Positions 1 through 64,000 of a DNA stretch of 64,000 nt are shown one piece after another. Every line of letters begins with the position of its first letter. The stretch's first letter is position 1. The stretch is from the NCBI RefSeq assembly GCF_038025025.1, contig NW_027117353.1, forward strand, positions 310,001-374,000, given 5' to 3'. The notes under the pieces were generated by a model. It saw only the letters and a program-made list of their open reading frames with translations. It was not told where the DNA came from and did no database searches. Made by a program: the position numbers and the translations under genes. This DNA comes from Phyllosticta citribraziliensis. Lineage: Eukaryota.

Positions 1-198
1 TCCCACCGTCGTTATAAGCGCGGCCACGTCGTTGCCGAGAACTTTGCCCCCGGCGAGGAGGGCGCGCGCCAGGTCAAGGAGATTCTGAGCCGCGTCCGCG
101 GTATGCTCGTCGAGATGCCGCTGCTCTTCCTCAAGGACGAGGATGTTGCGGAGGAGGGCTTGAGCTTGAACGCCTTTACCGAAACGATTTACACCTAA
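1..198 (+). CDS. 3' end of a phospholipase D (gene starts before the window)
   Basis: Frame 1 reads SHRRYKRGHVVAENFAPGEEGARQVKEILSRVRGMLVEMPLLFLKDEDVAEEGLSLNAFTETIYT*, with TAA at 196-198. The 'LSRVRGxLVEMPLxFL...EGLSLNAFTExIYT' ending is typical of fungal PLD C-termini. Confidence 0.8.
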   Translation, partial: SHRRYKRGHVVAENFAPGEEGARQVKEILSRVRGMLVEMPLLFLKDEDVAEEGLSLNAFTETIYT

Positions 199-697
199 GC
201 ATGCACTCTGTAGCATACTGTACGTAGTCGCTGAGCGACTGTGCGAGTGGATGTTTGATTGCATTGCGGATTGCTGGACTGGCTAAATTGCTGATACTCT
301 GCTGCGATGGCATAGCGTGGCGTAGTAGGCACGAGACGAGGCGCTTGTCTCTTTGGCGACTGAACACCTAGGACACTCCTTTGCGTACATCAAAGCCTAA
401 ACTACCATGAATTGATGAATCATGACTACCTTCTCTGTCTGCATTTCGTTGTGTTTCCTCGCGTCCTAGCTGTACTACGGTCACCTGACCCGGTCTCTAA
501 TCGTTCTGTTTCCCTTCCTCTTAGGCTCATTCACAAGCTTGTCCGCAGTATAATCTCTACCCAAGAAATCTGAGGTAAGGCATCCTCGGCCCAAGCGGAT
601 CTGCGTGAAAACACGAATGCGAATGGGCTCACAAGCAGGGAGAAGAATACCAAGGCTGCTGAGTGGGTAGGCGAATCAATGAGGAAATCATGCAAAT

Positions 698-1148
698 ACA
701 ATCAGGGAGGTCTTGTGAATGGAGTGCGATAGCCGGGAAGGGAGCAAGAATATGGGTACCACAATACTAACATGCTTCGGCTTGCTTCTTGGGATGGAGC
801 GTGTGACCGTCTTCGTCTGGCGGTGCGCCCACATCGGCGAGCCTAGATCACATCTGACAATCGTATGTCATCTCTTTCTGAATGCACTTGAAAAGGAGCT
901 GTTGATAGGGATTTGCTTTTTGGTCAACAACAATGTATATGCTGTTAAAGGCGCGTTGGCACTTGGCCAAAGGTTGAATCGAACAATCAACACGGAGCGA
1001 AATTCAGATAGCAATTTCGATGATAACGGAACCCGATATTTGGTTTGTAGTGAAGGCTTTTGTCGCGTGAACGAAGGGTGGTTGGTCGCCCGCTTCGGTC
1101 GACGTGGACAATACCAAGGGGGCGCGACAATACTAACGCAGGAACAAT
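698..1148 (+). promoter_or_regulatory. Cluster of eight same-strand ACAAT (HMG-box-like) motifs upstream of the pheromone ORF
   Basis: ACAAT starts at 698, 761, 857, 930, 983, 1108, 1127 and 1144. Three are AACAAT, and ACAATACTAAC occurs identically at 761-771 and 1127-1137. SOX/MATA-type HMG domains bind (A/T)ACAAT or AACAAAG cores. Confidence 0.55.
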
Positions 1149-1332
1149 ATCAACACCATGCCAAGATGAGAATCACCGTTGATTCTTTCAACGCCACCAC
1201 TTCATTCCATCCGACAGACAAACCCTCGACCATCCAGACCCTCCAAACTCTTTGTTCGTAACCTCGGACGCAATCAGAATTGCCATACTCGACCCAAGGT
1301 CTTGCTACTGCAGGATGGACTCCCAGTTCGAG

Positions 1333-1338
1333 TATAAA
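1333..1338 (+). promoter_or_regulatory. TATA box of the pheromone precursor gene
   Basis: TATAAA lies 183 nt upstream of ATG 1516 and is followed by a pyrimidine/CA-rich leader. The start context is AAAATG. Confidence 0.55.
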
Positions 1339-1515
1339 TCTCGCTCGACTTCGACGACCAGAGACTTTTTTCTTCATCCCACAACTTCCAACTCATTTCC
1401 AAACCAACTTTCCAAGTAAGCCATCCAGCGAGCCTTCTCTCCTGATCTGGCATCATCTGCGGGGCAATCACTCACCAGAGCAAACAGGTTCTCCAACTTC
1501 AATCCAATCGCTAAA

Positions 1516-1722
1516 ATGGTTTCCCAAATCATCGCCGCTCCCGTCAACCAGGGCTCCAACGTCGACATGTACGGCTGCACTGTCCAGAGCAACGAGCCCG
1601 TCAACCGCGGTTCCAACGTCGACATGTACGGCTGCACCGTCCAGAACGCTGAGCCCGTCAATGAGGAGAAGTTGATCCGCAAGGGAAAGCTCGTCGACAT
1701 GTACGGCTGCTCCGTCATGTAA
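1516..1722 (+). CDS. Repeat-containing a-class/hybrid-type lipopeptide pheromone precursor (68 aa, C-terminal CAAX CSVM)
   Basis: MVSQIIAAPVNQGSNVDMYGCTVQSNEPVNRGSNVDMYGCTVQNAEPVNEEKLIRKGKLVDMYGCSVM*. It has no signal peptide, a terminal CAAX box, three VDMYGC(T/S)V(Q/M) copies and strong C-ending codon bias. Differences between the repeats include synonymous ones. Confidence 0.8.
   Translation: MVSQIIAAPVNQGSNVDMYGCTVQSNEPVNRGSNVDMYGCTVQNAEPVNEEKLIRKGKLVDMYGCSVM
1540..1710 (+). repeat. 57-bp coding tandem repeat (2 full units plus a diverged third) within the pheromone ORF
   Basis: Units lie at 1540-1596 and 1597-1653. The 18-nt core GTCGACATGTACGGCTGC is identical at 1561, 1618 and 1693. 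Confidence 0.95.
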
Positions 1723-1794
1723 ATCTCCCCACACGACGACACTGCACCTGCGCAACGCTGCACCGAGTAGTGTGCGGCCGCGGCGGTCCCGGAT

Positions 1795-2011
1795 GACTGG
1801 TCCCTCTTCTCTTTCTCGCGCTGCTGCTGTCGTCTGCTGCGCTCCTCGCGAATCCGACTCGACCCTTTCGGACGGCTGTCATCCAATAGTCTTTGCGGAT
1901 ACGGTGTCTGACGAGCCCCTGTCGGATACGAATCCGCCTTTTCCGCCTCGTTCGGCGCGAAGGGGCTGATTTGAGCGCTTCTTTTTCGACACTAGCAGCG
2001 GCGGACCAGTC
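1795..2011 (+). other. Nested multibranch RNA secondary-structure element in the presumed 3' UTR of the pheromone gene
   Basis: Nested complementary pairs: 1795-1803/2003-2011 (9 bp), 1819-1825/1994-2000, 1828-1832/1987-1991, 1839-1844/1973-1978, 1846-1850/1956-1960. They enclose three hairpins, some with G-U pairs on the + strand. Confidence 0.6.
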
Positions 2012-3159
2012 TCTCTCGACTTTCTTCCCCTCTGCGACCAACCATTTACGACGAACACTTTTGCGAAGACCAAACACCTAGAATACTCAAAAACAACCAA
2101 AAAAATTACGGCTTGGAAAACCTCTCTCCCCCCCCAGATTGGAAATCTGTTGGACTGGCGCCCGGCGGTCAACCCCCCTTCTTGTTGATATTGGGATCTC
2201 ATAAAATTCAAAAAAGAAACAACCACGGGCGCCATCTTCTTCTTCTTGGAAAAACGACAAAACTTTTTACTCATAGGAGATGCCGCTGCGATTCTCGAGT
2301 GCGGGTGTATGCCTGCGCTTTTTTTTCTTTTTTCGGTTGGTCGGGCTTGTTTAGAAATCTCTTCCTCATAGATAGATGGATGAATGGAGTCCTGTCCTGC
2401 TACCTGGCTTGTTCAATGGTTTGTGAGTGATGATGTGGTCGTGGAAAGGCGGTGTAGCTCAGGGCGAGCGCCGTGACTGGACGGGGATCGCAAGTAACTT
2501 GGTTTTGGCCAAGTCCTGGGCTGTCGTGGTGTCGATCTCGGACACGGCTTGACCACGCAAGATAAGCATCGATTGGAATCTCGACGCATCAGACATTGTT
2601 TCTTGGTGTTGGTGACGAGTGTCGATGCAAGTTGGAAGATTATGGCGCAGAGTAGAGACCAGAAGAGGGCCATGCAGGTGGGGGAGTCGGAAGCCGGAAC
2701 GTCGCGTTGATGGCTGGCTGGGGTCAGCGCCACGCCACGCCACGCCACGCACCACCAGGACCAGGACCAGGACCCAGGGAAGGGAGCTGTGCCACCCTTC
2801 TGTCTGGACCACCGCTCCCGCGACACTTTGTTTCTCGCAACTTGACCCATATAGTTAGACGGGCTGCTTGCCTGAGCCTCAACAACATCATCTTCTCCCA
2901 CGGCCACCCTCCTCGCCGGACCCTCGCTCGACTCTGCGTAATGTCGCGATAGCCGCCGCCCTCGTCCGCAGCACTCGCCGCCGCAACCCAGCAATTCCTC
3001 CGCCGACCTCCTAGGCCCCAGAATACCTAACCCCCTCGAATATCTTCTACCCACCGCTCCGCTCCTAGAACCAGACATCCTACCGAATCCTGCGTCTGCG
3101 TCCGCGCCTCGCAGCTCTGCTCCGGCAGCTTCGTCCTCCGCCCGCAGTCCGGCCACGCC

Positions 3160-5160
3160 ATGGCCACATTCGCATCTCCGTCGCCTCCATCCTCCCCCTC
3201 ATACGCAATGCCTCGCCGGAATTGGGCACGGAAGTGCGAGAGATATTGCTGCCGAATATTTGCCTACTTTCCGCTGTCAGTAGTCTACGGTCTGACGACG
3301 TGGGCGGCCTGGGTATGCTGGCAGATTGGGGTGCATGCTCCCAATACTCCATCCCATTGTAAGGACAATTTTTTCTGTTTTTTTGGTGCAGGACGGCAAG
3401 TGTTGCTATGAAGATTGGCATGCGCTTACGCTTCGGATATAGACTATGTGACTGCGCTGCTGGCGTGGTTCCTCTACGCATTGCTCAACTGGAGCTACAC
3501 TATGGCCGTCTTTACGGACCCGGGATCGCCTATTGATGGTGTCAAAGGCGGCTACAGCTCGCTGCCGACAACGGAGCAGTCGATACCGCACACGTCGTTT
3601 ACGGTCAAGGCGAACGGGGAGCTGCGCTATTGTAAAAAGTGCCAGACAAAGAAACCGGACCGCGCGCATCATTGCTCCACCTGCGGGCGGTGCGTATTGA
3701 AAATGGACCACCATTGTCCGTGGCTGGCCGCTTGCGTGGGCCTGCGCAACTACAAGCCATTTTTATTGTTCCTCGTATACCTGTCATTGTTCTGCTGGGC
3801 GTGCTTCGCCAATTCCGGCAGCTGGTGCTGGAACCAGTTCACAAACGATGACTATATGGACAGCTTCTTGCCCATCAACTACATCATCCTGGCAGTCATC
3901 GCAGGCATAGTCGGCCTGGTCATGACTGGCTTCACTGCCTGGCACGTCCACCTCGCCACCCGCAACCTGACGACGATAGAATCTCTGGAAAAGACGCGCT
4001 ACCTCTCGCCGCTGCGCAAGTCCTTCCAGCACTTTACGGCCTCGTCTCAGCGCAACTACGTCAACGACCCGCAGTCGCGGCCTTCGATCGGCGAACAGCT
4101 GCTCGAAATCCACGCCAACGCCCTCCCCGGCGTGACGCGCCCCGAAGAAGGCGAGGACCAGCGCGCCGTCTCCCCCGCGCAGCAGTCCCTCCACCGCAAC
4201 TGGGTATCGCTTGAAGCCGCACGCGAGCGCGACCGCTACAACGAATACCTGGACGAGCTCGACAGCGAGAAGCTGCCCAACGCCTTCGACCTGGGCTGGC
4301 GCCGCAACCTGACGCACGTGCTAGGCCCGGTGCCGTACCTCTGGGCGCTGCCCATCTGCAACACCACCGGCGACGGCTGGTACTGGGAAGCCAGTCCGGA
4401 TTGGATCGCCGCCCGCAAGCGCATCGCCGACGAGCGCTTCGCCGCCATGCAGCGCCAAAAGGCCCGCGAGCGCGCCGCCGGCTGGGGTATCGAGAGCCCC
4501 CCTGGCAGCCCCGGCGCCCCTGGGCAACCCCCTTCGCCCCCTGTCATCACGCGCACGCATCTCACCGCCAACCGGAACGCACCCACCGCTGATCCAATCA
4601 CCAACCGCTCCGGCTCGTCGGCGTCGCCGCCCCATCCCAGCTCCGCATGGCATAACCGGCCCCTGGCTGCGGCCGGCCGCAACACGCGCTTCCTGACGAC
4701 GAGCTCGGGCATAGCAGCCGTGCCGCGCGAGGGCCGCCGCTCGCCCAGCAAGGCTGACCAGATCCTGGGCCGCGCGCCGGGCCTGTACAGCGATGACGAT
4801 CCATCGTCGGCGGGGGCGGCGGCCAACGGCGGCGGCGCGGCAGTGCAGATGCAGGAGATGCGGAGGAGGCGGTATGATGATTTGTACGACGATTTGGACG
4901 ACGACGACGACGACGATGATGAAGATGAGGAGGAGGGAGATGGCGCGAGGCGCGCTGAGCTGGCGGCGACCAAGATGACCGTTGCGCCTGCGAATGGCGG
5001 CACCACAACATCGTCGCAGGCGCAGACGCAAAACTGGAACGACGTCCCGGCCGACATGGTGGCAGCGGCGGGCTCCAACAAACCAAAGACGTGGCGCGGC
5101 CCGCGCGCGCGCAGGAGAGAGGCCGACGACGAGTGGGACGATTGGGGTCCGTCGCCGTAG
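3160..5160 (+). CDS. PFA3: DHHC palmitoyltransferase, Pfa3-type (intron 3359-3442)
   Basis: DHHC-CRD CKKCQTKKPDRAHHCSTCGRCVLKMDHHCPWLAACVGLRNYK, with TTIE and NAFDLG motifs. A GTAAGG...ATAG intron joins the 3160 and 3415 ORFs in frame. Confidence 0.88.
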
Positions 5161-6291
5161 TATGCTTGCTGACTGACTGACCGCACTCTTGTCTTTCTTC
5201 TCTCTCTTTTCTCCGCCCTCTGTGGCTGGCGGTGCTCTTGGCTCTTTGTTGGACTGTTTGGATGGACTGCTCGACTTTTGGATGTTGTGCGTGCGTGCGT
5301 GCGTGCGCATGGCTGAAGTGGCTAGGTAGGTATACGTCCATCTACCTGTCTACCTAGTCTGGCCATGTTGTGTTCTGCCTTTCCTTTTGTAGTATAAACA
5401 GCGTACGCGGGTGGGTGCTGGGTAAAAGAGCGTCCAACAGAAAGGCAGGCAGATGGCGTCGGCCATGGTTTTGACACTTTCCATTCCAGCCGCTTGCTCG
5501 TCCCGCTCGTTCGTTTCGTCTCATTTCGTTTGGGATAAAAGTCGTTCACGCTTTTCAGCTTTCACCTGACGCTGTCGCGTCTGTCCACCTACCCCATTCT
5601 GTTGCGGTTTCTCACCTCGGTCCAAGGCGCTTCTTTATATCTATCCGGATCAGACGGACTGTGGGCCGTGGATGGAGGGGTGGATGGATGGATGGATGGA
5701 TGGGTCAGCGTTGCATACCGTGTAGGAGTGGTGTCAAGATTGTACTGTACATAGAAAGAGACAACACGCAGTGAATTGTAGAAAGAGAGTCACATGGACG
5801 CAAGAAAGAGAGCAAAAAGTGGAAAGGCGGGAGACTGATGTAGGTGTGGCCAAGAAGATGAACGATTTTGTGAACAGGGACATTGGATCCATAATCTGAT
5901 TTGATTTGGATGCATCGTCATGATGTTTGTGTGTGGCTGTGGTTATGCTGCTTCGACGCTGCTTTTGTGCTTTCATCCTTGCTTGTTTGTCTCTCTGTCT
6001 GCCTGACACACTGTCTGTCTGTCTGACACTAACCAATACACCCGGGTATAACGAAGCCTCTGAACAAGTGGAAAAAGAAGGGAAAAATGCTGTGCCGTCA
6101 CCATCTGCACGACTGCTGCGGGAAGAGAGGGAAGGCGTAGGGGGAAAAGCGCGAGGGCAGGGTGCAGATGCGTAGTGTTGAACAAACAGACAACAGACAA
6201 CGCGACGACTAGACACCACACCGACCCTACACCAGCACTCCCACCCCCACGCGGCCCATCCCAGCGTACGCGCCACCAGTACCACCAAGCT

Positions 6292-8565
6292 CTACTCGTC
6301 GTCATCGTCATCATCGTCATCATCAGCATCAGGGACGTCCGCCCAGCCCGAGCCCCACCGTCTCCCCTCGCCCTCACCACCACGCCTCAAGTCGCGCGCC
6401 AGCGCCGCGTCCTCGCGCCAGCAGCGCGCCGAGTAGTCGTCGCCGATGCTGACCAGGTCGCCCTCGCTGGTCCACGTCAAACTGGTGACTTCCTTGAGGT
6501 GGCCGCGGACGAGCGGCGTCCCGTGGTGCGAGAAGATGGGCAGCGAGTCGGCCATGCGCGGGCTCATTGGCGACGCGATGGGAGTGATGTCGTTGTTGCT
6601 GCTGCGCCGCCGCGACGCCGCGGCGTACGACGTGCGGTTGAGGAGGGACGTGGAGAGGAGAGACGAGCGCGCCGATGTGGAGAAGGTTTGAAAGCTGCGA
6701 GGCGGTTCGGCGTTGGCGGCGACCGCGTCGATGCGGCGGCGCAGCATCGTCTCGTCCGTGGGAAAGACGACTGGGCAGCCGTCGCTCGAGCCCACCGCCA
6801 GACATTCAACCTTGTCGCCGCGTGCCCGCCGCAGCGCCGTCTTGACCCAAAAGCTCGTCACGTGCAGGCGCGGATGGCGGAGGCCGTACAGGGGCCCGAG
6901 ACCGCATTTGTCCACGGCACCGCTGCGACGACGCTCGCTGGTGCGCTCGCCGAGTTCGGGCGCGTGGCCGAGCACCAGGTGGCTCGTTGAGTAGGCGTAG
7001 ACGGTGTTATCGCGGCTCAGGGCGTAGAGGCGGTCTCCGGCACCGGAAAAAGATATCGAATTGATGCCAAACTTTCGATGCTTGGAGTGCGATTCGGGCT
7101 GGCGGGTCGTGGCGATGGGGATGGCGCGACGGTTGTAGCGGCCGCGAATGTCCCACAGTTTGACGGCTGTCGAGGCTTCGGATGCGGTGACGAGGAGGTG
7201 TGAACGGGAGGGGAGGTTAAGAAAGGAGAGGGCAGTGATGGAGACGTCGCCGCGTCGTGAGTGAACATCGGATTTGGAGGCTGCGTCGCGGGTTGTAGAG
7301 GCCTGAGAGGTCATATTAAGCGTGTTGTTTGGAGCGTGTGCGCCGCTGATAACATTGTAAGTGCTAGCACACGTAACGCGGTGCAAGTTGTCTGATGGTT
7401 GGCCATCAAAGTTTGTCTGTAGGGAGTGAATTACACCTTCGGAACCTTTGCAGCGCAGGTCCCATAGCCGCACGGTGCCGTCACGACTCGAGGTTGCGAG
7501 GACATTATCATTGTCCGGTTGGAAGCAGACTTGCTTGACAGAAGACTGGTGGCCGTTCTGACCGCCCATGACATAGGTCGTCTGCTGGGTCCGGACGTCG
7601 ATGACATGACCCGTCTGGTCTCCGGATGCGGTGGCCAGCGAATAGTCATCAGACGAGAATGCAACGTCCATGACGGCATTGCTGTGCGGACGGAACTTGA
7701 CATGGGCTTGTGAGAATGGTGGTTTGCTGTCTTTTGCCGACTCTAGTAACATTATAGTCCCATCTTCGTCTCCAATTGCAACCATGGAATTTGCTGCAGT
7801 CCACGTTAGCTCGGATGGAAAGAATCTAAAGTAGAAGTACTCACTGTTGCAGCTGGCTGTGCAGAAAGGAATGTCGTTTCTGAAGACGTGTCTATCTTCC
7901 GGCCGGCTGCAAAAGTTGGCTGTCTGATCCTGCCACACCCCGCAGTGATCGTACATTCTGCCTCGACCAATGGCTCGACTACCGCCAAAGGAGCGCGATA
8001 GAATTCGGCCGGTCTGTCCAGAAATGGGAGCCCTCTTGATGGGTATTGGGGGAATATCATCCTCCTCGTCTTCTTCTAGAATGGTGGTTTCGGCATCGGA
8101 GGCCACGTCGTTGGAATCTGGAAGGTCGAAGGTGACGGAAAAGCCATGCTCTCTTGGCCTCTTGGATGGGGAAGGCTGGATGGGGGAGCTTTCAGGGGAC
8201 GGCAACAGCTTCCGCTTCCTGTGGTGCTCGACTTTTGGGGTGGAGTAATTCTCCTGGCCGGGGACATGGCTGTCGGAGAAGACGACGGTTCTCCTGGGAG
8301 TGGGCTTCTTGCGATTGATGGCATTACGGGTAATGTCACGCAGCTGGCGGCCGGACGAGGAGTGGGACGTGTTGCTTCTGGTGGTCCGGGGAGTAAAGAA
8401 CTTGTTGAATCGCTTCGGGGTGATTGGCGGCGGCTTCTTTGGCTTTCTCGAGGCTGGTCTCGAAGACGGTGACGAGGGCGGCGGCGGAGACGAGGCAAAG
8501 GTCTGCGAGGAGGGAGGGAGGTCCTCGTAGGGCATGGCGGAGGGTGGCGACGATGGCAAGTCCAT
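6292..8565 (-). CDS. CDT2: WD40 protein, Cdt2/DTL-like CRL4 substrate receptor (51-nt intron 7794-7844)
   Basis: WD repeats HSNAVMDVAFSSDDYSLATASGDQT, LATSSRDGTVRLWDLR and GHLKEVTSLTW follow a S/P-rich N-terminus. The GTGAGT...CTAAC...CAG intron restores CNTNSMVAIGDEDG. Confidence 0.78.
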   Translation of the reverse strand: MDLPSSPPSAMPYEDLPPSSQTFASSPPPPSSPSSRPASRKPKKPPPITPKRFNKFFTPRTTRSNTSHSSSGRQLRDITRNAINRKKPTPRRTVVFSDSHVPGQENYSTPKVEHHRKRKLLPSPESSPIQPSPSKRPREHGFSVTFDLPDSNDVASDAETTILEEDEEDDIPPIPIKRAPISGQTGRILSRSFGGSRAIGRGRMYDHCGVWQDQTANFCSRPEDRHVFRNDIPFCTASCNSEYFYFRFFPSELTWTAANSMVAIGDEDGTIMLLESAKDSKPPFSQAHVKFRPHSNAVMDVAFSSDDYSLATASGDQTGHVIDVRTQQTTYVMGGQNGHQSSVKQVCFQPDNDNVLATSSRDGTVRLWDLRCKGSEGVIHSLQTNFDGQPSDNLHRVTCASTYNVISGAHAPNNTLNMTSQASTTRDAASKSDVHSRRGDVSITALSFLNLPSRSHLLVTASEASTAVKLWDIRGRYNRRAIPIATTRQPESHSKHRKFGINSISFSGAGDRLYALSRDNTVYAYSTSHLVLGHAPELGERTSERRRSGAVDKCGLGPLYGLRHPRLHVTSFWVKTALRRARGDKVECLAVGSSDGCPVVFPTDETMLRRRIDAVAANAEPPRSFQTFSTSARSSLLSTSLLNRTSYAAASRRRSSNNDITPIASPMSPRMADSLPIFSHHGTPLVRGHLKEVTSLTWTSEGDLVSIGDDYSARCWREDAALARDLRRGGEGEGRRWGSGWADVPDADDDDDDDDDE

Positions 8566-8685
8566 GATTGCACCTCGTGTCCTAGTGGGCTATCTTCAAG
8601 AAATGCAAGGAGAAGAGATGGTGAGCGAGGTGGAAAGGTCAGAAGAGCCGGTTGGGGACATGTGGATGGGGTCCACCTGCAGAGG

Positions 8686-8756
8686 CGCGTCGCGGGTGGC
8701 GCGTCTCCGCGTTTTTGCAGCGGGCCAGGCGGCCCTAGCACAGCCGTGTGCACGCG
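8686..8756. promoter_or_regulatory. MCB-like ACGCG cluster upstream of CDT2
   Basis: CGCGT at 8686, 8700 and 8708 (ACGCG on the minus strand) and ACGCG at 8752, 120-190 nt upstream of the CDT2 ATG. Confidence 0.45.
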
Positions 8757-9114
8757 AGGAGTGGTTTAATGTCGTGTTGTTGTTGCAACACAGCGGGGAA
8801 GGACGTGCTGGAAAAGGGGCCACGACGTGTCAAAGAGCCAAGCCGTGCAGACAATTGTTCGACATGTCCAAGATGTTGAGCAATTGAAACGGTGTCCATG
8901 TGTGGCGCAGGTGGTCCAGGTGGCGTGAATCGCGAAAGCTTATCGATACCGACCTCGCGCTGGGAACGCGCTGTATCCGAAGACGGCCCGTCGGCGAATC
9001 CCATCGCCGCCAAATTTTTGGACCCATGGACCGAAAAGTTCAGGACTCTGTTGTAGATGCGCAACCACGCCGTCGAATCCGCGGCGCTCAACATCTTCCT
9101 CGTTCACCTTCAAA

Positions 9115-12100
9115 ATGGCTCCGGTGAAGCGTGGAGCCGACAGCGACCATGCTGGCTCCAAGAAGCAAAAGCACGCTGCCGACGACCGCGCCGCAAAGCG
9201 CCAGCGCAAATCCGACCCTGCACCCGCCGATGCAAAGACGCAGCCCGAATCGAAGACCGACAAGCCTGTCCCCGTTGCTTCTGTGCTGACGCAAGAAGAG
9301 CGCTCATTTCCTCGTGGCGGAGCGAGCGTCTTGACTCCTCTTGAACACAAACAAATTCAAAACGAAGCAACTCGCGATGTTCTCTTTGAGCAGTCCAACA
9401 AAAAGGCGGCCAAGGGAGATGAGAGTGACGACGATGTGGAAATGGGAGATGCGGGGGCCGACAAGGCCGCAAAAAAGAAGAAGAGCAAGAAGCGCAAGAG
9501 TGACGTTGGAAAGGAAAAGGAGGAGGGCATCAAGATTGAAAGTCTGACCCACAAAAGGCTTCAGCCAGGCTCAATGGTCCTCGGTCAGGTCACGCAAATT
9601 ACTTCCAAAGACGTCCAAGTTGCGCTACCGAACAACCTCGTCGGCTTCGTGCCCCTGACTGCCGTTTCCGACCAATTCACACAGAGGATAGAAGCATTGC
9701 TGGGCGAGGGTGACAAGAGCGACGCCGAAGATTCCGCAGACGAGGATGACATTGACCTCAAGGATGTGCTTAGGCTCGGACAGTATGTTCGTGCGGTAGT
9801 CACCTCCACTGGAGACGACTCGGCTCGCAAGAACAAGAAGCGCATCGAGCTGTCGATCAACCCCAAGGACGTCAACAGCCCCATATCGAAGCAAGATTTG
9901 GTCGTCAATGCCTTCGTCCAGGCCTCGGTCGCTAGTGTGGAGGATCACGGTCTTGTCATGGACCTCGGTCTGGCAAGTGGCGCCACCAAGGGTTTCATGT
10001 CCTCCAAGGAAGTCGGTTACAGCGTCGACTACAACAAGATCCAGCCAGGTGCTGTCTTTTTATGCATGGTTACCGGATCAAGCTCCAACGGAAAGATTGT
10101 CAAGCTCTCTGCCGACGCACAAAAGATTGGAAACGTCAAAAAGGCCAACGTATTAACCGTGGCACCCACAATCGATGCTTTCCAGCCTGGTGCAGCTGTT
10201 GATCTCCTAGTCACCGAATCAACCTCCTCAGGCCTAGCTGGCCAAATCATCGGCATGCTTGATGCCACCGCCGATATTGTGCACGCGGGTGCCGCTGAGA
10301 CGCAAAAGGACATTTCGCAAAGATACAAGGTTGGATCCAAGGTCAAGGCAAGAATCATCTGCACATTCCCGAGTGACGACCGCCGCAAACTTGGTGTCTC
10401 CCTCCTCAGCCACATCATGGCACTATCCCCTCGTCAGCCCGCCGACGAGAAAAAGGAACCCCTCGAGCTTTTGCCAGTTTCCTCCATCATCGAAGAAGCA
10501 AAAGTAACGCACGTGGAGCCGATGCTTGGCGTCTTTCTCGATGTTGGTATCAAGGGCGTACCTGGCTTCGCCCACATCTCCAGGCTCTCTGACGACAAGG
10601 TCGACTCCATTTCCGCACTCAGTGGCAAGTTCAAAATCAGCTCGACTCACCGTGCTCGTGTGGTAGCGTACAACCCACTCGACGGGCTCTTCCTGATTTC
10701 GCTTGAGAAGAAGATCCTGGAGCAACCCTTCCTTCGCGTCGAGGACGTCAAGGTTGGCCAGGTCGTCAAGGGCAAAGTCGAAAAGGTCATGATTACTGCC
10801 GTGGGATCTGGTGCTGTGATTGTGAACCTGGCCGAGGGCATCAATGGCGTTGTCTCCGAGACCCAGATTGCCGACGTGCAACTTAAGAATCCTGAAAAGA
10901 AGTTCAGGGAGGGCATGCCCGTTACTGCCAGAGTCCTTGCCATTGACACGGACAGGAGAAAGATCCGTTTGACTTTGAAGAAGACATTGGTCAACTCCGA
11001 GGCGCCGGCTTGGTCCTCTTACTCCGAAGTCGAGGAAGGGGACTCAGCCCCGGGCACCGTTATCAAATTGATGCCTGCAGGTGCTCTCGTCCAATTCTAT
11101 GGCAATCTCAAGGCATTCCTGCCTGTTGGTGAGATGAGCGAGGCCTACATCAAAGATCCTTCGGAACACTTCAGAGTTGGCCAGACAATCAACGTCCATG
11201 CGATTTCCATCGACGCCGAAAACGACAGGATGACCGTCTCGTGCAAGGATCCCTCGGCCCACAGTCCAGAGCAACAGGCCGCCTTCCAGGCACTTCAAAT
11301 CGGCAGCGTCGTCAAGGCTGCCGTGTCTCAGAAGTCAGTGGAACGTATTGATGTGGAGCTAGAAGGGTCCTCGATCAAGGGCATCCTGAGAGTCGGTCAA
11401 CTCACTGATGGTTCAGAGAAAAAGGAGGAGTCCATGGTGAAGAGAATCCGTGTCGGCCAGACCCTCGAAGACCTTTTGATTTTGGATAAATCTGACAAGA
11501 GACCCATTGTCTGGCTCACAAACAAGCCCAGTTTGCTTGCCGCTGCCAAGTCAGGAACTCTGCCTAGCAAGTTTGAAGATATCCGCGAAGGTCAGACTGT
11601 CAACGGCTTTGTCCAAAATGTTGATGGCCAGCGTGTCTTTGTCGAATTCGCTGGTCGCCTTCGCGGCGTGCTCCTCAAGACGCAAATGCCGCAGGAAATG
11701 GCCGACAAGGCCGATTACGGACTGCGTTCTTTTCAGTCAATCACAGCACGAGTTCTTGTCGTGGATGCAGCAAAGCAAAGGTTTTTGCTTACCAAGAAGG
11801 ACGAAAAGGACGCGGCTGCCTCCATGTCTGCACCTAGGAACGACAAGGCCAACAAGAATCTCGTCAATCCTGCCGACGAAACGATCAAGGATGTCTCGGA
11901 GTACACGCTTGGAAAGCTCACCAAAGCGCGGGTCACGAGCGTCAAGGAAACTCAGCTCAACGTCGCCCTCGCGGACAATGTGCTTGGTCGCATCGACATT
12001 TCGGAAGTGTTCAGCAAGTGGGAGGACATCAAGAACCGCAAGAACCCCCTCGCGCAATTCAAGACCAAGCCCATTCTGCCCGTTCGGATCATTGGTGTCC

Positions 12101-14592
12101 ACGATGTCAAGAATCACAAGTTCCTTCCTATTTCGCACCGCAGTGCAAAGACATCAGTCTTTGAAATGACGGCGAAGACGGAAACGGAGCTTTCCAGCGA
12201 GGACGACCTGCTCTCCTTGGATAAGCTCAAGGTCGGCTCGAGTCACATTGCTTTTGTAAACAACATTGGCGAAAACTGCGTCTGGGTGCATATTTCGCCC
12301 GTCGTCCGTGGCCGCATCGATCTCATGGATCTCTCCAACGATGTTTCGCTGCTCAGTGACGTGGCTGCCAACTTTCCCATTGGATCGGCTCTCAAGGTTC
12401 GCGTCAAGAGCGTCGACGTCTCGGCCAACCGCCTTGATCTCACTGCCACCTCGGACTCGGTCGTCAAGCCTACTAGCCTCAAGGACCTTTCCCCCGGCTC
12501 GGTGCTGCCTGGCCGAGTGACCAAGGTCAGCGAACGCAACATCATGGTTCAACTGTCTGACAGCATCTCTGGACCAGTCACTCTGACTGAATTTTCCGAC
12601 GACTACGCCCAAGCAAACCCTACCATCTACAAGAAAAATCAGATCGTCCGCGTCTGTGTTCTCGAAGTAGATGCGCCTAACAAGAAGCTGGTCCTGTCTA
12701 TGCGTCCCTCCAAGATCCTCAGCTCTTCGCTGCCGGTCAAGGACCCTCACGTTGCCAACATTCGCCAGCTCAAGGTCAACGATGTTGTGCGTGGCTTTGT
12801 CAAGAACGTGGCCGACAAGGGTCTGTTCGTCTCCCTGGGTCCCAATGTTACCGCGTTTGTTCGCATCTCCGACTTGTCAGACTCTTACATCAAAGACTGG
12901 AAGTCGGCATTCGAGGTCGACCAGCTGGTCAAGGGCAAGGTCATTTCGCTTGATCCGGCGCTCAACCATGTGCAGTTGACCCTCAAGGCGAGCATGCTCG
13001 ACAAGGACTACGTTGCACCTCTTGCCTTCAGCGATCTCAAGCCTCGCATGGTGGTCACTGGCAAGGTTCGAAAGGTTGAAGACTTTGGAGTCTTTGTCGT
13101 CTTTGACAACTCCAACAACGTCAGTGGACTGTGCCATCGGAGCCAAATCGCGGATCAGCCGGTGGAAGACTGCAAGAAGCTGTACAGTGAGGGCGACAAG
13201 GTCAAGGCCGTTGTCTTGAGCGTTGACCGTCAAAAGCACAAGGTCAGCCTTGGTCTCAAGGCCAGCTACTTCAAGAATGACGACGAGGAAGAAAGTGAAG
13301 ACGAAGACGAAGACGAAGACGACGAGGGCGGCGTTGAAATTGAAGATGACAGCGATTCGGACGAGGATGCCATGGAGGGCGTCGAGATTGACATGTCCAA
13401 GGTCAAGGATATGGAAAGCAGTGATGACGAGGATGAGGAAGAAGACGAAATGGACGTGGATGAAAAGCCCTCCAAGCCCGTCAACGGACTCAGCACATCT
13501 GGCTTTGACTGGACTGGCGCCACTCTTGAGCAGAACAAGACTACCGCCAATGAGCACGATTCAGACGAGGACGCTGCTGCGCCCAAGAAAAAGAAGAAGA
13601 AGCCGACCATCGTCGAGGACCGGACAGGCGACCTCGATGCCAACGGCCCTCAGTCCGTTGCCGACTTTGAGCGTCTGCTTCTCGGAGACCCCAACAACAG
13701 CACCCTCTGGATGCAGTACATGGCTTTCCAAATCGGCCTCAACGAAGTCCAAAAGGCTCGCGAGATTGCCGAGAGGGCCCTCAAGACGATCCACATGCGC
13801 GAGGAGGAGGACAAGCTCAACATGTGGACGGCGCTGCTCAACTTGGAGATTGAACAGGGCGACGAGGAGAGGGTCGAGGAGGTCTTTGGCCGCGCGTGCA
13901 AGTACTGCGACAAGGAAGAGATCCACAACCGCCTGCTGAGCATCTACACGTCCACAGGCCGGTACCAGGCAAGTTAGCCCGTTCATCAACTTAACGAAGA
14001 CTTGAACTAACCGACGAAACAGAAAGCCGAGGACCTCTTCCAGAAAATGTCCAAGAACAAGTCCCTCACGCCCAACCCGTCCTTCTGGCTCAACTACGCC
14101 ACCTTCCTGCTTACGACGCTCAACGAGCCGGCGCGTGCCCGCGCCCTGCTGCCCCGCGCCCTGCAATCCATCCCGCCAAAGCCGCAACACGCGCGCCACC
14201 TCACCGCCAAATTCGCCGCGCTCGAATTCCAATCACCGCACGGCGACGCCGAGCGCGGCCGCACGGTCTTCGAAGGGCTCCTCTCAACGTACCCCAAGCG
14301 CTGGGACCTGTGGGACATGCTGGTCGACCTGGAGAAGTCGCTGATGAAGCAAGCCGGCAAGAGCCAGGGCGCCAAGGACAACGTCAGCAAGTTGTACGAG
14401 CGCATGGCGGGCATGAAGATGAAGGCTAAGCGCGCGCGCTTCGTCTTCCGCAAGTGGGCTGAGTGGGAGGAGAAGGAGGGCGGCAAGAAGAGCCTGGAGC
14501 GCGTCCGCGCGCTCGCTGAGGAGTATGCTGAGAAGCTGCGCAAGGCCAAGGAGGCTGGTGGCGATGAGGACGGCAGCGATGGCGACGAGTAA
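9115..14592 (+). CDS. RRP5: rRNA biogenesis protein Rrp5 (tandem S1 domains plus C-terminal HAT repeats; GC-AG intron 13969-14022)
   Basis: N-terminal SFPRGGASVLTPLE, many S1 repeats, an acidic linker, then PQSVADFERLLLGDPNNSTLWMQYMAFQ and FAALEF...GDAERGRTVFEGLLSTYPKRWDLW HAT repeats. Confidence 0.95.
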
Positions 14593-15197
14593 ATACATCG
14601 TCGTTGTCGCGTGGGAGAGAGCTTAAAAGTCGGGTTGGGCGGCCGGCGTATTGGTGTCTTGTATTCGCATGGCATGGCATGGCATGTGGCATAACTTGCT
14701 AGATGGGTCCGTCTTAAAAGCATGGTATATACAATGTTTTTGTAGTTTGATTTGCCTTTCTCTTGAATGCCTTTGCCTTCGCACGTGCTCCCTCTTCAAG
14801 TATCTCGACAGATTCGAAGAGTTCTGCTATCCATTGCGGACACTAGTACGCCCGATACACGGCAATAAAGTACAAACGAACGATCGGACGATAAATTAGC
14901 AAGCACGCAAAAACCAACGGCGGCCTTTTCCTTCCTCTCACTAATCCATCACCCCGCCTCCCATCCCAGCTATCTGAACAACACTTGGTCCGCTCAAGGC
15001 TACATCCACGCATCCATCCATCATACAGTAGTGGAGAACCTCAAAACCAAGACGCACGTGTTTGTCTCTCATATCCCTCTCTTTAGCCCCCCTTCAAATC
15101 TGAGCCATCTCGCCTACTACCATCATAAGTAGTAGTACATCATCCCAATGATCGCTGCCGCTTTTCAAACCCCCTTTTGCCCCCCGCCAGGCTCTTC

Positions 15198-18100
15198 TCA
15201 CGTGGCCCCCTGCCCAAGCGTGCCCAGCCACCCCTGGACAACCTCGACGACGCGGCCCTGCAAGAACGGCTTCGAAAGCACCACGTCGGCGCCCGCCGCG
15301 TGCGCGTCCTCCTCCTCTGAGCGCGACGCCAGCGCCGTGAGGGCGACGACGAGGGCCCCCGGCGACAATGAATCGCCGGAGTGGTGGCACGAGCGAGATG
15401 GCGGCTGCTGGGGTTCCGCGGGCAATGAGGATGGTTTTGGGGAGGGCGCCACGGTGGCAGGGGGAAGTGGTGGGGAGGGGCGGTGGCGTGGTCGTGATTC
15501 GATGGCTCGGATGGCGCGGGTCGCGGCGAAGCCGTCGAGGATGGGCATCATCATGTCTGGTGAGTTTGTTTGCGTCAGTTTGTGTGGAATGCGTGCGTGG
15601 TTGATCGATGCGGAGAGTAAAGCGGGCGAGGGTTCGTAGGAAGATTCCACACTGGAAGAAGAGTGTGGAAGAAGAGTGTGGAAGAGGGAAGGGGAGGGAA
15701 ACGGGTGGCGGAGCTCGTTGCATGATTCTGGCCTGGCGCATTCCCCGAGTGAATCCACCTACCCATAAAGACAATGTCGAACGCTGAGCCCTGTCCATGC
15801 GCTCGCTCAAAGGCGTCGACCGCCTGCTCCCCGTTGCGCACCATCTCGTAGTTCACAAAGCCATGCTTTTGCATAATCCTGCCCAGCAGCATCAGATTGA
15901 CTTCGTTGTCGTCGACGAGCAGCAGACGCGGACGTGCCGAGGAAGGTTGCTCTTGATGCTGTTGACCCTCCACCGCCGTCGCCGTCGTGCTGCTCAGCCT
16001 GGTTCCAGTCGTGGGCGTGGTGATGGGCGAATCGTATTGACTATCCCGCTTGCGACCATCTGGCGGAGGAATGACTGGCGGCGAGGCCGAGTGAGTGAGT
16101 TGGGGTACTTGCGTGAGCAGTGGCGTTGGATTTGCTTGCTTCCCATTACCCTGCACTAAGTTCTCGCAGTACCGTGGACGCTTGGTCGGGGAAGGGGCGT
16201 AGTACGGATCCGGGGACGGTGGGTCGACGTCCATGCGCTCCGGGGGTGGAAAGGTTGACTGAAAGTGTATGGATTTGCTCGACAGAGGATTGCCATATGG
16301 ATCCTCCAGACACGCAAAGAGGGATTTGGCGAGCTTGTTGGGGCCAAGCGGACGGCAGGCCGTCTTTTGAACTCGAAAGCTGAATTCAAAGGCCGCCGAA
16401 GTGCGCCGCAAGGAGGGACTCACGCCAATGCCGAGTAATGCCACTCTTCCAGCTTCGCACTGAAGCTTGGCACTTTCTGCAATGTACTGGTCTGTCTGCT
16501 CCACAATCAGTATGTCGGGCTCGCAGACTTCCTCTTCTGGATCCAGGACGGTTGCTTGAAACCAGTCGCGCAAGTACATGTTCAAAGAGTCCTTGATCAT
16601 CGGCGGGAGCCCCAAAATAGCCACTTTCGGCTGTTTCTTTCTGAGAAGAGAAATGGCGCGGTCAGCTGATGTAATGGCAGTGCTTGAATTGCAAACACTG
16701 CCCTCAACCATCGGGATTGAAATGGAAATGCTGCTGCCTTTGCGTGGCTGGCTGCGGACGTGAATCTTGCCGTCCAAAAGCGCGACGAGACTCTTGACGA
16801 TTGACATGCCCAAACCGACACCTTGGCTCGCCATGCCAGAGTCTTCTTGTGTGAACGGGACAAAGAGGTGTTTCTCCAGGAAATCTCGGGACATGCCTTT
16901 TCCTGAGTCCGTGACAGTAAAGACTACGTGTTTCACGTTGTCTTTGACGGAACTCACAGAATCTTCCAAGACGTTGTTCCTGTTCCACACCGTCTTCGGA
17001 CTGACGATGGGCGAGCAGGGCGATTCGGTCAGTTCTCGATCTGCGGCGTTGTCGGAGCTCGAGGGCTTATCGAAGCTTTGTCCTTCTTTGACGTGAAGAG
17101 AGACGCCGACGAACCCTTTGGAGGTGTACTTGAGCGCGTTGCCAATAATGTTGGACATGATCCGGCGGAGTGCTCCAGGCTCAGTCAGAAACCTCCAATT
17201 ATCCCGCCATTGGATGTCCAGAGTGACTACCACGTCCTCCATCGAATTCGGGTTGTTGTAGACGTGCCCGCCGGCCGTCACCTCGACCGTTTCCTCACAC
17301 AGGGTGGCAATATCAGTGGCGGATAATATCCCGTAGCTAGTGCGATCAGATATGTTGCAAATCTCCGATGAAAACTGGTTCTGGCCATAAGCTTCTGGTC
17401 TCTTTCGGCGGCGTTGAAACTGATTTATCTGTGCGTAGGATAGGACGCTGCTCAGTGTATCGTGTAGCGTAGTCCCGCACGACCGGATGCTTTCAGCTAG
17501 TCCTTGCTGGAAGCTATCTAGCTGTGTTTCTCCAAAAAGTTCGACGGCACCGAGGATCCCATGAAGAGGTGTTCTGAGCTCGTGGCTGACTGCGGATACA
17601 AAGGCTTCCTGTTGTTTGACTGCCGCGACCGTATCTAGACGGGATATTTCGGCTTCGACGGCATGCAAGAAGCCACGAAGTGGTCTAATGTCAGAGCCTG
17701 GCGTGAAAATGGGAGATGGTTGCTTTGTCCAAGCAAAACATCCCGCCAGGAGCTTGAGACTGATCGGATCCATCAAAGGGGAGAATATCAACTGGCGGGC
17801 CTCGGGAAACGCACGACACAGTTGCGCGACGTCATCTCGAGGATGAGCTGGTTGCAATTCTTCACCGAAAAAGGTAAAGGGTTTGTGGTTCTCTTCAATG
17901 TACCAAATGTTTCCACATGGATACCTTTCGACAAGAAGTTGAAGGAATCTTTCGTCGATGTGATTCAGTCCGAAGCCAGTGTCAGCTGGCTCTTTTGTAC
18001 AGGGTTGACCGTAGGAATCCTTCGACCAAAAACCAAGGCTTTCTCCAGGGTGTCTGGCGAAGTTCTTCTTGTGGTAGTCTGTGCTGGCGAAAATCCTCTC

Positions 18101-19320
18101 GCCGGGGGACTCGCTCCGTTGACGACGTTGTTGTGATTTGTATGAGCGAGAATGGCTTTGGCCAATGAGTGATGGTCTTCTCTGAAGTGTCAAGTCCGCG
18201 GATCTTGACCTTGGCTTTCGAGCAGCATCCGCACTGAATCCTTGGTCCGGTTCTGCTGCCGAGGTATAGGATCCTTTCAAATTGACAACGCCATTGACGA
18301 ACAAAACACCGTCCACATCCAAGGCTTCTCCAAGTGACTCTGCAGCTCTTCGAAAAACGCTCTGGTAGGTTGTTTCTGGGGATTGCTTGAGAGGGCTTTC
18401 GTTAGGTTTCGAACGTTCGTCGGACATGTGTGAAGTTTCGAACTGCTCGTTTGATGAAGTTGCAGCATTTGGACCGGGCGTTGATCGCGTCAGGGCATCG
18501 TCGTTCTGGTTCGCCATGGCCATGCCTTCACATGCTGACGAACTGCGGTATTTGCTCCAGGAACCCAAACTTGGACGCTTTTCATGCACTTTTGAAAACA
18601 ACGATCGATACTGGATGAAGGAGCCAAGGCTTCCACAGATGCGGTCAACGCGCTGGCGAAGATAGATTTGCCGAGTACTTTCCAATTGAGACATACACTT
18701 GTTGGCCACCGAAACCAAAAACTCCAGGTCGTCGGCAGAGACACTAACTCGACCCATCGAATTGTCGACAACGAACAGCGTCCCTATTTGGATCCCAAGT
18801 TTTGTGGTTAGGGGAGCAGCAGCATAGTGCCTCAAGTGTGGGGCATCGGAGACGCACGGCAAGTCGGCCGTCCGTTCGTGGTGCATCAGGTCAACGGCAA
18901 AGGCTCCATTGGCCAGCAGAGGCCCGGGTGCCTGTACAATTGCTCGTCGTGCCAACCACAGCCAGGTCTCTCTGTCTGCTTCTGACCTTGCCAACCGCAA
19001 GGTGTCGGGATTGCTGCTCGTCCGTCCCCAATTGCCAGCCACGAGTCTTTGGGATCTGCCATCGCTCAGATTTACAAAGGCCCCAAAGACGTTGAGTTGG
19101 GTGGCAATAACCTGTGCGAAGGCGTCCAGGGCGTTGCAAACATCGGATGACTCTGGAGGACAGGAATCGAGGCCTAGCAGGCTCTCACGTCCAGCAGGAT
19201 GAGAAGGGAATTGGCCAGTGTCCGTGTATCTCAATTGAACGGTCAGCAAGACACGACTCCAGGATTGGAGCCAGAAAAGACCAACTTGCGGAGCTCATGG
19301 CTGATGATTGTGGCAATCAT
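15198..19320 (-). CDS. Hybrid histidine kinase (GAF, HisKA, HATPase, degenerate REC, REC); intron 15557-15762; 5' exon uncertain
   Basis: GAF (LRHYAAAPLTTKLGIQIGTLFVVD), H-box VSHELRTPLHGILG, N-box NIIGNALKYT, G1 VTDSGKGMS, F-box LFVPFTQE and G2 GVGLGMSIV. The REC domain reads LLLVDDNEVN...IVFM|D MMMPILDG...VALTA...LSKP after splicing. The start at ATG 19320 (MIATIISHELRK) needs a short intron with a weak acceptor, so it is tentative. Confidence 0.88.
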
Positions 19321-20358
19321 TCAGGCAGCGCAGCTCGAGAACAGGCCTCGATGTAGAAAGACTTGGAGCCAGGTTGTTGTCATTGAGAGAACATTTCGCA
19401 AGAGGCCAGAGGGACGGATGATGGAGCTGAAAAGATGGTGCAGCGTTTCGGAGAAAACAGAAACCGAAAACACGGTAGAAGGGTGGTAAAGGTTTGGACC
19501 AAAATATTTAACCCTTGGATCAACATCACAAAGAACAGAGGCAATGACATGCCAAATGTGCACGTTGACGTCAATCGGCAGCCTTAGCGGCGCGGGAGGA
19601 CGCGCCCGGCAGGACGGCCGCCCTGGCTAAGCTGATGCTGCAGCAATAATCGATCCACTGTTGCTGCTCCAAACCAATCTCGGTAGCCTGTGCCCCGGAA
19701 GCATGCCTGGATGATCGTCATTGCGCAGGACGGGTCCATCAGACGGCATTCCAAAGACGACGTCCCGGACGGCGACAGCGGCAGAGACGAGAGGCGCACA
19801 GAGAAAGGGAAAAAAGCCGCTGCAGACAAGAAGAAGAGAGTCGAACGAGACAAGACGGAACGGCTCACAGCCAACTGCGGCAGAGCGAAACAGCAGGGAA
19901 AGACACGGGGAGACTCGAATCAAAGGGAGGGGAGAAAGAAGTCAAGACAGTCCCTGGCTAACCACCCAGCAGCTCGGTGGTCAGAGCCCTGCGTGACGCA
20001 TGCCCCCCACCGATGTCATTGCACATGTTCCATCGAGGAAAAAAGGGTCCTCTCCCGCAGACATTGGCCCACAGGCCAGAGTTGAAAAAGAAGATGATGA
20101 GTGCGTGTCGCGGCCAGGTGAATCTTGACAAAGTCATGAGAAACGTTGAGATGCAGCGGGGAGAGTTGGATGGACACCATGTTGGCCGGGCGAGCCATGA
20201 CGCACTAACCGCCGCCGCCTCCAGTCGGCCGTCCTCTCCGCTGGTTCCCTCTCTTCCCCAACCACCACTGCTCGCAGCCATCGATCGCATCGCCGCCACG
20301 CTTCTGATTCGTTTGCGTTGCAAGGGAGTTTGCCTTCGCTGCTGGGCCCTGTCGCGCC

Positions 20359-21678
20359 ATGGGCCGTACCGAACCCACCATTGTCAAACCGCCCCAGTCC
20401 TTTCGCCGCCAAGTTCGCTCCAGACAGGCCAAGGCCACCGTCAACAAGTGCGTCCCGGAAATCCTCAAGTCCTGCCCTCGCGCTCGGCGAGGCATTGGTG
20501 CTGCCGAGCTCATAGTGGACCCGCCGCCCCAAGGCGCATCAAGAGTAACCCCAAAGCCCCCGGTCAAGACCAAGGGCAGCAAGAGAAGGCCCCATCACAG
20601 TCATGACGAGCACCGTGACCATGTTGCCGAAGCAGACGGGAGCCACCATGCCATGTCCAACGCTCCACCGCATATACGGCTCCAAGCGGCAGAAACGCTT
20701 GAAGCCGCGACCCTTCTGGCCTCGTCTCCCACTGCAAAGCAATCTCGCACGGCCGTCCTCAACATGGCGTCACCCTTGCGCCCTGGCGGTGGCCTCTTCA
20801 ATGGTGCCACTTCGCAAGAAGAGAGCCTCTGCATGCGCACAACCCTCTACCCGTCCCTCCAAGAAGCCTTCTACCGCCTCCCCGAGGTAGGCGCCATCTA
20901 CACACCCGACGTCCTCGTGTTCCGTCACTGGGACGAAGACGCCCGCGACCTGAACAAGAGAGACCGCTTCTTCGTTGATGTCATCTCTGCTGGCATGCTC
21001 AGATTTCCTGACCTAGATGGCGGCGGTGAAGACGACGACGACGACGCGCCAAAGCGCTACGCCTCTCCGCGAGACCGCGAGCTTGTCATCAGCAATATGC
21101 GCGCCGTCTTGCGGATTGCGCGCGCAAAGGGCGTCGATAGACTAGTCCTCGGCGCTTGGGGATGCGGCGCATACGGGAACCCCGTGGGCGAGATAGCCAG
21201 GGCCTGGCAGACCGTCTTGCGGGGCGGCGAAGGCAAGAAGAGAGCAAGCGCCAGCGAAAGCTGGGGACCACTCGAAGTCGTCTTTGCCATCAGAGATAGG
21301 CGCATGGCTGAAGACTTTGCGGCGTGCTTCTCTCCTCGCCTTGTCGTTGAGGAGTCACCTTGTAGGAATACTGCCAGCACTGCGTGCGATGATGTCACAT
21401 GCGACGATGGCGAGACGGCCGCAGTCAATGAGATGCGGGAGAAGATTGCAGAGATAGAAGCTCAAATGGCCCAATCCCGTGTGCCCGGCCTCAAGGCGCG
21501 GTTGGAGGACATACTGGCGGGGTTGAAGAGCCAACTTGGGGAGCACGTTGGACCAGATGGTGACGACGCTGGATCCATCGACGATGATGGCAGTGAACAG
21601 GAATACGCAGACGAGCACGATCACCATGTCCTCTCCGATGACGCGCTCGGAGGAGCTTCTGATGGCTCGGACGACTGA
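20359..21678 (+). CDS. Microbial-type poly(ADP-ribose) glycohydrolase (DUF2263/TIGR02452 macrodomain family)
   Basis: Intronless 439-aa ORF with AVLNMAS...PGGGLFNGATSQEESLC (GGG-X6-QEE PARG signature), IYTPDVLVFR and LVLGAWGCGAYGNP. Confidence 0.85.
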   Translation: MGRTEPTIVKPPQSFRRQVRSRQAKATVNKCVPEILKSCPRARRGIGAAELIVDPPPQGASRVTPKPPVKTKGSKRRPHHSHDEHRDHVAEADGSHHAMSNAPPHIRLQAAETLEAATLLASSPTAKQSRTAVLNMASPLRPGGGLFNGATSQEESLCMRTTLYPSLQEAFYRLPEVGAIYTPDVLVFRHWDEDARDLNKRDRFFVDVISAGMLRFPDLDGGGEDDDDDAPKRYASPRDRELVISNMRAVLRIARAKGVDRLVLGAWGCGAYGNPVGEIARAWQTVLRGGEGKKRASASESWGPLEVVFAIRDRRMAEDFAACFSPRLVVEESPCRNTASTACDDVTCDDGETAAVNEMREKIAEIEAQMAQSRVPGLKARLEDILAGLKSQLGEHVGPDGDDAGSIDDDGSEQEYADEHDHHVLSDDALGGASDGSDD

Positions 21679-23093
21679 CCTGACCGCGATTCGGAATAGG
21701 CTGCCGTGCCCTACCTAATCGAGAGGGCGCTGCTGAAGCGAGAGCAACCATGCAATCATTTCAAAACTCAAACCCTCCACTGCATGGCAAGCAAGGGCGA
21801 AGCCTTGCATTTGGCTGCATGGAAGATTCTACCATCCATGTGACAAGGTGGCTGACTGGCCGGGCGAGAGGACTGGGAGGCCCAACACAACATGCCTTGG
21901 TTGTCTATTCCTCACTGCTCTGCCTATCGTTGTAGTTGCAGTCCTCTTTCTGTCGACATTGCAGACGTTTTGACTGCTGCCATTAAGCGCGTCATCAGCT
22001 TTGCTAGGACTTGTGTGTGCTACCTGAGAGTTTAGTCTATCGTATACAGGAATACGTAGATTTGAAGCCTGAACAGAACTAGAGCAGGCCAGGTCTACAG
22101 TGGCGTATACTTCACGACCTCGACTCCGCGTTGTACCTTGCATCCATCACAGAGAGAAGAAAAGGCAGTGTAATAGCCCGAGGCGTGACACATTGGCGTA
22201 CTCCAGCGCCACCAAGAAGCATTCTGTTAGTGCTGAGGTGAACGGATGGATACTCAGATGTAGTGTGGTGGGTTAGTGGCCGGCCAGGCGTTGACGGGCA
22301 GACATACACGATACAGGCAGTCTTCGACGCAGACTGAGCGGATGACGAAGGCAAATGGCAGACAGACACCCAGCCAGCTCTTTACACCACGATGCCACCT
22401 ACCAGTCTGTTTCGCTGTCTAGTTCTGCCTCGTGGTTGATTGCTACAGCGTAAAGTCGTGCTGTTGGACAGTTATTGCTGGACGACGTTCACGGTTGCTG
22501 CTCAAGTGCTGAGCCTGCTTGTCTATGGCTTGATTTGATGGTGGGTTGTGTATTAGTATTTCGACAATCTGCATTGAGGGGCTGCGATTCGAGTTTACTG
22601 GTTGGCTTGCTGGACTTTTGCTGTGGGGTAGGGAAAATTGTGTGGACTCATCGTGAATACATTCGAGAGGAAGTGCGAGGAGACGAGTGGATGGGACAGG
22701 GAACTATGTGGTTTGATCGCGCCAAAAAGTGATGGCACTCGTTGAGACCATCAAAGGAGCAACCATGAAGATGGGTTCCAGGGATTGCGTATCTGCTGCG
22801 AGGGAAGAATTGCCAATTCAGCTCTCTCACGTCGCCACTGTGGAAAAACGGGTTGCTGGGGCTTCTAGGTAGGCGGGAGGCATTGTTGACTTTCAACTCT
22901 TTTTGATTTTGGAGGTATCTCAAATTCTAGCACGTGAAAGGTGTGCTCTCTCCCGATGCTGGACCCGTGAATCAATCCCTCTTCTGGAAAAAGAAATGCA
23001 CACCGCAAATAAAACGCCGGAGCCCGCCCATACCCATCCCGCCAGAAAACTTTGGGAAATGCGCTGTGCAAATGCAAGTTGCAGAGAACGTGA

Positions 23094-23997
23094 CTACTCC
23101 TCCATTGCGCCAATCTCGGTAACCTCCTGCTTTGCGGCGCTGTAGTATCTGCAGTGGTTTATCAGCACATTGATGGATCGACTGGGTGGAATTTTCGCCT
23201 GCGAAGCAGCGGCGGGGGAACAGAAGAGGGGAATGCAAATGCCGCGGATGGCGCGCGCGCCCCTCCAACGGACAAGTGAGATGACTTACGCCTTGAGCTG
23301 GATCTTAAATTCGGCCATTGCCACGCCAAAGAGCTTCAACAGCGCCGTCTGGTGGCTACTCAAAGTTTGTCCCTCCTTGCACACGGTGTACGGCTGGTCC
23401 AGCATCACCTTGCCCTTGTCCAGGCGCGTCGGCATGCCCCATTTGCGCACCGTCACCTCCATCGGATGCGGCAGAGGCACGTCCTCTTCGACTGCAACCT
23501 CGCCGCCCCGGCTGTACACGATGCCCTCCGGCACAGTGAACGACTGCGGCGCTATGACGCCTGCGCGGGCGAAATCCGTCTGAGTGTACGTCTCGAAGTA
23601 TTCAATGACATCGGCCGGCTCGCGCGAGGTGAAGATCAATCCGACATTCCCCGTCAGGTGCCCCGTCAGCTTGTGAACGTTGGGGAGGTGCTCTGAAGCC
23701 GGGTCGGTGCCGAGGGCCTTCGCCATGACCTTGGTCTTGCCGAAGAACAATCTGGAGAAGGCATTAGAACCTCCTTTTGCAGCGGACGCGACGGCAAAAA
23801 GCATACCTGCTGTCCGAAAACTCTTGTCGCACTTCCTTCAGGTACGTGTTGCGCATGTTCTCGACATCGAAGACAAAAATGTACTGATAGTTCTCGGCAG
23901 CCTCGCGGACATTGTTGAACAGCTTCTCGGAATGCTCCTTGCCCTTCTTGTCGACCTGGGAGAGGTGAACGACCTTGGCGCGCTTGGACTTGGGCAT
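23094..23997 (-). CDS. MRT4: Ribosome assembly factor Mrt4 (introns 23752-23806, 23149-23289)
   Basis: MPKSKRAKVVHLSQVDKKGKE...VENMRNTYLKEVR...RLFFGKTKVMAKALG...DFARAG...LKLFGVAMAEFKIQLKA|YYSAAKQEVTEIGAMEE*. Splice sites are canonical. Confidence 0.95.
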
Positions 23998-24275
23998 CTT
24001 GACGGAATTTGCGACGGCGGAGAGGGTTTGTTGCGTAGCTGGGAGCGCGCTGCGGTAAAAAAGTTGCGGTGGTGTTGAAAATTCCGGGTTATCTTATCGG
24101 CGCCGCGGCAGGTTTTCACGACGCCCGGCGCCAAAAAAGCGCAAGCTCAGGCGAGGCGTCGCCGACCGCGCGCGCGACAGCACCCGCCCGCATGCCCCCC
24201 AGCGAGCTCCTGCCCGTCCACAACAACTCCTCACCGAGTCTTGGAGCTCCCAGCTCAGCATGTTGACGGCGCGAC

Positions 24276-25596
24276 ATGCTCGGGTTCATGGATTATGTGC
24301 AGAATGCGTTCCACGAAGCGTCGCATTGGAATCATGACAACTCGTACTCCTACCTCACAGCGACGGCTCAAGGTACCTCGAACACCACCACACAGCACCG
24401 GTCGAGTCTCTGCGCTAACAATTTTCTGCAGGTCTGCTGGACTTCCAGACGCCTTGGGGACTGCGGCTGAACCTCTCGTCTCTGTCGTCTCCAAACTTTG
24501 CCACGTCCTACTCGCTTGGCACCGTGGGAGTCGTCGATGGCTCCCTGTCCTACCTTTACTCGTCGCTCCCGCTGAACGCAAAGTCTCGTACGAGCGAGCT
24601 CGACCTCCACAACCTTATTCGCGGCTACCGGCACATCAAAGAGCTCCGTAGGCCCGACGAGCCTTTTTGGTGGGAGCTATGGCACCGGGGAAAGAGGGTT
24701 GACCGCCGAGGTGCGCTCCTCCAACAAGTCTGGTCCGACAGCGACGTGCGGCTTTGCTAAAACCGTGCTCAGATTTTGTGTTGTACGGGCGACTGTTCCT
24801 GCCCACAAACTCGCTCGAAGCGCTGTACCTGCGTCGCGTTTCACCGACGCGGCAAGTTCGTATAGCAGCGGTCAGCGACTCGAACATGAATAATGGTGGG
24901 ACCATTCTCGGCGTGGTGCAAAACGATCATGGCAAGTACAGCACCGAGTTGCTCTACAGCACGGATAGCGCGCTCCTCGGCGCCCGCGGCCTTTACAACT
25001 TCGGGCATGACCCCAGGGGGCCTGAGGCGGTGGAGGGGAGAACCCAGAAGCAAAGCGCCGAGAGAGTCAGCGGGCGGTTCAGCGCCGGCGCAGAGGTTTA
25101 CTATGGGCTGCTCAATAAGAGTGGGGGAATCAGCACTGGGTTAAGGTTTGCAACGCTTCCCCAGCATGCCGGCTTCCCATATACGATGACGCTCACGCTG
25201 AATCCCCTGATGGGGAGCCTGTCGTCGACGTATGCGGTCAAGGCCGGGCCCAGTCTCGCGCTTTGCTCGCGATTCGACTTCAACTTTTACTCAAACGAGA
25301 GCGATCTGCAGCTTGGCTGCGAGTTGTGGCAGCGGAGGAAGGAGGCAGACGAGGCCGAGTGGGCAAGGCGAATGATACGGGCCGAGTGGGCGACGACGCG
25401 CAACAAGAGGGCTCAGCAACACGACGAGGATGTCACGGGAGTGCTCAAGGCGCGAGTTGATCAGAAGTGGAGGATCGGGGTGTTGTGGGAGGGCAGAGTC
25501 AAGGAACTCCTGTTCACGGTGGGAGCCAGCTTCGATCTGAAACGACGGGAGCAGATCTTTCGCGCCGTTGGCGTAGAGGTTCAGTACTCATCCTAG
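24276..25596 (+). CDS. MDM10: Mitochondrial distribution and morphology protein 10, ERMES/SAM beta-barrel (introns about 24373-24431, 24711-24772)
   Basis: [36 protein letters not shown]...[22 protein letters not shown]...[21 protein letters not shown], and C-terminal GVEVQYSS. Confidence 0.95.
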
Positions 25597-27176
25597 CCGA
25601 TCGCAGATCCCGTAGTGTAAGGCAAAGACAGGCGCTCGAGCATCGGAGCAGAAGGGAAGGGCAGGGCAGTTTGCGCTTGACTTGGCATTCGTCGGAAAGT
25701 GGACGGGGAGGCGGAGGGGGAAGAGTCCAGCAGCCAGGGAGCCGTCTGCGACTCGTGGTGCGTCATCAGGCCGGGCGCTGAGGCTGAGAAGAGGCTCGGT
25801 GACCCGTGATGCACTGAGGCGCGTGTGTCTTGTGCCTTGTGCCTGACGGCGGGAAGCGCGTTCCGCAAGGTGTTGCGGCTTCGGTCGCAGCGGGGGGCAT
25901 GGTGGGGGACTTGCTCGGGGGGGAGGGGGGGGAACGAGGGCGAGCATGAGCAGGTTTCCCGGGCATTACATAGTTGTCAGCACAGGTGAGCGAGAGCGAG
26001 AGGGTCGACCAGGTGTGGTTTTCTTTTCGGAGCGTCTGCTGGGTGCCACGACGTGGTCGCATCCGTCGAGGGACGACATCCCAGAGGCTGGGCGTCTCTC
26101 ATGCTTCCCGCCAAAGCCGACGGCCAACTGCCAGCAGCGAGCGGAGCGGCTATTTATATACAGGGCCAATGAGGACAGGGCCGAGTCGTGTGCATGCAGG
26201 ACTGTTCCTGACTAGACGTGCAGCGTTCCTGAGGGCTGCTTGTGCTGCGTCGTGGCGCGTAGTCGAGGGTCGAGGGTCGAGGGTGGGTGGTGCAACGTGA
26301 GGTGAGGGAGGGAGACGGGCGAGCAAGAAGACGGCGAGAACCACCACCACCACCACGACCAACGGCGGCATCCATCACGAACGACAGTAACTCGCCGGCT
26401 GGCTGGCTGACTGGGTGGTGCTACTCGACTTGCCTGAGCCTTTTCCAGCGTTGGACCGCGCCGTGATCGAAGCTGCGCCGCGCCGCCGCAGGGCGACCCT
26501 GCCGGCCATCAATACCCCTGCCGCTAACTCGAGCGGAGCCAACGCGGCCGGCGCTGCCGTCGAACCAAAACCGCTTTTTGCCCCCCCTTTCTATCCTCTG
26601 GTCCTTCTCAGCACCCACCCTCCCTCTCCGTCATTATACCTCGCTTTCGCAATACTCGTCGCCGCCCAGGTGTCGCTTTGCCTTGTCGTCTCTTTTCGGC
26701 CATCCTGTGCCTGCTACCCACGCTCTCTTCGCGTTCAGTCTCTCTTTTTCCCCCATCGACGCCGTTCACTCCTTCCGGCCGTCTTTGCCTCTCTCTTCTG
26801 GGCCACGCCCGTCCCCTCCTTACTGTCCCTCGGCCATACATCCTTTTTGCGCTGAAGCCCTGTCCGCGCTCAGAGTCTCAGTCGATCAGTTGCTCCTGTG
26901 CCTGACTAAAGCAAGAGAGCTTGGATACTACAACGACCTGGAGCCATACCCTTCCGCCGTCGCCGCTCCTTCTGCTTGCTGCCGCGCCCAACGCTCTCCT
27001 GAGCCCGTCCGACACTCATCTTGACCCGTCTTCCGACCGCAACGTCTTGCTTTCCTTCACGACCCTCACGACCGTCAACCTCTTGGATATAACCTCGACC
27101 TCGACCCTCTTACAACCCTATTGGCCCGAGTCAAGGCCGAATCCGATCTCTCGCTGCTCCGCCCATCGCGACGGCC

Positions 27177-29151
27177 ATGCAGTCAACCACGGCTCCTCAG
27201 CCCACCACCATGGTCACGACGCCCGTCTCGGCCACGTCGCCGGGCGCTTCCACGCCTGGCCAGTCTGGTCAGAACGGCTCTGCGCGCCGGCCGCCGCGCA
27301 AGTCGACCCTGACGCAGCAACAGAAGAACCAGAAGCGCCAGAGGGCCACGCAAAACCAACTCATCACTCTCGAGATGGAGTTCAACAAGAACCCTACTCC
27401 CACTGCTCAAGTCCGAGAGAGGATTGCGCAGGAGATCAACATGACGGAGCGCTCGGTGCAGATTTGGTTCCAGAACAGGTTTGTCGAACCATCTCCAGAT
27501 CCTCCCGCACGCGACGCTAATCATGGCCCAGGCGAGCTAAGATAAAGAACCTCGCTAAGAAGAGCATCGAGAGCGGCGAGGATTGCAATGACATTCCAGA
27601 GTCGATGCGCCGGTACCTCGCCATGCAGGCGATGGAGTCGGGCAAGACCCTGCACCACAACTTTCTCAGCCGCGGAGGTGGCATGCCTTACGGCCATGGC
27701 ATGCTCCTCAACACCGATACGAGCTCTTCCAAAGTCGGTTAGTAGTGTACTCGTGTCTCACACCAGTGATACCTTGCTGATAGTCTTCAGTCATCCACCA
27801 CTTTGTTTGCCGCTCTCTCACTATTGGTTCATGGAAGCGCGTCGGGCAAAACTCGATGGATCTGGTCATCTTCTACTCCCCTGAGAAGTGCTGTGTGACC
27901 TATTATATCAACAATGACTCGGCAGGCTACAAGATCGAGTATCCCTTTTCATCGATCAAGAACATTTCTCTCGAGCTCGGAGATGCAAACGCCGCCGAGG
28001 GCGCATCGCCTTCTGGAGGCTTGATCGTGGAACTCATGCGACCCCCGAACTTCTTCATGGACTCCTCCGGCTCCGGTGGTTTCTACCAATGCGGCGACTT
28101 TACCGAGGACCAGCAAGCGTCTCAGGTCTTGGTGCACCATCTCGGCGGTTCACCCAAGGTTCTTAGTGGACAGCTCGCCAAGCTCGTCTCGCTCGAGTCT
28201 TTCCAGAACAGGCACAGCTATTACGACCCGAACCAGCTCGCCATGTCTGCCCCGGTTTCTCCCATCAATCACAGGCCAGCATCCCAGCCGAACCACTTCG
28301 TCCATCCCCACTCGGGCATGTATCACGAAAGTCCGTTTGAGATGCCACCACCTATGAGCGGTGGCGGCCATCTTCAGCCTCCTCCGGCCAGGGGTCACAA
28401 GCGTCAAAGGAGTCGATCGGTGCCTGTTGCCATGGATTTCTCGATGCTCCGACAGAACCCAATGCAGCCGTTCATGATTCAACCACCACAGACGTCGTAC
28501 CCGGCGTCCTACACCCCGATGCCGACGACGCCCATGCCGCAGACGCCGATCTCCCAGACCCCCATGTCGCAACCACAGGAAATCTACGCGCCGGTGCCGC
28601 AACACAGCATGTCTGGCCCTATCGGCCCCAACCTCAGCATTGACACTTCGGCTGGGTACGGCATGGACTTTAAACAATACCCGATGTCTGCAACCACGGC
28701 CAACTCGCCTTCCGAGTACGGCACGCCCGGCTTCTACACCTCGAACCCGGGACCAGACAACATGCCCCAGGCCACGTTCAGTACGCCGTACAGCAACCCC
28801 TACCTCTCCCCGCTCCCAGACCAAACTAGCATGCCTGCTCAGTCTGTTTCTCCCATGTCGGCCATGAGCCATCATGGCGACCCGATCATTGCGAACCAGT
28901 CGCCGCCCCTTACCTCGTTGGGGCGAGCATCTTCGGCGGATCTCTACCCGATGACACACGACAACGGCATGTCCGACGACACCGTTTCCCTCAGCGATAT
29001 GTATGCGAAGCAATCCTTGTCGTTGCCTTTCCGGTCGCCCATGGGCGACGAGAATCTTGACGATCTCGACATGTCGAATCTCGTATCGTTCGGCACGATT
29101 GACCCGTCAAGTCTCTCGCCCGGGCAACCTCAGCAGCAACCGACAATGTGA
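27177..29151 (+). CDS. Homeodomain transcription factor, RfeB/Phx1-like (introns 27479-27531, 27738-27790)
   Basis: Homeodomain [54 protein letters not shown], then the conserved block [12 protein letters not shown]...MDLVIFYSP...AGYKIEYPF and an [10 protein letters not shown] motif. Confidence 0.88.
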
Positions 29152-31499
29152 CCTGCGCCGCGGATATTCCTGCGGAAGCGCAATGCGCCCGAGCCCAAAG
29201 CTAATCCCTGGGATTGACCCGCGGTGCACTACATGTTAACAACCACGCCAAATTTTCATATACCCCTTTTCCAGCGGCATTTTGTGTGCGAGCTGTTTCA
29301 CGTGTCGTCGAGTAGTTGCCGCCAACAACTAATATCGTAATCGATCGAGGAATATCCCAGAATACCAGTTCTGGAGGTTTAAAGAGACCGGGAGGATCAG
29401 TGCCCAGGAAACCAGAGTTCGGCGTTTGCTTCGGATGGCTAGTTGAGGAGTGATGGGAAATGGGACAACACGGCCGGTACAGAAATGAAGTTGACTGCAA
29501 AAGGCGGACTGGCTGAGCCTGCGCCATCCGTACTTTTCATGGCTGAGCTGCGCTGCGCTGAAACATGGACAAATCGTGTTCAGTTTTTGGATCCAACTCT
29601 TCTGGTCTTGTTTTCTTTTCTACCGCTTCGACTTGTCAGCATACCGGGTTTTCGGCTGCTTTTGAGCCTTGTTTTTATTGCTGGTCTGCTGGTTCTACTT
29701 CTTCACTTCGTCTCCACCTCTTCTCCTTCTCCTTACAACCTTGAATCGCGAGAACGCGTGCCTTCGCTTTCAACATTTTTCTTTGTTCGCGTGGTCTCCA
29801 CACAACTTTTCTTCTCCTTGTCTACCGTGAGCGGAAGCCTTCTTTGCGGATCTCTCGAAACCTGCGGCACGCTCGGCGCACACTTTTTTTTCTCTTTTTT
29901 TCTACTCTTTCTTCTCTTCACATCTTCTTCACAAATTTTGGGAAATAACCTTCTCAAAGATCGTAGGGTGGGAACAAACTGCAATATCAAACATACATGT
30001 GGCAAAGATCTTTGGGCGTCACCAAACACACACCAGAAACGTCTTTTATTCTTTTTGCCGCCATACACGGAGGCGGGGGACAGTCGAGACGGAAGCCTGT
30101 CAATTGAGGACCCGTTTCGTTGGCTCTCTTGGTTTGAATTCTTTTCTTGTTTCTTCCTAAATGTGGTCGATTGGAGCCCCCCTTTTTTCAAACGCCGCTT
30201 TATTCTTTCTACTTTCCCATTTGTGGTTGTCCGAGGGGCCCGGGTGGACCGGGGAAAGCCGTGTGTCATCCTCCTCGTCCCCTTCTTCTAAATCCCCCCT
30301 CTACTACTCTAAACCTTGTTCAGGTGTTGTGTTGACGGAGTCGGTGTAAGAGTGCCCGGTGTGTTGTCTGTCTGTGTCTGTATTTTCTCCCTGTTTGTCT
30401 TTTGTTTTTCCTTGTGGTTTTGGTTGGGCTTTTTTCCTTTTTCTTTACATATACCTCCCGCTGCGCGGAAGAGTTTTATACCGTATCGTATCGTCTTACA
30501 AGGAAATTTTATTTCTTTGTCTATCTACCACTTACCTATCTATGGTCTGCTGTTGTCTCTGACGATGCGTGATGTAATGGATTGGATGGGACGAAAGAGG
30601 TGGGTTGACTGCGTATGTGAGCGGCGCAGTGACGTGGGCGTGCTCACCTCTGTCTCTCTCATCTACCACCACCACCACCACCTCACCATCCATGTCCCCT
30701 CAACCTCACCTCGCCTCTCCTAACCTAGCCTACCCTGGCCTAGCCTAGCAGCTGGCTAGCTGGTGGCCCTACGCACCAACGCAGGTACGACAGGACAGAT
30801 AGGGCTGAGGCCGTGGAAGGGTCCGTGGCCAAGTAGTCGCGCGAGGATTGTGCGTGGCGTGGGCATGGGCATGGGCGTGGGCATGGCATGGCATGGCGTG
30901 CGGGCGGCCGCGGCGTCCAATGCTAACCCGCACCACGCACGTCCCACATCCCACATCCTTACCTTTTGCGCACCAGCGGCGAGCGGCGGCGGCGGCGGTC
31001 GTCGGTCGGTCGGCCGGACGGTCGGTCGTTCGGCGTACTCGGTCGGGGTGAAGGCTGGCTGGCTTACTGGCTGGCTGGCCGGCTCGTAGATCAGGGGTCG
31101 GTGGTGGTGGTGGGCGGGTTTGGAGGCAGACCGAGTTCAGTTCGCGCGCCATCGAGGTTGCCGGGGGGAGTAGGTAGTACTGTAGGTATGCCTTTGTTTA
31201 CCTTTACTGGCTGGCTGGCCAGATTTGGACATTTGGATCCCTGCCTGTATACCAATACTCAGTGAGAGGGCGATCGATGCTGAGCGACGCGACACCATGC
31301 CATGGCGTTTGCGAACACGAGATTCTTCGCGCGCGAGCGCGCGCCTCGCTTTTGTCTTGCCGCTCGTTGTTTGCACTACATGGCTATGTGGTTAGCTCCT
31401 GGTTGGGAGGAAAAAGGATGTCGGTCGCGATGCATAGTTTGCTTTGCTTTGTTGGAAGGGCTTGCTTGGTGCTCCTCTATCGGGCGGCAGGTTGCGTGC

Positions 31500-31503
<4 letters not shown>

Positions 31504-31536
<33 letters not shown>
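31504..31536. repeat. (GT)n microsatellite, about 16 units
   Basis: Uninterrupted GT run, read directly. Confidence 0.95.
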
Positions 31537-31539
<3 letters not shown>

Positions 31540-34500
31540 GGAGGCAGGGAGACAGGGAGACACCTAGAGGCGGGAGGATTGATGGAAAAATGGGAACGTG
31601 GCTGGCTGGCTGGCTAGACTAGGCATGTGGGTAGGGGACTGTGCGGACTGGGGACTGCCGGTTTAATATACGCAAGGCTGTCTGTCTGTCCCTCGTGGGT
31701 GAGGGTTTTGGTTCTCTGCTAGGTGGCAGTTGTCTGTCTACTTTGTGCTGTGGGTGCGCGGTAGAGGTAGGTAGGTTTGTTTTTATGGGCCCATCGTGGT
31801 GTACATGGCAGATCGGATGTGTGCGTCTGCTGGTTTTTCGAGGACCATGGCCGTGAATGAGAGAGGGTACCAGACGGATGGGTCGTTGATCCACTGCTTA
31901 ATTGCATAACCAACAAACGTTGGTAGATACGTGGACCCCCTTCAATCGAGCTGCGCTTCTGCTTCTTCTGCTTCTTCCAACTGTCTTCTTGCCGCTGTTC
32001 TTGCGCTAGAAGATGAGGGAATCTATCGTTAGCAGCTAGCTAGCTTGATCGCTAGTTTTGCACGCACTTTTCAGCCGCACCGCTACGCTAGCGTTGCTAG
32101 GAGTACGAGTGGGAGTGATTTTTCATTCACTTACCGCACTGCCTCCCGCGCCCCCCTTACAGTACCTGTCCTGACGCGAATCGCTCGTGATTTGAGGCGT
32201 CGCGCGATGTCGCTGGCACTTTGATTGGGGGCCTGTCTATGATTGAGGTGGTGAAGTGGCGGGTTGTAGACTATGCCTGATGATGGGATCGATCGTGTTT
32301 CTTGCTCTCCTGTCGTTTGCACATCCTCTTTTATACAGTCGCATACCTTACTACAGTGCCACTTGCGCGGCTACATATCATCTGCTTGGTCTCCCCAGTC
32401 GTGCAAACATGGTCCATGAGGAATCATTCGTTTGGACACCGCATGCAGTCTACGCTGCTGCTTGGCCGGATCAGACATAGTACTGACTGCCTTTGCCCTG
32501 AATGGCAGGTTGATCTGCCGCCTGCCCAGTGCCGCTGGCGCGCGTGTCGATCGTCATACTTTGGTGAATGGGAAGCTGACCACAGCGTGCTTGCATGGAT
32601 AGGGGGGTAATTCAAGAGTGGTCAAGGCAGGTGGTACTCCTAGAAGTCGGGGTGCGCAAAGTGTCGTAAGCACTTGGCTTGGCTTGCCGTTGTGGCGGCG
32701 GCCGTGGGAGAGGCTGGATTACATACGATACGTAGCCATGAGCCACGGCCGAAAGTAGGGAGGAAAGGCGCGTGCTTTGATGACGGACTGATGTTGCGCC
32801 AGTCTAGACGTCGACGTCCAACTGCGATTGCGTTCTCCTCATGCTCTTGGCCGCTTGCCAAGTTGTTCGCCAGGGCGGCCATGGATCGACTGCCTGGATG
32901 GATGGATCTCGTCTCTGGAAATGAGCCCGAGCGGAGGGAACAGCGGGAGCGACCGAGGCGGCCGGAAGGAAGATCGGACAGCAATCAGAGCGACAGGATG
33001 AAAGGAGCGAGGGAAGGATCGCAGGTAGCTAGCCACTCGGTAAGCCCGGATGAGGCATGGTCAGATGAGATGATGCGCCTCTGTGACTTCAACGAAATCC
33101 GAGAGTCGGGTGTCCAGAGAATCAACGCTTACTGAGGCGCGCCGGTGGACATGAGGACGACTTGGAGTTGGAGACGTTGACATGAAATGAAGGGAGTGGG
33201 TTTGAGGATGTTTGGCTGCTGATTGAGTCGATGTGTGGCGCGACGACGTCACGAGCCACTTGTGCCCCCTTTGGACAAGCCATTGGTGAGGTAATTACGG
33301 AGGCAGAGGCAGAGGCAGAGACAGAGACAGAGACAGAACCAGGGACGGCCGAGATGGGATCTACGGCAGGGAGATGGGGGGTTTGGCGTTTTGATGGGCG
33401 CGAGGCCGAGTAGCGCGTGTGGTGGCGTCAGGGGATAGGTTGCGGATGCGGTAGGTGGTGAGGATTGCAATGGATGTGGCTGCTGAACTGGGCGGCGAAG
33501 ATTTGAACAAGGTCATCCGATAAGTTGATGGCGAGATGAATGGCGATGAATGGCTGGCGGTTGTCTACAGGAGGATCGAGTCGGGAGCGAGGAGACGGCC
33601 ATGGAAACAGAAGCAGGTGTTCTAAATTGGTCAAACGCCTGCAGCTGTCAGTCAACCCAGCGGGAAAAGGTGCATGGCCGGCGCAGAACTGGCGGCCCTT
33701 GTCGCAGACGAAATGATGGACTATTGCTGACTGTCGTACTCGTGGTTGCCGAGTGCCGCAACTTGTCCATGGTCGTGTATGACCAGGTGGAGCATTCGAC
33801 AGGGAGTTGATGCGAAAGGTACCCGTGGCTGAGGGTTGCCCGACACTTTGCGCACGCGAGCTGTCCGACGACGACGCGCCGTCCACCTCACCGCACCTCG
33901 ACCTCTCAACTCACCCGACACGTCGACAACCCATCCCATCAAGCCATCGATAATGGCGTCGGCGAGTCTAGAGACACGGCATCACGTAGAAGCCTCCAGC
34001 GGGGCCACCGAACATGCTCGCTTCCTATCTCGACCTCGCAAGGCTATCCACTACCTTCAACATCATCACCACGAACCAAGGCACCCGAGCTGATCTTGCA
34101 AGAATAGTTGCTGCCGCCTGATGCCCGAAACAATTTCTACACGCACGCCGTCTTCGTGCCAGTCCAAGTCCGACGGCTGTACCGTGCCGGGCCGCTCTTC
34201 TCGTCTACTTTCCGACTTGCCGTCTTCCATGACGTGCGTCTGCCTTCACTTTCTCTCAGTCTTGCAAGAAAGAGGGGTCGTTTCCTGGAATAGGACAAGT
34301 GTCGACCATGTGTCCTGCACGCGCGGGTGGCAGATGACAGTGTTGCGCGCTCGATTTTCTGCGGACTTAGCTCCACCATTTCCGCTTCTCACCCAGCCAC
34401 TAGTCTCTCCCCAAGTCCGTTCGGTGGCCAGCCACCAATTGTTTCTCCCCTTTTAGATCTCCCCTACAGTCGAGTATTGCCCATCATGCGTCGACAGGTG

Positions 34501-34926
34501 GGGCACAGGAGCTGCTCACGCTCCTCGCGTCTCGCCGAATCGCCGACTCTCTGGCCCATCCTGTCGCCGCCAGCTTGGCTGCCTCTTGTATTGCGACGAG
34601 GTGTACACCGGCAGCATGCCGCTTCGGGAAGGTGCCGTGTCCTTCACTGCCGCCCCAACACCCGTCACGATATTTCTTGTGGCTGGTGGGACTGCGAAAA
34701 GAGCTGCGGAACCCACCCTGGCGTGAAACGCTGCGCGTTCAAAAACTGGACATGATGGATTGTATAAGACGAGCGGACCGTCGCTAGAAGCAATCCTTCT
34801 GGCGCCGTCAAGATATCCGGATGTGAGAGGGAGTCTGCTCTGGAGCCTGATCCTTCAACTCATATTGTTTGTCGACTCCAGCCTCACCTTTTTCTCCCCG
34901 TCGGCCCGCAGGATTGACGTGCCGTA

Positions 34927-36323
34927 ATGATACTTCTTGTCCAGTCGTTTCTGGTGTTGCTGCTATCTTCCCTACACTTTTTGCACGCTTCAGCCAAGCC
35001 CCTACATATCCGGACCAATGTGTACCGCAACTCTTCGACGGGCGAGACGTACGTTCGCGGCCCCGTCATAGAGCGCAACTTTCCGGACCCGAGCATCATC
35101 TACTGGAACGGCACTTGGTGGGCATTTGCGACGGAGAACGACTCGGTCCACATACAAGTGGCCTACTCGGCAGACTTTACGGACTGGACGTACATGGAGG
35201 GCCAGGACGCGCTGCCAGACCCGCCGGCGTGGGTCAACGCGTCGGCGCCAAACACGTGGGCCCCTGACGTGAACCTCATGGTACGCCGCTCCTCGCCCTC
35301 CCTCCCTGAGACGCTTTCCATATGCCGCCTTGCATGCATGCATGCGCTTGCTTGAATCGTGATTGACATCCTGGCCCCAGGAGGACGGAACGTTTGTTAT
35401 GTACTTTAGCGCCACCACCGTGTACAACTCGAGCCTGCACTGCATCGGCGCGGCCACGGCCACGAGCCCGCAGGGCCCATATACTGCAGAGCCCACGACG
35501 CAGGCCTGTCCCCTATCTCAGGGCGGCGCCATCGACTCGTCGGGCTTCAAAGACTGGCAGGTCAAAGGCAGTGGGTGGGGCTCCACCAGCGCCATCAGCG
35601 TAACTGGAAGCAATGGGACTCACGATGATTGCTGGAACAACAAGACATGGTGGGGTGGCGGCAGTGGAGGGCAGAGATACATTGTGTACAAAGTTGATGG
35701 TGAGTACAGCAACAGGGAAGCTAACAAGCAGAATGAACCATCCAGCACAACTAACCCCCTTCTCCCCACTCAGGCCCCCTTGAAATACAACCAGACAATA
35801 CTAATGCACGACAGGCAACGCCCTGGGCAACGGCAACGCCAACAACACCGGAACATGCGGCAACACGATCCCGCCCCTCGTCCCCACGCCCATCATGCTG
35901 CAAGCCGTCGACAGCAGCGGGCTCCACCCCGTCGGCACGCCCACCGCCATCCTGCAGCACGCGGGCCTCTCCGACGACGGCCTCATCGAGGCGCCCTCGC
36001 TCTTCAAAACCGCGTCCGGCACCTACGTCCTCTTCTTCAGCAGCGGCTGCTTCAACAGCGACAACTACACGGTGAGCTACGCCACGGCGGATGCCGTCAC
36101 TGGCCCGTACACGCGCGCCGACGCGCCGCTGCTGGCGACCGGCAGCGTCGCGCTGGGCAAGGGCTTCGCGGATGGCGCGGGCGGCGTCTTGAGGAGCCCC
36201 GGCGGCATGGATGTGTATTGGGATGGCCGGCATGGCGTGCTGCATGCGGATTTCCCCGACGTCAACACCAGGGCGCTGTGGATTGCTGAGATTGACGTCG
36301 TTGATGGTGTCGTGTCGGCTTAG
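34927..36323 (+). CDS. Secreted glycoside hydrolase family 43, arabinanase/xylosidase-like (introns 35281-35380, 35700-35814)
   Basis: Hydrophobic signal peptide and GH43 motifs NFPDPSI, TWAPDV, HCIGAATATSPQGPY, GGAIDSSGF, YIVYKVDGN, LIEAPSL, YVLFFSSGCF and SPGG. Confidence 0.88.
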
Positions 36324-36996
36324 TGTCGCACTGCCTTTTCCCTCCATTGTCTATCCTCTTTCCTTCTTGATCAATCCCTTAGTTTGCCAGCGCGCGGCAT
36401 TTGCATTCTTTGGGCGTTGGGGGTGGGTCTATGCGTTCTTCCAGCTACATTTGCATTCTGTACATTCAGTCCTCCTACCTCGAGCATGGCATAATATTTC
36501 TCTTTTTTTGCACTCGACGACGTTGTTTGTATTTAGATCTAGACTTTGTCCTCGCGGGAGCGTGTGTCGTCATGTATGTATGTACGTATCACAGCAGTAT
36601 TAATGTCTACAAAGCGCGCTTTACTTTTGCTCGGGCGCTGTCTCGTGTTGTACCTACTGACCTGACTGCCCCTTTTACGCTGAAACTAGTTAACTAAATG
36701 CCCTCACATCTGCCGCTCCTTTCCTTCGATTTCCTCGGTCACCTGTCACAGCTTCCCACCCCGTCCTTTTGCGAGAGGGTATATGCATGCTTCCTGTTAA
36801 ATGCATTGTACTGTCGATGAAAGTCCTTCCGGCGTCGGTTACTGCCGCGACGCATGCTTGTGGCTATGTGCGTTTGGGGATATACAAAGTCATTTTCTGA
36901 CTGACTGAGTGCTGGGGTGAATGATGAGCACCGACGACAGCAGCAGCAAGAGAGCAACTGAACAAGCGATGATCGCGGGAAGGAAGAGTGGGAACC

Positions 36997-37017
36997 GAAG
37001 AAGAAGAAGAAGAAGAA
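36997..37017. repeat. (GAA)7 microsatellite within a purine-rich tract
   Basis: Read directly, in the convergent intergenic region between GH43 and PFK-2. Confidence 0.85.
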
Positions 37018-37464
37018 GAGGTAGAAGAAAGAGGAGAAGAGAAAGGAGGAAGAAATGGATGAGGCAGAGTATAGCGAGATGGAAAAGACACAGAAGGAGA
37101 AAGGAACACGGTGCCAGAGAATAAGAGAACGACGGCCATGCGATAATGCCTGATGGTGTGATATGTACGGGCTTGCGTCCTCCTCGCTGCTCTCAATGCT
37201 GTAACGGCCCAGAGCCACACCCACCCACTCGATAAAGCCAAAGCCATGTCATTCGATGCCATACCATACCATGCTATACCGGGGCCACTCCATGCTCTGC
37301 TGCTCTGCTCCGCTCGCCAAAAGAAAGAAAACCAGGCCAGGCCAGTCCCTTAACCAACCGAATAACCGCTCCCAACCGCACGCTCTGCTACCTCCTCACC
37401 GACACACAGCGCACTCCCATACTTCAAGTCCTGCTTCCTCCCTCTACCGAAAAAAGCGCGCACC

Positions 37465-39562
37465 TTACGAACTAGGATCCACGTGCGTCGGCTTGATGTT
37501 CAGCGGCTGCGGTGTCTGCCGACCATCCTGAGGCGTAATCGTCCCCGCACGCCCCCGACTAGCCGCCAGCGCCGCCAGCCCTTGCGTCCCCATGCCAGAC
37601 CCAAAATTCGGCTTCTCTCTCACGCCCTCCTTCTCCTTTTCTCTCTCGCCGTCGGACGGCTGCTGCGCTTGATGTTGCGGTTGCGTCGCTTGCGGCGTCG
37701 AAGTGGGGAGACTCGGGACGGCAGTCGTCGTACGCGTTGGTGCTATCGTTGCAGTTGCCGGCGCGGTGGCAGTTGTCGCGCCGTCGAGGCTGATGGATTC
37801 GGTGACGGTGACCATGGGCGGCGGGCCCGAGGGCTTGGGCGTGCCGTGGGCGGATGGCAGTGGTGAGGGCGTTACGGCGCCGGAGGGGGCCACGGGCATG
37901 GCAATGTCCTCGGGCGAGTTGGGCACAATCTTGGGGGGCAGGCCTTCAATGTGTATGCGTTTGGCCGAGTTGTTGTAGGATGCTGGGATGATCTGGAGAC
38001 AGTTAGCCCGGGGTTTTGTCTGGTGCTGGGGCAAAGTTACCTCGATGATTTCGTCGCGCGGAAAGTCGAGCTTGGGAATGTCGGTAGCATTGCAAGCCAT
38101 CAGGTAGCCGTACAAGACTCGTAAGACGCTCTCGTGCGCGATGATGAGAAGGTCATTTTGCTCACGCTCAAGCTCCAGGATGATGGGCTCTAAGCGCACG
38201 GCAAGGTCATGGTAAGACTGCTACGGTCAGTTTCCTCCCCAAAACGTAAACGGTAGTACGTACTTCAGCCCGGGGATATCTGTGGTGGTAGGGATCGGCT
38301 TCATGCTTCGCAACTTCTTCCGGAAACAGCTCTCGAATCTTCTTCTCCGTCATCTTCTCGCAGACGCCTGGATGCAACTGGCTCATTTGACTCCGCTGCC
38401 GCACGCGATAGCCCAGGTCTGTCAAGGGATTCGCAGTCTCTACTGTCCGTCGCCGTGTCGAAGTCCACACTGTCAGGGGCTTCAACTGAGCTATGGGTCC
38501 ACCCTGCTCCATCAGAGCCTTGCGCTCCTCTTCGCGGTGCCTCAAGAGCGTGTCGGACATTTTCCGGGCATAGTCCTCGCCTTCAGGGGAGAGAGACGCA
38601 TCTGCCTTGTACGAATCCTCAGTCTTGGTGGTGCCAGCACGCGCAAAATACGTGTGGCGCGACTTGATGTGCAAGTTCAAGAGGTAGAAAACGATGCGCT
38701 GGGACAGGTAGCCGAAATTGCAGCTGTTGACAATGACGCGTTCTCCGGCATTGACCATTTTGATCCAGTGAAGATCCCGCTCTTCCATGGTCTCAAAGTG
38801 AGGTATCCGCGAGGCGATTCTCTGCAAGTAGTCCTTGATGGCGTCCTCGTCTCTCCATCCAACGTAATCGGGCGAGGAAATTTTGACGCTGCGGACGTTT
38901 TCTTCGATGATTTTCTCGTCGGTGCATTGCGACTCGATGAAGAGGGTCTGGATCTGACGTTTTGCAAACTCCCTTGCCAGCGCAGCCCTGCCCGCGGAAA
39001 TGGCATTCACAGCGTCGTAGATGGCGACCTGGCCGTTTTCGTGTTCCAGGAAATGGTAGATGTCTTCTCGGCACTTTTTGAGAATCTTGTTGCGCAACAG
39101 CACAGAGCTCGGCGAGGCGTTGAGGAAAAAGTAGTCATGGGGCACGTCGTTCCCCTCGCCCATGGTCGCTCTCCTGTAGTCACCCAGGTGGAATACATGG
39201 GTCTTTACGCCAAGCCATCGTAGATAGCGGGCAACGGCAACGGAGATGTGGGTCTTGCCCCTGGCAGGTAAGCCCACGGTCGCAATCACTATGCGGCCAG
39301 AGTGGAACAAGCGGCCTGATTCGGTGCTGTAGAGCTGGGCCGGAGCCATTTCTTCCTTTTCTGGCAAGTCATGGATGGCGTCGATAAAGGTGCTCGACCT
39401 CCGCCTGTAGCGGGGCGAGTTTGCCGCCGCCTCGGCGGTTCTGCAATCTAAATCAGCACCGGCATTCAGAACATCACAGCACGACTGAAGGCGCAGATGC
39501 GCAGTGTTTCCAACATCACGTGTTCAAGATGGGGAGTGAAGGACGTACAGCAGAGTATCCAT
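37465..39562 (-). CDS. Bifunctional-type 6-phosphofructo-2-kinase/fructose-2,6-bisphosphatase, YLR345W-like (introns 39441-39548, 38218-38263, 37993-38040)
   Basis: Spliced start MDTLL|TAEAAANSPRYRRRSSTF, P-loop VGLPARGKTH, AIYDAVN, VKISSPDY and RYPRAE|SYHDLAVRLEPIILELER...IIAHESVLR. Confidence 0.9.
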
Positions 39563-40115
39563 AGTTGGTACGACGGCACCAGCAGAGGAACCGCGTCAAT
39601 AAGATTGGGGAAGAATGCGCAGGCCAGGGGTGGGCCAGCTATAGCAGGTGGTGGCCGTTGATGCCGTGGTGTGGTGTCGCAGTCTGAGGGGGAGAGGCGG
39701 CGCGGCTGAGGGGAACTTGAAATGTGAGCGCGCGCACGGCGTGGAAAGGTGCCCGGACAGATTGGTAGCAGAAGCGTATGCTGCGAATAAAGCTCTGAGC
39801 TTTGGGCACACGAAGAAAAAAAATTCAGAGCTGGCGGTTGCAAGAGCAGTTGGAAAGAGCCTGGGTTCAGTAGTGGAATGCCGGCAGCCGTCCAGTCCAT
39901 CAATGCCCGCCGGTGACGAAGGTCCGCACGTGATGGGCTGCGCCGATTGGCCGGCGAAAACTTACGTCGTCGAGCTTGATGCGAAGATGCAATAGACATC
40001 TCTCTCATCCAATCCCGCCACACTTTTCGCCCGCCGTCTCGTGCTCTCCTCCATCGGGCGCTCCTCCTCCCCTCTTGCAACCCTCGATTCGCCATCCTCT
40101 CGCAACCCCGTCGTC

Positions 40116-41292
40116 ATGGCGTCGATAGAGAAGGCCGGCACGGCCCTTGACGTGCTCACCAACAACTCGGTCTACAAGAAGCTGCAGGGCTACTACAACG
40201 CATACTCGGAAAAGAGGGAATCATTAGGCCTTCCCAACCCCGGCACCATTGACAACATTGCAAAGGAGGTCCAGCGCGATGTCTTCACCAACAACCACTC
40301 GTTCTCTGGCTTGCGCGCAGAGTTGACCAAGGCCTTCAGCGTGGCGCCCATGTTCCAAGTCTGCCATGCCTTGTCCATGGGCTCCCAGCAGCTGCAGCCG
40401 TACCAGTACATGGTGCTGTATGGCTCGCCCAAGGTATGCTCGGCCGATTCCTAGCCATCCACTCCCGCTAAGGCGACTCTAGGTCTTCATGCACGGAACC
40501 GTTGACAGCGACTTCTCCGTCGGCGGCCGCTTCAACTACCGCTGGACCCCGGGCCTCGTCACCAAGACCACCGTATCCACCAGCGCGCAACAACCCATGC
40601 TGCAAGTCGAGAATGACTACACCGGCGCCGACTTCACCGCGTCGCTCAAGGCCATGAACCCATCCTTCCTGGACGGCGGCCTGACGGGCATCTTCATGGG
40701 CAGCTACCTCCAATCCGTCACTCCCAAGCTGGCATTGGGTCTGGAGGGAGTGTGGCAGCGCACAGCGATGAACCAGGGCCCGGAGTGCGTCCTCAGCTAC
40801 GCCGCCCGGTACAAGAGCACCGACTGGATCGCCAGCGGCCAGCTGCTGGCCCAGGGCGGCATCCAGGCCTCGTACTGGCGGCGACTGGCCGAAAAGGTCG
40901 AGGTCGGCGCCGACGTCAAGCTCGAGTTTTCTCCCGCCATGGCCATCATGATGGGCGCCCCGCCCAAGGATGGCACCGCTACCCTCGGCGCCAAGTACGA
41001 GTTCCGCCAGAGCACCTTCCGCGCTCAGGTCGACAGCAAGGGCAAGCTGGGCTGCGTGTTGGAGAAGAGGGTGGCGCCGCCCATCCAGCTCACCTTTGCC
41101 GGCGAAATCGACCACGTCAAGGTAAGTACAATCACCCATCTTGCAGGAACTCGCTGCTGACCTAGTCTACCACCACAGAACCAAGCAAAGGTTGGTCTGG
41201 CCGTCGCCATCGAAGCGGCCGACGAGGAGGTCATGGTCCAGCAAGAGTCCGCCGCCGCCGTCGCTGCCGCAAGCCTCCCTCCTCCGTTTTAA
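40116..41292 (+). CDS. TOM40: Mitochondrial import channel Tom40 (introns 40434-40482, 41122-41178)
   Basis: LGLPNPGTIDNIAKEVQRDVF...FSGLRAELTK, ENDYTGADFTASLKAMNPS, YLQSVTPKLALGLE, GAKYEFRQSTFRAQVDS. Confidence 0.96.
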
Positions 41293-42145
41293 ACACCCTA
41301 AGATACTTCTACCCAACCAATGGAAACTCGGCCCCGTCCAACGGCCTCTCCCAAAAAATACCACGTCGTGTCCCTGAGTCTGGGTGTATTGGCGAATCGT
41401 GCGCGGAGGAGCGTTGAAAGCGTGTAGGAGCGGTTTCCCGTTGAGATGGAGCTCAAAAGCGCTTGAACATGCCGAGGTGGTGTGCGGGGGGAAAAGAGCA
41501 TTTGAGTCCCGGAGATGGCTGCCAACCCATTCCATAGAAGTTCTTTTTTGTCAATGGGTCGTGCCCTCTCACATCCGTTGATTGTACTCTTGTTTTTTTC
41601 TTCTTTTGGGTCCCTTATTTTCGACTTCGTCAAGCTGGGACGCAGCAGCAAGTGGCGGTCCGTGTTGATCCTAGCAAGGCAAGAAAGAGGACTTGTTTTT
41701 CACTGATGGTCTGGGATGGGAGATGGGGGTGCAGGTTTCACGGCGGACTTTGGCTCAAAAGCGCGGTAGGTACCTTCCTTGGCGGGTCTTGAGAGAGACA
41801 ACTGGGCGATATGTGTGGGCGGTGTTAGGATTATATCATTGTACATATAGCATTGCAGACGGAAAAGCCCGTTTCTCCACTCTTTTTGGATTGTCGAACA
41901 ATTTCTCTTCTGTTGGAGAGGAGGGAGACGAGATGGGAGGTTGTTGGCTTTGTGAAAAGAGGAAATTTTTCATCTGAGCAGAGAAATAATACAATTGCCA
42001 CTGAAAACATGAAAGTCTGCTTCCGTGACTCTCGTTGACCAAGACAGCCTCCTCCCGAATAGACCTCTGAAGTATTGATGCAAGTATCCCCCATCACGCT
42101 TCCAAGTACTCCGTGGTAACGTTTTGCCTGTTGTTATTGAGTAGA

Positions 42146-42871
42146 CTACAACGCAGGGCGGGCTTCGCCAGGCTGCTGGATCTGGGCGCCGGGGGTAATG
42201 ACCTGTGAAAAGACAATGTCAGCGAGCCGCTCTGCATGATGTTTCAAGACTAATCCATGCCGTGTCAAACTGCGGATGATGGCGCACTCGCACGCGACCA
42301 AAAAATCCGCAGCCAACAAGCGACGTCATCGACTCACCTCATTGGCGCTCTGCGTCATCTTCATCTCCTGCTCCATGGCGAGCATCTGCTGCTCATCCAT
42401 GTAGGCGAGGCCAAAGGGGACGCCGAGCAGGAGGGCCGAGGAGCTGACGACCCACAGGGCCTTGCCGCTGAAGCTGAGCCCGGTGGTCAGCCACGACGAG
42501 ACCGACTCGTAGCTCTTGGAGAGGAAGCGGCGCTGGCTGGCGGGCAGGATGTCCTTGAGCGCGGCGATGCGCTCGGCCAGCGTCTCGTCGTCGGCCGCGA
42601 CCGACGAGATGTCGCTGCTGGCGTCCGACGACACGGACGAGGCGTCGTCCTCCCAGTCGTCGTCGCCGCCGTCGGTCGGCCCGCGTTGCGCGGCGTAGAG
42701 CTCCTCGTCGGGGACTGTGTTGCGGTGCCCGTCTGGTCAGCGTGATTTGCGGGGACGGGGGATAAGGGCTAGCAGGTGCGGGCCATCAATGTGCGCTTGT
42801 GTGGTGTAGCGTGGTGCTCAATGGAGATGGAGGAGGGATTGGGAGCGCGGACCTTCCTCGAGCCTAACCAT
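42146..42871 (-). CDS. TOM22: Mitochondrial import receptor Tom22 (introns 42715-42852, 42203-42337)
   Basis: MVRLEE|VPDEE, acidic N-terminus, ETLAERIAALKDILP, TM segment GKALWVVSSSALLLGVPFGLAY, then EQEMKM...ANE|VITPGA. Confidence 0.93.
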
Positions 42872-43240
42872 TCTGGCGGAGCGTCGTGTGTCTTGTCGTC
42901 GCTGTAGATTTGAGACGGAGGGAGGGAGAGAGCGGTCAAGGTCCTGGAGAGGAGACGCGGGTGGAGGTTGGCGCGGAGGGGTTGTTTGACAGGTCGAGTG
43001 CCGTCGATGATGATGATCCAATGCCGACAACTTTTGAGGTTTCTGTCCGCCCCGGGCGGTCCAAGCTTCGCGCCGCCGTCTGATTCGCCGCTAGAAATAC
43101 CCGCAGCATGACGTCCGCTCCTCCAGACGCGTCTCCCCGCGACCGAACACCGCATTGACAAGCCTACGAAATTGAGACCACGCCCTTTCTTCTCTGCCCT
43201 TTAAATTGAGTCATCGCATCCACTGCCGCTCTCTATCTCA

Positions 43241-44226
43241 ATGTCCGGCGCCAACACCGTCATCGACCTCAAGTCGGCCTTTATCCGCCGCCAGACGCGC
43301 ATCCTGTCGCAACCGCTACAAGCACCGCAGCAATGGAAAGATGACTGCAACATCCCCGACGCCACCGTCCGCAGCGCCATGCGCGAGGGTTAGTAAACGA
43401 TCAAAAGATCGAACCCAAAATCATGATCAATCCAGCTTAGCTGTCCATCGCAAGCCTTCATCCCATCCCATAAAACTGTCTCAAGGCCATCATGCCATCA
43501 TCCATCTAATACAAATCTCACGCAGTGAACCGGCGACTGGTCCGCCACAACAAAACCGTCTACCCGTCCGTCTCCATCCGCCACACGGCCGAGGCGATCG
43601 ACAATCTGTACTGGCAGCGCAGCGCGCCCAAACCTTCCTCCGCACCACTCGACGCACCACCATCCTCATCCAACGCCGTCGACGTAGACCCCTTCCACCC
43701 ATCCGCCGACCTCACTTCCCCCGCAACAATCGCCTCGCTGCCACCCTCCTGGTCCGACGTCGACGACGACCAAGCGCGCTCCCTCCTCGCCTCCTCCCAA
43801 ACCACCACATCCAAACAGCAACCTCACCACAACCAACTCGCACAAGCCTACACGACGCACGCCACAACCCTGCACGCCCTGTCCGCTCGCCGCGCCGCCA
43901 TACGCCGCCAACTCACTCGCTACAAAGCGCTGCGCGCCGCGCTGGCGCCGCTGGCGCAGCCGGAGCGCAACGTGCAGCCCAATTTGGCGACGAGGGATGG
44001 GGCGTTGGCGGGGGAGATGGCACGGTTGAGAGCGTTGAGTGTGAGGATTGCGGCGAGGGTGGGGGCGCGTAGGGAAGGGGGGGAGGAGGGGAGTGCGGGG
44101 AGGAAGATGATGGAGAAGGGGGCGGAGAAGGGAGATGGAGAGGGTGAGGATGGGCTCGTGGTGGTGTCCGAGACGGCGGAGAAAGAAAGAGAGCGGCGGA
44201 AGTTGGGCCGCGTTTTGGAGTGGTAG
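43241..44226 (+). CDS. FTA4: Kinetochore Sim4 complex subunit Fta4 (intron 43389-43525)
   Basis: TVIDLKSAFIRRQTRILSQPL...VNRRLVRHNKTVY...RHTAEAIDNLY and NVQPNLATRDGALAGEMARLRAL are the Fta4-family motifs. Confidence 0.8.
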
Positions 44227-44780
44227 TGGTAGGAGACAGTACTAGAAGAAGAAGAAGAAGAGGAGAAATAATGATAGTACAACAAATATCATTGGTTACA
44301 CCAAGAACACCCAGTCCGATTTGCAAACCCATGCCCATAATGCTAGAGCCTTACCCAATACTATCTATATATACATGTCCCTAAACAATGCCTTCCCTAT
44401 CCTACCAAAAACCAACCCACGACGCCAACGACATGCAAGCCCCGTCCTGTAATCCAGAAAGGAAGAGAAGAGAAAAAACGCCAGTCCAATCTGCTGCCGC
44501 CCGCTGCTTGCCCACCGACCCTTGGTCAATCCCCAATGAAGCTTCCCAGCAAGCCGAGAGCTCAGTAAGTAGGCAAGCAAGCAAGCAATGCAGCCAGAAC
44601 CAGACCACAATCCATTCCGAGCCCAGGCCTTCCAAAAACAAAATCGCCGAGGCCATGCCATGCCATACCATGCCAACCGTTAAACAAGAGTAGGAAACTA
44701 GACCAAAGGAAAAACAACAAGAAGGAAGAAAACGCCTTATTCTTTTACCGCCTCTCTCCCCCTCCCACACACACCCCCCT

Positions 44781-46526
44781 CTACGCCTCCTCACCCGTCT
44801 CAATCCACCGCCCAAAGTCCCTAACCTCCTTATACGGGCTATACCGCGTACAGATCTCCTGAATGTCGTACTGCAGAGCCGGCCAGCCAACAATGTTCTT
44901 GCGGATGAGGTTGCGCATGAAGAGCAGGAGGAGCGTGATCTTGCGTTTGGTGTCGGCCGCGTCGTCGGCCGGCGCGTACTCCTCTTGTTCGGCGTCCTCG
45001 GTTGCTGATGCCGCCGCCACACCTGCAGAGTCTACGTGGTTGGCGTTGTCTGTAGACGAGGATGAGGTGGTGGCCGTGGTGGTGGTGCCCGCCGTTGCTG
45101 ACGCTGCTGGTGAAGAGCCAGCGTACGACGAAGAAGCACCGCCTGAAGGTACAACCACAAAGTCGTGCAAGCCCGGCGCCGCGCGCGTGGCTGGGCGCTG
45201 GCGTTCGAGCTGGCGGAGGCCGTGCTGGATGTAGCCGCAGGCGATGATGGTGGGGTCGAGGTTGAGCGGAGCGAGGGCATCGTCGGCGTCGGGGTGCTTG
45301 GACGACTGCTGGAGGCGCGCGAAGACGGCGTTGAGCGTCTCCATGGACTGGATGTCGAGCGGCAGGTTGACGAGGAGCTGGTGCGCGTCGGCGCGGTCCA
45401 TGCGGGGCAGGATGTCGTCGAAGTTGGTGGGTGTGATTTGGAGGGGCGCAGGTTTGATCGAGTCCTGCGGTTGCGCTGGGGATTCGAGAGACGTCGAGTC
45501 CGACTCTGCGGCGGCAGTAATGTCGCCGTTCTGCGAGACTCCGATACCATTGCTTTTGGCTCTTCCCCCTCTGATGCGAGCAAGAATATTCTGTACTGGC
45601 TCGAAATCCACGTCTGGCACCTGCCTCCTCAAATGCACTCCCTGACTATCCAAGACTTCGAGAAAGTACTTGGCCTTGGAAGTGACGATTTGGGCGCCAT
45701 TTGGGTAGACCAAATTCCAATCTCCGAGGAATTCGCTCGGGCTCCAGGAGCTCCTGCCGGAGCCGTTTTGGGCGTCTGCGAGTGGCGTGCACAGCTCCAA
45801 GTTCAATGCCAGGTACCTGGATACCGTGTATGCGATGTCCATCCTCAACTGAGCGGGGCTATAGCCATTCTTGTCAAATTGCACATATAGGTCTAGGTAA
45901 TGCTCGTATTGAATCATCGACTTGACCCAGAGGGTGAGCGCAGGGTGGTTGGCGATGGCCGTGCCGGCGTTCAGCTCGAATATATAATAGAGGCAATGAA
46001 GCGTGTGGAAAAGTCCTATGGAAGACCATTGCAATGGAACTAGAGCGTCATCACAATTGAATTAGTGCTTGCACAAAGAATACTCGGCGAGGCTGAACAA
46101 ACACAGAAAATCCTGCTGCGGTAGCGCATCAATGGACTGCATCAGCTTGACCGTCGTGACGAATGGTGTCGCATATGTAGGTTTGGTGCTCATGCCAGGG
46201 GGTGGAGGATCCAGCCCCAGGAATAGCTTCCGGGACGCGTCCGTAGCGAAGACGCCATAGACCAGTTCGAAGCTCTGGCAAAAGAACTCTGGGTGCGGCT
46301 CGGTGACTTCGAACAAGGATGTGGCGTCCAGTTGCTCAAAGAGAGCTTGCAAAAGCGGGTGGAGCTTCCGCTTGGCCACGGCATCGCGAATGGCAGGGAA
46401 AAATTGCGCGTCTCTATCGTGTGCGAGAAGCTCGCCGAGGAAGTTGACGAACTCGGGACTGGGCGGCGGCATGGCGGTGTTGGTGGAGAGCGCGTCGGGC
46501 GCGGGAGTTGGCCTCGAGGTAGCCAT
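44781..46526 (-). CDS. Protein with a CNOT11/DUF2363-like C-terminal domain (probable intron about 46040-46102; start uncertain)
   Basis: LLVNLPLDIQSMETLN and RKITLLLLFMRNLIRKNIV...LQYDIQEICTRYSPYKEVRDF resemble the CNOT11 C-terminus. The upstream ORF joins in frame through a GT...CTAAT...TAG intron. Confidence 0.55.
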
Positions 46527-47889
46527 CTCTTGAGAGATGCGCTGCGCCTGCTGCTCGAGGCATGGACTGCGGCAGCGAAGGACGCTGCAGGCAGCTTTAA
46601 AGAGTGTCCGCTCCGGTTGTTGAGAAGATGTAGAAGTGACGACGGGAGCCAAGCCAAGCTAAGCTCTGAGCCCCATCGGAGTTAGCGGCGGTAGGGCTGA
46701 CAAGGATTCACGTCACGTGCACCCAATTGGAATCGAGGTGGCTCAGCACTGTAAACACTGTTTGGTCCGTCTCAACGTCCAGAAACCAGCCCAACAAGAC
46801 TAGTCCACATGGTAAAGGCACGGGGAGGCGGCACAGTTAGAGCAAGTTGATCGTGCCAAGGCGAGCTCCAGCCCGTTCAAACAGCCAGTCTAAAGTCAGA
46901 GAATGCACCAAGAGAAGAGGCATTGTCCAACAACGAAACAACACAGGATGACGGCCTTTTCTAGCGCCCGCGGCATGTCCTCAGAGAGGTACACAGGAGA
47001 CCGAGTCCAGGCAGCAGTGGGCATAGCCTGCGTGACGAAGCCCGCACTTGGCAGAGGCGGGTGGTCCACTAGAAAAATGGTCCTCTGAGCAGTGCATCAG
47101 ACAAAACAAGACGATGACATGCAGGAATGGCATTACATGTGACGGGTCGTAGTGCCCGTCAATGTAACGCGGTCGAGCAGCCGAGCCCATCACGCGGGAG
47201 CTCCCTTTCTTGGCCGGGCCCCCGGATGACGGAGCCGGAGCGCAGGCCGCGGTCCGCTCGGTACCTACACGTTCTTCGTTCTTCGCTGCCCGCTGGAGCT
47301 GGAGCTGGAGCTGGGCGGATGGCGGGAAAATGCGGAGAGCTTGGACACCACAGGGACTCGTATCCGCCGCTCTATGCGATACCATGATGCGCCCGGGATC
47401 GCGAAGATTTTTTCTCTCTCCTGTCGCATTCGTCGTCGTGCTCCTTGTGTTGCAGCAAAGGCGTCATGGCGTCTCGCCTGTCGCTGTCGCTTGCCTCGAC
47501 GCTGCGCCGCGCCCATTGATTCCAAGCTCTTGAAACCACAACGGCGGTAATCGTCACAACAACAACAAAACATGTATCGACAGTCGAAGAAGAATGGGGG
47601 AGTCGCAAGATAGTCATTAGTGATTCGTCACTACGTAAGAAGAGAAAAAAAAGTCGAAGCCAAGAAAGGAAAAAACAAGACACTCGTAACCAGCAGCTTC
47701 CGCCATGCCGATGACCTTGCAAGAGAACCCGTCAAGCCCAATGTCATGAGCCGTCTAACGCCGGATGGTGGTCCAGATTAAGCCGTGAGTCGCTGCTGCA
47801 AATGCAGAGGCATGGCATGGGCCAAGAAGAGAAAGGAAATCGAGTTTGGGTATCGAGGTGTGGATGATTCAATCGACATTCCAACGCGA

Positions 47890-48231
47890 CTAAAACTTTA
47901 GGATGATGTACCTGTGGGCGCGCGCAGTCAGTATTGGGGCGCTCTGGTGGTGGCAGCGCGAAAACAGGGCGAAAACGTACAGCGCGTGGATGATACCGGG
48001 AATGTAACCCAGAATCGTCAACAGGATGTTGATGAGGAAGTCGGCATTGCAGCCGCGCTCGAGGAAGACACCAAGAGGCGGGAGGACAATGGCGAAGATG
48101 ATCTTGATGATGTCGCTGGAATCCAAAAGTCAGCTCAGCGCCTGGAAGCCGAGGGGCGCGCGCCGCGACCTGGCCATCGAGGTCAGAGGGCGGCGCAGGG
48201 CAGCAAAGACTCACCTTCCGGTGAAAGGCAT
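47890..48231 (-). CDS. PMP3: Plasma membrane proteolipid Pmp3, 57 aa (introns 48116-48214, 47912-47980)
   Basis: Spliced MPFTGSDIIKIIFAIVLPPLGVFLERGCNADFLINILLTILGYIPGIIHALYIILKF*. Confidence 0.93.
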
Positions 48232-48265
48232 GGTGGCGGTGTGTAGTCGAGAGTATAGACTGAGT

Positions 48266-48270
<5 letters not shown>

Positions 48271-48299
<29 letters not shown>
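48271..48299. repeat. (TG)n microsatellite in the PMP3 5' region
   Basis: About 14 TG units, read directly. Confidence 0.9.
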
Positions 48300-49380
48300 C
48301 TGTGTGAGAGGTGATGGGAGGAACGAGAAGCGTGGTGGAGAGGAGGCCGAGTGGTGGTATTTATTGGCGGACCTAGGCTACGAGCCGATGACGTACGGGT
48401 CCTGTCAAAGAGCTGGAGGTCGGTGACGCCTGCGCCTGCTGAGCCTTGGTTGTGAGGACTCCATCCGGCTGGACCCAACGCAATGTCCATCCGCGCATCC
48501 CGACGCCCCAGGCAGTCAGCCATCCATTTCCTCCTCCGCTGTGGCGCCACGCCTCCCGTTTGCTGTGCACTGCTCAAGACACTGATGAGCCTCGACTGCG
48601 CCAGCTTTCGCTTCGTTGTTGCCGTTCGAATCAAGTTTTTTCCTGCGCCACAGCCCGTCTCTACAGTGGCTGTATCGACGATCAGCTCTGCTCTCTGGAG
48701 CTCGCCATCTGCAAACGCCCTGTGGCAACCAGCGAGCTTAGCCAAACATGGCAAAAGGCCGTCATCTGATCTTGGAAGTAAAAACGCGGACTCAGCCCTG
48801 CTGCATCCTTCTGCCCGTTACCTTGGCATTCGCAGTCATGGCGCCTGCAACATCAAAACAAAAAGCCAACACTCAATAATCCGCACGCTGCGGACCAAAA
48901 GAAGTCCGCTTAAGCATATATTAAACTAGCGACCGTTCGCCGGCGGCTAAAGCTGAACCTGACAGCCCTGACCCTTGACCCCATTGTTGACTGAAACACT
49001 CCCTTGTTCTTGCCGTCAACCTGTTTGACAGGCTCAGAACTCGCTAGCTGTTTGGCAAAGCTTGATCATTCCTGCTTGACCTCAGACCAATGAGTCGAAG
49101 CAAATGTCCCACCACGACTATGCTGTCGTGTCACACTTCATCACCAAGTATTGGAGCAACATCAACTGCATGAATCAAAATCGTGGATATTTCGTTCCTA
49201 TCATTCTATACGCATTTGTGCCAATCATAAGCAAAAGGAAACTTCCTCCCCCTAATGGCCTCGCGGTTAACAAGATCCATTAGTCTCCCACCCAAAGTCC
49301 TTGCTTTTGGGGTACTGCATCCATTACCACTCTGCTTTTCCGACAGCTCCTCAGACGACCCCGTCTGCGCCAACAGGCGC

Positions 49381-51872
49381 TTAGATGAGGTTGGTGAAGG
49401 CACGGTTGACGGGCGAGCGGAGGGGCTTGACGTCCTTGTAGAAGTTGACCGTGGCGACGGCGCGCTTGGCAATGCCCTCGGGGGTGAACTCGAACTTGGC
49501 GTACACCTCCTTGTAGGGGCCCGAAGCACCGAAGCGGTTGAGACCAAACTGCTCGTGCGAGTACTTCTCCCAGCCAAGGGTCGACATGACCTCGACCGAC
49601 AGGGTAGGGATGCCGTCGGGGATGACCGACAGCCTGTAGTCCTTGGACTGGGCGTCAAAGACCTCCATGCAGGGCATCGAGACGACACGGGCCTCGATGT
49701 TGTGGCTGTCCTTGAGCGTCTTGACGGCCTCAAGGGCAATGCCGACCTCGGAACCGGTCGAGACAATGGTGACCTGGGCGTTCTTGTTCTCAAGAGCGAC
49801 GTAGCCACCCTTGATGCCGTTCTCAATGGTGGAGCCCTCGAGCTGGGGCAGGTTCTGGCGGGTAAGGGCAATGATGGAAGGAGTGCCCTTGGAGGTGAGG
49901 GCCATGTAGTAGGCAGCAGAGGTCTCGTTGCCGTCAGCCGGGCGCCAGACCATCATGTTGGGCAGGGCACGGAAGTGGGCAAGAGTCTCGATAGGCTGGT
50001 GGGTAGGGCCGTCCTCACCAAGACCAATCGAGTCGTGGGTGGCAATGTAGATGACGCGCTGGTGAGCGAGGGAGGAGAGGCGGACGGCACCGGCGGCGTA
50101 GGAGACGAAGTTGAGGAAAGTACCACCAGCGGGGATGAGGGTGCCGTAGGCAGAGATACCGTTCATGATGGAAGCCATGCCGTGCTCGCGCACACCGTAG
50201 CGCAGGTAGCGGCCAGACCACTCACCGATGCCGAGCTCGGGGGGCTGGAAGTCGACGGCAGACTTCCAGCGAGTGTTGTTGGAGCCCGTCAGGTCGGCGG
50301 AACCAGAGAGCAGCTCGGGGATGGTGTCGTAAATGGACTCGAGAACAGTCTCGGACAGCTTGCGAGAAGCAATGGCAGCGTCGGTAGGCTTGTAGGTGGG
50401 GAGCTTCTTCTCCCAGCCCTCGGGAAGCTTGCCGGCAAGACGGCGGGCAAGGTCGGCGTGGAGGTCCTTGTGCTCCGAGCCGTACTTCTCGAAGAGCTTG
50501 TTCCACTCAGCCTCGAGGGCAGCACCCTCGGAGGCCTTCTTGCCATACAGGTCGTAGACCTCCTTGGGGACGACGAAGGACTGCTCGGGGTCGAAGCCGA
50601 ACTTGGCCTTGACCTGCTTGATGTCGTCGGCCTTGAGGGGGTTGCCGTGGACACCACCGGTGCCCTGGAGCTTGGAGCCAAAGCCAATGGTGGTGGTGAG
50701 ACGGATCATGGAGGGCTTGTCCTTGACGGCCTGGCACTCCTTGATGGCCTTCTCAATGGCGTCAAGGTCGTTGTCACCGTCCTTGACCCAGACGGTGTGC
50801 CAGCCGTAGGCCTCAAACCTCTTGGTAACATCCTCAGTGAAGGCGCACGCGGTGTCACCGTCTGCAATTATTGTTAGCACAAAGTTCGATCAACCGTTCG
50901 AGTCTACTCACCAATGGAGATGTGGTTGTCGTCGTAGATGGCAATCAGGTTGCCGAGCTTCAAGTGACCAGCAGTGGAAGCAGCCTCGCTGGCAACACCC
51001 TCCATGGCACAGCCGTCACCGAAAAAGGTGTAGGTATAGTTGTCAACAAGGTTGTAGTTGGGCTTGTTGAAGACAGCGGCAGTGTGGGCCTGGGCGATGG
51101 CAAGACCAACGGCGTTGGAGAAACCCTGGCCAAGAGGACCAGTAGTGACCTCAATACCGGGGGTGTCGTGGGACTCGGGGTGGCCGGGGGTGATGGAGTC
51201 GATTTGCTTTGAAGAGTTTAGCGGGTCTGATCATCATGGTTGCAAGATAAGAACTTACGCGGAAAGCCTTGATGTCGTCCATGGAAACGGCGTAGCCGAA
51301 CAGGTGGAGCAGAGCATACTGGAGCATGCAGCCGTGACCGTTGCTAGATGATTGTCAGCGATGGTCCATAGCAGATTGCGACTGATTCAGTCGGAGAAGA
51401 GTTCCGCCAAGCCATTGCGTCACAGGTGAAAATTGAAGCTCCCAGCTAGAGGAGCACCACGGCCATCTTGCCGTCAAAAGACAAGATTGGGGCAAAAGAG
51501 CTCAATTTGCAGCTGTGCACACGGTGGAGCTAGAGAGACGTACGAGAGAACGAATCTGTCACGGTTGATCCACTTGGGGTTCTTGGGGTTGAACTTCATG
51601 AACTTGTTGAACAGGACGTGGGAGACGGGAGCCATGCCCATGGGCGCACCCGGGTGACCCGAGTTGGCCTTGGCGGTGGCATCGACCTGTAGGCAGGATT
51701 TGGGTCAGCATTGAAGGGTCTGGCGATGGAAAAGGACGTTGTTGAGAGTTTGGCGGGGTACAAGGTGAAGATGAGGGGGAGGGGGAGGGGCAGGGGCGGG
51801 TTTGGTTGGGCAACGTACGGCCAGCGTCCTGATGGTGTTGATGGCAAGCTGATCAATCTCTCCGTAAGCCAT
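49381..51872 (-). CDS. TKL1: Transketolase (introns 51687-51818, 51344-51543, 51207-51258, 50862-50911)
   Basis: [12 protein letters not shown]...[37 protein letters not shown]...[17 protein letters not shown] and [16 protein letters not shown]. Codon bias is extreme. Confidence 0.97.
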
Positions 51873-53104
51873 GATGGACGATTGATGCGAGGATGGGGAG
51901 AAAGAGTGGTGGGAGAGGAGGATGGGAGAGATGGAATGGATGGAGGGGAATGACGGAAGAAAAAGAGAACGGCGGGCGGGTTTGAGACGGGTGCATGGGA
52001 TGACGGCAGAATTGGTGGGGCGCCAGCCCCTCGGGAGCTGCACGCTGTAGTCCTGGCCGCCGCAGCCGCACTAGCCTGCCTACAACGGCGGCCATGTCTA
52101 TAGGCGGCGGCTTCATCGGACCAGCTGGAGCACTTTGCTGAGCCTGCCCTGCCCTCGCGTCGCGCGGCCTGACCGAGCATGCCGCCCGCGACTCAGACGC
52201 CGTCGAATTGCTTCCAGTCTGCTTCAAACGCCGTCTGCTGCTCGACTCGATAGTTCGTTTGGCTGCAGCAACAGGAGCTGCACTTCATCATTATCGTCTC
52301 CCACACACACTAGTCTACAACGCCTAGGTACGATGCATAGCGCAACTGTCGACCTACACGTGGCAGCCAGGAGCCAAACGGTGCTGGTAGGTCTTCTCTC
52401 CGCTTTCGGCTTCGTCCTCGCGCTTCTGAAGACCGTGAGAGCCGAACATGGCCCGACTTTGATCATCATCTGCACCAGGCTGTCTCTGCTGCTTCTCGTT
52501 CAATCATCTTTGTCAGCCCTGGCCTCGTCCGCCTACTCATCATTCCACCGGGATCAGTATTCCCCTCGCTCTAGGCCCTGCCCTGTGGACTTTGCACCCA
52601 ATCTCCGTCTGCCATTTTGAACCTGCTCTTCTCAATGGATCATTATGAGTATACTTTTGACTCATCAGAAAATGTGACAAGACCACAGGCCCGTCTGAAT
52701 CTGCTGTATAAATCACGTCTGCCCACAGTTGAGTAATCGCGACCTTGGTTCCCGGGGAGCCTTTGGCGAGCGAGATAAGATATGATCCCGTGCAGCTTGA
52801 CAAGCAGGTATATTGGAAGTCACAGGTTGCAAAGATCAAGTTCTGGACCAGGAAACTCGATTCGCGGAACAATATGTCCAGAAGAGGATTTGTATCAATT
52901 CAGAAATCCCTCTGCAGTCTCCTGCCGCATCCGCTCGTATCAACCTCCACTGATGCTGGCGGCGCTGGGCTCCGGGCCAGGTGCTGCAGGACGTCGACCT
53001 CTACAAGGATGCCTGCAATTTGTTCTACTCCCGGCTATGGTACAGCTTCACTTCTCGTTGGTGTGGAATGTGCCTTGGATCCGTAGCATCTAAAATCCCC
53101 TTTT

Positions 53105-53602
53105 TCACGACCTGACTACGCGGAGACCGTCCCTTGAAGCAGCAGCGTTCCTCAAGGACTGTCGTAATCTTGTCAGCAAGTGTCCACATGGTTGCCGCAT
53201 CTCGCAGTTGTCCTCACGTTGTCACACTCCTCCCAAGCGCGGCCAGCGCCAAAACCAAGACCCACGAATGCCGGCCACGCGCGGCGTTTGAACAAGAGGA
53301 CGGAGAAGACGATGCCGAAGGAGAGACCAAGGCCAGAGCGGATGAGCATGGAGGAGAGGCAGCGGTCCCACTGTTGTTTGCGCTCAAGGTCAGCCAGGAA
53401 CGGAGCCAAGGGTGGATTGCAGGATGACGGGCGACGAGCGGGAAGGAGCGGCGTGCATCTCACGCATGATCCGCAGAGCTCAGAGTTCTTGCGCCAGGTT
53501 TCTGCAGGGCAGACGCACCTTGTCGTTGAGCAGAGCCTCGCTCATGGGCCTGGTGGAGCGGACAGGCGCAGCGGGAGGCGTGGGGGTCTTGTCGTCGGCC
53601 AT
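53105..53602 (-). CDS. MIC10: MICOS subunit Mic10 (introns 53371-53518, 53159-53217)
   Basis: MADDK...SEALLNDK|WDRCLSSMLIRSGLGLSFGIVFSVLLFKRRAWPAFVGLGFGAGRAWEECDN|SLR, with GxGxGxG TM motifs and the FKRR loop. Confidence 0.93.
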
Positions 53603-53910
53603 TGTGGAGCGGGAGACGGCGACGAATGGGCAATGGCCTCAACGGATGTAGCGGTGGGCAGTGAGGAGCCGCTCGGCAGGCTGGATCGCGCGAGAGGATG
53701 GAGGCGTGGGTGTTGATGCGGTAGATGGAGCTGAAGTCTGTGTTTCGAGGCTAGCCACAGAGCTGCCGGTTTGAGACGTCGGCCTTGGCGTTTCGTGAGG
53801 CCGACACGCGGTGTGGCGTGGTGCCGGTGCGGTGCGGGCCTTACAGAAACTTGGAGCTGGCCGCCGGCCTTTTGCGCCAACGCATCTCCTCTCGCGCGGA
53901 GTGGTTGGAG

Positions 53911-56900
53911 ATGGCGCCCGTTGCTCAGGTACGACTCTGCCAAATCCTTCTTCCTCGTCGCACCCGAACATGCGCTCATGTCTTATTCCACAGTCCCCAG
54001 ATTCGCCCCCGCTGCGCAAGCTTCTCGCGCTTGATAACGACTTCCCGACCTTCGAGGGGAAGCTCGACCAAATCGAGTCCGTCTTGGGAGACCCTGACGG
54101 CGCCAGAGACTGCCAACATGGACAGGCCCCGTCACTCTACTACAGAGGGAACCCCAGGACCGAATGGGTTTTGCGATGGCTATTGACCAAGCTCAAGTTG
54201 GATGACAGCGATGGCCCGGCCGCGCGCTCCTCCTGGACCGCATGGCGACTTTTGACCAGAACCATCCTCGGACTACCTCCCTCTGTATCCGCAAAGGCTC
54301 TCAGTGTGCACACCTTTCTGCATACCCTCGAGAAGACGCTGCAAGACAACTTTGTGGACAAGCGCTCGCCAAAAGAAGATTTCGAGTCCACCAAACCGAA
54401 GACCACCAAGCCGTCTAAAAAGAGAAAAAGAGATGGGACGTTTTCGTCCTCCCTAGAGCGCAACGACCCTCTGGCCCTTTTTGATGCAGTCGTCGAAGCA
54501 GCTTCTACCGTTGTCGACCTAGGCTTCGACAACCTCGATGGCCAGGACAAGTCTGTCACGGAATTCGTCAAATCCGCATTACGCGCAGACATTGCGCAGG
54601 CCGCTCGTCTCTTCGGACTCTGGCTCCAGTCTGCGCATAGGCTCATAGCACAAGAATCGCTCGAGGAACGACCAGATTTGCTGGCTCGCATTCTCCCTCA
54701 GATACTTCGTATTTGGGAGGCAAGTGTGCCGGACCAAGGTGGCGAGGGGCAAAGTTCAGCCGAACAATTCTCGCAACATTGCCTAGTGCCTGCGGTCGTT
54801 CTCCTGTCTGATGTCACCGCCAAATCTTCATGTGACGATGGCACCAGCAATGGGAGTCTGACCATTGAATCAAAGATAAGCTCTGTGCTGGAGACTCTTT
54901 TGGCAAAGCACATTTTTGTACCTGCTCGCGCCGTCTTCTTCGCCGATGCTGAAGGGGGACGCTTCAAGTCCAAATCAACTTCTGCTCAGCTCTTTGACCG
55001 CAGCATCTCATTTCTCCTCAACCCTTTACGCGCGGCTTTGGACGGCAGAAGCGCAAACGTAAACAGCCCAGGCCCATTGGACTCTGATAGGCGCAAGGTC
55101 TTTGAAATTGTTGCTTCCCTCATGGACGTCTGCATTCGTTGCTCTCAGCGATCAACGCCAAAGAAGAGGCTCGACGAAGCACCGTGGCTCCAAAACGCAT
55201 TCACTGGACTCTGCGATTGTATCGGCGCCCCTGTTTACGGTTCCGCTGGGAAAATCGACGGCGACCGGAGAATGGTGCTCGACCGCATGATCGACACTTT
55301 GGCAAAAAGGAAAGCTACCCTCGAGTCCGAAGTTTTGGCAAATGTTGTCAAGTTCTATTCTGGCATTTTCGCGGGCGAGGATGAATTTCCACAAAAGTTT
55401 GATCATCGACTTCTTGCGCGGATCATTGACTACGACTCGACCGTCTTTGTCAATTCGCCCAGCAGTAGCTCCCAGGATGACGAAGCATCTCTGGCTGATG
55501 CGATTTTCAATGCAGTCACGCATGCCAGCAAGTTGATCACGAAGAATGATGGCGTGCTCATGGACTCTGTTGTTCTCCCGCTGCTCAAAGCTTACGCGCA
55601 AGTTCGCGATTTGAAAGGATTCATTTCGCGCTGGTTCGCCCAGCTCAAGAGCATCGGGATCTCTTCCTTCTCCATGGAAAAGTCGATCTGGGCTCGGAAA
55701 GAGCTTTCCATCGGACTGCGCGAGGTTCTCGAGACGAGATTAACGGCTCGGCAGTTGTTTGACATGTTTAGCGAGTACTTGCAGCGGGTGTCAGCATGCG
55801 ACACAATGTCTAAGAGCGCGGAACTGAACGAGGCCTCGGCCAGTCTCATCGTCCTTGACGCGTTGGTGAGCGCTTTGCAATCGGACGACACCATTGCTTC
55901 GGTGCAAGAAGTGTTGAGGTCAATCCAAAGGACCCTCTTTTTCTTCACTGGCGTTTCAAAAGAACCTGCAACTGTTGCAAGGGCGTTGCGCATTGTTGCC
56001 AGAGTACATGTACTTCTTCGGCCTTATCAAGAAGTTAACGAGGTCAAGAATGCTGCCGAAAGAGTGTTGAAAAAAGATGGCAAAAGTGTCGTGGAAATCA
56101 TCAAGGCTGCTGAAAAGTCCGACGACGACGAAATTGCTGCCAGAGGCCAGGAGGCGTTCAACCTTGTTGCCACGCTTTGCAGCGACTTCATGGCGATACT
56201 GGACCTAAAGGCGCCCGCGAAGGACCTTTTCAACGAGTCTGCTGCTGTCCTCTTCCGTTCCAACGACAAGGTTTTGAAGAACATTACTGAAGGAGCCAAA
56301 CGTCGCCGCACCGAGGATTCTGTCGCCGTGGCGACTTCCCGCTTGGAGTCTTTCACACTCAATGCTGCGGCTGTTCTCACTCAGTATCCCAGTCTTCTGG
56401 ATTTACCTTCGCTTGATTCCCTAAGCGATCTCCTCAGGCTCTTGTTCTGGCACGCGTTTGGCGAATTCGCGGGGCATTTCGAGTCTTCGCAGCCCATGTC
56501 CTTTGGCCTAGTGTTCGAGGCCATGTCAGACATCATCCTTTCCATGCCATCGCACGACCTTAGGGATGTGCTCTTCACCGTGCTCTACGAAGGCTTGGAG
56601 CCAGAGAGCAAGCAAGGGAAATCGAAGGACGTGCGCCACCAGCTGCTTGCTTTCTCAGAGCTGCAATACCTTCGCATGCCGTTGTCGGCCATTAGTCGAA
56701 AGCACCGCGAACAAATCGTCAACCGCCTCTGCGAACTCTGCTGCGGTTCTGGAAAGAAGGGCCCTAGCAGCGAGGCACTGTTCAGGCATCTCAGTGTTCT
56801 AGTCAAACTCATGGGAGCTCCAAATGCAACCTCAGAGCTTGCAACGGACACCGACAGCCTATGGAATATTGCCCGGCTTGTCCAGAAGACGACCCCGACG

Positions 56901-58659
56901 AACAAGGACCTCTTGATTCTACTTGACGAGTTGGTTTGCTCAACTCTGGAAAATACCATTTCGGTCAAGGATCAACCACGCGGCCAGCAGTACCTTAAAG
57001 GATTCAAAGACATTATGAGCCGCTTTGTCAAAGGTTGCAACACCTTCAAGGACCACAATGCTGAGCTCATATGCTTCAAGTCTGCGCTTCGCATCTTGGA
57101 GAAAGCTGATTGCCTGGGCGACGAAGAGGAGGCTTACAAAACAATGAAGCGCTACCTCAGGACTCTGGATGATGACTTGGACAAGGTCTTGCCTGACCCC
57201 AAGGCTTTGCGCGCAGAGGATGATGATGCGTTTTTGAAAGCTGTCTTGCAGGCCGTGTCGGATCTGCCCACGTCGAGCTTGGGACGCGATGGTATTGTAC
57301 AATTCGTGGATTCGTTTGGACCATGCTAACTTGTGGCAGGTTATCTTTTGAGCATCGAATCGAAGCTACTCAAGGTTGCTCGAGTGCAGAGCAAGTCGAG
57401 CTCGAGCATTTTGCAATCGGAGGCCTCATCGTGGGTTTCTATTGCAGAGGCCTTGGCCAATATATCAAGCCCCGATGAGGCTCAAACGGTCAGCACCATT
57501 ATTTACGACTTGTGGGAACTTGGTCAGTTTTGCAGACGCACTGGTTGGGATTCGGCTAACAAGCATCAGATCTTTCTGCGACCGACCGCCACGCGCTGCT
57601 GAAAGCTTGCCGTAAAGCTCTGGGCTCACTTGGTCTGGATCTGAGAGCAGCCATGCTCTCGTCCTTGGTCGAGGAAGAGGATCAGAGCACCCATGCTCGG
57701 CTGGTTTTGGCGAACATTCTGATATCTTCGTTGCCAGGTATGTCACAAATTTCAACACTGACAAGATTAAACTGACCGCGCCCAGATAATCCTGGAAAGG
57801 AAGAAATCTCCGGTCAAAGCCTGAATGGTTTCGTGGCTCGATTGAGTACATACCTCGAGACGGTCGAGAATATGCGGGACCTCCATGCGGCTCTCAACTG
57901 CATCGACACGGTTTTGAAGGAAAAGGTAGCCTGTCTGGCTTTGAACAACCCTGACACAAAATATTGACCTCTTTCCAGCACTGGCTCGTATCACAGTACG
58001 CTGTTGAAAGCCTGATCGAATCTCTCTCTCGTCTCTCTTCACCAGTCGGCCCTGAGTTGCCCGAAGACCAGGCATCCATCATCTACACTCGCATTTGCAA
58101 CACGACTCAGCTCATCATTGCCCTCCACCGCACGCGCCTCGGTGGTCGTTTCCACGTTCTGATCCCACTCCTGCAAAGACTCCTTCGATGCCTTTTCAAA
58201 TTCGACATGCGCCAAACGAACCTGGGCGCCAGTCTCCACCCGCCTTGGTTATCCACCCGCTCGGACTCCAGCCCCATGCATGTTGCCCAAGCCGCGTCCT
58301 TTGCTCGCCTCATCACCACGCTCTGCTCGCCCACCGTCAGTGCCGTTCGCGGCTTCCACCGCGCCCGCAAGCGGCCTGCCAACGGCCACACCGAGCTGGT
58401 CGACGACACGAAGAAGGCGCGCGAGTACGCTGGCCAGTATGTCACTGCGCTTATCGCTACATTCTGTGCTGCTCAGCTCGCTGGACGCATCTCGCCAGAA
58501 AGCAGGGCTGCGCTTATGCCTGCATTATACGCCTGTGCGGACGTCGTTGGCGTCGAGGGCATGCGGGCCATGAACGCGGGCATGGGCGCGGCCGAGCGAG
58601 CCATTTGGAAGGGTGTGTATGCCGACTGGAGGCGCTTCGGGCGGTGGGAAGGACGTTGA
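53911..58659 (+). CDS. URB2: Nucleolar pre-ribosomal protein Urb2/Npa2 (introns about 53929-53993, 57292-57339, 57523-57569, 57738-57785, 57926-57978)
   Basis: Large helical protein with N-terminal EWVLRWLL and C-terminal Urb2 domain HRTRLGGRFHVLIPLLQRLL...AREYAGQY...ALMPALYA...RAIWKGVYADWRRFGRW. Canonical splice sites chain the ORFs. Confidence 0.85.
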
Positions 58660-60431
58660 TCCATCAAAGTGGTCAGCTGAAGATGAAGACTTTTCCTAAA
58701 CATGTTCGTATCTTCCCCTCCGCGCATCGTCTGCCCTCTTTCTCCATATCTCTCTCCCGCCGCGATGGTGGTTTGCTCCGGGTGGAAAGTTCTGTCATCA
58801 TGAATGGCAACTCCTCCCACATCTTTGCTCCCCAGTCTCACTGTTTCACGCTCCACAGCTGTTGGACTACCAAATTGGCATTTCTATTCCCGTTCGTCTT
58901 GTTCGTCTTTTTCTCGTCAACTACCTTCCACCAGCAGCAGTGTACCGAGTTTGTCCATGCACATGCTTCTCGGTACAAAAAGTCCAAAAGTTCAGCCACG
59001 ACACCTAGTCAAAATTGCATATGAGCGCGGGCGTCTTTCCCATCTACATCGGCGTTTTTTTTTTTTGCTGCCTGTCTGTCTGTCTGTCTGTCTGTCTGTA
59101 CACAGGGTCTCTTTCTTGGATCGTCCCGCCTCCATCACGCATAGCCAGCAAGCAGCATGGCAGCGGACAGAGAGCACGAGGCGGACTTTGTAGTATGGTT
59201 TCGGTTGTATTTTTCTTGTACAGGGTCGTCTCTCCCCGGCCGCGAGGGGAAACCTATAAATCGAGTCGTGAATCAATGGATGCTTACTCCACATGGCGCG
59301 CTGCACGTGGCATACTTCCCGTCTACCTACGTGCCATAGCACGCGTCTGACTTGAGCGTTATGGAGCCGCAACCGACACAGGACGACGGGCGTCGTCACA
59401 AGGCGAGCATGGCAGGCGCAATTACTACTCGATGTAGGATGACATCACACGCGCTGCGCGCACCCGCGCACCGTGCCATCGCCTCGTCGCCATTCCCTCA
59501 TTGCTGACCACCACCACCAGCCCTGCCTCCACGCGCCACCCGCACGCCCACGCGCCTCCTCTCTTCCTGCGCAGCGACGTCAGTCACGCACGCCACGCAC
59601 GCAGGCACGATTGAATAGCCGTCGCAAATTAACACTAGCAGCAGCGCATGCATCGTCGGAGAAGAGGAGCGGAGTGAGAACAGATGTCCAGTGCGTGTTT
59701 TTGATACCAAGTTAGCCGGATGCGGTGTAGGCAGGTGCTTTTTGGCTCATTTCTGGAACCTTGGCGGGCGTGGGGGCAGGGGGGTGGTGGTTGTGGATGC
59801 CTGGGTTGGGTTGGAAAGGAGGTGCTGTTGTTGGCTGGGTGGTTGGGTGGGTGGCAGGGATCTGGGGTTTGGTTTTGATGTGTACTTTCAATCGGGTAGA
59901 CGTTCGATGATTGAGCTGCTGTGCTCAATTGAACGAGGAGGTGGAGGAGTAGGAGCAGGAGAGGAATTTCTCAGGGGAGGTTGATTCGTGTCCTGGGATG
60001 AATGAGTCGTTGTGTAGCGCTGGAGTTGTCTTAGTTGTTTGATGCGTTGTTTCCGATCAGCCAACACCCTTGGATCTGGTGGCCGCGGAGGTGGACTCAG
60101 AGAAGGACAAGTTTGGCTGGACGAACTGATTCCGCGCAAGAACTGTAGAGGGAAAGACACTTGCTTTGAGGAAGAGAAAGAATTTTGTCGTCTGCGTCTC
60201 CGCTTGCCTCTTTGGTCAAGGCCGTGGCGGTCCCGTGACCAAGTCAAATTGGACGACTCGTCGGTCGGCTTGATGGATCCATCATCTCCCCACGAACCCA
60301 CCGACGCGCCAGTTTAGCTCGGGACCGTCAGTATTTCTCCGCAAGACGATACGGGAGACATGTCGAAGAGTTGATGTATGTGAGCACTGACGAGATCCTA
60401 TCGAGTCAACTAGCGACGGCCAGGGCAGCAG

Positions 60432-60863
60432 CTTATCAGCCAAGCGATAAAGCGACGTCAGACGATCCTTCTGGGGCATTTTTTCTCAGCCCTGGGAAAG
60501 CCGTGTGCATGCACAAGTGGCGCCGACAAGAGATGGCTTCCATGGACGAGGGAGGCCCGAGTGCAGTACATCCCACACGCGCCCGCCCAGGGCCAGCAAA
60601 GGGATGCTTGCTAGGGTCGCCTCTAGCTCAGCCTGGCCGTTGAGCGTATAATGGTTTCAAGATAAGGCAGAGCAGCACTGTATCCTCGGGGGATGGCCGC
60701 TCCCTACTACGCACTTCGTCACGCGCGACCGTTGTCTCTGATTTTGGCGCGTCCAGGCGAGCACAGCATAAAACATTAAGAAGTGCCCTTGGTCGCCATT
60801 CTCAGCGGAGATATTCAACCCTGAGTCTTGGACATTACCGCACGGCAACGGCGCAGCGATAAG
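60432..60863. promoter_or_regulatory. Four HGATAR (AreA/NIT2-type GATA) sites upstream of the NCS1 permease
   Basis: CTTATCA at 60432, CGATAA at 60445, AGATAAG at 60660 and CGATAAG at 60857. Confidence 0.5.
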
Positions 60864-61026
60864 GATCTTGCTCCCGCAGTGGTCAACATCCCGGCCACAG
60901 ACGGCCCCTAGCTCACTTTGGACGCACCCGACCGCCGTTTCTTCTGCTCTCTTTGGGGGACCATCTACTCCACGGCAACAATGTCGCGCGGGCGCCGGTA
61001 TTATATGACTAGCCTCTTCTCCCGCC

Positions 61027-63112
61027 ATGGTACGACGAGTCTCTCCTCCAGCTCCCATTTCGCTTTCACACCTCCCGATTAACTCGTCCGACCAAGGAGC
61101 AGACGAGCCAGAAAGGGAACCTCTGATAGCCTCTCCCGCCTCGTCATCTACCTCGTCCCCTCCACGTGCTCCTCCACGTCAGACCGCGGCTGGCAGTACC
61201 CAACCTGCCGTTGTCAAGTCGCCGCCACGGTCGCCTGCTGGCTCGTCGCCGACTGATTCTCTTCTTGGAATTCACAGCGAACCATCGCTCGCTTCCGTCA
61301 TGGAGAAGGTCAAGAGCTCCAAGCTTGCCTACTATCTCGACAAGCTTGCCGTCGAGAGCGAACCTGGTCTCACGAGCACACAATTGTTGCTCACAAATTA
61401 CGACCTCAAGCCCGTTGAGCAAGAACGTCGTCAATGGCGCTCCTGGAACTTTGTGGGGTTTTGGGTTGGTATGTATCTTTCCGGCGCGCCCAACCATGAT
61501 GCGAGCTGACACGCCCCAACAGCCGATTCGTTCAACATCAACACTTGGATGATTGCGTCGTCGACAATCTCCAATGGTTGCTCTTGGTGGCAGGCATGGA
61601 TCTGCGTTTGGATTGGTTACGCCATTGCAGCCTGTTTTGTTTGTGCGACTGGTCGGATTGGCGCCACTTACCACATCGGCTTTCCAGTCGTCAACAGAGC
61701 CTCTTTTGGCATCTGGGGCTCGCTGTGGCCTGTTTTTAACCGCGCTGCCATGGCTTGCATCTGGTACGGCGTCCAGGCGTGGATCGGAGGTGAGTGCGTG
61801 CAATTAATGATTCGAGCCATCTGGAACAACTGGCGAGAGGTAAGCATGCTCACCCACGTCTATGACCAATCCCACTTATCATGGACAGAACGCTGTTCAC
61901 AATGGCATCGAAAGCTCTGGGACGTCGACCGTCATGTTTGTGAGCTTCTTCTTCTTTTGGCTTTTCAGTCTTCCGGCCATTTGGTTTCCGGTCCACAAGA
62001 TCCGCCACCTCTTCACCGTCAAGGCCTACGTCGTCCCCGTTGCGGCAATCGCCTTCTTCATTTGGTTCATCGTCAAAGCTGGCGGAATCGGACCAATCGT
62101 TCACCAACCGGCATCTCTCAAAGGCAGCGCCTTGGCCTGGGAAATTGTCAAAGGCATCATGAGCTCCATTGCAAACTTTAGCACCCTCATCGTCAACGAT
62201 CCGGATTTTTCGAGATTTGCAAAGTCTCCGCGCAGCGCGCTTTGGTCGCAGCTGTTCACCATTCCGATTGGATTTGGAATCACCTCATTTATTGGCATCA
62301 TTGTCTCGTCTTCGGCGAAAGTTATTTACCCCGACTCCGACCCGGTGTGGAATCCTCTTGATCTTTTGACCATGGTGCTGGATCGGGAGAACACGAACGC
62401 CAACCGCTTTGGCGTCTTCGTCATTGCTGCCGCGTTCTCTCTCGCCCAGCTCGGCACAAACATCGCAGCCAACTCTGTGTCAGCCGGAACTGACATGACT
62501 GCTCTCCTTCCGCGCTACATCAACATCCGCCGTGGAGGCTATGTTTGCGCGCTCGTTGGCCTCTGCATGTGCCCATGGAACTTGGTCAACACCAGCAACA
62601 ACTTTACCACGTACCTGTCCGCCTACTCGGTCTTCCTGTCGTCAATCGCAGGCGTCATGATTTGCGACTACTACATTGTTCGCAAGGGCTACTTCGACAT
62701 CAAGCAGCTCTACTCGAGCCGAGAGGCCGGAGCCTACTTCTTCACGGCAGGCTTCCACTGGCGCGGCTACGCGGCGTACATTTGCGGAATCCTCATCAAC
62801 GTCGTGGGCTTCGCCGGCGCCGTCGGTCGTAAAGTGCCGGCCGGAGCGACGTACATCTACAACCTGAATTACTTTACTGGATTCATCGTCAGCAGCGTGG
62901 TCTACTGGTTGCTTTGCAAAGTCAGCCCTATACCGGCGACGAGTGACGTGTGGATGGAGGTTGGCGACGAAATTAATGACATTAGCCTTGCTGAAGGGGA
63001 TAGGGCGAGCGAACGATATGATGAGGAGGTCATGGCTGGTGGAGTCAAGGCGGAAGACGGTAAAGAGCACAAGACGTCGCTTGCCAGTAGAATTAGAAGG
63101 CGCCTGGACTAA
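61027..63112 (+). CDS. NCS1 nucleobase:cation symporter, Fur4/Dal4-like uracil/allantoin permease (introns 61469-61522, 61840-61888; alternative start 61300)
   Basis: [14 protein letters not shown]...[79 protein letters not shown]. Confidence 0.92.
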
Positions 63113-63498
63113 AAGGGTATGTGGGTTTGGAGGTCATTCGATATCACGACGGAGCTTCGACGGGAAACCGTTGTTACGAGAGCAAAAAAATTTCTTTTAT
63201 CTTTCTAGAGGAGCACTTTCGCGACGGTCGAAGAATGAGACATTCCATCGAGCCGCAGGGACGAGGCACGTGAGAACGAGTGGAGCTCCGATCCAACTTC
63301 CCAAACGGGAAAGTTGCTTGCTGTCCTCTTCGGAGCCGCCTGACTAATCGAACGGTGGCGGCGGACGCGCTGACAACCTGGCACCTGGCACCTGGCCACC
63401 TCTCCACTGCCCCCAAGCTCTGAGCTCCAAGCTCAAAAACACCACCTCTTCACGCCCGCTACCAACCAATTCCACCCACGACCGTCAACACACACACG

Positions 63499-64000
63499 AT
63501 GGTCCGTCTCTCATTCCTCAGCGGCCTCGCCCTCCTCGGCGCGTCTGCCAGCGCCGCCGTCCTCGACCTCGTCCCGGACAACTTTGACGACATTGTCCTC
63601 AAGTCGGGCAAGCCGGCGCTCGTCGAATTCTTCGCGCCGTGGTGCGGACACTGCAAGAACCTGGCGCCCGTGTACGAGGAGCTCGGCGGCGTGTTCGAGT
63701 ACGCAAAGGACAAGGTCAGCGTGGCCAAGGTCGACGCCGACGCGCACCGCTCGCTGGGCCAGAAGTTCGGCGTGCAGGGCTTCCCCACGCTCAAGTGGTT
63801 CGACGGCAAGAGCGACACACCCGAGGACTACAAGGGGGGACGTGACTTGGAGAGCTTGAGCGCCTTCATTCAGGAGAAGACGGGCGTCAAGCCCAAGGTC
63901 AAGGGCAAGGCGCCGTCGGAGGTGGTCGAGTTGGACGACACGAGCTTCAAGGAGCAGGTTGGTGGCGAGCAGCACGTCATTGTTGCTTTCACAGCGCCGT
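63499..64000 (+). CDS. tigA: Protein disulfide isomerase, TigA/Erp38-type, 5' part (runs off the window)
   Basis: Signal peptide MVRLSFLSGLALLGASASA, thioredoxin domain LVEFFAPWCGHCKNLAP...GFPTLKWF...YKGGRDLESL, and a second Trx domain beginning (VAFTAP). Confidence 0.88.
   Translation, partial: MVRLSFLSGLALLGASASAAVLDLVPDNFDDIVLKSGKPALVEFFAPWCGHCKNLAPVYEELGGVFEYAKDKVSVAKVDADAHRSLGQKFGVQGFPTLKWFDGKSDTPEDYKGGRDLESLSAFIQEKTGVKPKVKGKAPSEVVELDDTSFKEQVGGEQHVIVAFTAP

Follow-up and report, generated by a model that had tools for sequence, protein, structure and literature searches.

A short, unannotated ORF in the 64-kb window (the whole 64,000-nt stretch of DNA that was analyzed) is probably a real gene for a multicopy farnesyl-peptide pheromone precursor of the a-factor class, resembling the h-type and multirepeat a-factor precursors; judging from its sequence, we place the probability of this reading at about 0.6. 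The a-class pheromone interpretation made in an earlier first-pass annotation of this DNA is supported by the comparisons below. The ORF translates as MVSQIIAAPVNQGSNVDMYGCTVQSNEPVNRGSNVDMYGCTVQNAEPVNEEKLIRKGKLVDMYGCSVM followed by a stop codon, with MVSQIIAAPVNQGSN at the N terminus and C-S-V-M, then TAA, at the C terminus. As the first-pass annotation had described, VDMYGC occurs three times in the 68 residues, within full cores of the form VDMYGC(T/S)V(Q/M), and the last copy ends in CSVM. The ORF and its parts are as follows.

1516 to 1722, plus strand: precursor ORF, 68 aa, stop included, unannotated
1561 to 1587, plus strand: copy 1, VDMYGC with the internal CaaX-like TVQ
1588 to 1617, plus strand: spacer 1, SNEPVNRGSN, with EPVN (1594 to 1605) invariant in the three-lineage alignment
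1618 to 1644, plus strand: copy 2, VDMYGC with the internal CaaX-like TVQ
1645 to 1692, plus strand: spacer 2, NAEPVNEEKLIRKGKL, with EPVN at 1651 to 1662 and the basic stretch RKGK at 1678 to 1689
1693 to 1719, plus strand: copy 3, VDMYGC with CSVM as the terminal CaaX box and a stop codon at 1720 to 1722

At the DNA level, a 57-nt unit is present twice (1540 to 1596 and 1597 to 1653, 86% identical), and the third copy consists of a 25-nt core (1692 to 1716). The spacers between the copies are 10 and 16 residues long. A degenerate DMYGC pattern matched three times in the window, against 0.04 matches expected from 100 shuffles. The synonymous differences between repeats (GGC/GGT, ACT/ACC, and AAC/AAT), from which selection on the peptide had been argued, are present but weak as an argument, since the two full repeats differ by two synonymous and three nonsynonymous codons and every copy encodes VDMYGC with the same 18 nt, an identity that would also be explicable by recent duplication or codon bias. 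More telling than the synonymous counts is the location of the nonsynonymous differences, all three of which fall outside SNVDMYGCTVQ and EPVN.

The codon usage of the ORF is like that of a well-expressed gene, with a CAI of 0.86 and a GC3 of 0.88; the other five frames gave CAI values of 0.37 to 0.67 and three neighboring genes 0.67 to 0.72, bearing out the strong codon bias noted earlier. The earlier statement that there is no signal peptide also held, as no signal-peptide-like hydrophobic stretch was found in the ORF (best nine-residue Kyte-Doolittle mean of 1.68, at residues 2 to 10). Kex2 sites of the KR or RR type are absent from the 68 residues, the sole RK being at residues 55 and 56. 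The Pfam search of the ORF returned only a sub-threshold match to an apicomplexan microprotein, an identity that was judged to be due to chance (19.9 bits, below the cutoff of 27), and the Rfam search over 600 to 3200 gave no matches.

A phmmer search of 1.84 billion representative proteins yielded six proteins at E≤0.001, two of which were relatives (P0001, E value of 3.8e-23; P0004, E value of 8.9e-6). Both were compared as gene-model proteins extending past the short ORF. Four copies are present in P0001 (three of ADMYGCTVQ and one of AMYGCSV-), which, like the window ORF, begins with MVSQ and contains an RKG stretch, reading ...LRKGE... at the place matching RKGK in spacer 2. P0004 has four copies of IPRPIFGCTVQ, its model ending in ...CTVQKEDF, which is not a CaaX box. 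In the three-way alignment of these proteins with the window ORF, G-C-T-V-Q and E-P-V-N were invariant, and the spacer form xxEPVNx common to the three lineages was the most conserved element outside the CaaX boxes. The residues before the cysteine were uniform within each precursor and differed between lineages (VDMYGC, ADMYGC, and PRPIFGC), and the copy number was three in the window ORF and four in both relatives. Genes of this kind had been called short and fast evolving, which agrees with relatives that keep the CaaX boxes and vary the peptide and copy number. An invariant box and spacer combined with a variable copy number and pre-Cys peptide fits what would be expected of a pheromone precursor. 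The 3' flank read by P0001 matched the window at 53 of 63 positions (84% identical, with an in-frame two-residue gap), probably about the level for noncoding DNA of close relatives. That copy number and peptide appear to have changed while the flanks stayed similar would fit a fast-evolving mate recognition peptide.

The other four phmmer matches (P0002, P0003, P0005, and P0006) were dropped as long repeat proteins sharing just a ...YGCT- or IFGCEVQ-like repeat; a CaaX ending was absent from the three whose sequences were examined (P0002, P0005, and P0006). A word-indexed protein search with the ORF gave no relatives at 37 to 119 aa and, at 120 to 2,000 aa, 36 candidates of which none scored, and a protein atlas gave no usable match. 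Among metagenome contigs, a degenerate DNA pattern for GCTVQxxEPVN had no matches, and an alignment-based scan gave 23 pattern matches, only one of which (L001) passed tblastn; it was rejected as coincidental, lying in the antisense frame of a gene for a bacterial secreted protein.

Contigs of related organisms in two DNA-like runs also covered the locus. Among the differences listed, those within the ORF were at 1607/1608 (CGC to CAG, an R31Q change restoring the copy 1 residue) and at 1614 (synonymous, Ser33), and all 12 of the listed indels lay outside the ORF; the contig comparison as a whole comprised a further 99 differences and 23 indels beyond those listed. In the pieces over 1516 to 1588 and 1651 to 1722, all gap letters were explained by indels outside the ORF. 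One 84-nt piece over 1563 to 1646 had seven differences, and the support for conservation therefore concerns the two ends of the ORF rather than its middle.

The features surrounding the ORF are as follows.

698 to 1148, plus strand: cluster of eight same-strand ACAAT motifs, candidate HMG-box sites
1333 to 1338, plus strand: TATAAA box, 178 nt 5' of the ATG
1416 to 1487, plus strand: putative 72-nt 5' untranslated region (UTR) intron, GTAAGC...ACAG, inferred
1723 to 2306, plus strand: probable long 3' UTR of uncertain extent, from RNA-library contigs

The TATA box and good start context reported earlier were both recovered. TATAAA occurs eight times in the window counting both strands, the start context is GCTAAAATGG, and the start codon of the ORF is the sole ATG between 1334 and 1530 and thus the first after the TATAAA box. 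The element seems to be kept in the source of P0001, because that protein reads ...INLARL... and the window frame across the TATA box gives SSSINLARL. Farther upstream, the eight ACAAT motifs in 460 nt form the densest such interval in the 64 kb, where the forward-strand total is 50 (Poisson P of ~5e-9 per interval). Two of the eight sit within exact copies of ACAATACTAAC, at 761 and 1127, the only two positions of this sequence in the window. We take the cluster to hold candidate sites for HMG-box proteins (MAT1-2-1 or Ste11 type), and this possible link is a candidate lead for mating-type control. Neither a Ste12-type PRE (TGAAACA) nor the CTATTGAG motif was found in 600 to 1515. With regard to the putative intron, splicing out 1416 to 1487 would give exactly the join between ...NQLSK and FSNFNPIAKMVSQ that is present in the P0001 model. 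Within 1346 to 1606, the listed substitutions and indels in the relatives' contigs occur only at 1347 to 1350 or 1430 to 1473, that is, upstream of the putative intron or within it.

The first-pass annotation had named the lack of any transcript as a refuting result, and RNA-library contigs, whose source is an environmental freshwater metatranscriptome, do lie on the ORF. Contigs of library X3 covered 1513 to 1818, 1921 to 2257, and 2272 to 2306, and those of X12 covered 1493 to 1729 and 1981 to 2131. The first X3 contig (306 nt) was colinear with 1513 to 1818, with three differences and no gaps; the 237-nt X12 contig, from another run, matched 1493 to 1729 without differences. Such contigs carry no strand information, and RNA libraries may contain some DNA. 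Long 3' UTRs are known for a-type pheromone genes (Schmoll 2010, PMC3068285, as excerpted). Canonical polyadenylation signals were absent from 1723 to 3100. X3 had no cover at 1000 to 1512, 1819 to 1920, and 2307 to 2500, and X12 likewise has uncovered stretches. A low-depth X10 contig with joints (1166 to 1351, 1395 to 1492, and 1519 to 1823) was set aside as another organism or a repeat.

The neighboring Mdm10 gene is 94% identical to that of Phyllosticta, placing the window in the Botryosphaeriales, Dothideomycetes. Multicopy CaaX precursors have been described from Sordariomycetes, namely, Trichoderma, Fusarium, Verticillium, and Ceratocystidaceae, in the excerpted literature; the earlier remark that this repeat architecture is known mainly from another class was therefore correct. 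The flanks had been given as PLD and PFA3. The 3' neighbor of the ORF is indeed a DHHC/PFA3-type palmitoyltransferase, and genes for a WD40 protein and Rrp5 are also among the neighbors, but PLD was not confirmed upstream, where a 65-aa fragment had no Pfam match. The a-type pheromone genes of Sordariomycetes are located between those for cyanase (cyanate lyase) and EBP2. Scanning of 21 ORFs across the 64 kb revealed neither of these domains, and the locus therefore differs from the canonical Sordariomycete a-factor locus. The same is true of Trichoderma hpp1, which lies between sec23 and a 14-3-3 gene (PMC3068285, as excerpted).

The h-type is defined by three copies of (L/I)GC(T/S)VM (Schmoll 2010, PMC3068285, in the part available). 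The window ORF likewise has three copies, one of them terminal, in which G, C, T/S, and V match; Y stands in place of L/I at the start of the motif, and Q in place of M at the end of both internal copies. Like Trichoderma reesei HPP1 and the corresponding Fusarium precursors, as far as these are described in the excerpted sources, it is a short precursor without a signal peptide, and it shares with the HPP1 type a probable long 3' UTR. It differs in belonging to the Dothideomycetes rather than the Hypocreales, in its flanking genes, in internal boxes ending in Q, and in having Tyr rather than Leu or Ile before the Gly. Compared with HPP1 itself, it lacks Kex2 sites and a phosphorylation site, and its copies are separated by xxEPVNx. 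The likeness to the hybrid type seen earlier is thus partial, lying in the form YGC(T/S)V(Q/M) in three copies, and without Kex2 sites the ORF is not "hybrid" in the HPP1 sense; among h-type precursors, KR sites are confined to T. reesei HPP1 according to the authors (PMC3068285, as excerpted). HPP1 was shown to be required for male fertility (PMC3068285, same excerpt), whereas the window gene is a candidate pheromone gene.

Precursors with multiple copies, each with its own CaaX or CpaX box, are described for Verticillium, Huntiella, and Ceratocystidaceae in the accessible parts of PMC10182648 and PMC13037118 (sequences in PMC10569646, file S2). As in the window family, their copy number varies among relatives and the copies are nearly uniform within a precursor. 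Their repeats abut, with a box ending in M in all of the listed sequences and K or R opening the next copy, whereas the window ORF has 10- and 16-residue spacers with EPVN and an internal Q and shows no similarity to them beyond the box. The single-copy a-factors of the Saccharomyces cerevisiae and Neurospora mfa-1 types are, like the window ORF, shorter than 100 aa and devoid of a signal peptide, with a terminal CaaX box whose last residue is of the farnesyl type and with a hydrophilic extension at the N terminus that has to be removed. They differ in having one copy, and those of Sordariomycetes adjoin cyanase and EBP2 and have an MPST... N terminus and an (N/G)(G/S)YC core, none of which is found in the window. 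Sordariomycete and Leotiomycete a-factors are described as having a Ser/Thr-rich N terminus and a Gly-Tyr motif (Wilson 2023, PMC10569646, in part); the window ORF has neither a Ser/Thr-rich N terminus nor Gly-Tyr before the Cys, its core being Tyr-Gly-Cys.

The Leotiomycete BCIN_13g03330 family (PMC10569646, as excerpted) resembles the window gene in being short, mostly unannotated, CaaX or CpaX ended, and outside the Sordariomycetes, and CTVM and CSVM endings occur in it. Its members differ in being single copy and Cys rich (...CDGYECCCIPIPCTVM), with a conserved NGPGSAA...SSIVKPE N-terminal part. Membership of the window ORF in this family was rejected because YGC, CTVQ, and EPVN have no occurrences in the family sequence file of PMC10569646. 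The rhodotorucine A precursors of Rhodosporidium toruloides (Akada et al. 1989, via PMC3068285, as excerpted) have tandem copies with CAAX-like spacers and give several mature farnesyl peptides. They are from a basidiomycete, their peptide sequences are unrelated to the window ORF, and their processing enzymes are unknown according to the same excerpt; by analogy, they would offer an experimental precedent for the maturation of internal copies.

Yeast a-factor is farnesylated and carboxymethylated through Ram1/2, Ste24/Rce1, and Ste14 and is exported by Ste6. To our knowledge, internal CTVQ boxes would not be prenylated without prior cleavage, and we know of no enzyme for such cleavage. Q as the last residue of a CaaX box also directs farnesylation. 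M in this position directs farnesylation as well (Schmoll 2010, PMC3068285, as excerpted). From the sequence and the established yeast pathway, we infer the following maturation. The gene would be transcribed from the TATA promoter with its dense ACAAT cluster, possibly read by a mating-type HMG-box protein, and the 72-nt 5' UTR intron may be spliced out. The precursor, having no signal peptide, would be cytosolic, and its terminal CSVM would be farnesylated at Cys65 by a Ram1/Ram2-type enzyme, after which a Ste24- or Rce1-type protease would cut off the last three residues and a Ste14-type enzyme would methylate the carboxyl group so exposed. The internal CTVQ would be a valid farnesylation box solely at a C terminus, and cleavage after Q24 and Q43 would expose both. 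The xxEPVNx spacer, the best-conserved stretch outside the CaaX boxes in the three lineages, is a candidate recognition site for the putative endoprotease and for N-terminal trimming. In this way a single precursor could give as many as three ...VDMYGC(S-farnesyl)-OMe peptides, which may be exported by an ABC transporter of the Ste6 type and be sensed by the mating partner through its Ste3-type receptor.

The alternative that survives best, though we consider it unlikely, is a real gene with a prenylated product that is not a mating pheromone, such as a self-signaling or quorum-sensing lipopeptide or an intracellular membrane-bound peptide. All of the sequence evidence that a real gene with a CaaX end exists would hold just as well in that case, the RNA-library contigs come from the freshwater metatranscriptome and not from a cross, and the Huntiella paper, in its excerpted text, raises possible nonmating uses of a-pheromones. 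However, tandem peptide-plus-CaaX precursors are described only for pheromones in the parts of the literature covered, and copies that are uniform within a precursor while the peptides differ between lineages would suit receptor-ligand recognition.

An improbable reading is that of a nonprenylated repeat peptide precursor, either a RiPP or a Kex2-processed repeat protein, in which the terminal Cxxx is incidental. A C-x-x-x-stop ending alone is not rare, because 31 short M...Cxxx-stop ORFs occur within the 64 kb, and a repeated short core with conserved spacers is like multicore peptide precursors. Secreted repeat peptides of the alpha-factor type and RiPP precursors nevertheless have an N-terminal signal peptide and dibasic sites flanking the repeats, both of which the window ORF lacks. 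The ORFs scanned nearby included no gene for a tailoring enzyme, the neighbors being those named above, and each copy is best conserved in its CaaX-like tetrapeptide in all three lineages.

We give very little credence to a longer spliced protein such as the 208-aa P0001, in which a 52-nt GT..AG intron (1719 to 1770) would remove the stop codon so that CSVM is neither terminal nor prenylated. The P0001 model passes the stop through such a GT..AG skip, running from ...MYGCSVI into ARPRRSRMTG..., and the window allows the same join (donor AT/GTAAAT, acceptor ...GAGTAG/) into the frame with 84% identity described above. Against this, the X3 contig on 1513 to 1818 and the X12 contig on 1493 to 1729 run straight on at the proposed intron, with neither gap nor joint. 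The 3' frame looks noncoding because its CAI of 0.55 and GC3 of 0.58 are below those of the neighboring genes and far below those of the ORF, and the flank similarity is at the level expected of close relatives' noncoding DNA. The P0001 model as a whole also appears unreliable, because its N-terminal part is promoter sequence read as protein, even across the TATA box, with a change of frame when compared with the window. That there is no gene here, the ORF having stayed open by chance within GC-rich tandem repeat DNA or the 114-codon antisense ORF at 1374 to 1718 being the true gene, is scarcely credible: this stretch contains several open frames, spread over both strands, the contigs give no strand, and the antisense frame sharing the wobble positions has a CAI of 0.67 and a GC3 of 0.87, but the sense CAI exceeds that of every other frame and the neighboring genes, the TATA box, single ATG, and start context suit the plus strand, both relatives' gene models use the sense frame, conservation is centered on G-C-T-V-Q and E-P-V-N, and the antisense ORF has no Pfam family.

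As to what a pheromone precursor at this locus would mean, no a-factor gene was known in filamentous ascomycetes outside the Sordariomycetes before the putative Leotiomycete gene, according to the accessible part of Wilson et al. 2023 (PMC10569646). In the open literature we found no paper naming an a-factor gene for Dothideomycetes, Botryosphaeriaceae, or Phyllosticta, and none containing the peptide strings of the window. A survey of Dothideomycete ABC transporters found Ste6-like genes once per genome in all of the fungi that it covered (PMC6071951), and the Dothideomycetes therefore possess an exporter without a known ligand gene. The candidate gene makes the question of the Ste3 ligand directly testable in this class, and the candidate precursor points to a putative processing protease. 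A bolder proposal, which we advance tentatively and would not bet on, is that the window ORF is the founding member of a Dothideomycete family of polyprotein lipopeptide pheromone precursors, in which a putative endoprotease would read CTVQ/xxEPVNx/ and convert every internal copy to a fresh substrate with a CaaX end, giving three farnesylated peptides per 68 residues, and which would have arisen separately from the spacer-less Sordariomycete multirepeats. If true, this would join the polyprotein logic of alpha-factor with the chemistry of a-factor and would supply the missing Ste3 ligand for a class holding many major crop pathogens. The combination of a G-C-(T/S)-V-(Q/M) box and an xxEPVNx spacer, 5' of the PFA3-type gene, provides a search handle for other Dothideomycetes. 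There is also a lesson for annotation in the relative's ORF, which was buried in a 208-aa model that translates a promoter and skips a stop codon.

The 68-codon ORF with three VDMYGC copies described in the first-pass annotation was found on the forward strand, and the repeat is visible in the DNA as a 57-nt unit occurring twice (1540-1596 and 1597-1653; 86% mutual identity) and a third copy consisting of a 25-nt core (1692-1716). A degenerate DMYGC pattern had three matches in the window versus 0.04 expected. The TATA box and good start context attributed to the ORF were also recovered, the single ATG within 1334-1530 being its start codon (context GCTAAAATGG). As claimed, the 68-residue precursor has no signal peptide and ends in a CAAX box, CSVM. 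The features are as follows.

1333, forward strand: TATAAA, upstream of the ORF
1416-1487, forward strand: putative 72-nt 5'-UTR intron, GTAAGC...ACAG
1516-1722, forward strand: 68-codon ORF, product MVSQIIAAPVNQGSNVDMYGCTVQSNEPVNRGSNVDMYGCTVQNAEPVNEEKLIRKGKLVDMYGCSVM, then TAA
3412-5160, forward strand: DHHC palmitoyltransferase, nearest protein-atlas cluster named PFA3 (score 0.92)

Since several frames are open on both strands around the ORF and the 64-kb window holds 31 short ORFs of the form M...Cxxx-stop, the open frame alone is little evidence. The feature that distinguishes it from the alternatives is codon usage: the strong bias reported for it was borne out by a CAI of 0.86 (GC3 0.88), compared with 0.37 to 0.67 in the remaining five frames and 0.67 to 0.72 for the neighbouring Rrp5, DHHC and WD40 genes. 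The synonymous differences previously cited as a sign of selection on the peptide do exist but make a weak argument, as the two full repeats differ by two synonymous and three nonsynonymous codons and no codon of VDMYGC varies among its three occurrences. The position of the nonsynonymous differences is informative, all of them lying outside SNVDMYGCTVQ and EPVN. The ORF is very probably a real gene.

Contigs from 4 of the 12 sequencing runs holding part of 1200-2300 were aligned to 1000-2500. The RNA library X3, a freshwater metatranscriptome, gave a 306-nt contig on 1513-1818 with three differences and no gap, and pieces at 1921-2257 (15 differences, 4 gap letters) and 2272-2306. Contigs of X12, whose library type is unrecorded, were identical to the window at 1493-1729 and 1981-2131. 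The contigs reveal neither strand nor level of expression, and DNA may be present in an RNA library, so these matches are consistent with transcription, short of proof. The X3 contig is 99% identical over the ORF region and the next downstream piece about 95%; the water sample thus appears to contain a close relative of this leaf-fungus-like genome, which may be active there.

The other two runs, X10 and X4, are DNA-like, come from related organisms and cover all bins. Among the changes listed for them (a further 99 substitutions and 23 indels lie beyond these), 3 of 40 substitutions and none of 12 indels fall within the ORF. At 1607/1608, CGC to CAG gives R31Q, the residue of copy 1, and the change at 1614 is synonymous (Ser33). 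Upstream, the listed changes cluster at 1430-1473, within the putative 5'-UTR intron. In the pieces over 1516-1588 and 1651-1722, every gap letter is explained by indels outside the ORF. An 84-nt piece over 1563-1646 has seven differences, so divergence in mid-ORF may exceed what the listed substitutions show.

Word-indexed protein searches, the protein atlas and Pfam yielded no relative of the product. A phmmer search of 1.84 billion representative proteins gave six matches at an E value of ≤0.001, two of them relatives; P0002, P0003, P0005 and P0006 were set aside as unrelated repeat proteins. The first relative, P0001 (208 residues; E value of 3.8e-23), contains MVSQTPILPVNE-ADMYGCTVQ-NNEPVNQ-ADMYGCTVQ-NTEPVNQ-ADMYGCTVQ-NTEPVNQGRAWYLRKGEV-AMYGCSVI, then further sequence. 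Its first 66 residues correspond to translated promoter and 5' UTR (INLARL versus SSSINLARL in a frame crossing the window's TATA box), with a shift of frame relative to the window, and against window 1250-1969 the putative 5'-UTR intron is spliced out in the model. Its tail matches the window frame at 1772-1966 (53/63 identical), and a GT..AG skip of 1719-1770 in the window DNA recreates the join, converting ATG-TAA into an Ile codon; the X3 and X12 contigs are continuous across this interval. Because the promoter is translated, the frame shifts and the stop is passed through a GT..AG pseudo-intron, we infer that P0001 is a faulty gene model enclosing a four-copy orthologue, which probably ends in CSVM-stop. 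The relative's short ORF would thus be hidden within a "hypothetical protein." The flanks of P0001 look like noncoding DNA of a close relative, and the ORF is altered in peptide, spacer lengths and copy number. A fast-changing ORF between slow flanks, together with near-identity in X4 and X10, fits a mate-recognition gene.

The second relative, P0004 (133 residues; E value of 8.9e-6), contains MTPRPIFGCTVQ-MIPRPIFGCTVQ-SAEPVNE-MIPRPIFGCTVQ-SAEPVNE-AIPRPIFGCTVQ-KEDF. The alignment of all three proteins shows no variation in G-C-T-V-Q or E-P-V-N. Ahead of the Cys, residues vary among the three lineages and are uniform inside each precursor, and there are three or four copies. The rejected P0006 (720 residues) has many ...REIFGCEVQxVKPVxD... 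repeats resembling IFGCTVQSAEPVNE of P0004, a likeness in box and spacer; its Pfam matches are uniformly weak and lack any matched stretch, it has no terminal CaaX box, and the likeness is probably coincidence.

The proposed resemblance to h-type precursors, defined by Schmoll 2010 (PMC3068285) as (L/I)GC(T/S)VM three times with one copy terminal, is one of form and is partial: the product has Y where the definition has L/I, its internal copies end in Q instead of M, it lacks Kex2 sites, and it differs in class and locus. The Verticillium and Huntiella/Ceratocystidaceae precursors (PMC10182648, PMC13037118) have abutting repeats and boxes ending in M, unlike this product. The Leotiomycete candidate of Wilson 2023 (PMC10569646) is a separate family, single-copy and Cys-rich, and its sequence file contains no YGC, CTVQ or EPVN. 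Of the Sordariomycete a-type hallmarks, the product lacks the S/T-rich N terminus and the GY motif, and no cyanase-EBP2 synteny was seen among the 21 ORFs scanned. From these comparisons, the product appears to work like a multicopy a-class precursor and to be an orthologue of no described one. Our wholly computational analysis assigns a probability of about 0.63 to its being the precursor of an a-class lipopeptide pheromone, and it is a candidate relevant to fungal mating biology. According to Wilson 2023, no a-factor gene was known in Pezizomycotina beyond Sordariomycetes before the Leotiomycete candidate. In a full-text literature search confined largely to open papers, we found no report of an a-factor gene for Dothideomycetes, Botryosphaeriaceae or Phyllosticta, and no occurrence of the precursor's motif strings.

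If maturation follows the established route for a-factor, CSVM at the C terminus would receive a farnesyl group, be trimmed and acquire a methyl ester. The precursor would then lose its N-terminal part, and a Ste6-type transporter would carry the lipopeptide out of the cell; a Dothideomycete survey found one Ste6-like gene per genome in every fungus covered (PMC6071951). For the internal CTVQ boxes, prenylation would require prior cleavage behind Q, and the conserved xxEPVNx spacer would be the natural candidate recognition site. Rhodotorucine A precursors, with tandem copies, CAAX-like spacers and several mature peptides, offer a precedent for maturation of internal copies, by enzymes that Schmoll 2010 (PMC3068285) gives as unknown. 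That every copy is matured through a spacer-directed protease is a tentative proposal, somewhat less probable than its opposite.

The promoter carries the densest ACAAT cluster in the window, eight same-strand motifs in 460 nt (P of about 5e-9 per window), including two exact copies of ACAATACTAAC. HMG-box proteins bind ACAAT-type cores, and control by the MAT1-2-1 HMG protein may therefore be taken as a lead. The 11-mer lies at 761-771 and 1127-1137, its only occurrences in the 64 kb. A diverged X10 contig, with a loose end at 1142, has AACAATACTAAG beside a ACAATACTAAC site; this includes a branch-point-like TACTAAC, yet lies upstream of the TATA box.

The Mdm10 exon at 24703-25593 had 1,208 protein matches at an E value of ≤1e-20. 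Of the named organisms in the 120 matches listed, Phyllosticta citriasiana ranked first (94% identity), followed by Botryosphaeria dothidea, Diplodia seriata and Neofusicoccum parvum (83 to 85%), Saccharata proteae (78%), and Pleosporales and others (≤74%), which assigns the window to a Phyllosticta-like member of the Botryosphaeriales, class Dothideomycetes. As for the flanking genes first named PLD and PFA3, the DHHC gene agrees with the latter, but PLD was unconfirmed, the gene end at 1-198 having no Pfam match. WD40 and Rrp5 genes are further neighbours. Neither cyanase nor EBP2, which flank the Sordariomycete a-type gene, was among the 21 ORFs scanned in the window. Tandem runs of CACGC/CACGCCA type and then ACCAGG (three times) occupy 2724-2775, beyond the ORF's 3' region and before the DHHC gene. 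The latter has a first exon (ATG near 3160) and an intron before its main ORF, and its product ends in a long tail of low complexity that includes an Asp/Glu run of about 20 residues (4880-4960). Large open frames at 53799-57326 (forward), 49231-50874 (forward) and 47747-48817 (reverse), of 1,176, 548 and 357 residues, matched no Pfam family at an E value of ≤1e-5. A hybrid-type histidine kinase gene (HisKA and HATPase_c; 15578-19294, reverse) adjoins one that encodes a poly(ADP-ribose) glycohydrolase domain of microbial type (20308-21675, forward).

Follow-up and report, generated by a model that had tools for sequence, protein, structure and literature searches.

Lipopeptide pheromone genes of filamentous ascomycetes present an old puzzle, in that their 3' tails are far longer than the frames they follow and, in Neurospora, damage to the tail has effects that are absent from the peptide knockout. 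In Phyllosticta citribraziliensis, a stretch behind the stop codon of such a gene is computed to fold into a compact, closed structure, and the question raised by this locus is whether the fold is an RNA element kept by selection or a by-product of the sequence in which it lies. If functional, it would provide a concrete, mutable handle on the puzzle. All positions refer to the window, that is, the whole stretch of DNA that was analyzed, 64,000 nucleotides in length.

The pheromone gene and its neighbors are arranged as follows:

1333-1338, + strand: TATAAA, probably a core promoter element for the pheromone gene, 178 nt ahead of its ATG
1516..1722, + strand: pheromone precursor reading frame, 68 aa, stop codon at 1720-1722 (by translation)
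3160-5160, + strand: DHHC palmitoyltransferase gene, the next gene downstream of the pheromone gene (Pfam)
6292-8589, - strand: gene for a WD40-repeat protein (Pfam)
8929-13977, + strand: gene for an RRP5-like protein with many S1 domains (Pfam)

The 68-aa precursor (MVSQ...VDMYGCSVM) carries three copies of the motif VDMYGC(T/S)V(Q/M), which derive from direct repeats of 57 nt and 25 nt in the gene. The third copy forms a C-terminal CaaX box, CSVM, directly followed by the stop codon. Pfam returned no family above cut-off for the precursor, no candidate homologue was found among proteins of 37-119 residues, and a search for orthologues in metagenome contigs gave 127 pattern matches, none of which was confirmed. 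Judged by its sequence, the product is an h-type-like lipopeptide pheromone precursor (a-factor-like, CaaX-bearing). The h-type gene hpp1 of Trichoderma reesei likewise encodes three copies of a short motif with GC(T/S)V, the last of which is the C-terminal CaaX box. The h-type motif is given as (LI)GC(TS)VM in the accessible portion of Schmoll et al. 2010 (PMC3068285), and the copies found here, YGCTVQ, YGCTVQ and YGCSVM, keep the GC(T/S)V core but have Y instead of L/I, with the two inner copies ending in Q. Whereas the C-terminal CaaX copy of the h-type class is present, a single dibasic Kex2 site was found (RK in LIRKGK, before the third copy) as opposed to two in hpp1, and the second copy is preceded by a lone R, in NRGS; the Kex2 sites of hpp1 are described as not essential for its function in the same accessible text (PMC3068285). 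The precursor is also longer, at 68 aa versus 48 aa for hpp1. A requirement in male fertility is a further characteristic of the h-type class.

The position of the fold relative to this gene is:

1723..2306, + strand: probable 3' UTR of the pheromone mRNA, its end placed from RNA-library contigs
1795..2011, + strand: folded element, a closed domain of 217 nt, MFE -95.4 kcal/mol

A first-pass annotation of this DNA had put the stretch on the sense strand behind the pheromone frame, and the translation of 1516-1722 (+) bears this out, with the element starting 73 nt past the stop codon. In fungi, poly(A) sites are usually found within A/U-rich stretches; none of these occurs between the stop codon and 1795, and A-rich stretches first appear at ~2085-2107 and ~2200-2225. 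Of the public sequencing runs that contain the stretch, four (X3, X4, X9 and X10) were compared with it. In the metatranscriptome library X3, one contig lies on 1513-1818 (3 differences), spanning the stop codon and entering the element by 24 letters, a second on 1921-2257 (15 differences, 4 gap letters) spans the element's 3' end, and a third, short contig lies on 2272-2306. Polyadenylation before ~1795, which would leave the element outside the mRNA, is thus indicated neither by the base composition of that interval nor by the X3 contigs. Because these cover 1513-1818 and 1921-2257, the element is probably located within a long 3' UTR of roughly 550-600 nt, and would make up the proximal-to-middle part of this tail of an h-type-like pheromone precursor mRNA. 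The contigs, which reveal neither ends nor strand and come from an RNA library that can contain DNA, document the presence of the element in RNA in part. X3 cover is absent on 1200-1512, 1819-1920 and 2307-2600, and these holes were not used to place transcript ends or processing. In run X9, the sole part of the stretch represented is a 153-nt contig identical to 1951-2103, which ends in an A-run at 2099-2105.

Long tails of this kind have precedents. In mfa-1 of Neurospora crassa, as here, a short CaaX pheromone frame is followed by a long 3' non-coding region, and mfa-1-type 3' UTRs contain conserved segments. Our literature search found no description of a secondary structure for the mfa-1 region. 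Disrupting this region reduces protoascomata, whereas the full knockout leaves female fertility unaffected, as stated in the accessible part of PMC6562746, which cites Kim et al. 2002. Long 3' non-coding regions, which the first-pass annotation had noted for mfa-1-type mRNAs, are indeed in print for both a-type and h-type genes: the accessible text of PMC3068285 lists them for mfa-1, mf2-1, MF1-1 and ppg2, and gives for hpp1 an unexpectedly long 3' UTR of 347 nt with a further small frame, no structure being reported for this UTR in that portion of the paper.

Nine stems had originally been read from the letters of the element. All nine are present where they had been placed and with the letters given for them, and together they make 58 pairs, 54 of the Watson-Crick type and 4 G-U (the latter within 1874-1879/1886-1891 and 1904-1912/1921-1929). 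The MFE fold of 1795-2011 (+) has 74 pairs, including 11 G-U, in which four nested helices (9, 8, 5 and 6 bp) would close a domain with three inner branches:

1795-1803/2003-2011, + strand: outer helix 1, 9 bp, pair probability 0.98
1819-1826/1993-2000, + strand: outer helix 2, 8 bp, pair probability 0.74
1828-1832/1987-1991, + strand: outer helix 3, 5 bp, pair probability 0.97
1839-1844/1973-1978, + strand: outer helix 4, 6 bp, pair probability 0.99
1795..1844, + strand: 5' arms of the four outer helices, separated by C/U-rich internal loops
1973..2011, + strand: 3' arms of the four outer helices, inside 1972-2079, an interval skipped by the main contig of a relative (X10, see below)
1846..1898, + strand: inner branch 1 (MFE), stem 1846-1852/1892-1898 with hairpins 1853-1857/1868-1872 and 1874-1879/1886-1891
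1904..1929, + strand: inner hairpin 2 (MFE), 1904-1913/1920-1929, 10 bp, 3 G-U
1930..1972, + strand: inner hairpin 3 (MFE), 1930-1934/1968-1972, 1936-1943/1959-1966 and 1944-1947/1954-1957

The nested multibranch arrangement proposed at first pass is therefore reproduced in its closed outline and in having inner hairpins, but its inner topology differs. Inner hairpin 3 takes the place of two of the proposed stems, 1846-1850/1956-1960 and 1895-1900/1932-1937, whose probabilities of 0.00 and 0.01 leave them no part in the fold. The other three inner stems of that proposal have probabilities of 0.29-0.38, with 0.29 and 0.34 for the two hairpins of inner branch 1, and the proposed structure as a whole scores -78.3 kcal/mol versus -95.4 for the MFE. 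The G-U pairs had been taken as a sign of pairing in the sense transcript. A preference for the + strand is real but only modest: the same pairs score -74.7 kcal/mol on the minus strand, 3.6 kcal/mol costlier than on the plus strand, and the minus strand has an MFE of its own of -88.9 kcal/mol, with a z of -4.23 (1/200 shuffles as good) compared to -5.45 on the plus strand.

Pair probabilities of the outer helices were unchanged when the presumed UTR (1723-2320) or the UTR together with the coding sequence (1500-2320) was folded, and no MFE pair leaves the element. Because of this, the element behaves in the folding model as an autonomous closed domain in its UTR context. Once transcribed, 1795-2011 very probably folds as computed, which would gather ~217 nt of the tail into a single compact structure. 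Both the stems and the stable closed fold are genuine and probably form in an actual 3' UTR.

We then compared this stability with chance. The expectation that the stretch would fold better than dinucleotide-shuffled sequence held, with a z of -5.45 for 1795-2011 (+) and a fold that none of 200 shuffles equalled; when shuffling was confined to blocks of 217, 109, 55 and 36 nt, z was -5.81, -5.51, -5.16 and -4.90, each again with 0/200. In an RNALfold z-score scan of both strands of the 64-kb window, which collected local folds with a z of -3 or lower, 1791-2015 (+) was second of 500 local folds, at z -5.42. The top-ranked fold, 29022-29141 (+), had a z of -5.45 and several others were close to 1791-2015, which was the longest among the top-ranked folds of the real window. 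As a control at the level of the scan, eight copies of the window were shuffled within 1-kb blocks and one strand of each was scanned in the same way. The lowest z for folds of any length in these copies was -6.80, -5.78, -5.17, -4.75, -5.08, -5.20, -6.49 and -7.32, and for folds of at least 150 nt it was -5.72, -5.78, -4.19, -4.51, -4.60, -4.48, -4.95 and -5.28. A z of -5.42 or lower was thus reached in 4 of the 8 shuffled strands at any length and in 2 of the 8 (-5.72, -5.78) for folds of at least 150 nt. Since the shuffled copies match it, the second-ranked real fold is within chance for a 64-kb scan and not statistically exceptional, and stability alone does not single the stretch out.

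Composition alone is expected to produce about one such long fold per 128 to 256 kb and, on a two-strand reading, a chance long fold this strong would be met a little under half of the time. The result is also of cautionary value: a z near -5.4 for a 220-nt fold is within the reach of shuffled sequence at that rate, and folds picked out of a 64-kb scan should therefore be backed by comparative data before being termed elements. Loci with a z of -5.0 or lower numbered ~six on the 128 kb of the real window and ~seven on the 256 kb of the first four shuffled strands. In a test superseded by the RNALfold scan, MFE was regressed on composition across 2560 unregistered 217-nt windows, which ranked the start at 1801 (+) ninth and placed the exact element at -4.2 sd. 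Among the other strong folds, the region 29004-29161 has a z of -5.45 on the plus strand (29022-29141) and of -5.36 on the minus strand, and it reads like the end of an open frame; strong folding on both strands suggests a near-palindrome. Further local folds with a z of -5.0 or lower were found at 7843-7917 (+), 28268-28357 (-), 55558-55676 (-) and 44489-44598 (-).

Comparative evidence came from contigs of relatives that differ by ~2-5% from the window (X10 and X4). The differences considered are all 7 in the X10 contig on 1651-1950, the 6 listed of the 8 in the colinear X10 contig on 1921-2206, and the 11 listed of the 46 in the long X4 contig. Among these, five X10 substitutions fall within the element: 1799 G>A, 1904 G>C and 1912 C>T in the first contig, and 1993 T>C and 1996 C>T in the colinear one. 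Three of the five keep a pair, with 1912 C>T and 1996 C>T each turning a G-C pair into G-U and 1993 T>C turning a G-U pair into G-C. The other two break one: 1904 G>C opens the end pair of hairpin 2, and 1799 G>A sets an A against a C halfway along the 9-bp closing helix, at a cost of 6.6 kcal/mol, worse than 98% of 651 single changes. No two-sided compensatory change is found among the five known X10 substitutions, in relatives only ~2-5% apart, and a compensating change at 2007 may lie among the X10 and X4 differences beyond those listed.

Taken together, the five X10 changes move the MFE from -95.4 to -90.2 kcal/mol, whereas 150 sets of five random substitutions gave a mean of -89.2 (sd 4.6), with 42% of the sets folding at least as well as X10. 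Because the X10 value is so close to the random mean, the natural variants act like random ones and give no sign of the shape being preserved. X10 and X4 share the same alternative letters at 1904 and 1912, which makes the window's perfect hairpin 2 probably the newer state; a recent perfect hairpin is what would be expected if the fold had been chosen for being extreme in one genome. Nor is the element better conserved in X10 than the rest of the UTR, with 3 substitutions across 1795-1950 (156 nt) compared to 4, plus 3 inserted letters, across 1651-1794 (144 nt).

A larger difference was found at the 3' side. The main X10 contig (depth 145.8) joins 1971 to 2080 and has no alignment over 1972-2079, the interval that contains all four 3' arms, whereas a minor variant (depth 46.6) is colinear with the window. 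The main X10 variant thus appears to lack, or to have replaced, all four 3' arms. X10 carries two variants of the locus, the flanks 1200-1326 and 2278-2505 each being present as two contigs with differing depth and difference counts. The stretches 1300-1588 (depth 181.7) and 1651-1950 (depth 175.9) are each represented by one contig only, so that both variants appear to have the pheromone gene and the start of its tail in common. A 20-mer of the element was also found at 15 loci in metagenome contigs, and was rejected as a chance hit, the blastn match being only 20-29 nt in contigs of 57-70% G+C.

With these results in hand, we lean, at a confidence slightly above even, towards an unselected fold in the tail of the pheromone mRNA, whose shape would follow from a UTR sequence that in this lineage is rich in G+C and biased to C/U, with no selection to keep it. 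We infer the absence of selection from the look-elsewhere control and from very few natural variants. The regulatory or processed-RNA role that the first-pass annotation had put forward finds no support here, since the stability is reached in shuffled windows, the variants are random-like and the main X10 variant is unaligned over the 3' arms. Several observations count against an unselected fold, namely that none of 200 shuffles did as well under each of five shuffling schemes, that the fold is the longest of the top-ranked ones, that pairing survives three of the five natural changes, and that the X10 variants, different in their flanks, are represented by a single contig over 1651-1950. In addition, perfect helix blocks are separated by wholly unlike loops, a pattern that would fit a kept structure better than a decayed duplication, and a separable function has been reported in Neurospora for this class of UTR (accessible part of PMC6562746). 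Unlikely in our judgment, although the strongest of the rivals, is the view that selection maintains the fold as a cis-acting RNA domain in the pheromone mRNA. Such a domain could be a platform for RNA-binding proteins that store, localize or translationally silence a very abundant message, or it could shorten the effective distance from stop codon to poly(A) in a message with a short frame and a ~550-600 nt tail, and so affect its stability. This would agree with a strong local z on the sense strand that is better than on the antisense, with the autonomy of the fold in UTR context, with RNA-library contigs on both sides, and with the three pair-compatible changes. It is opposed by a stability within chance at scan level, by random-like variants with no two-sided compensatory change among those known, by the break of the closing helix at 1799 in X10, by the unaligned 1972-2079 of its main variant and by the lack of a match to a known family. 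The remark at first pass that no family could be assigned was upheld: a scan against Rfam release 15 gave no match at gathering thresholds anywhere in the window and, on 1300-2700 at E up to 10, five matches (E 1.5-8.8) that were far below threshold and none of which overlapped 1795-2011. A functional parallel to such a domain, for which no homology is claimed, is the a-factor gene MFA2 of Saccharomyces cerevisiae, whose 3' UTR is a textbook case of a sequence that brings about rapid deadenylation and decay. According to the accessible text of PMC7650813, MFA2 mRNA is stored in repressed granules, transported in them to the mating projection and translated there; no folded localization element is named in that text. 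The reports of long tails together with the mfa-1 and MFA2 findings make a regulatory element in such a tail plausible by analogy, and our literature search found no description of a folded element in pheromone mRNA tails. We are somewhat more doubtful of the fuller proposal that the fold is a lineage-restricted regulatory module, which would compact the long tail and recruit proteins that keep the abundant message silent, stable or localized until mating, and would give physical form to the role, separable by genetics, that is reported for the 3' non-coding region of mfa-1.

Two further readings were weighed. The pairing could be a side effect of terminal inverted repeats belonging to a DNA-level feature inserted in the UTR, such as what is left of a foldback element, of a miniature inverted-repeat element or of a local inverted duplication, which we regard as improbable. 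Like foldback and MITE elements, the stretch is a unit of ~200 nt bounded by perfect terminal inverted repeats (GACTGGTCC at 1795-1803 and GGACCAGTC at 2003-2011, 9/9 complementary). Its outer arms are perfect Watson-Crick inverted repeats of 9, 7, 5 and 6 bp with no G-U, the minus strand folds well too (z -4.23), and the main X10 variant differs by a 108-nt block including the right arms, as an insertion or deletion would. Unlike such elements, however, it occurs once in the 64-kb window (the next-best blastn match spans 21 nt), shows no target-site duplication at its ends (the flanks, ...CCCGGAT and TCTCTCT..., contain no direct repeat), and has an inner 128 nt made of separate hairpins and not of one long foldback. 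The arms align only as short perfect blocks with unlike spacers of unequal length (15 vs 2 nt, 6 vs 8 nt), and for this reason do not resemble a diverged duplicate; on these sequence features, a transposon relic seems unlikely. GACTGGTCC itself occurs 4 times in the window versus 0.55 expected, and no copy of the element accompanies its further sites at 12571 and 43535. Least probable of all, and very much so, is a separate product, either a small non-coding RNA cut from the UTR or a second small protein from a 58-codon frame at 1793-1969 (+). This ATG frame falls within the 3' UTR and covers the greater part of the element, and a second frame in the 3' UTR was remarked for Trichoderma hpp1 (accessible text of PMC3068285), but it has no Pfam family, and the known substitutions within it fall at first codon positions (1799, 1904) and at a third position (1912), which is not a coding pattern. 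The small RNA is opposed by the lack of Rfam matches for the element, and contigs are unable to reveal the RNA ends that it would have. A frame on the opposite strand, 1879-2274 (-), has no Pfam family either. Beyond the four readings of an unselected fold, a selected domain, a DNA-level feature and a separate product, we leave a small share of probability to others.

The region upstream of the pheromone gene offers some observations of its own. A candidate 72-nt intron, GTAAGC...CAG, lies in the 5' UTR at 1416-1487 (+), and among the differences and insertions listed for the upstream contigs of X10 and X4, a cluster falls at 1430-1473, which would fit a weakly constrained intron. Farther upstream, GACAATAC is present in two copies 19 nt apart, at 1107-1114 and 1126-1133 (+), and occurs 3 times in the window versus 0.70 expected, a number reached by 3 of 100 shuffles. 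TCTTTGTT has one copy upstream of the gene, at 1249-1256 (+), and its 3 occurrences in the window versus 2.14 expected are not significant. Both sequences resemble binding sites of HMG-box proteins (mating-type or Ste11-type). On the downstream side, an acyltransferase gene, that of the DHHC palmitoyltransferase, adjoins a gene for a lipopeptide pheromone, and this may be coincidence.
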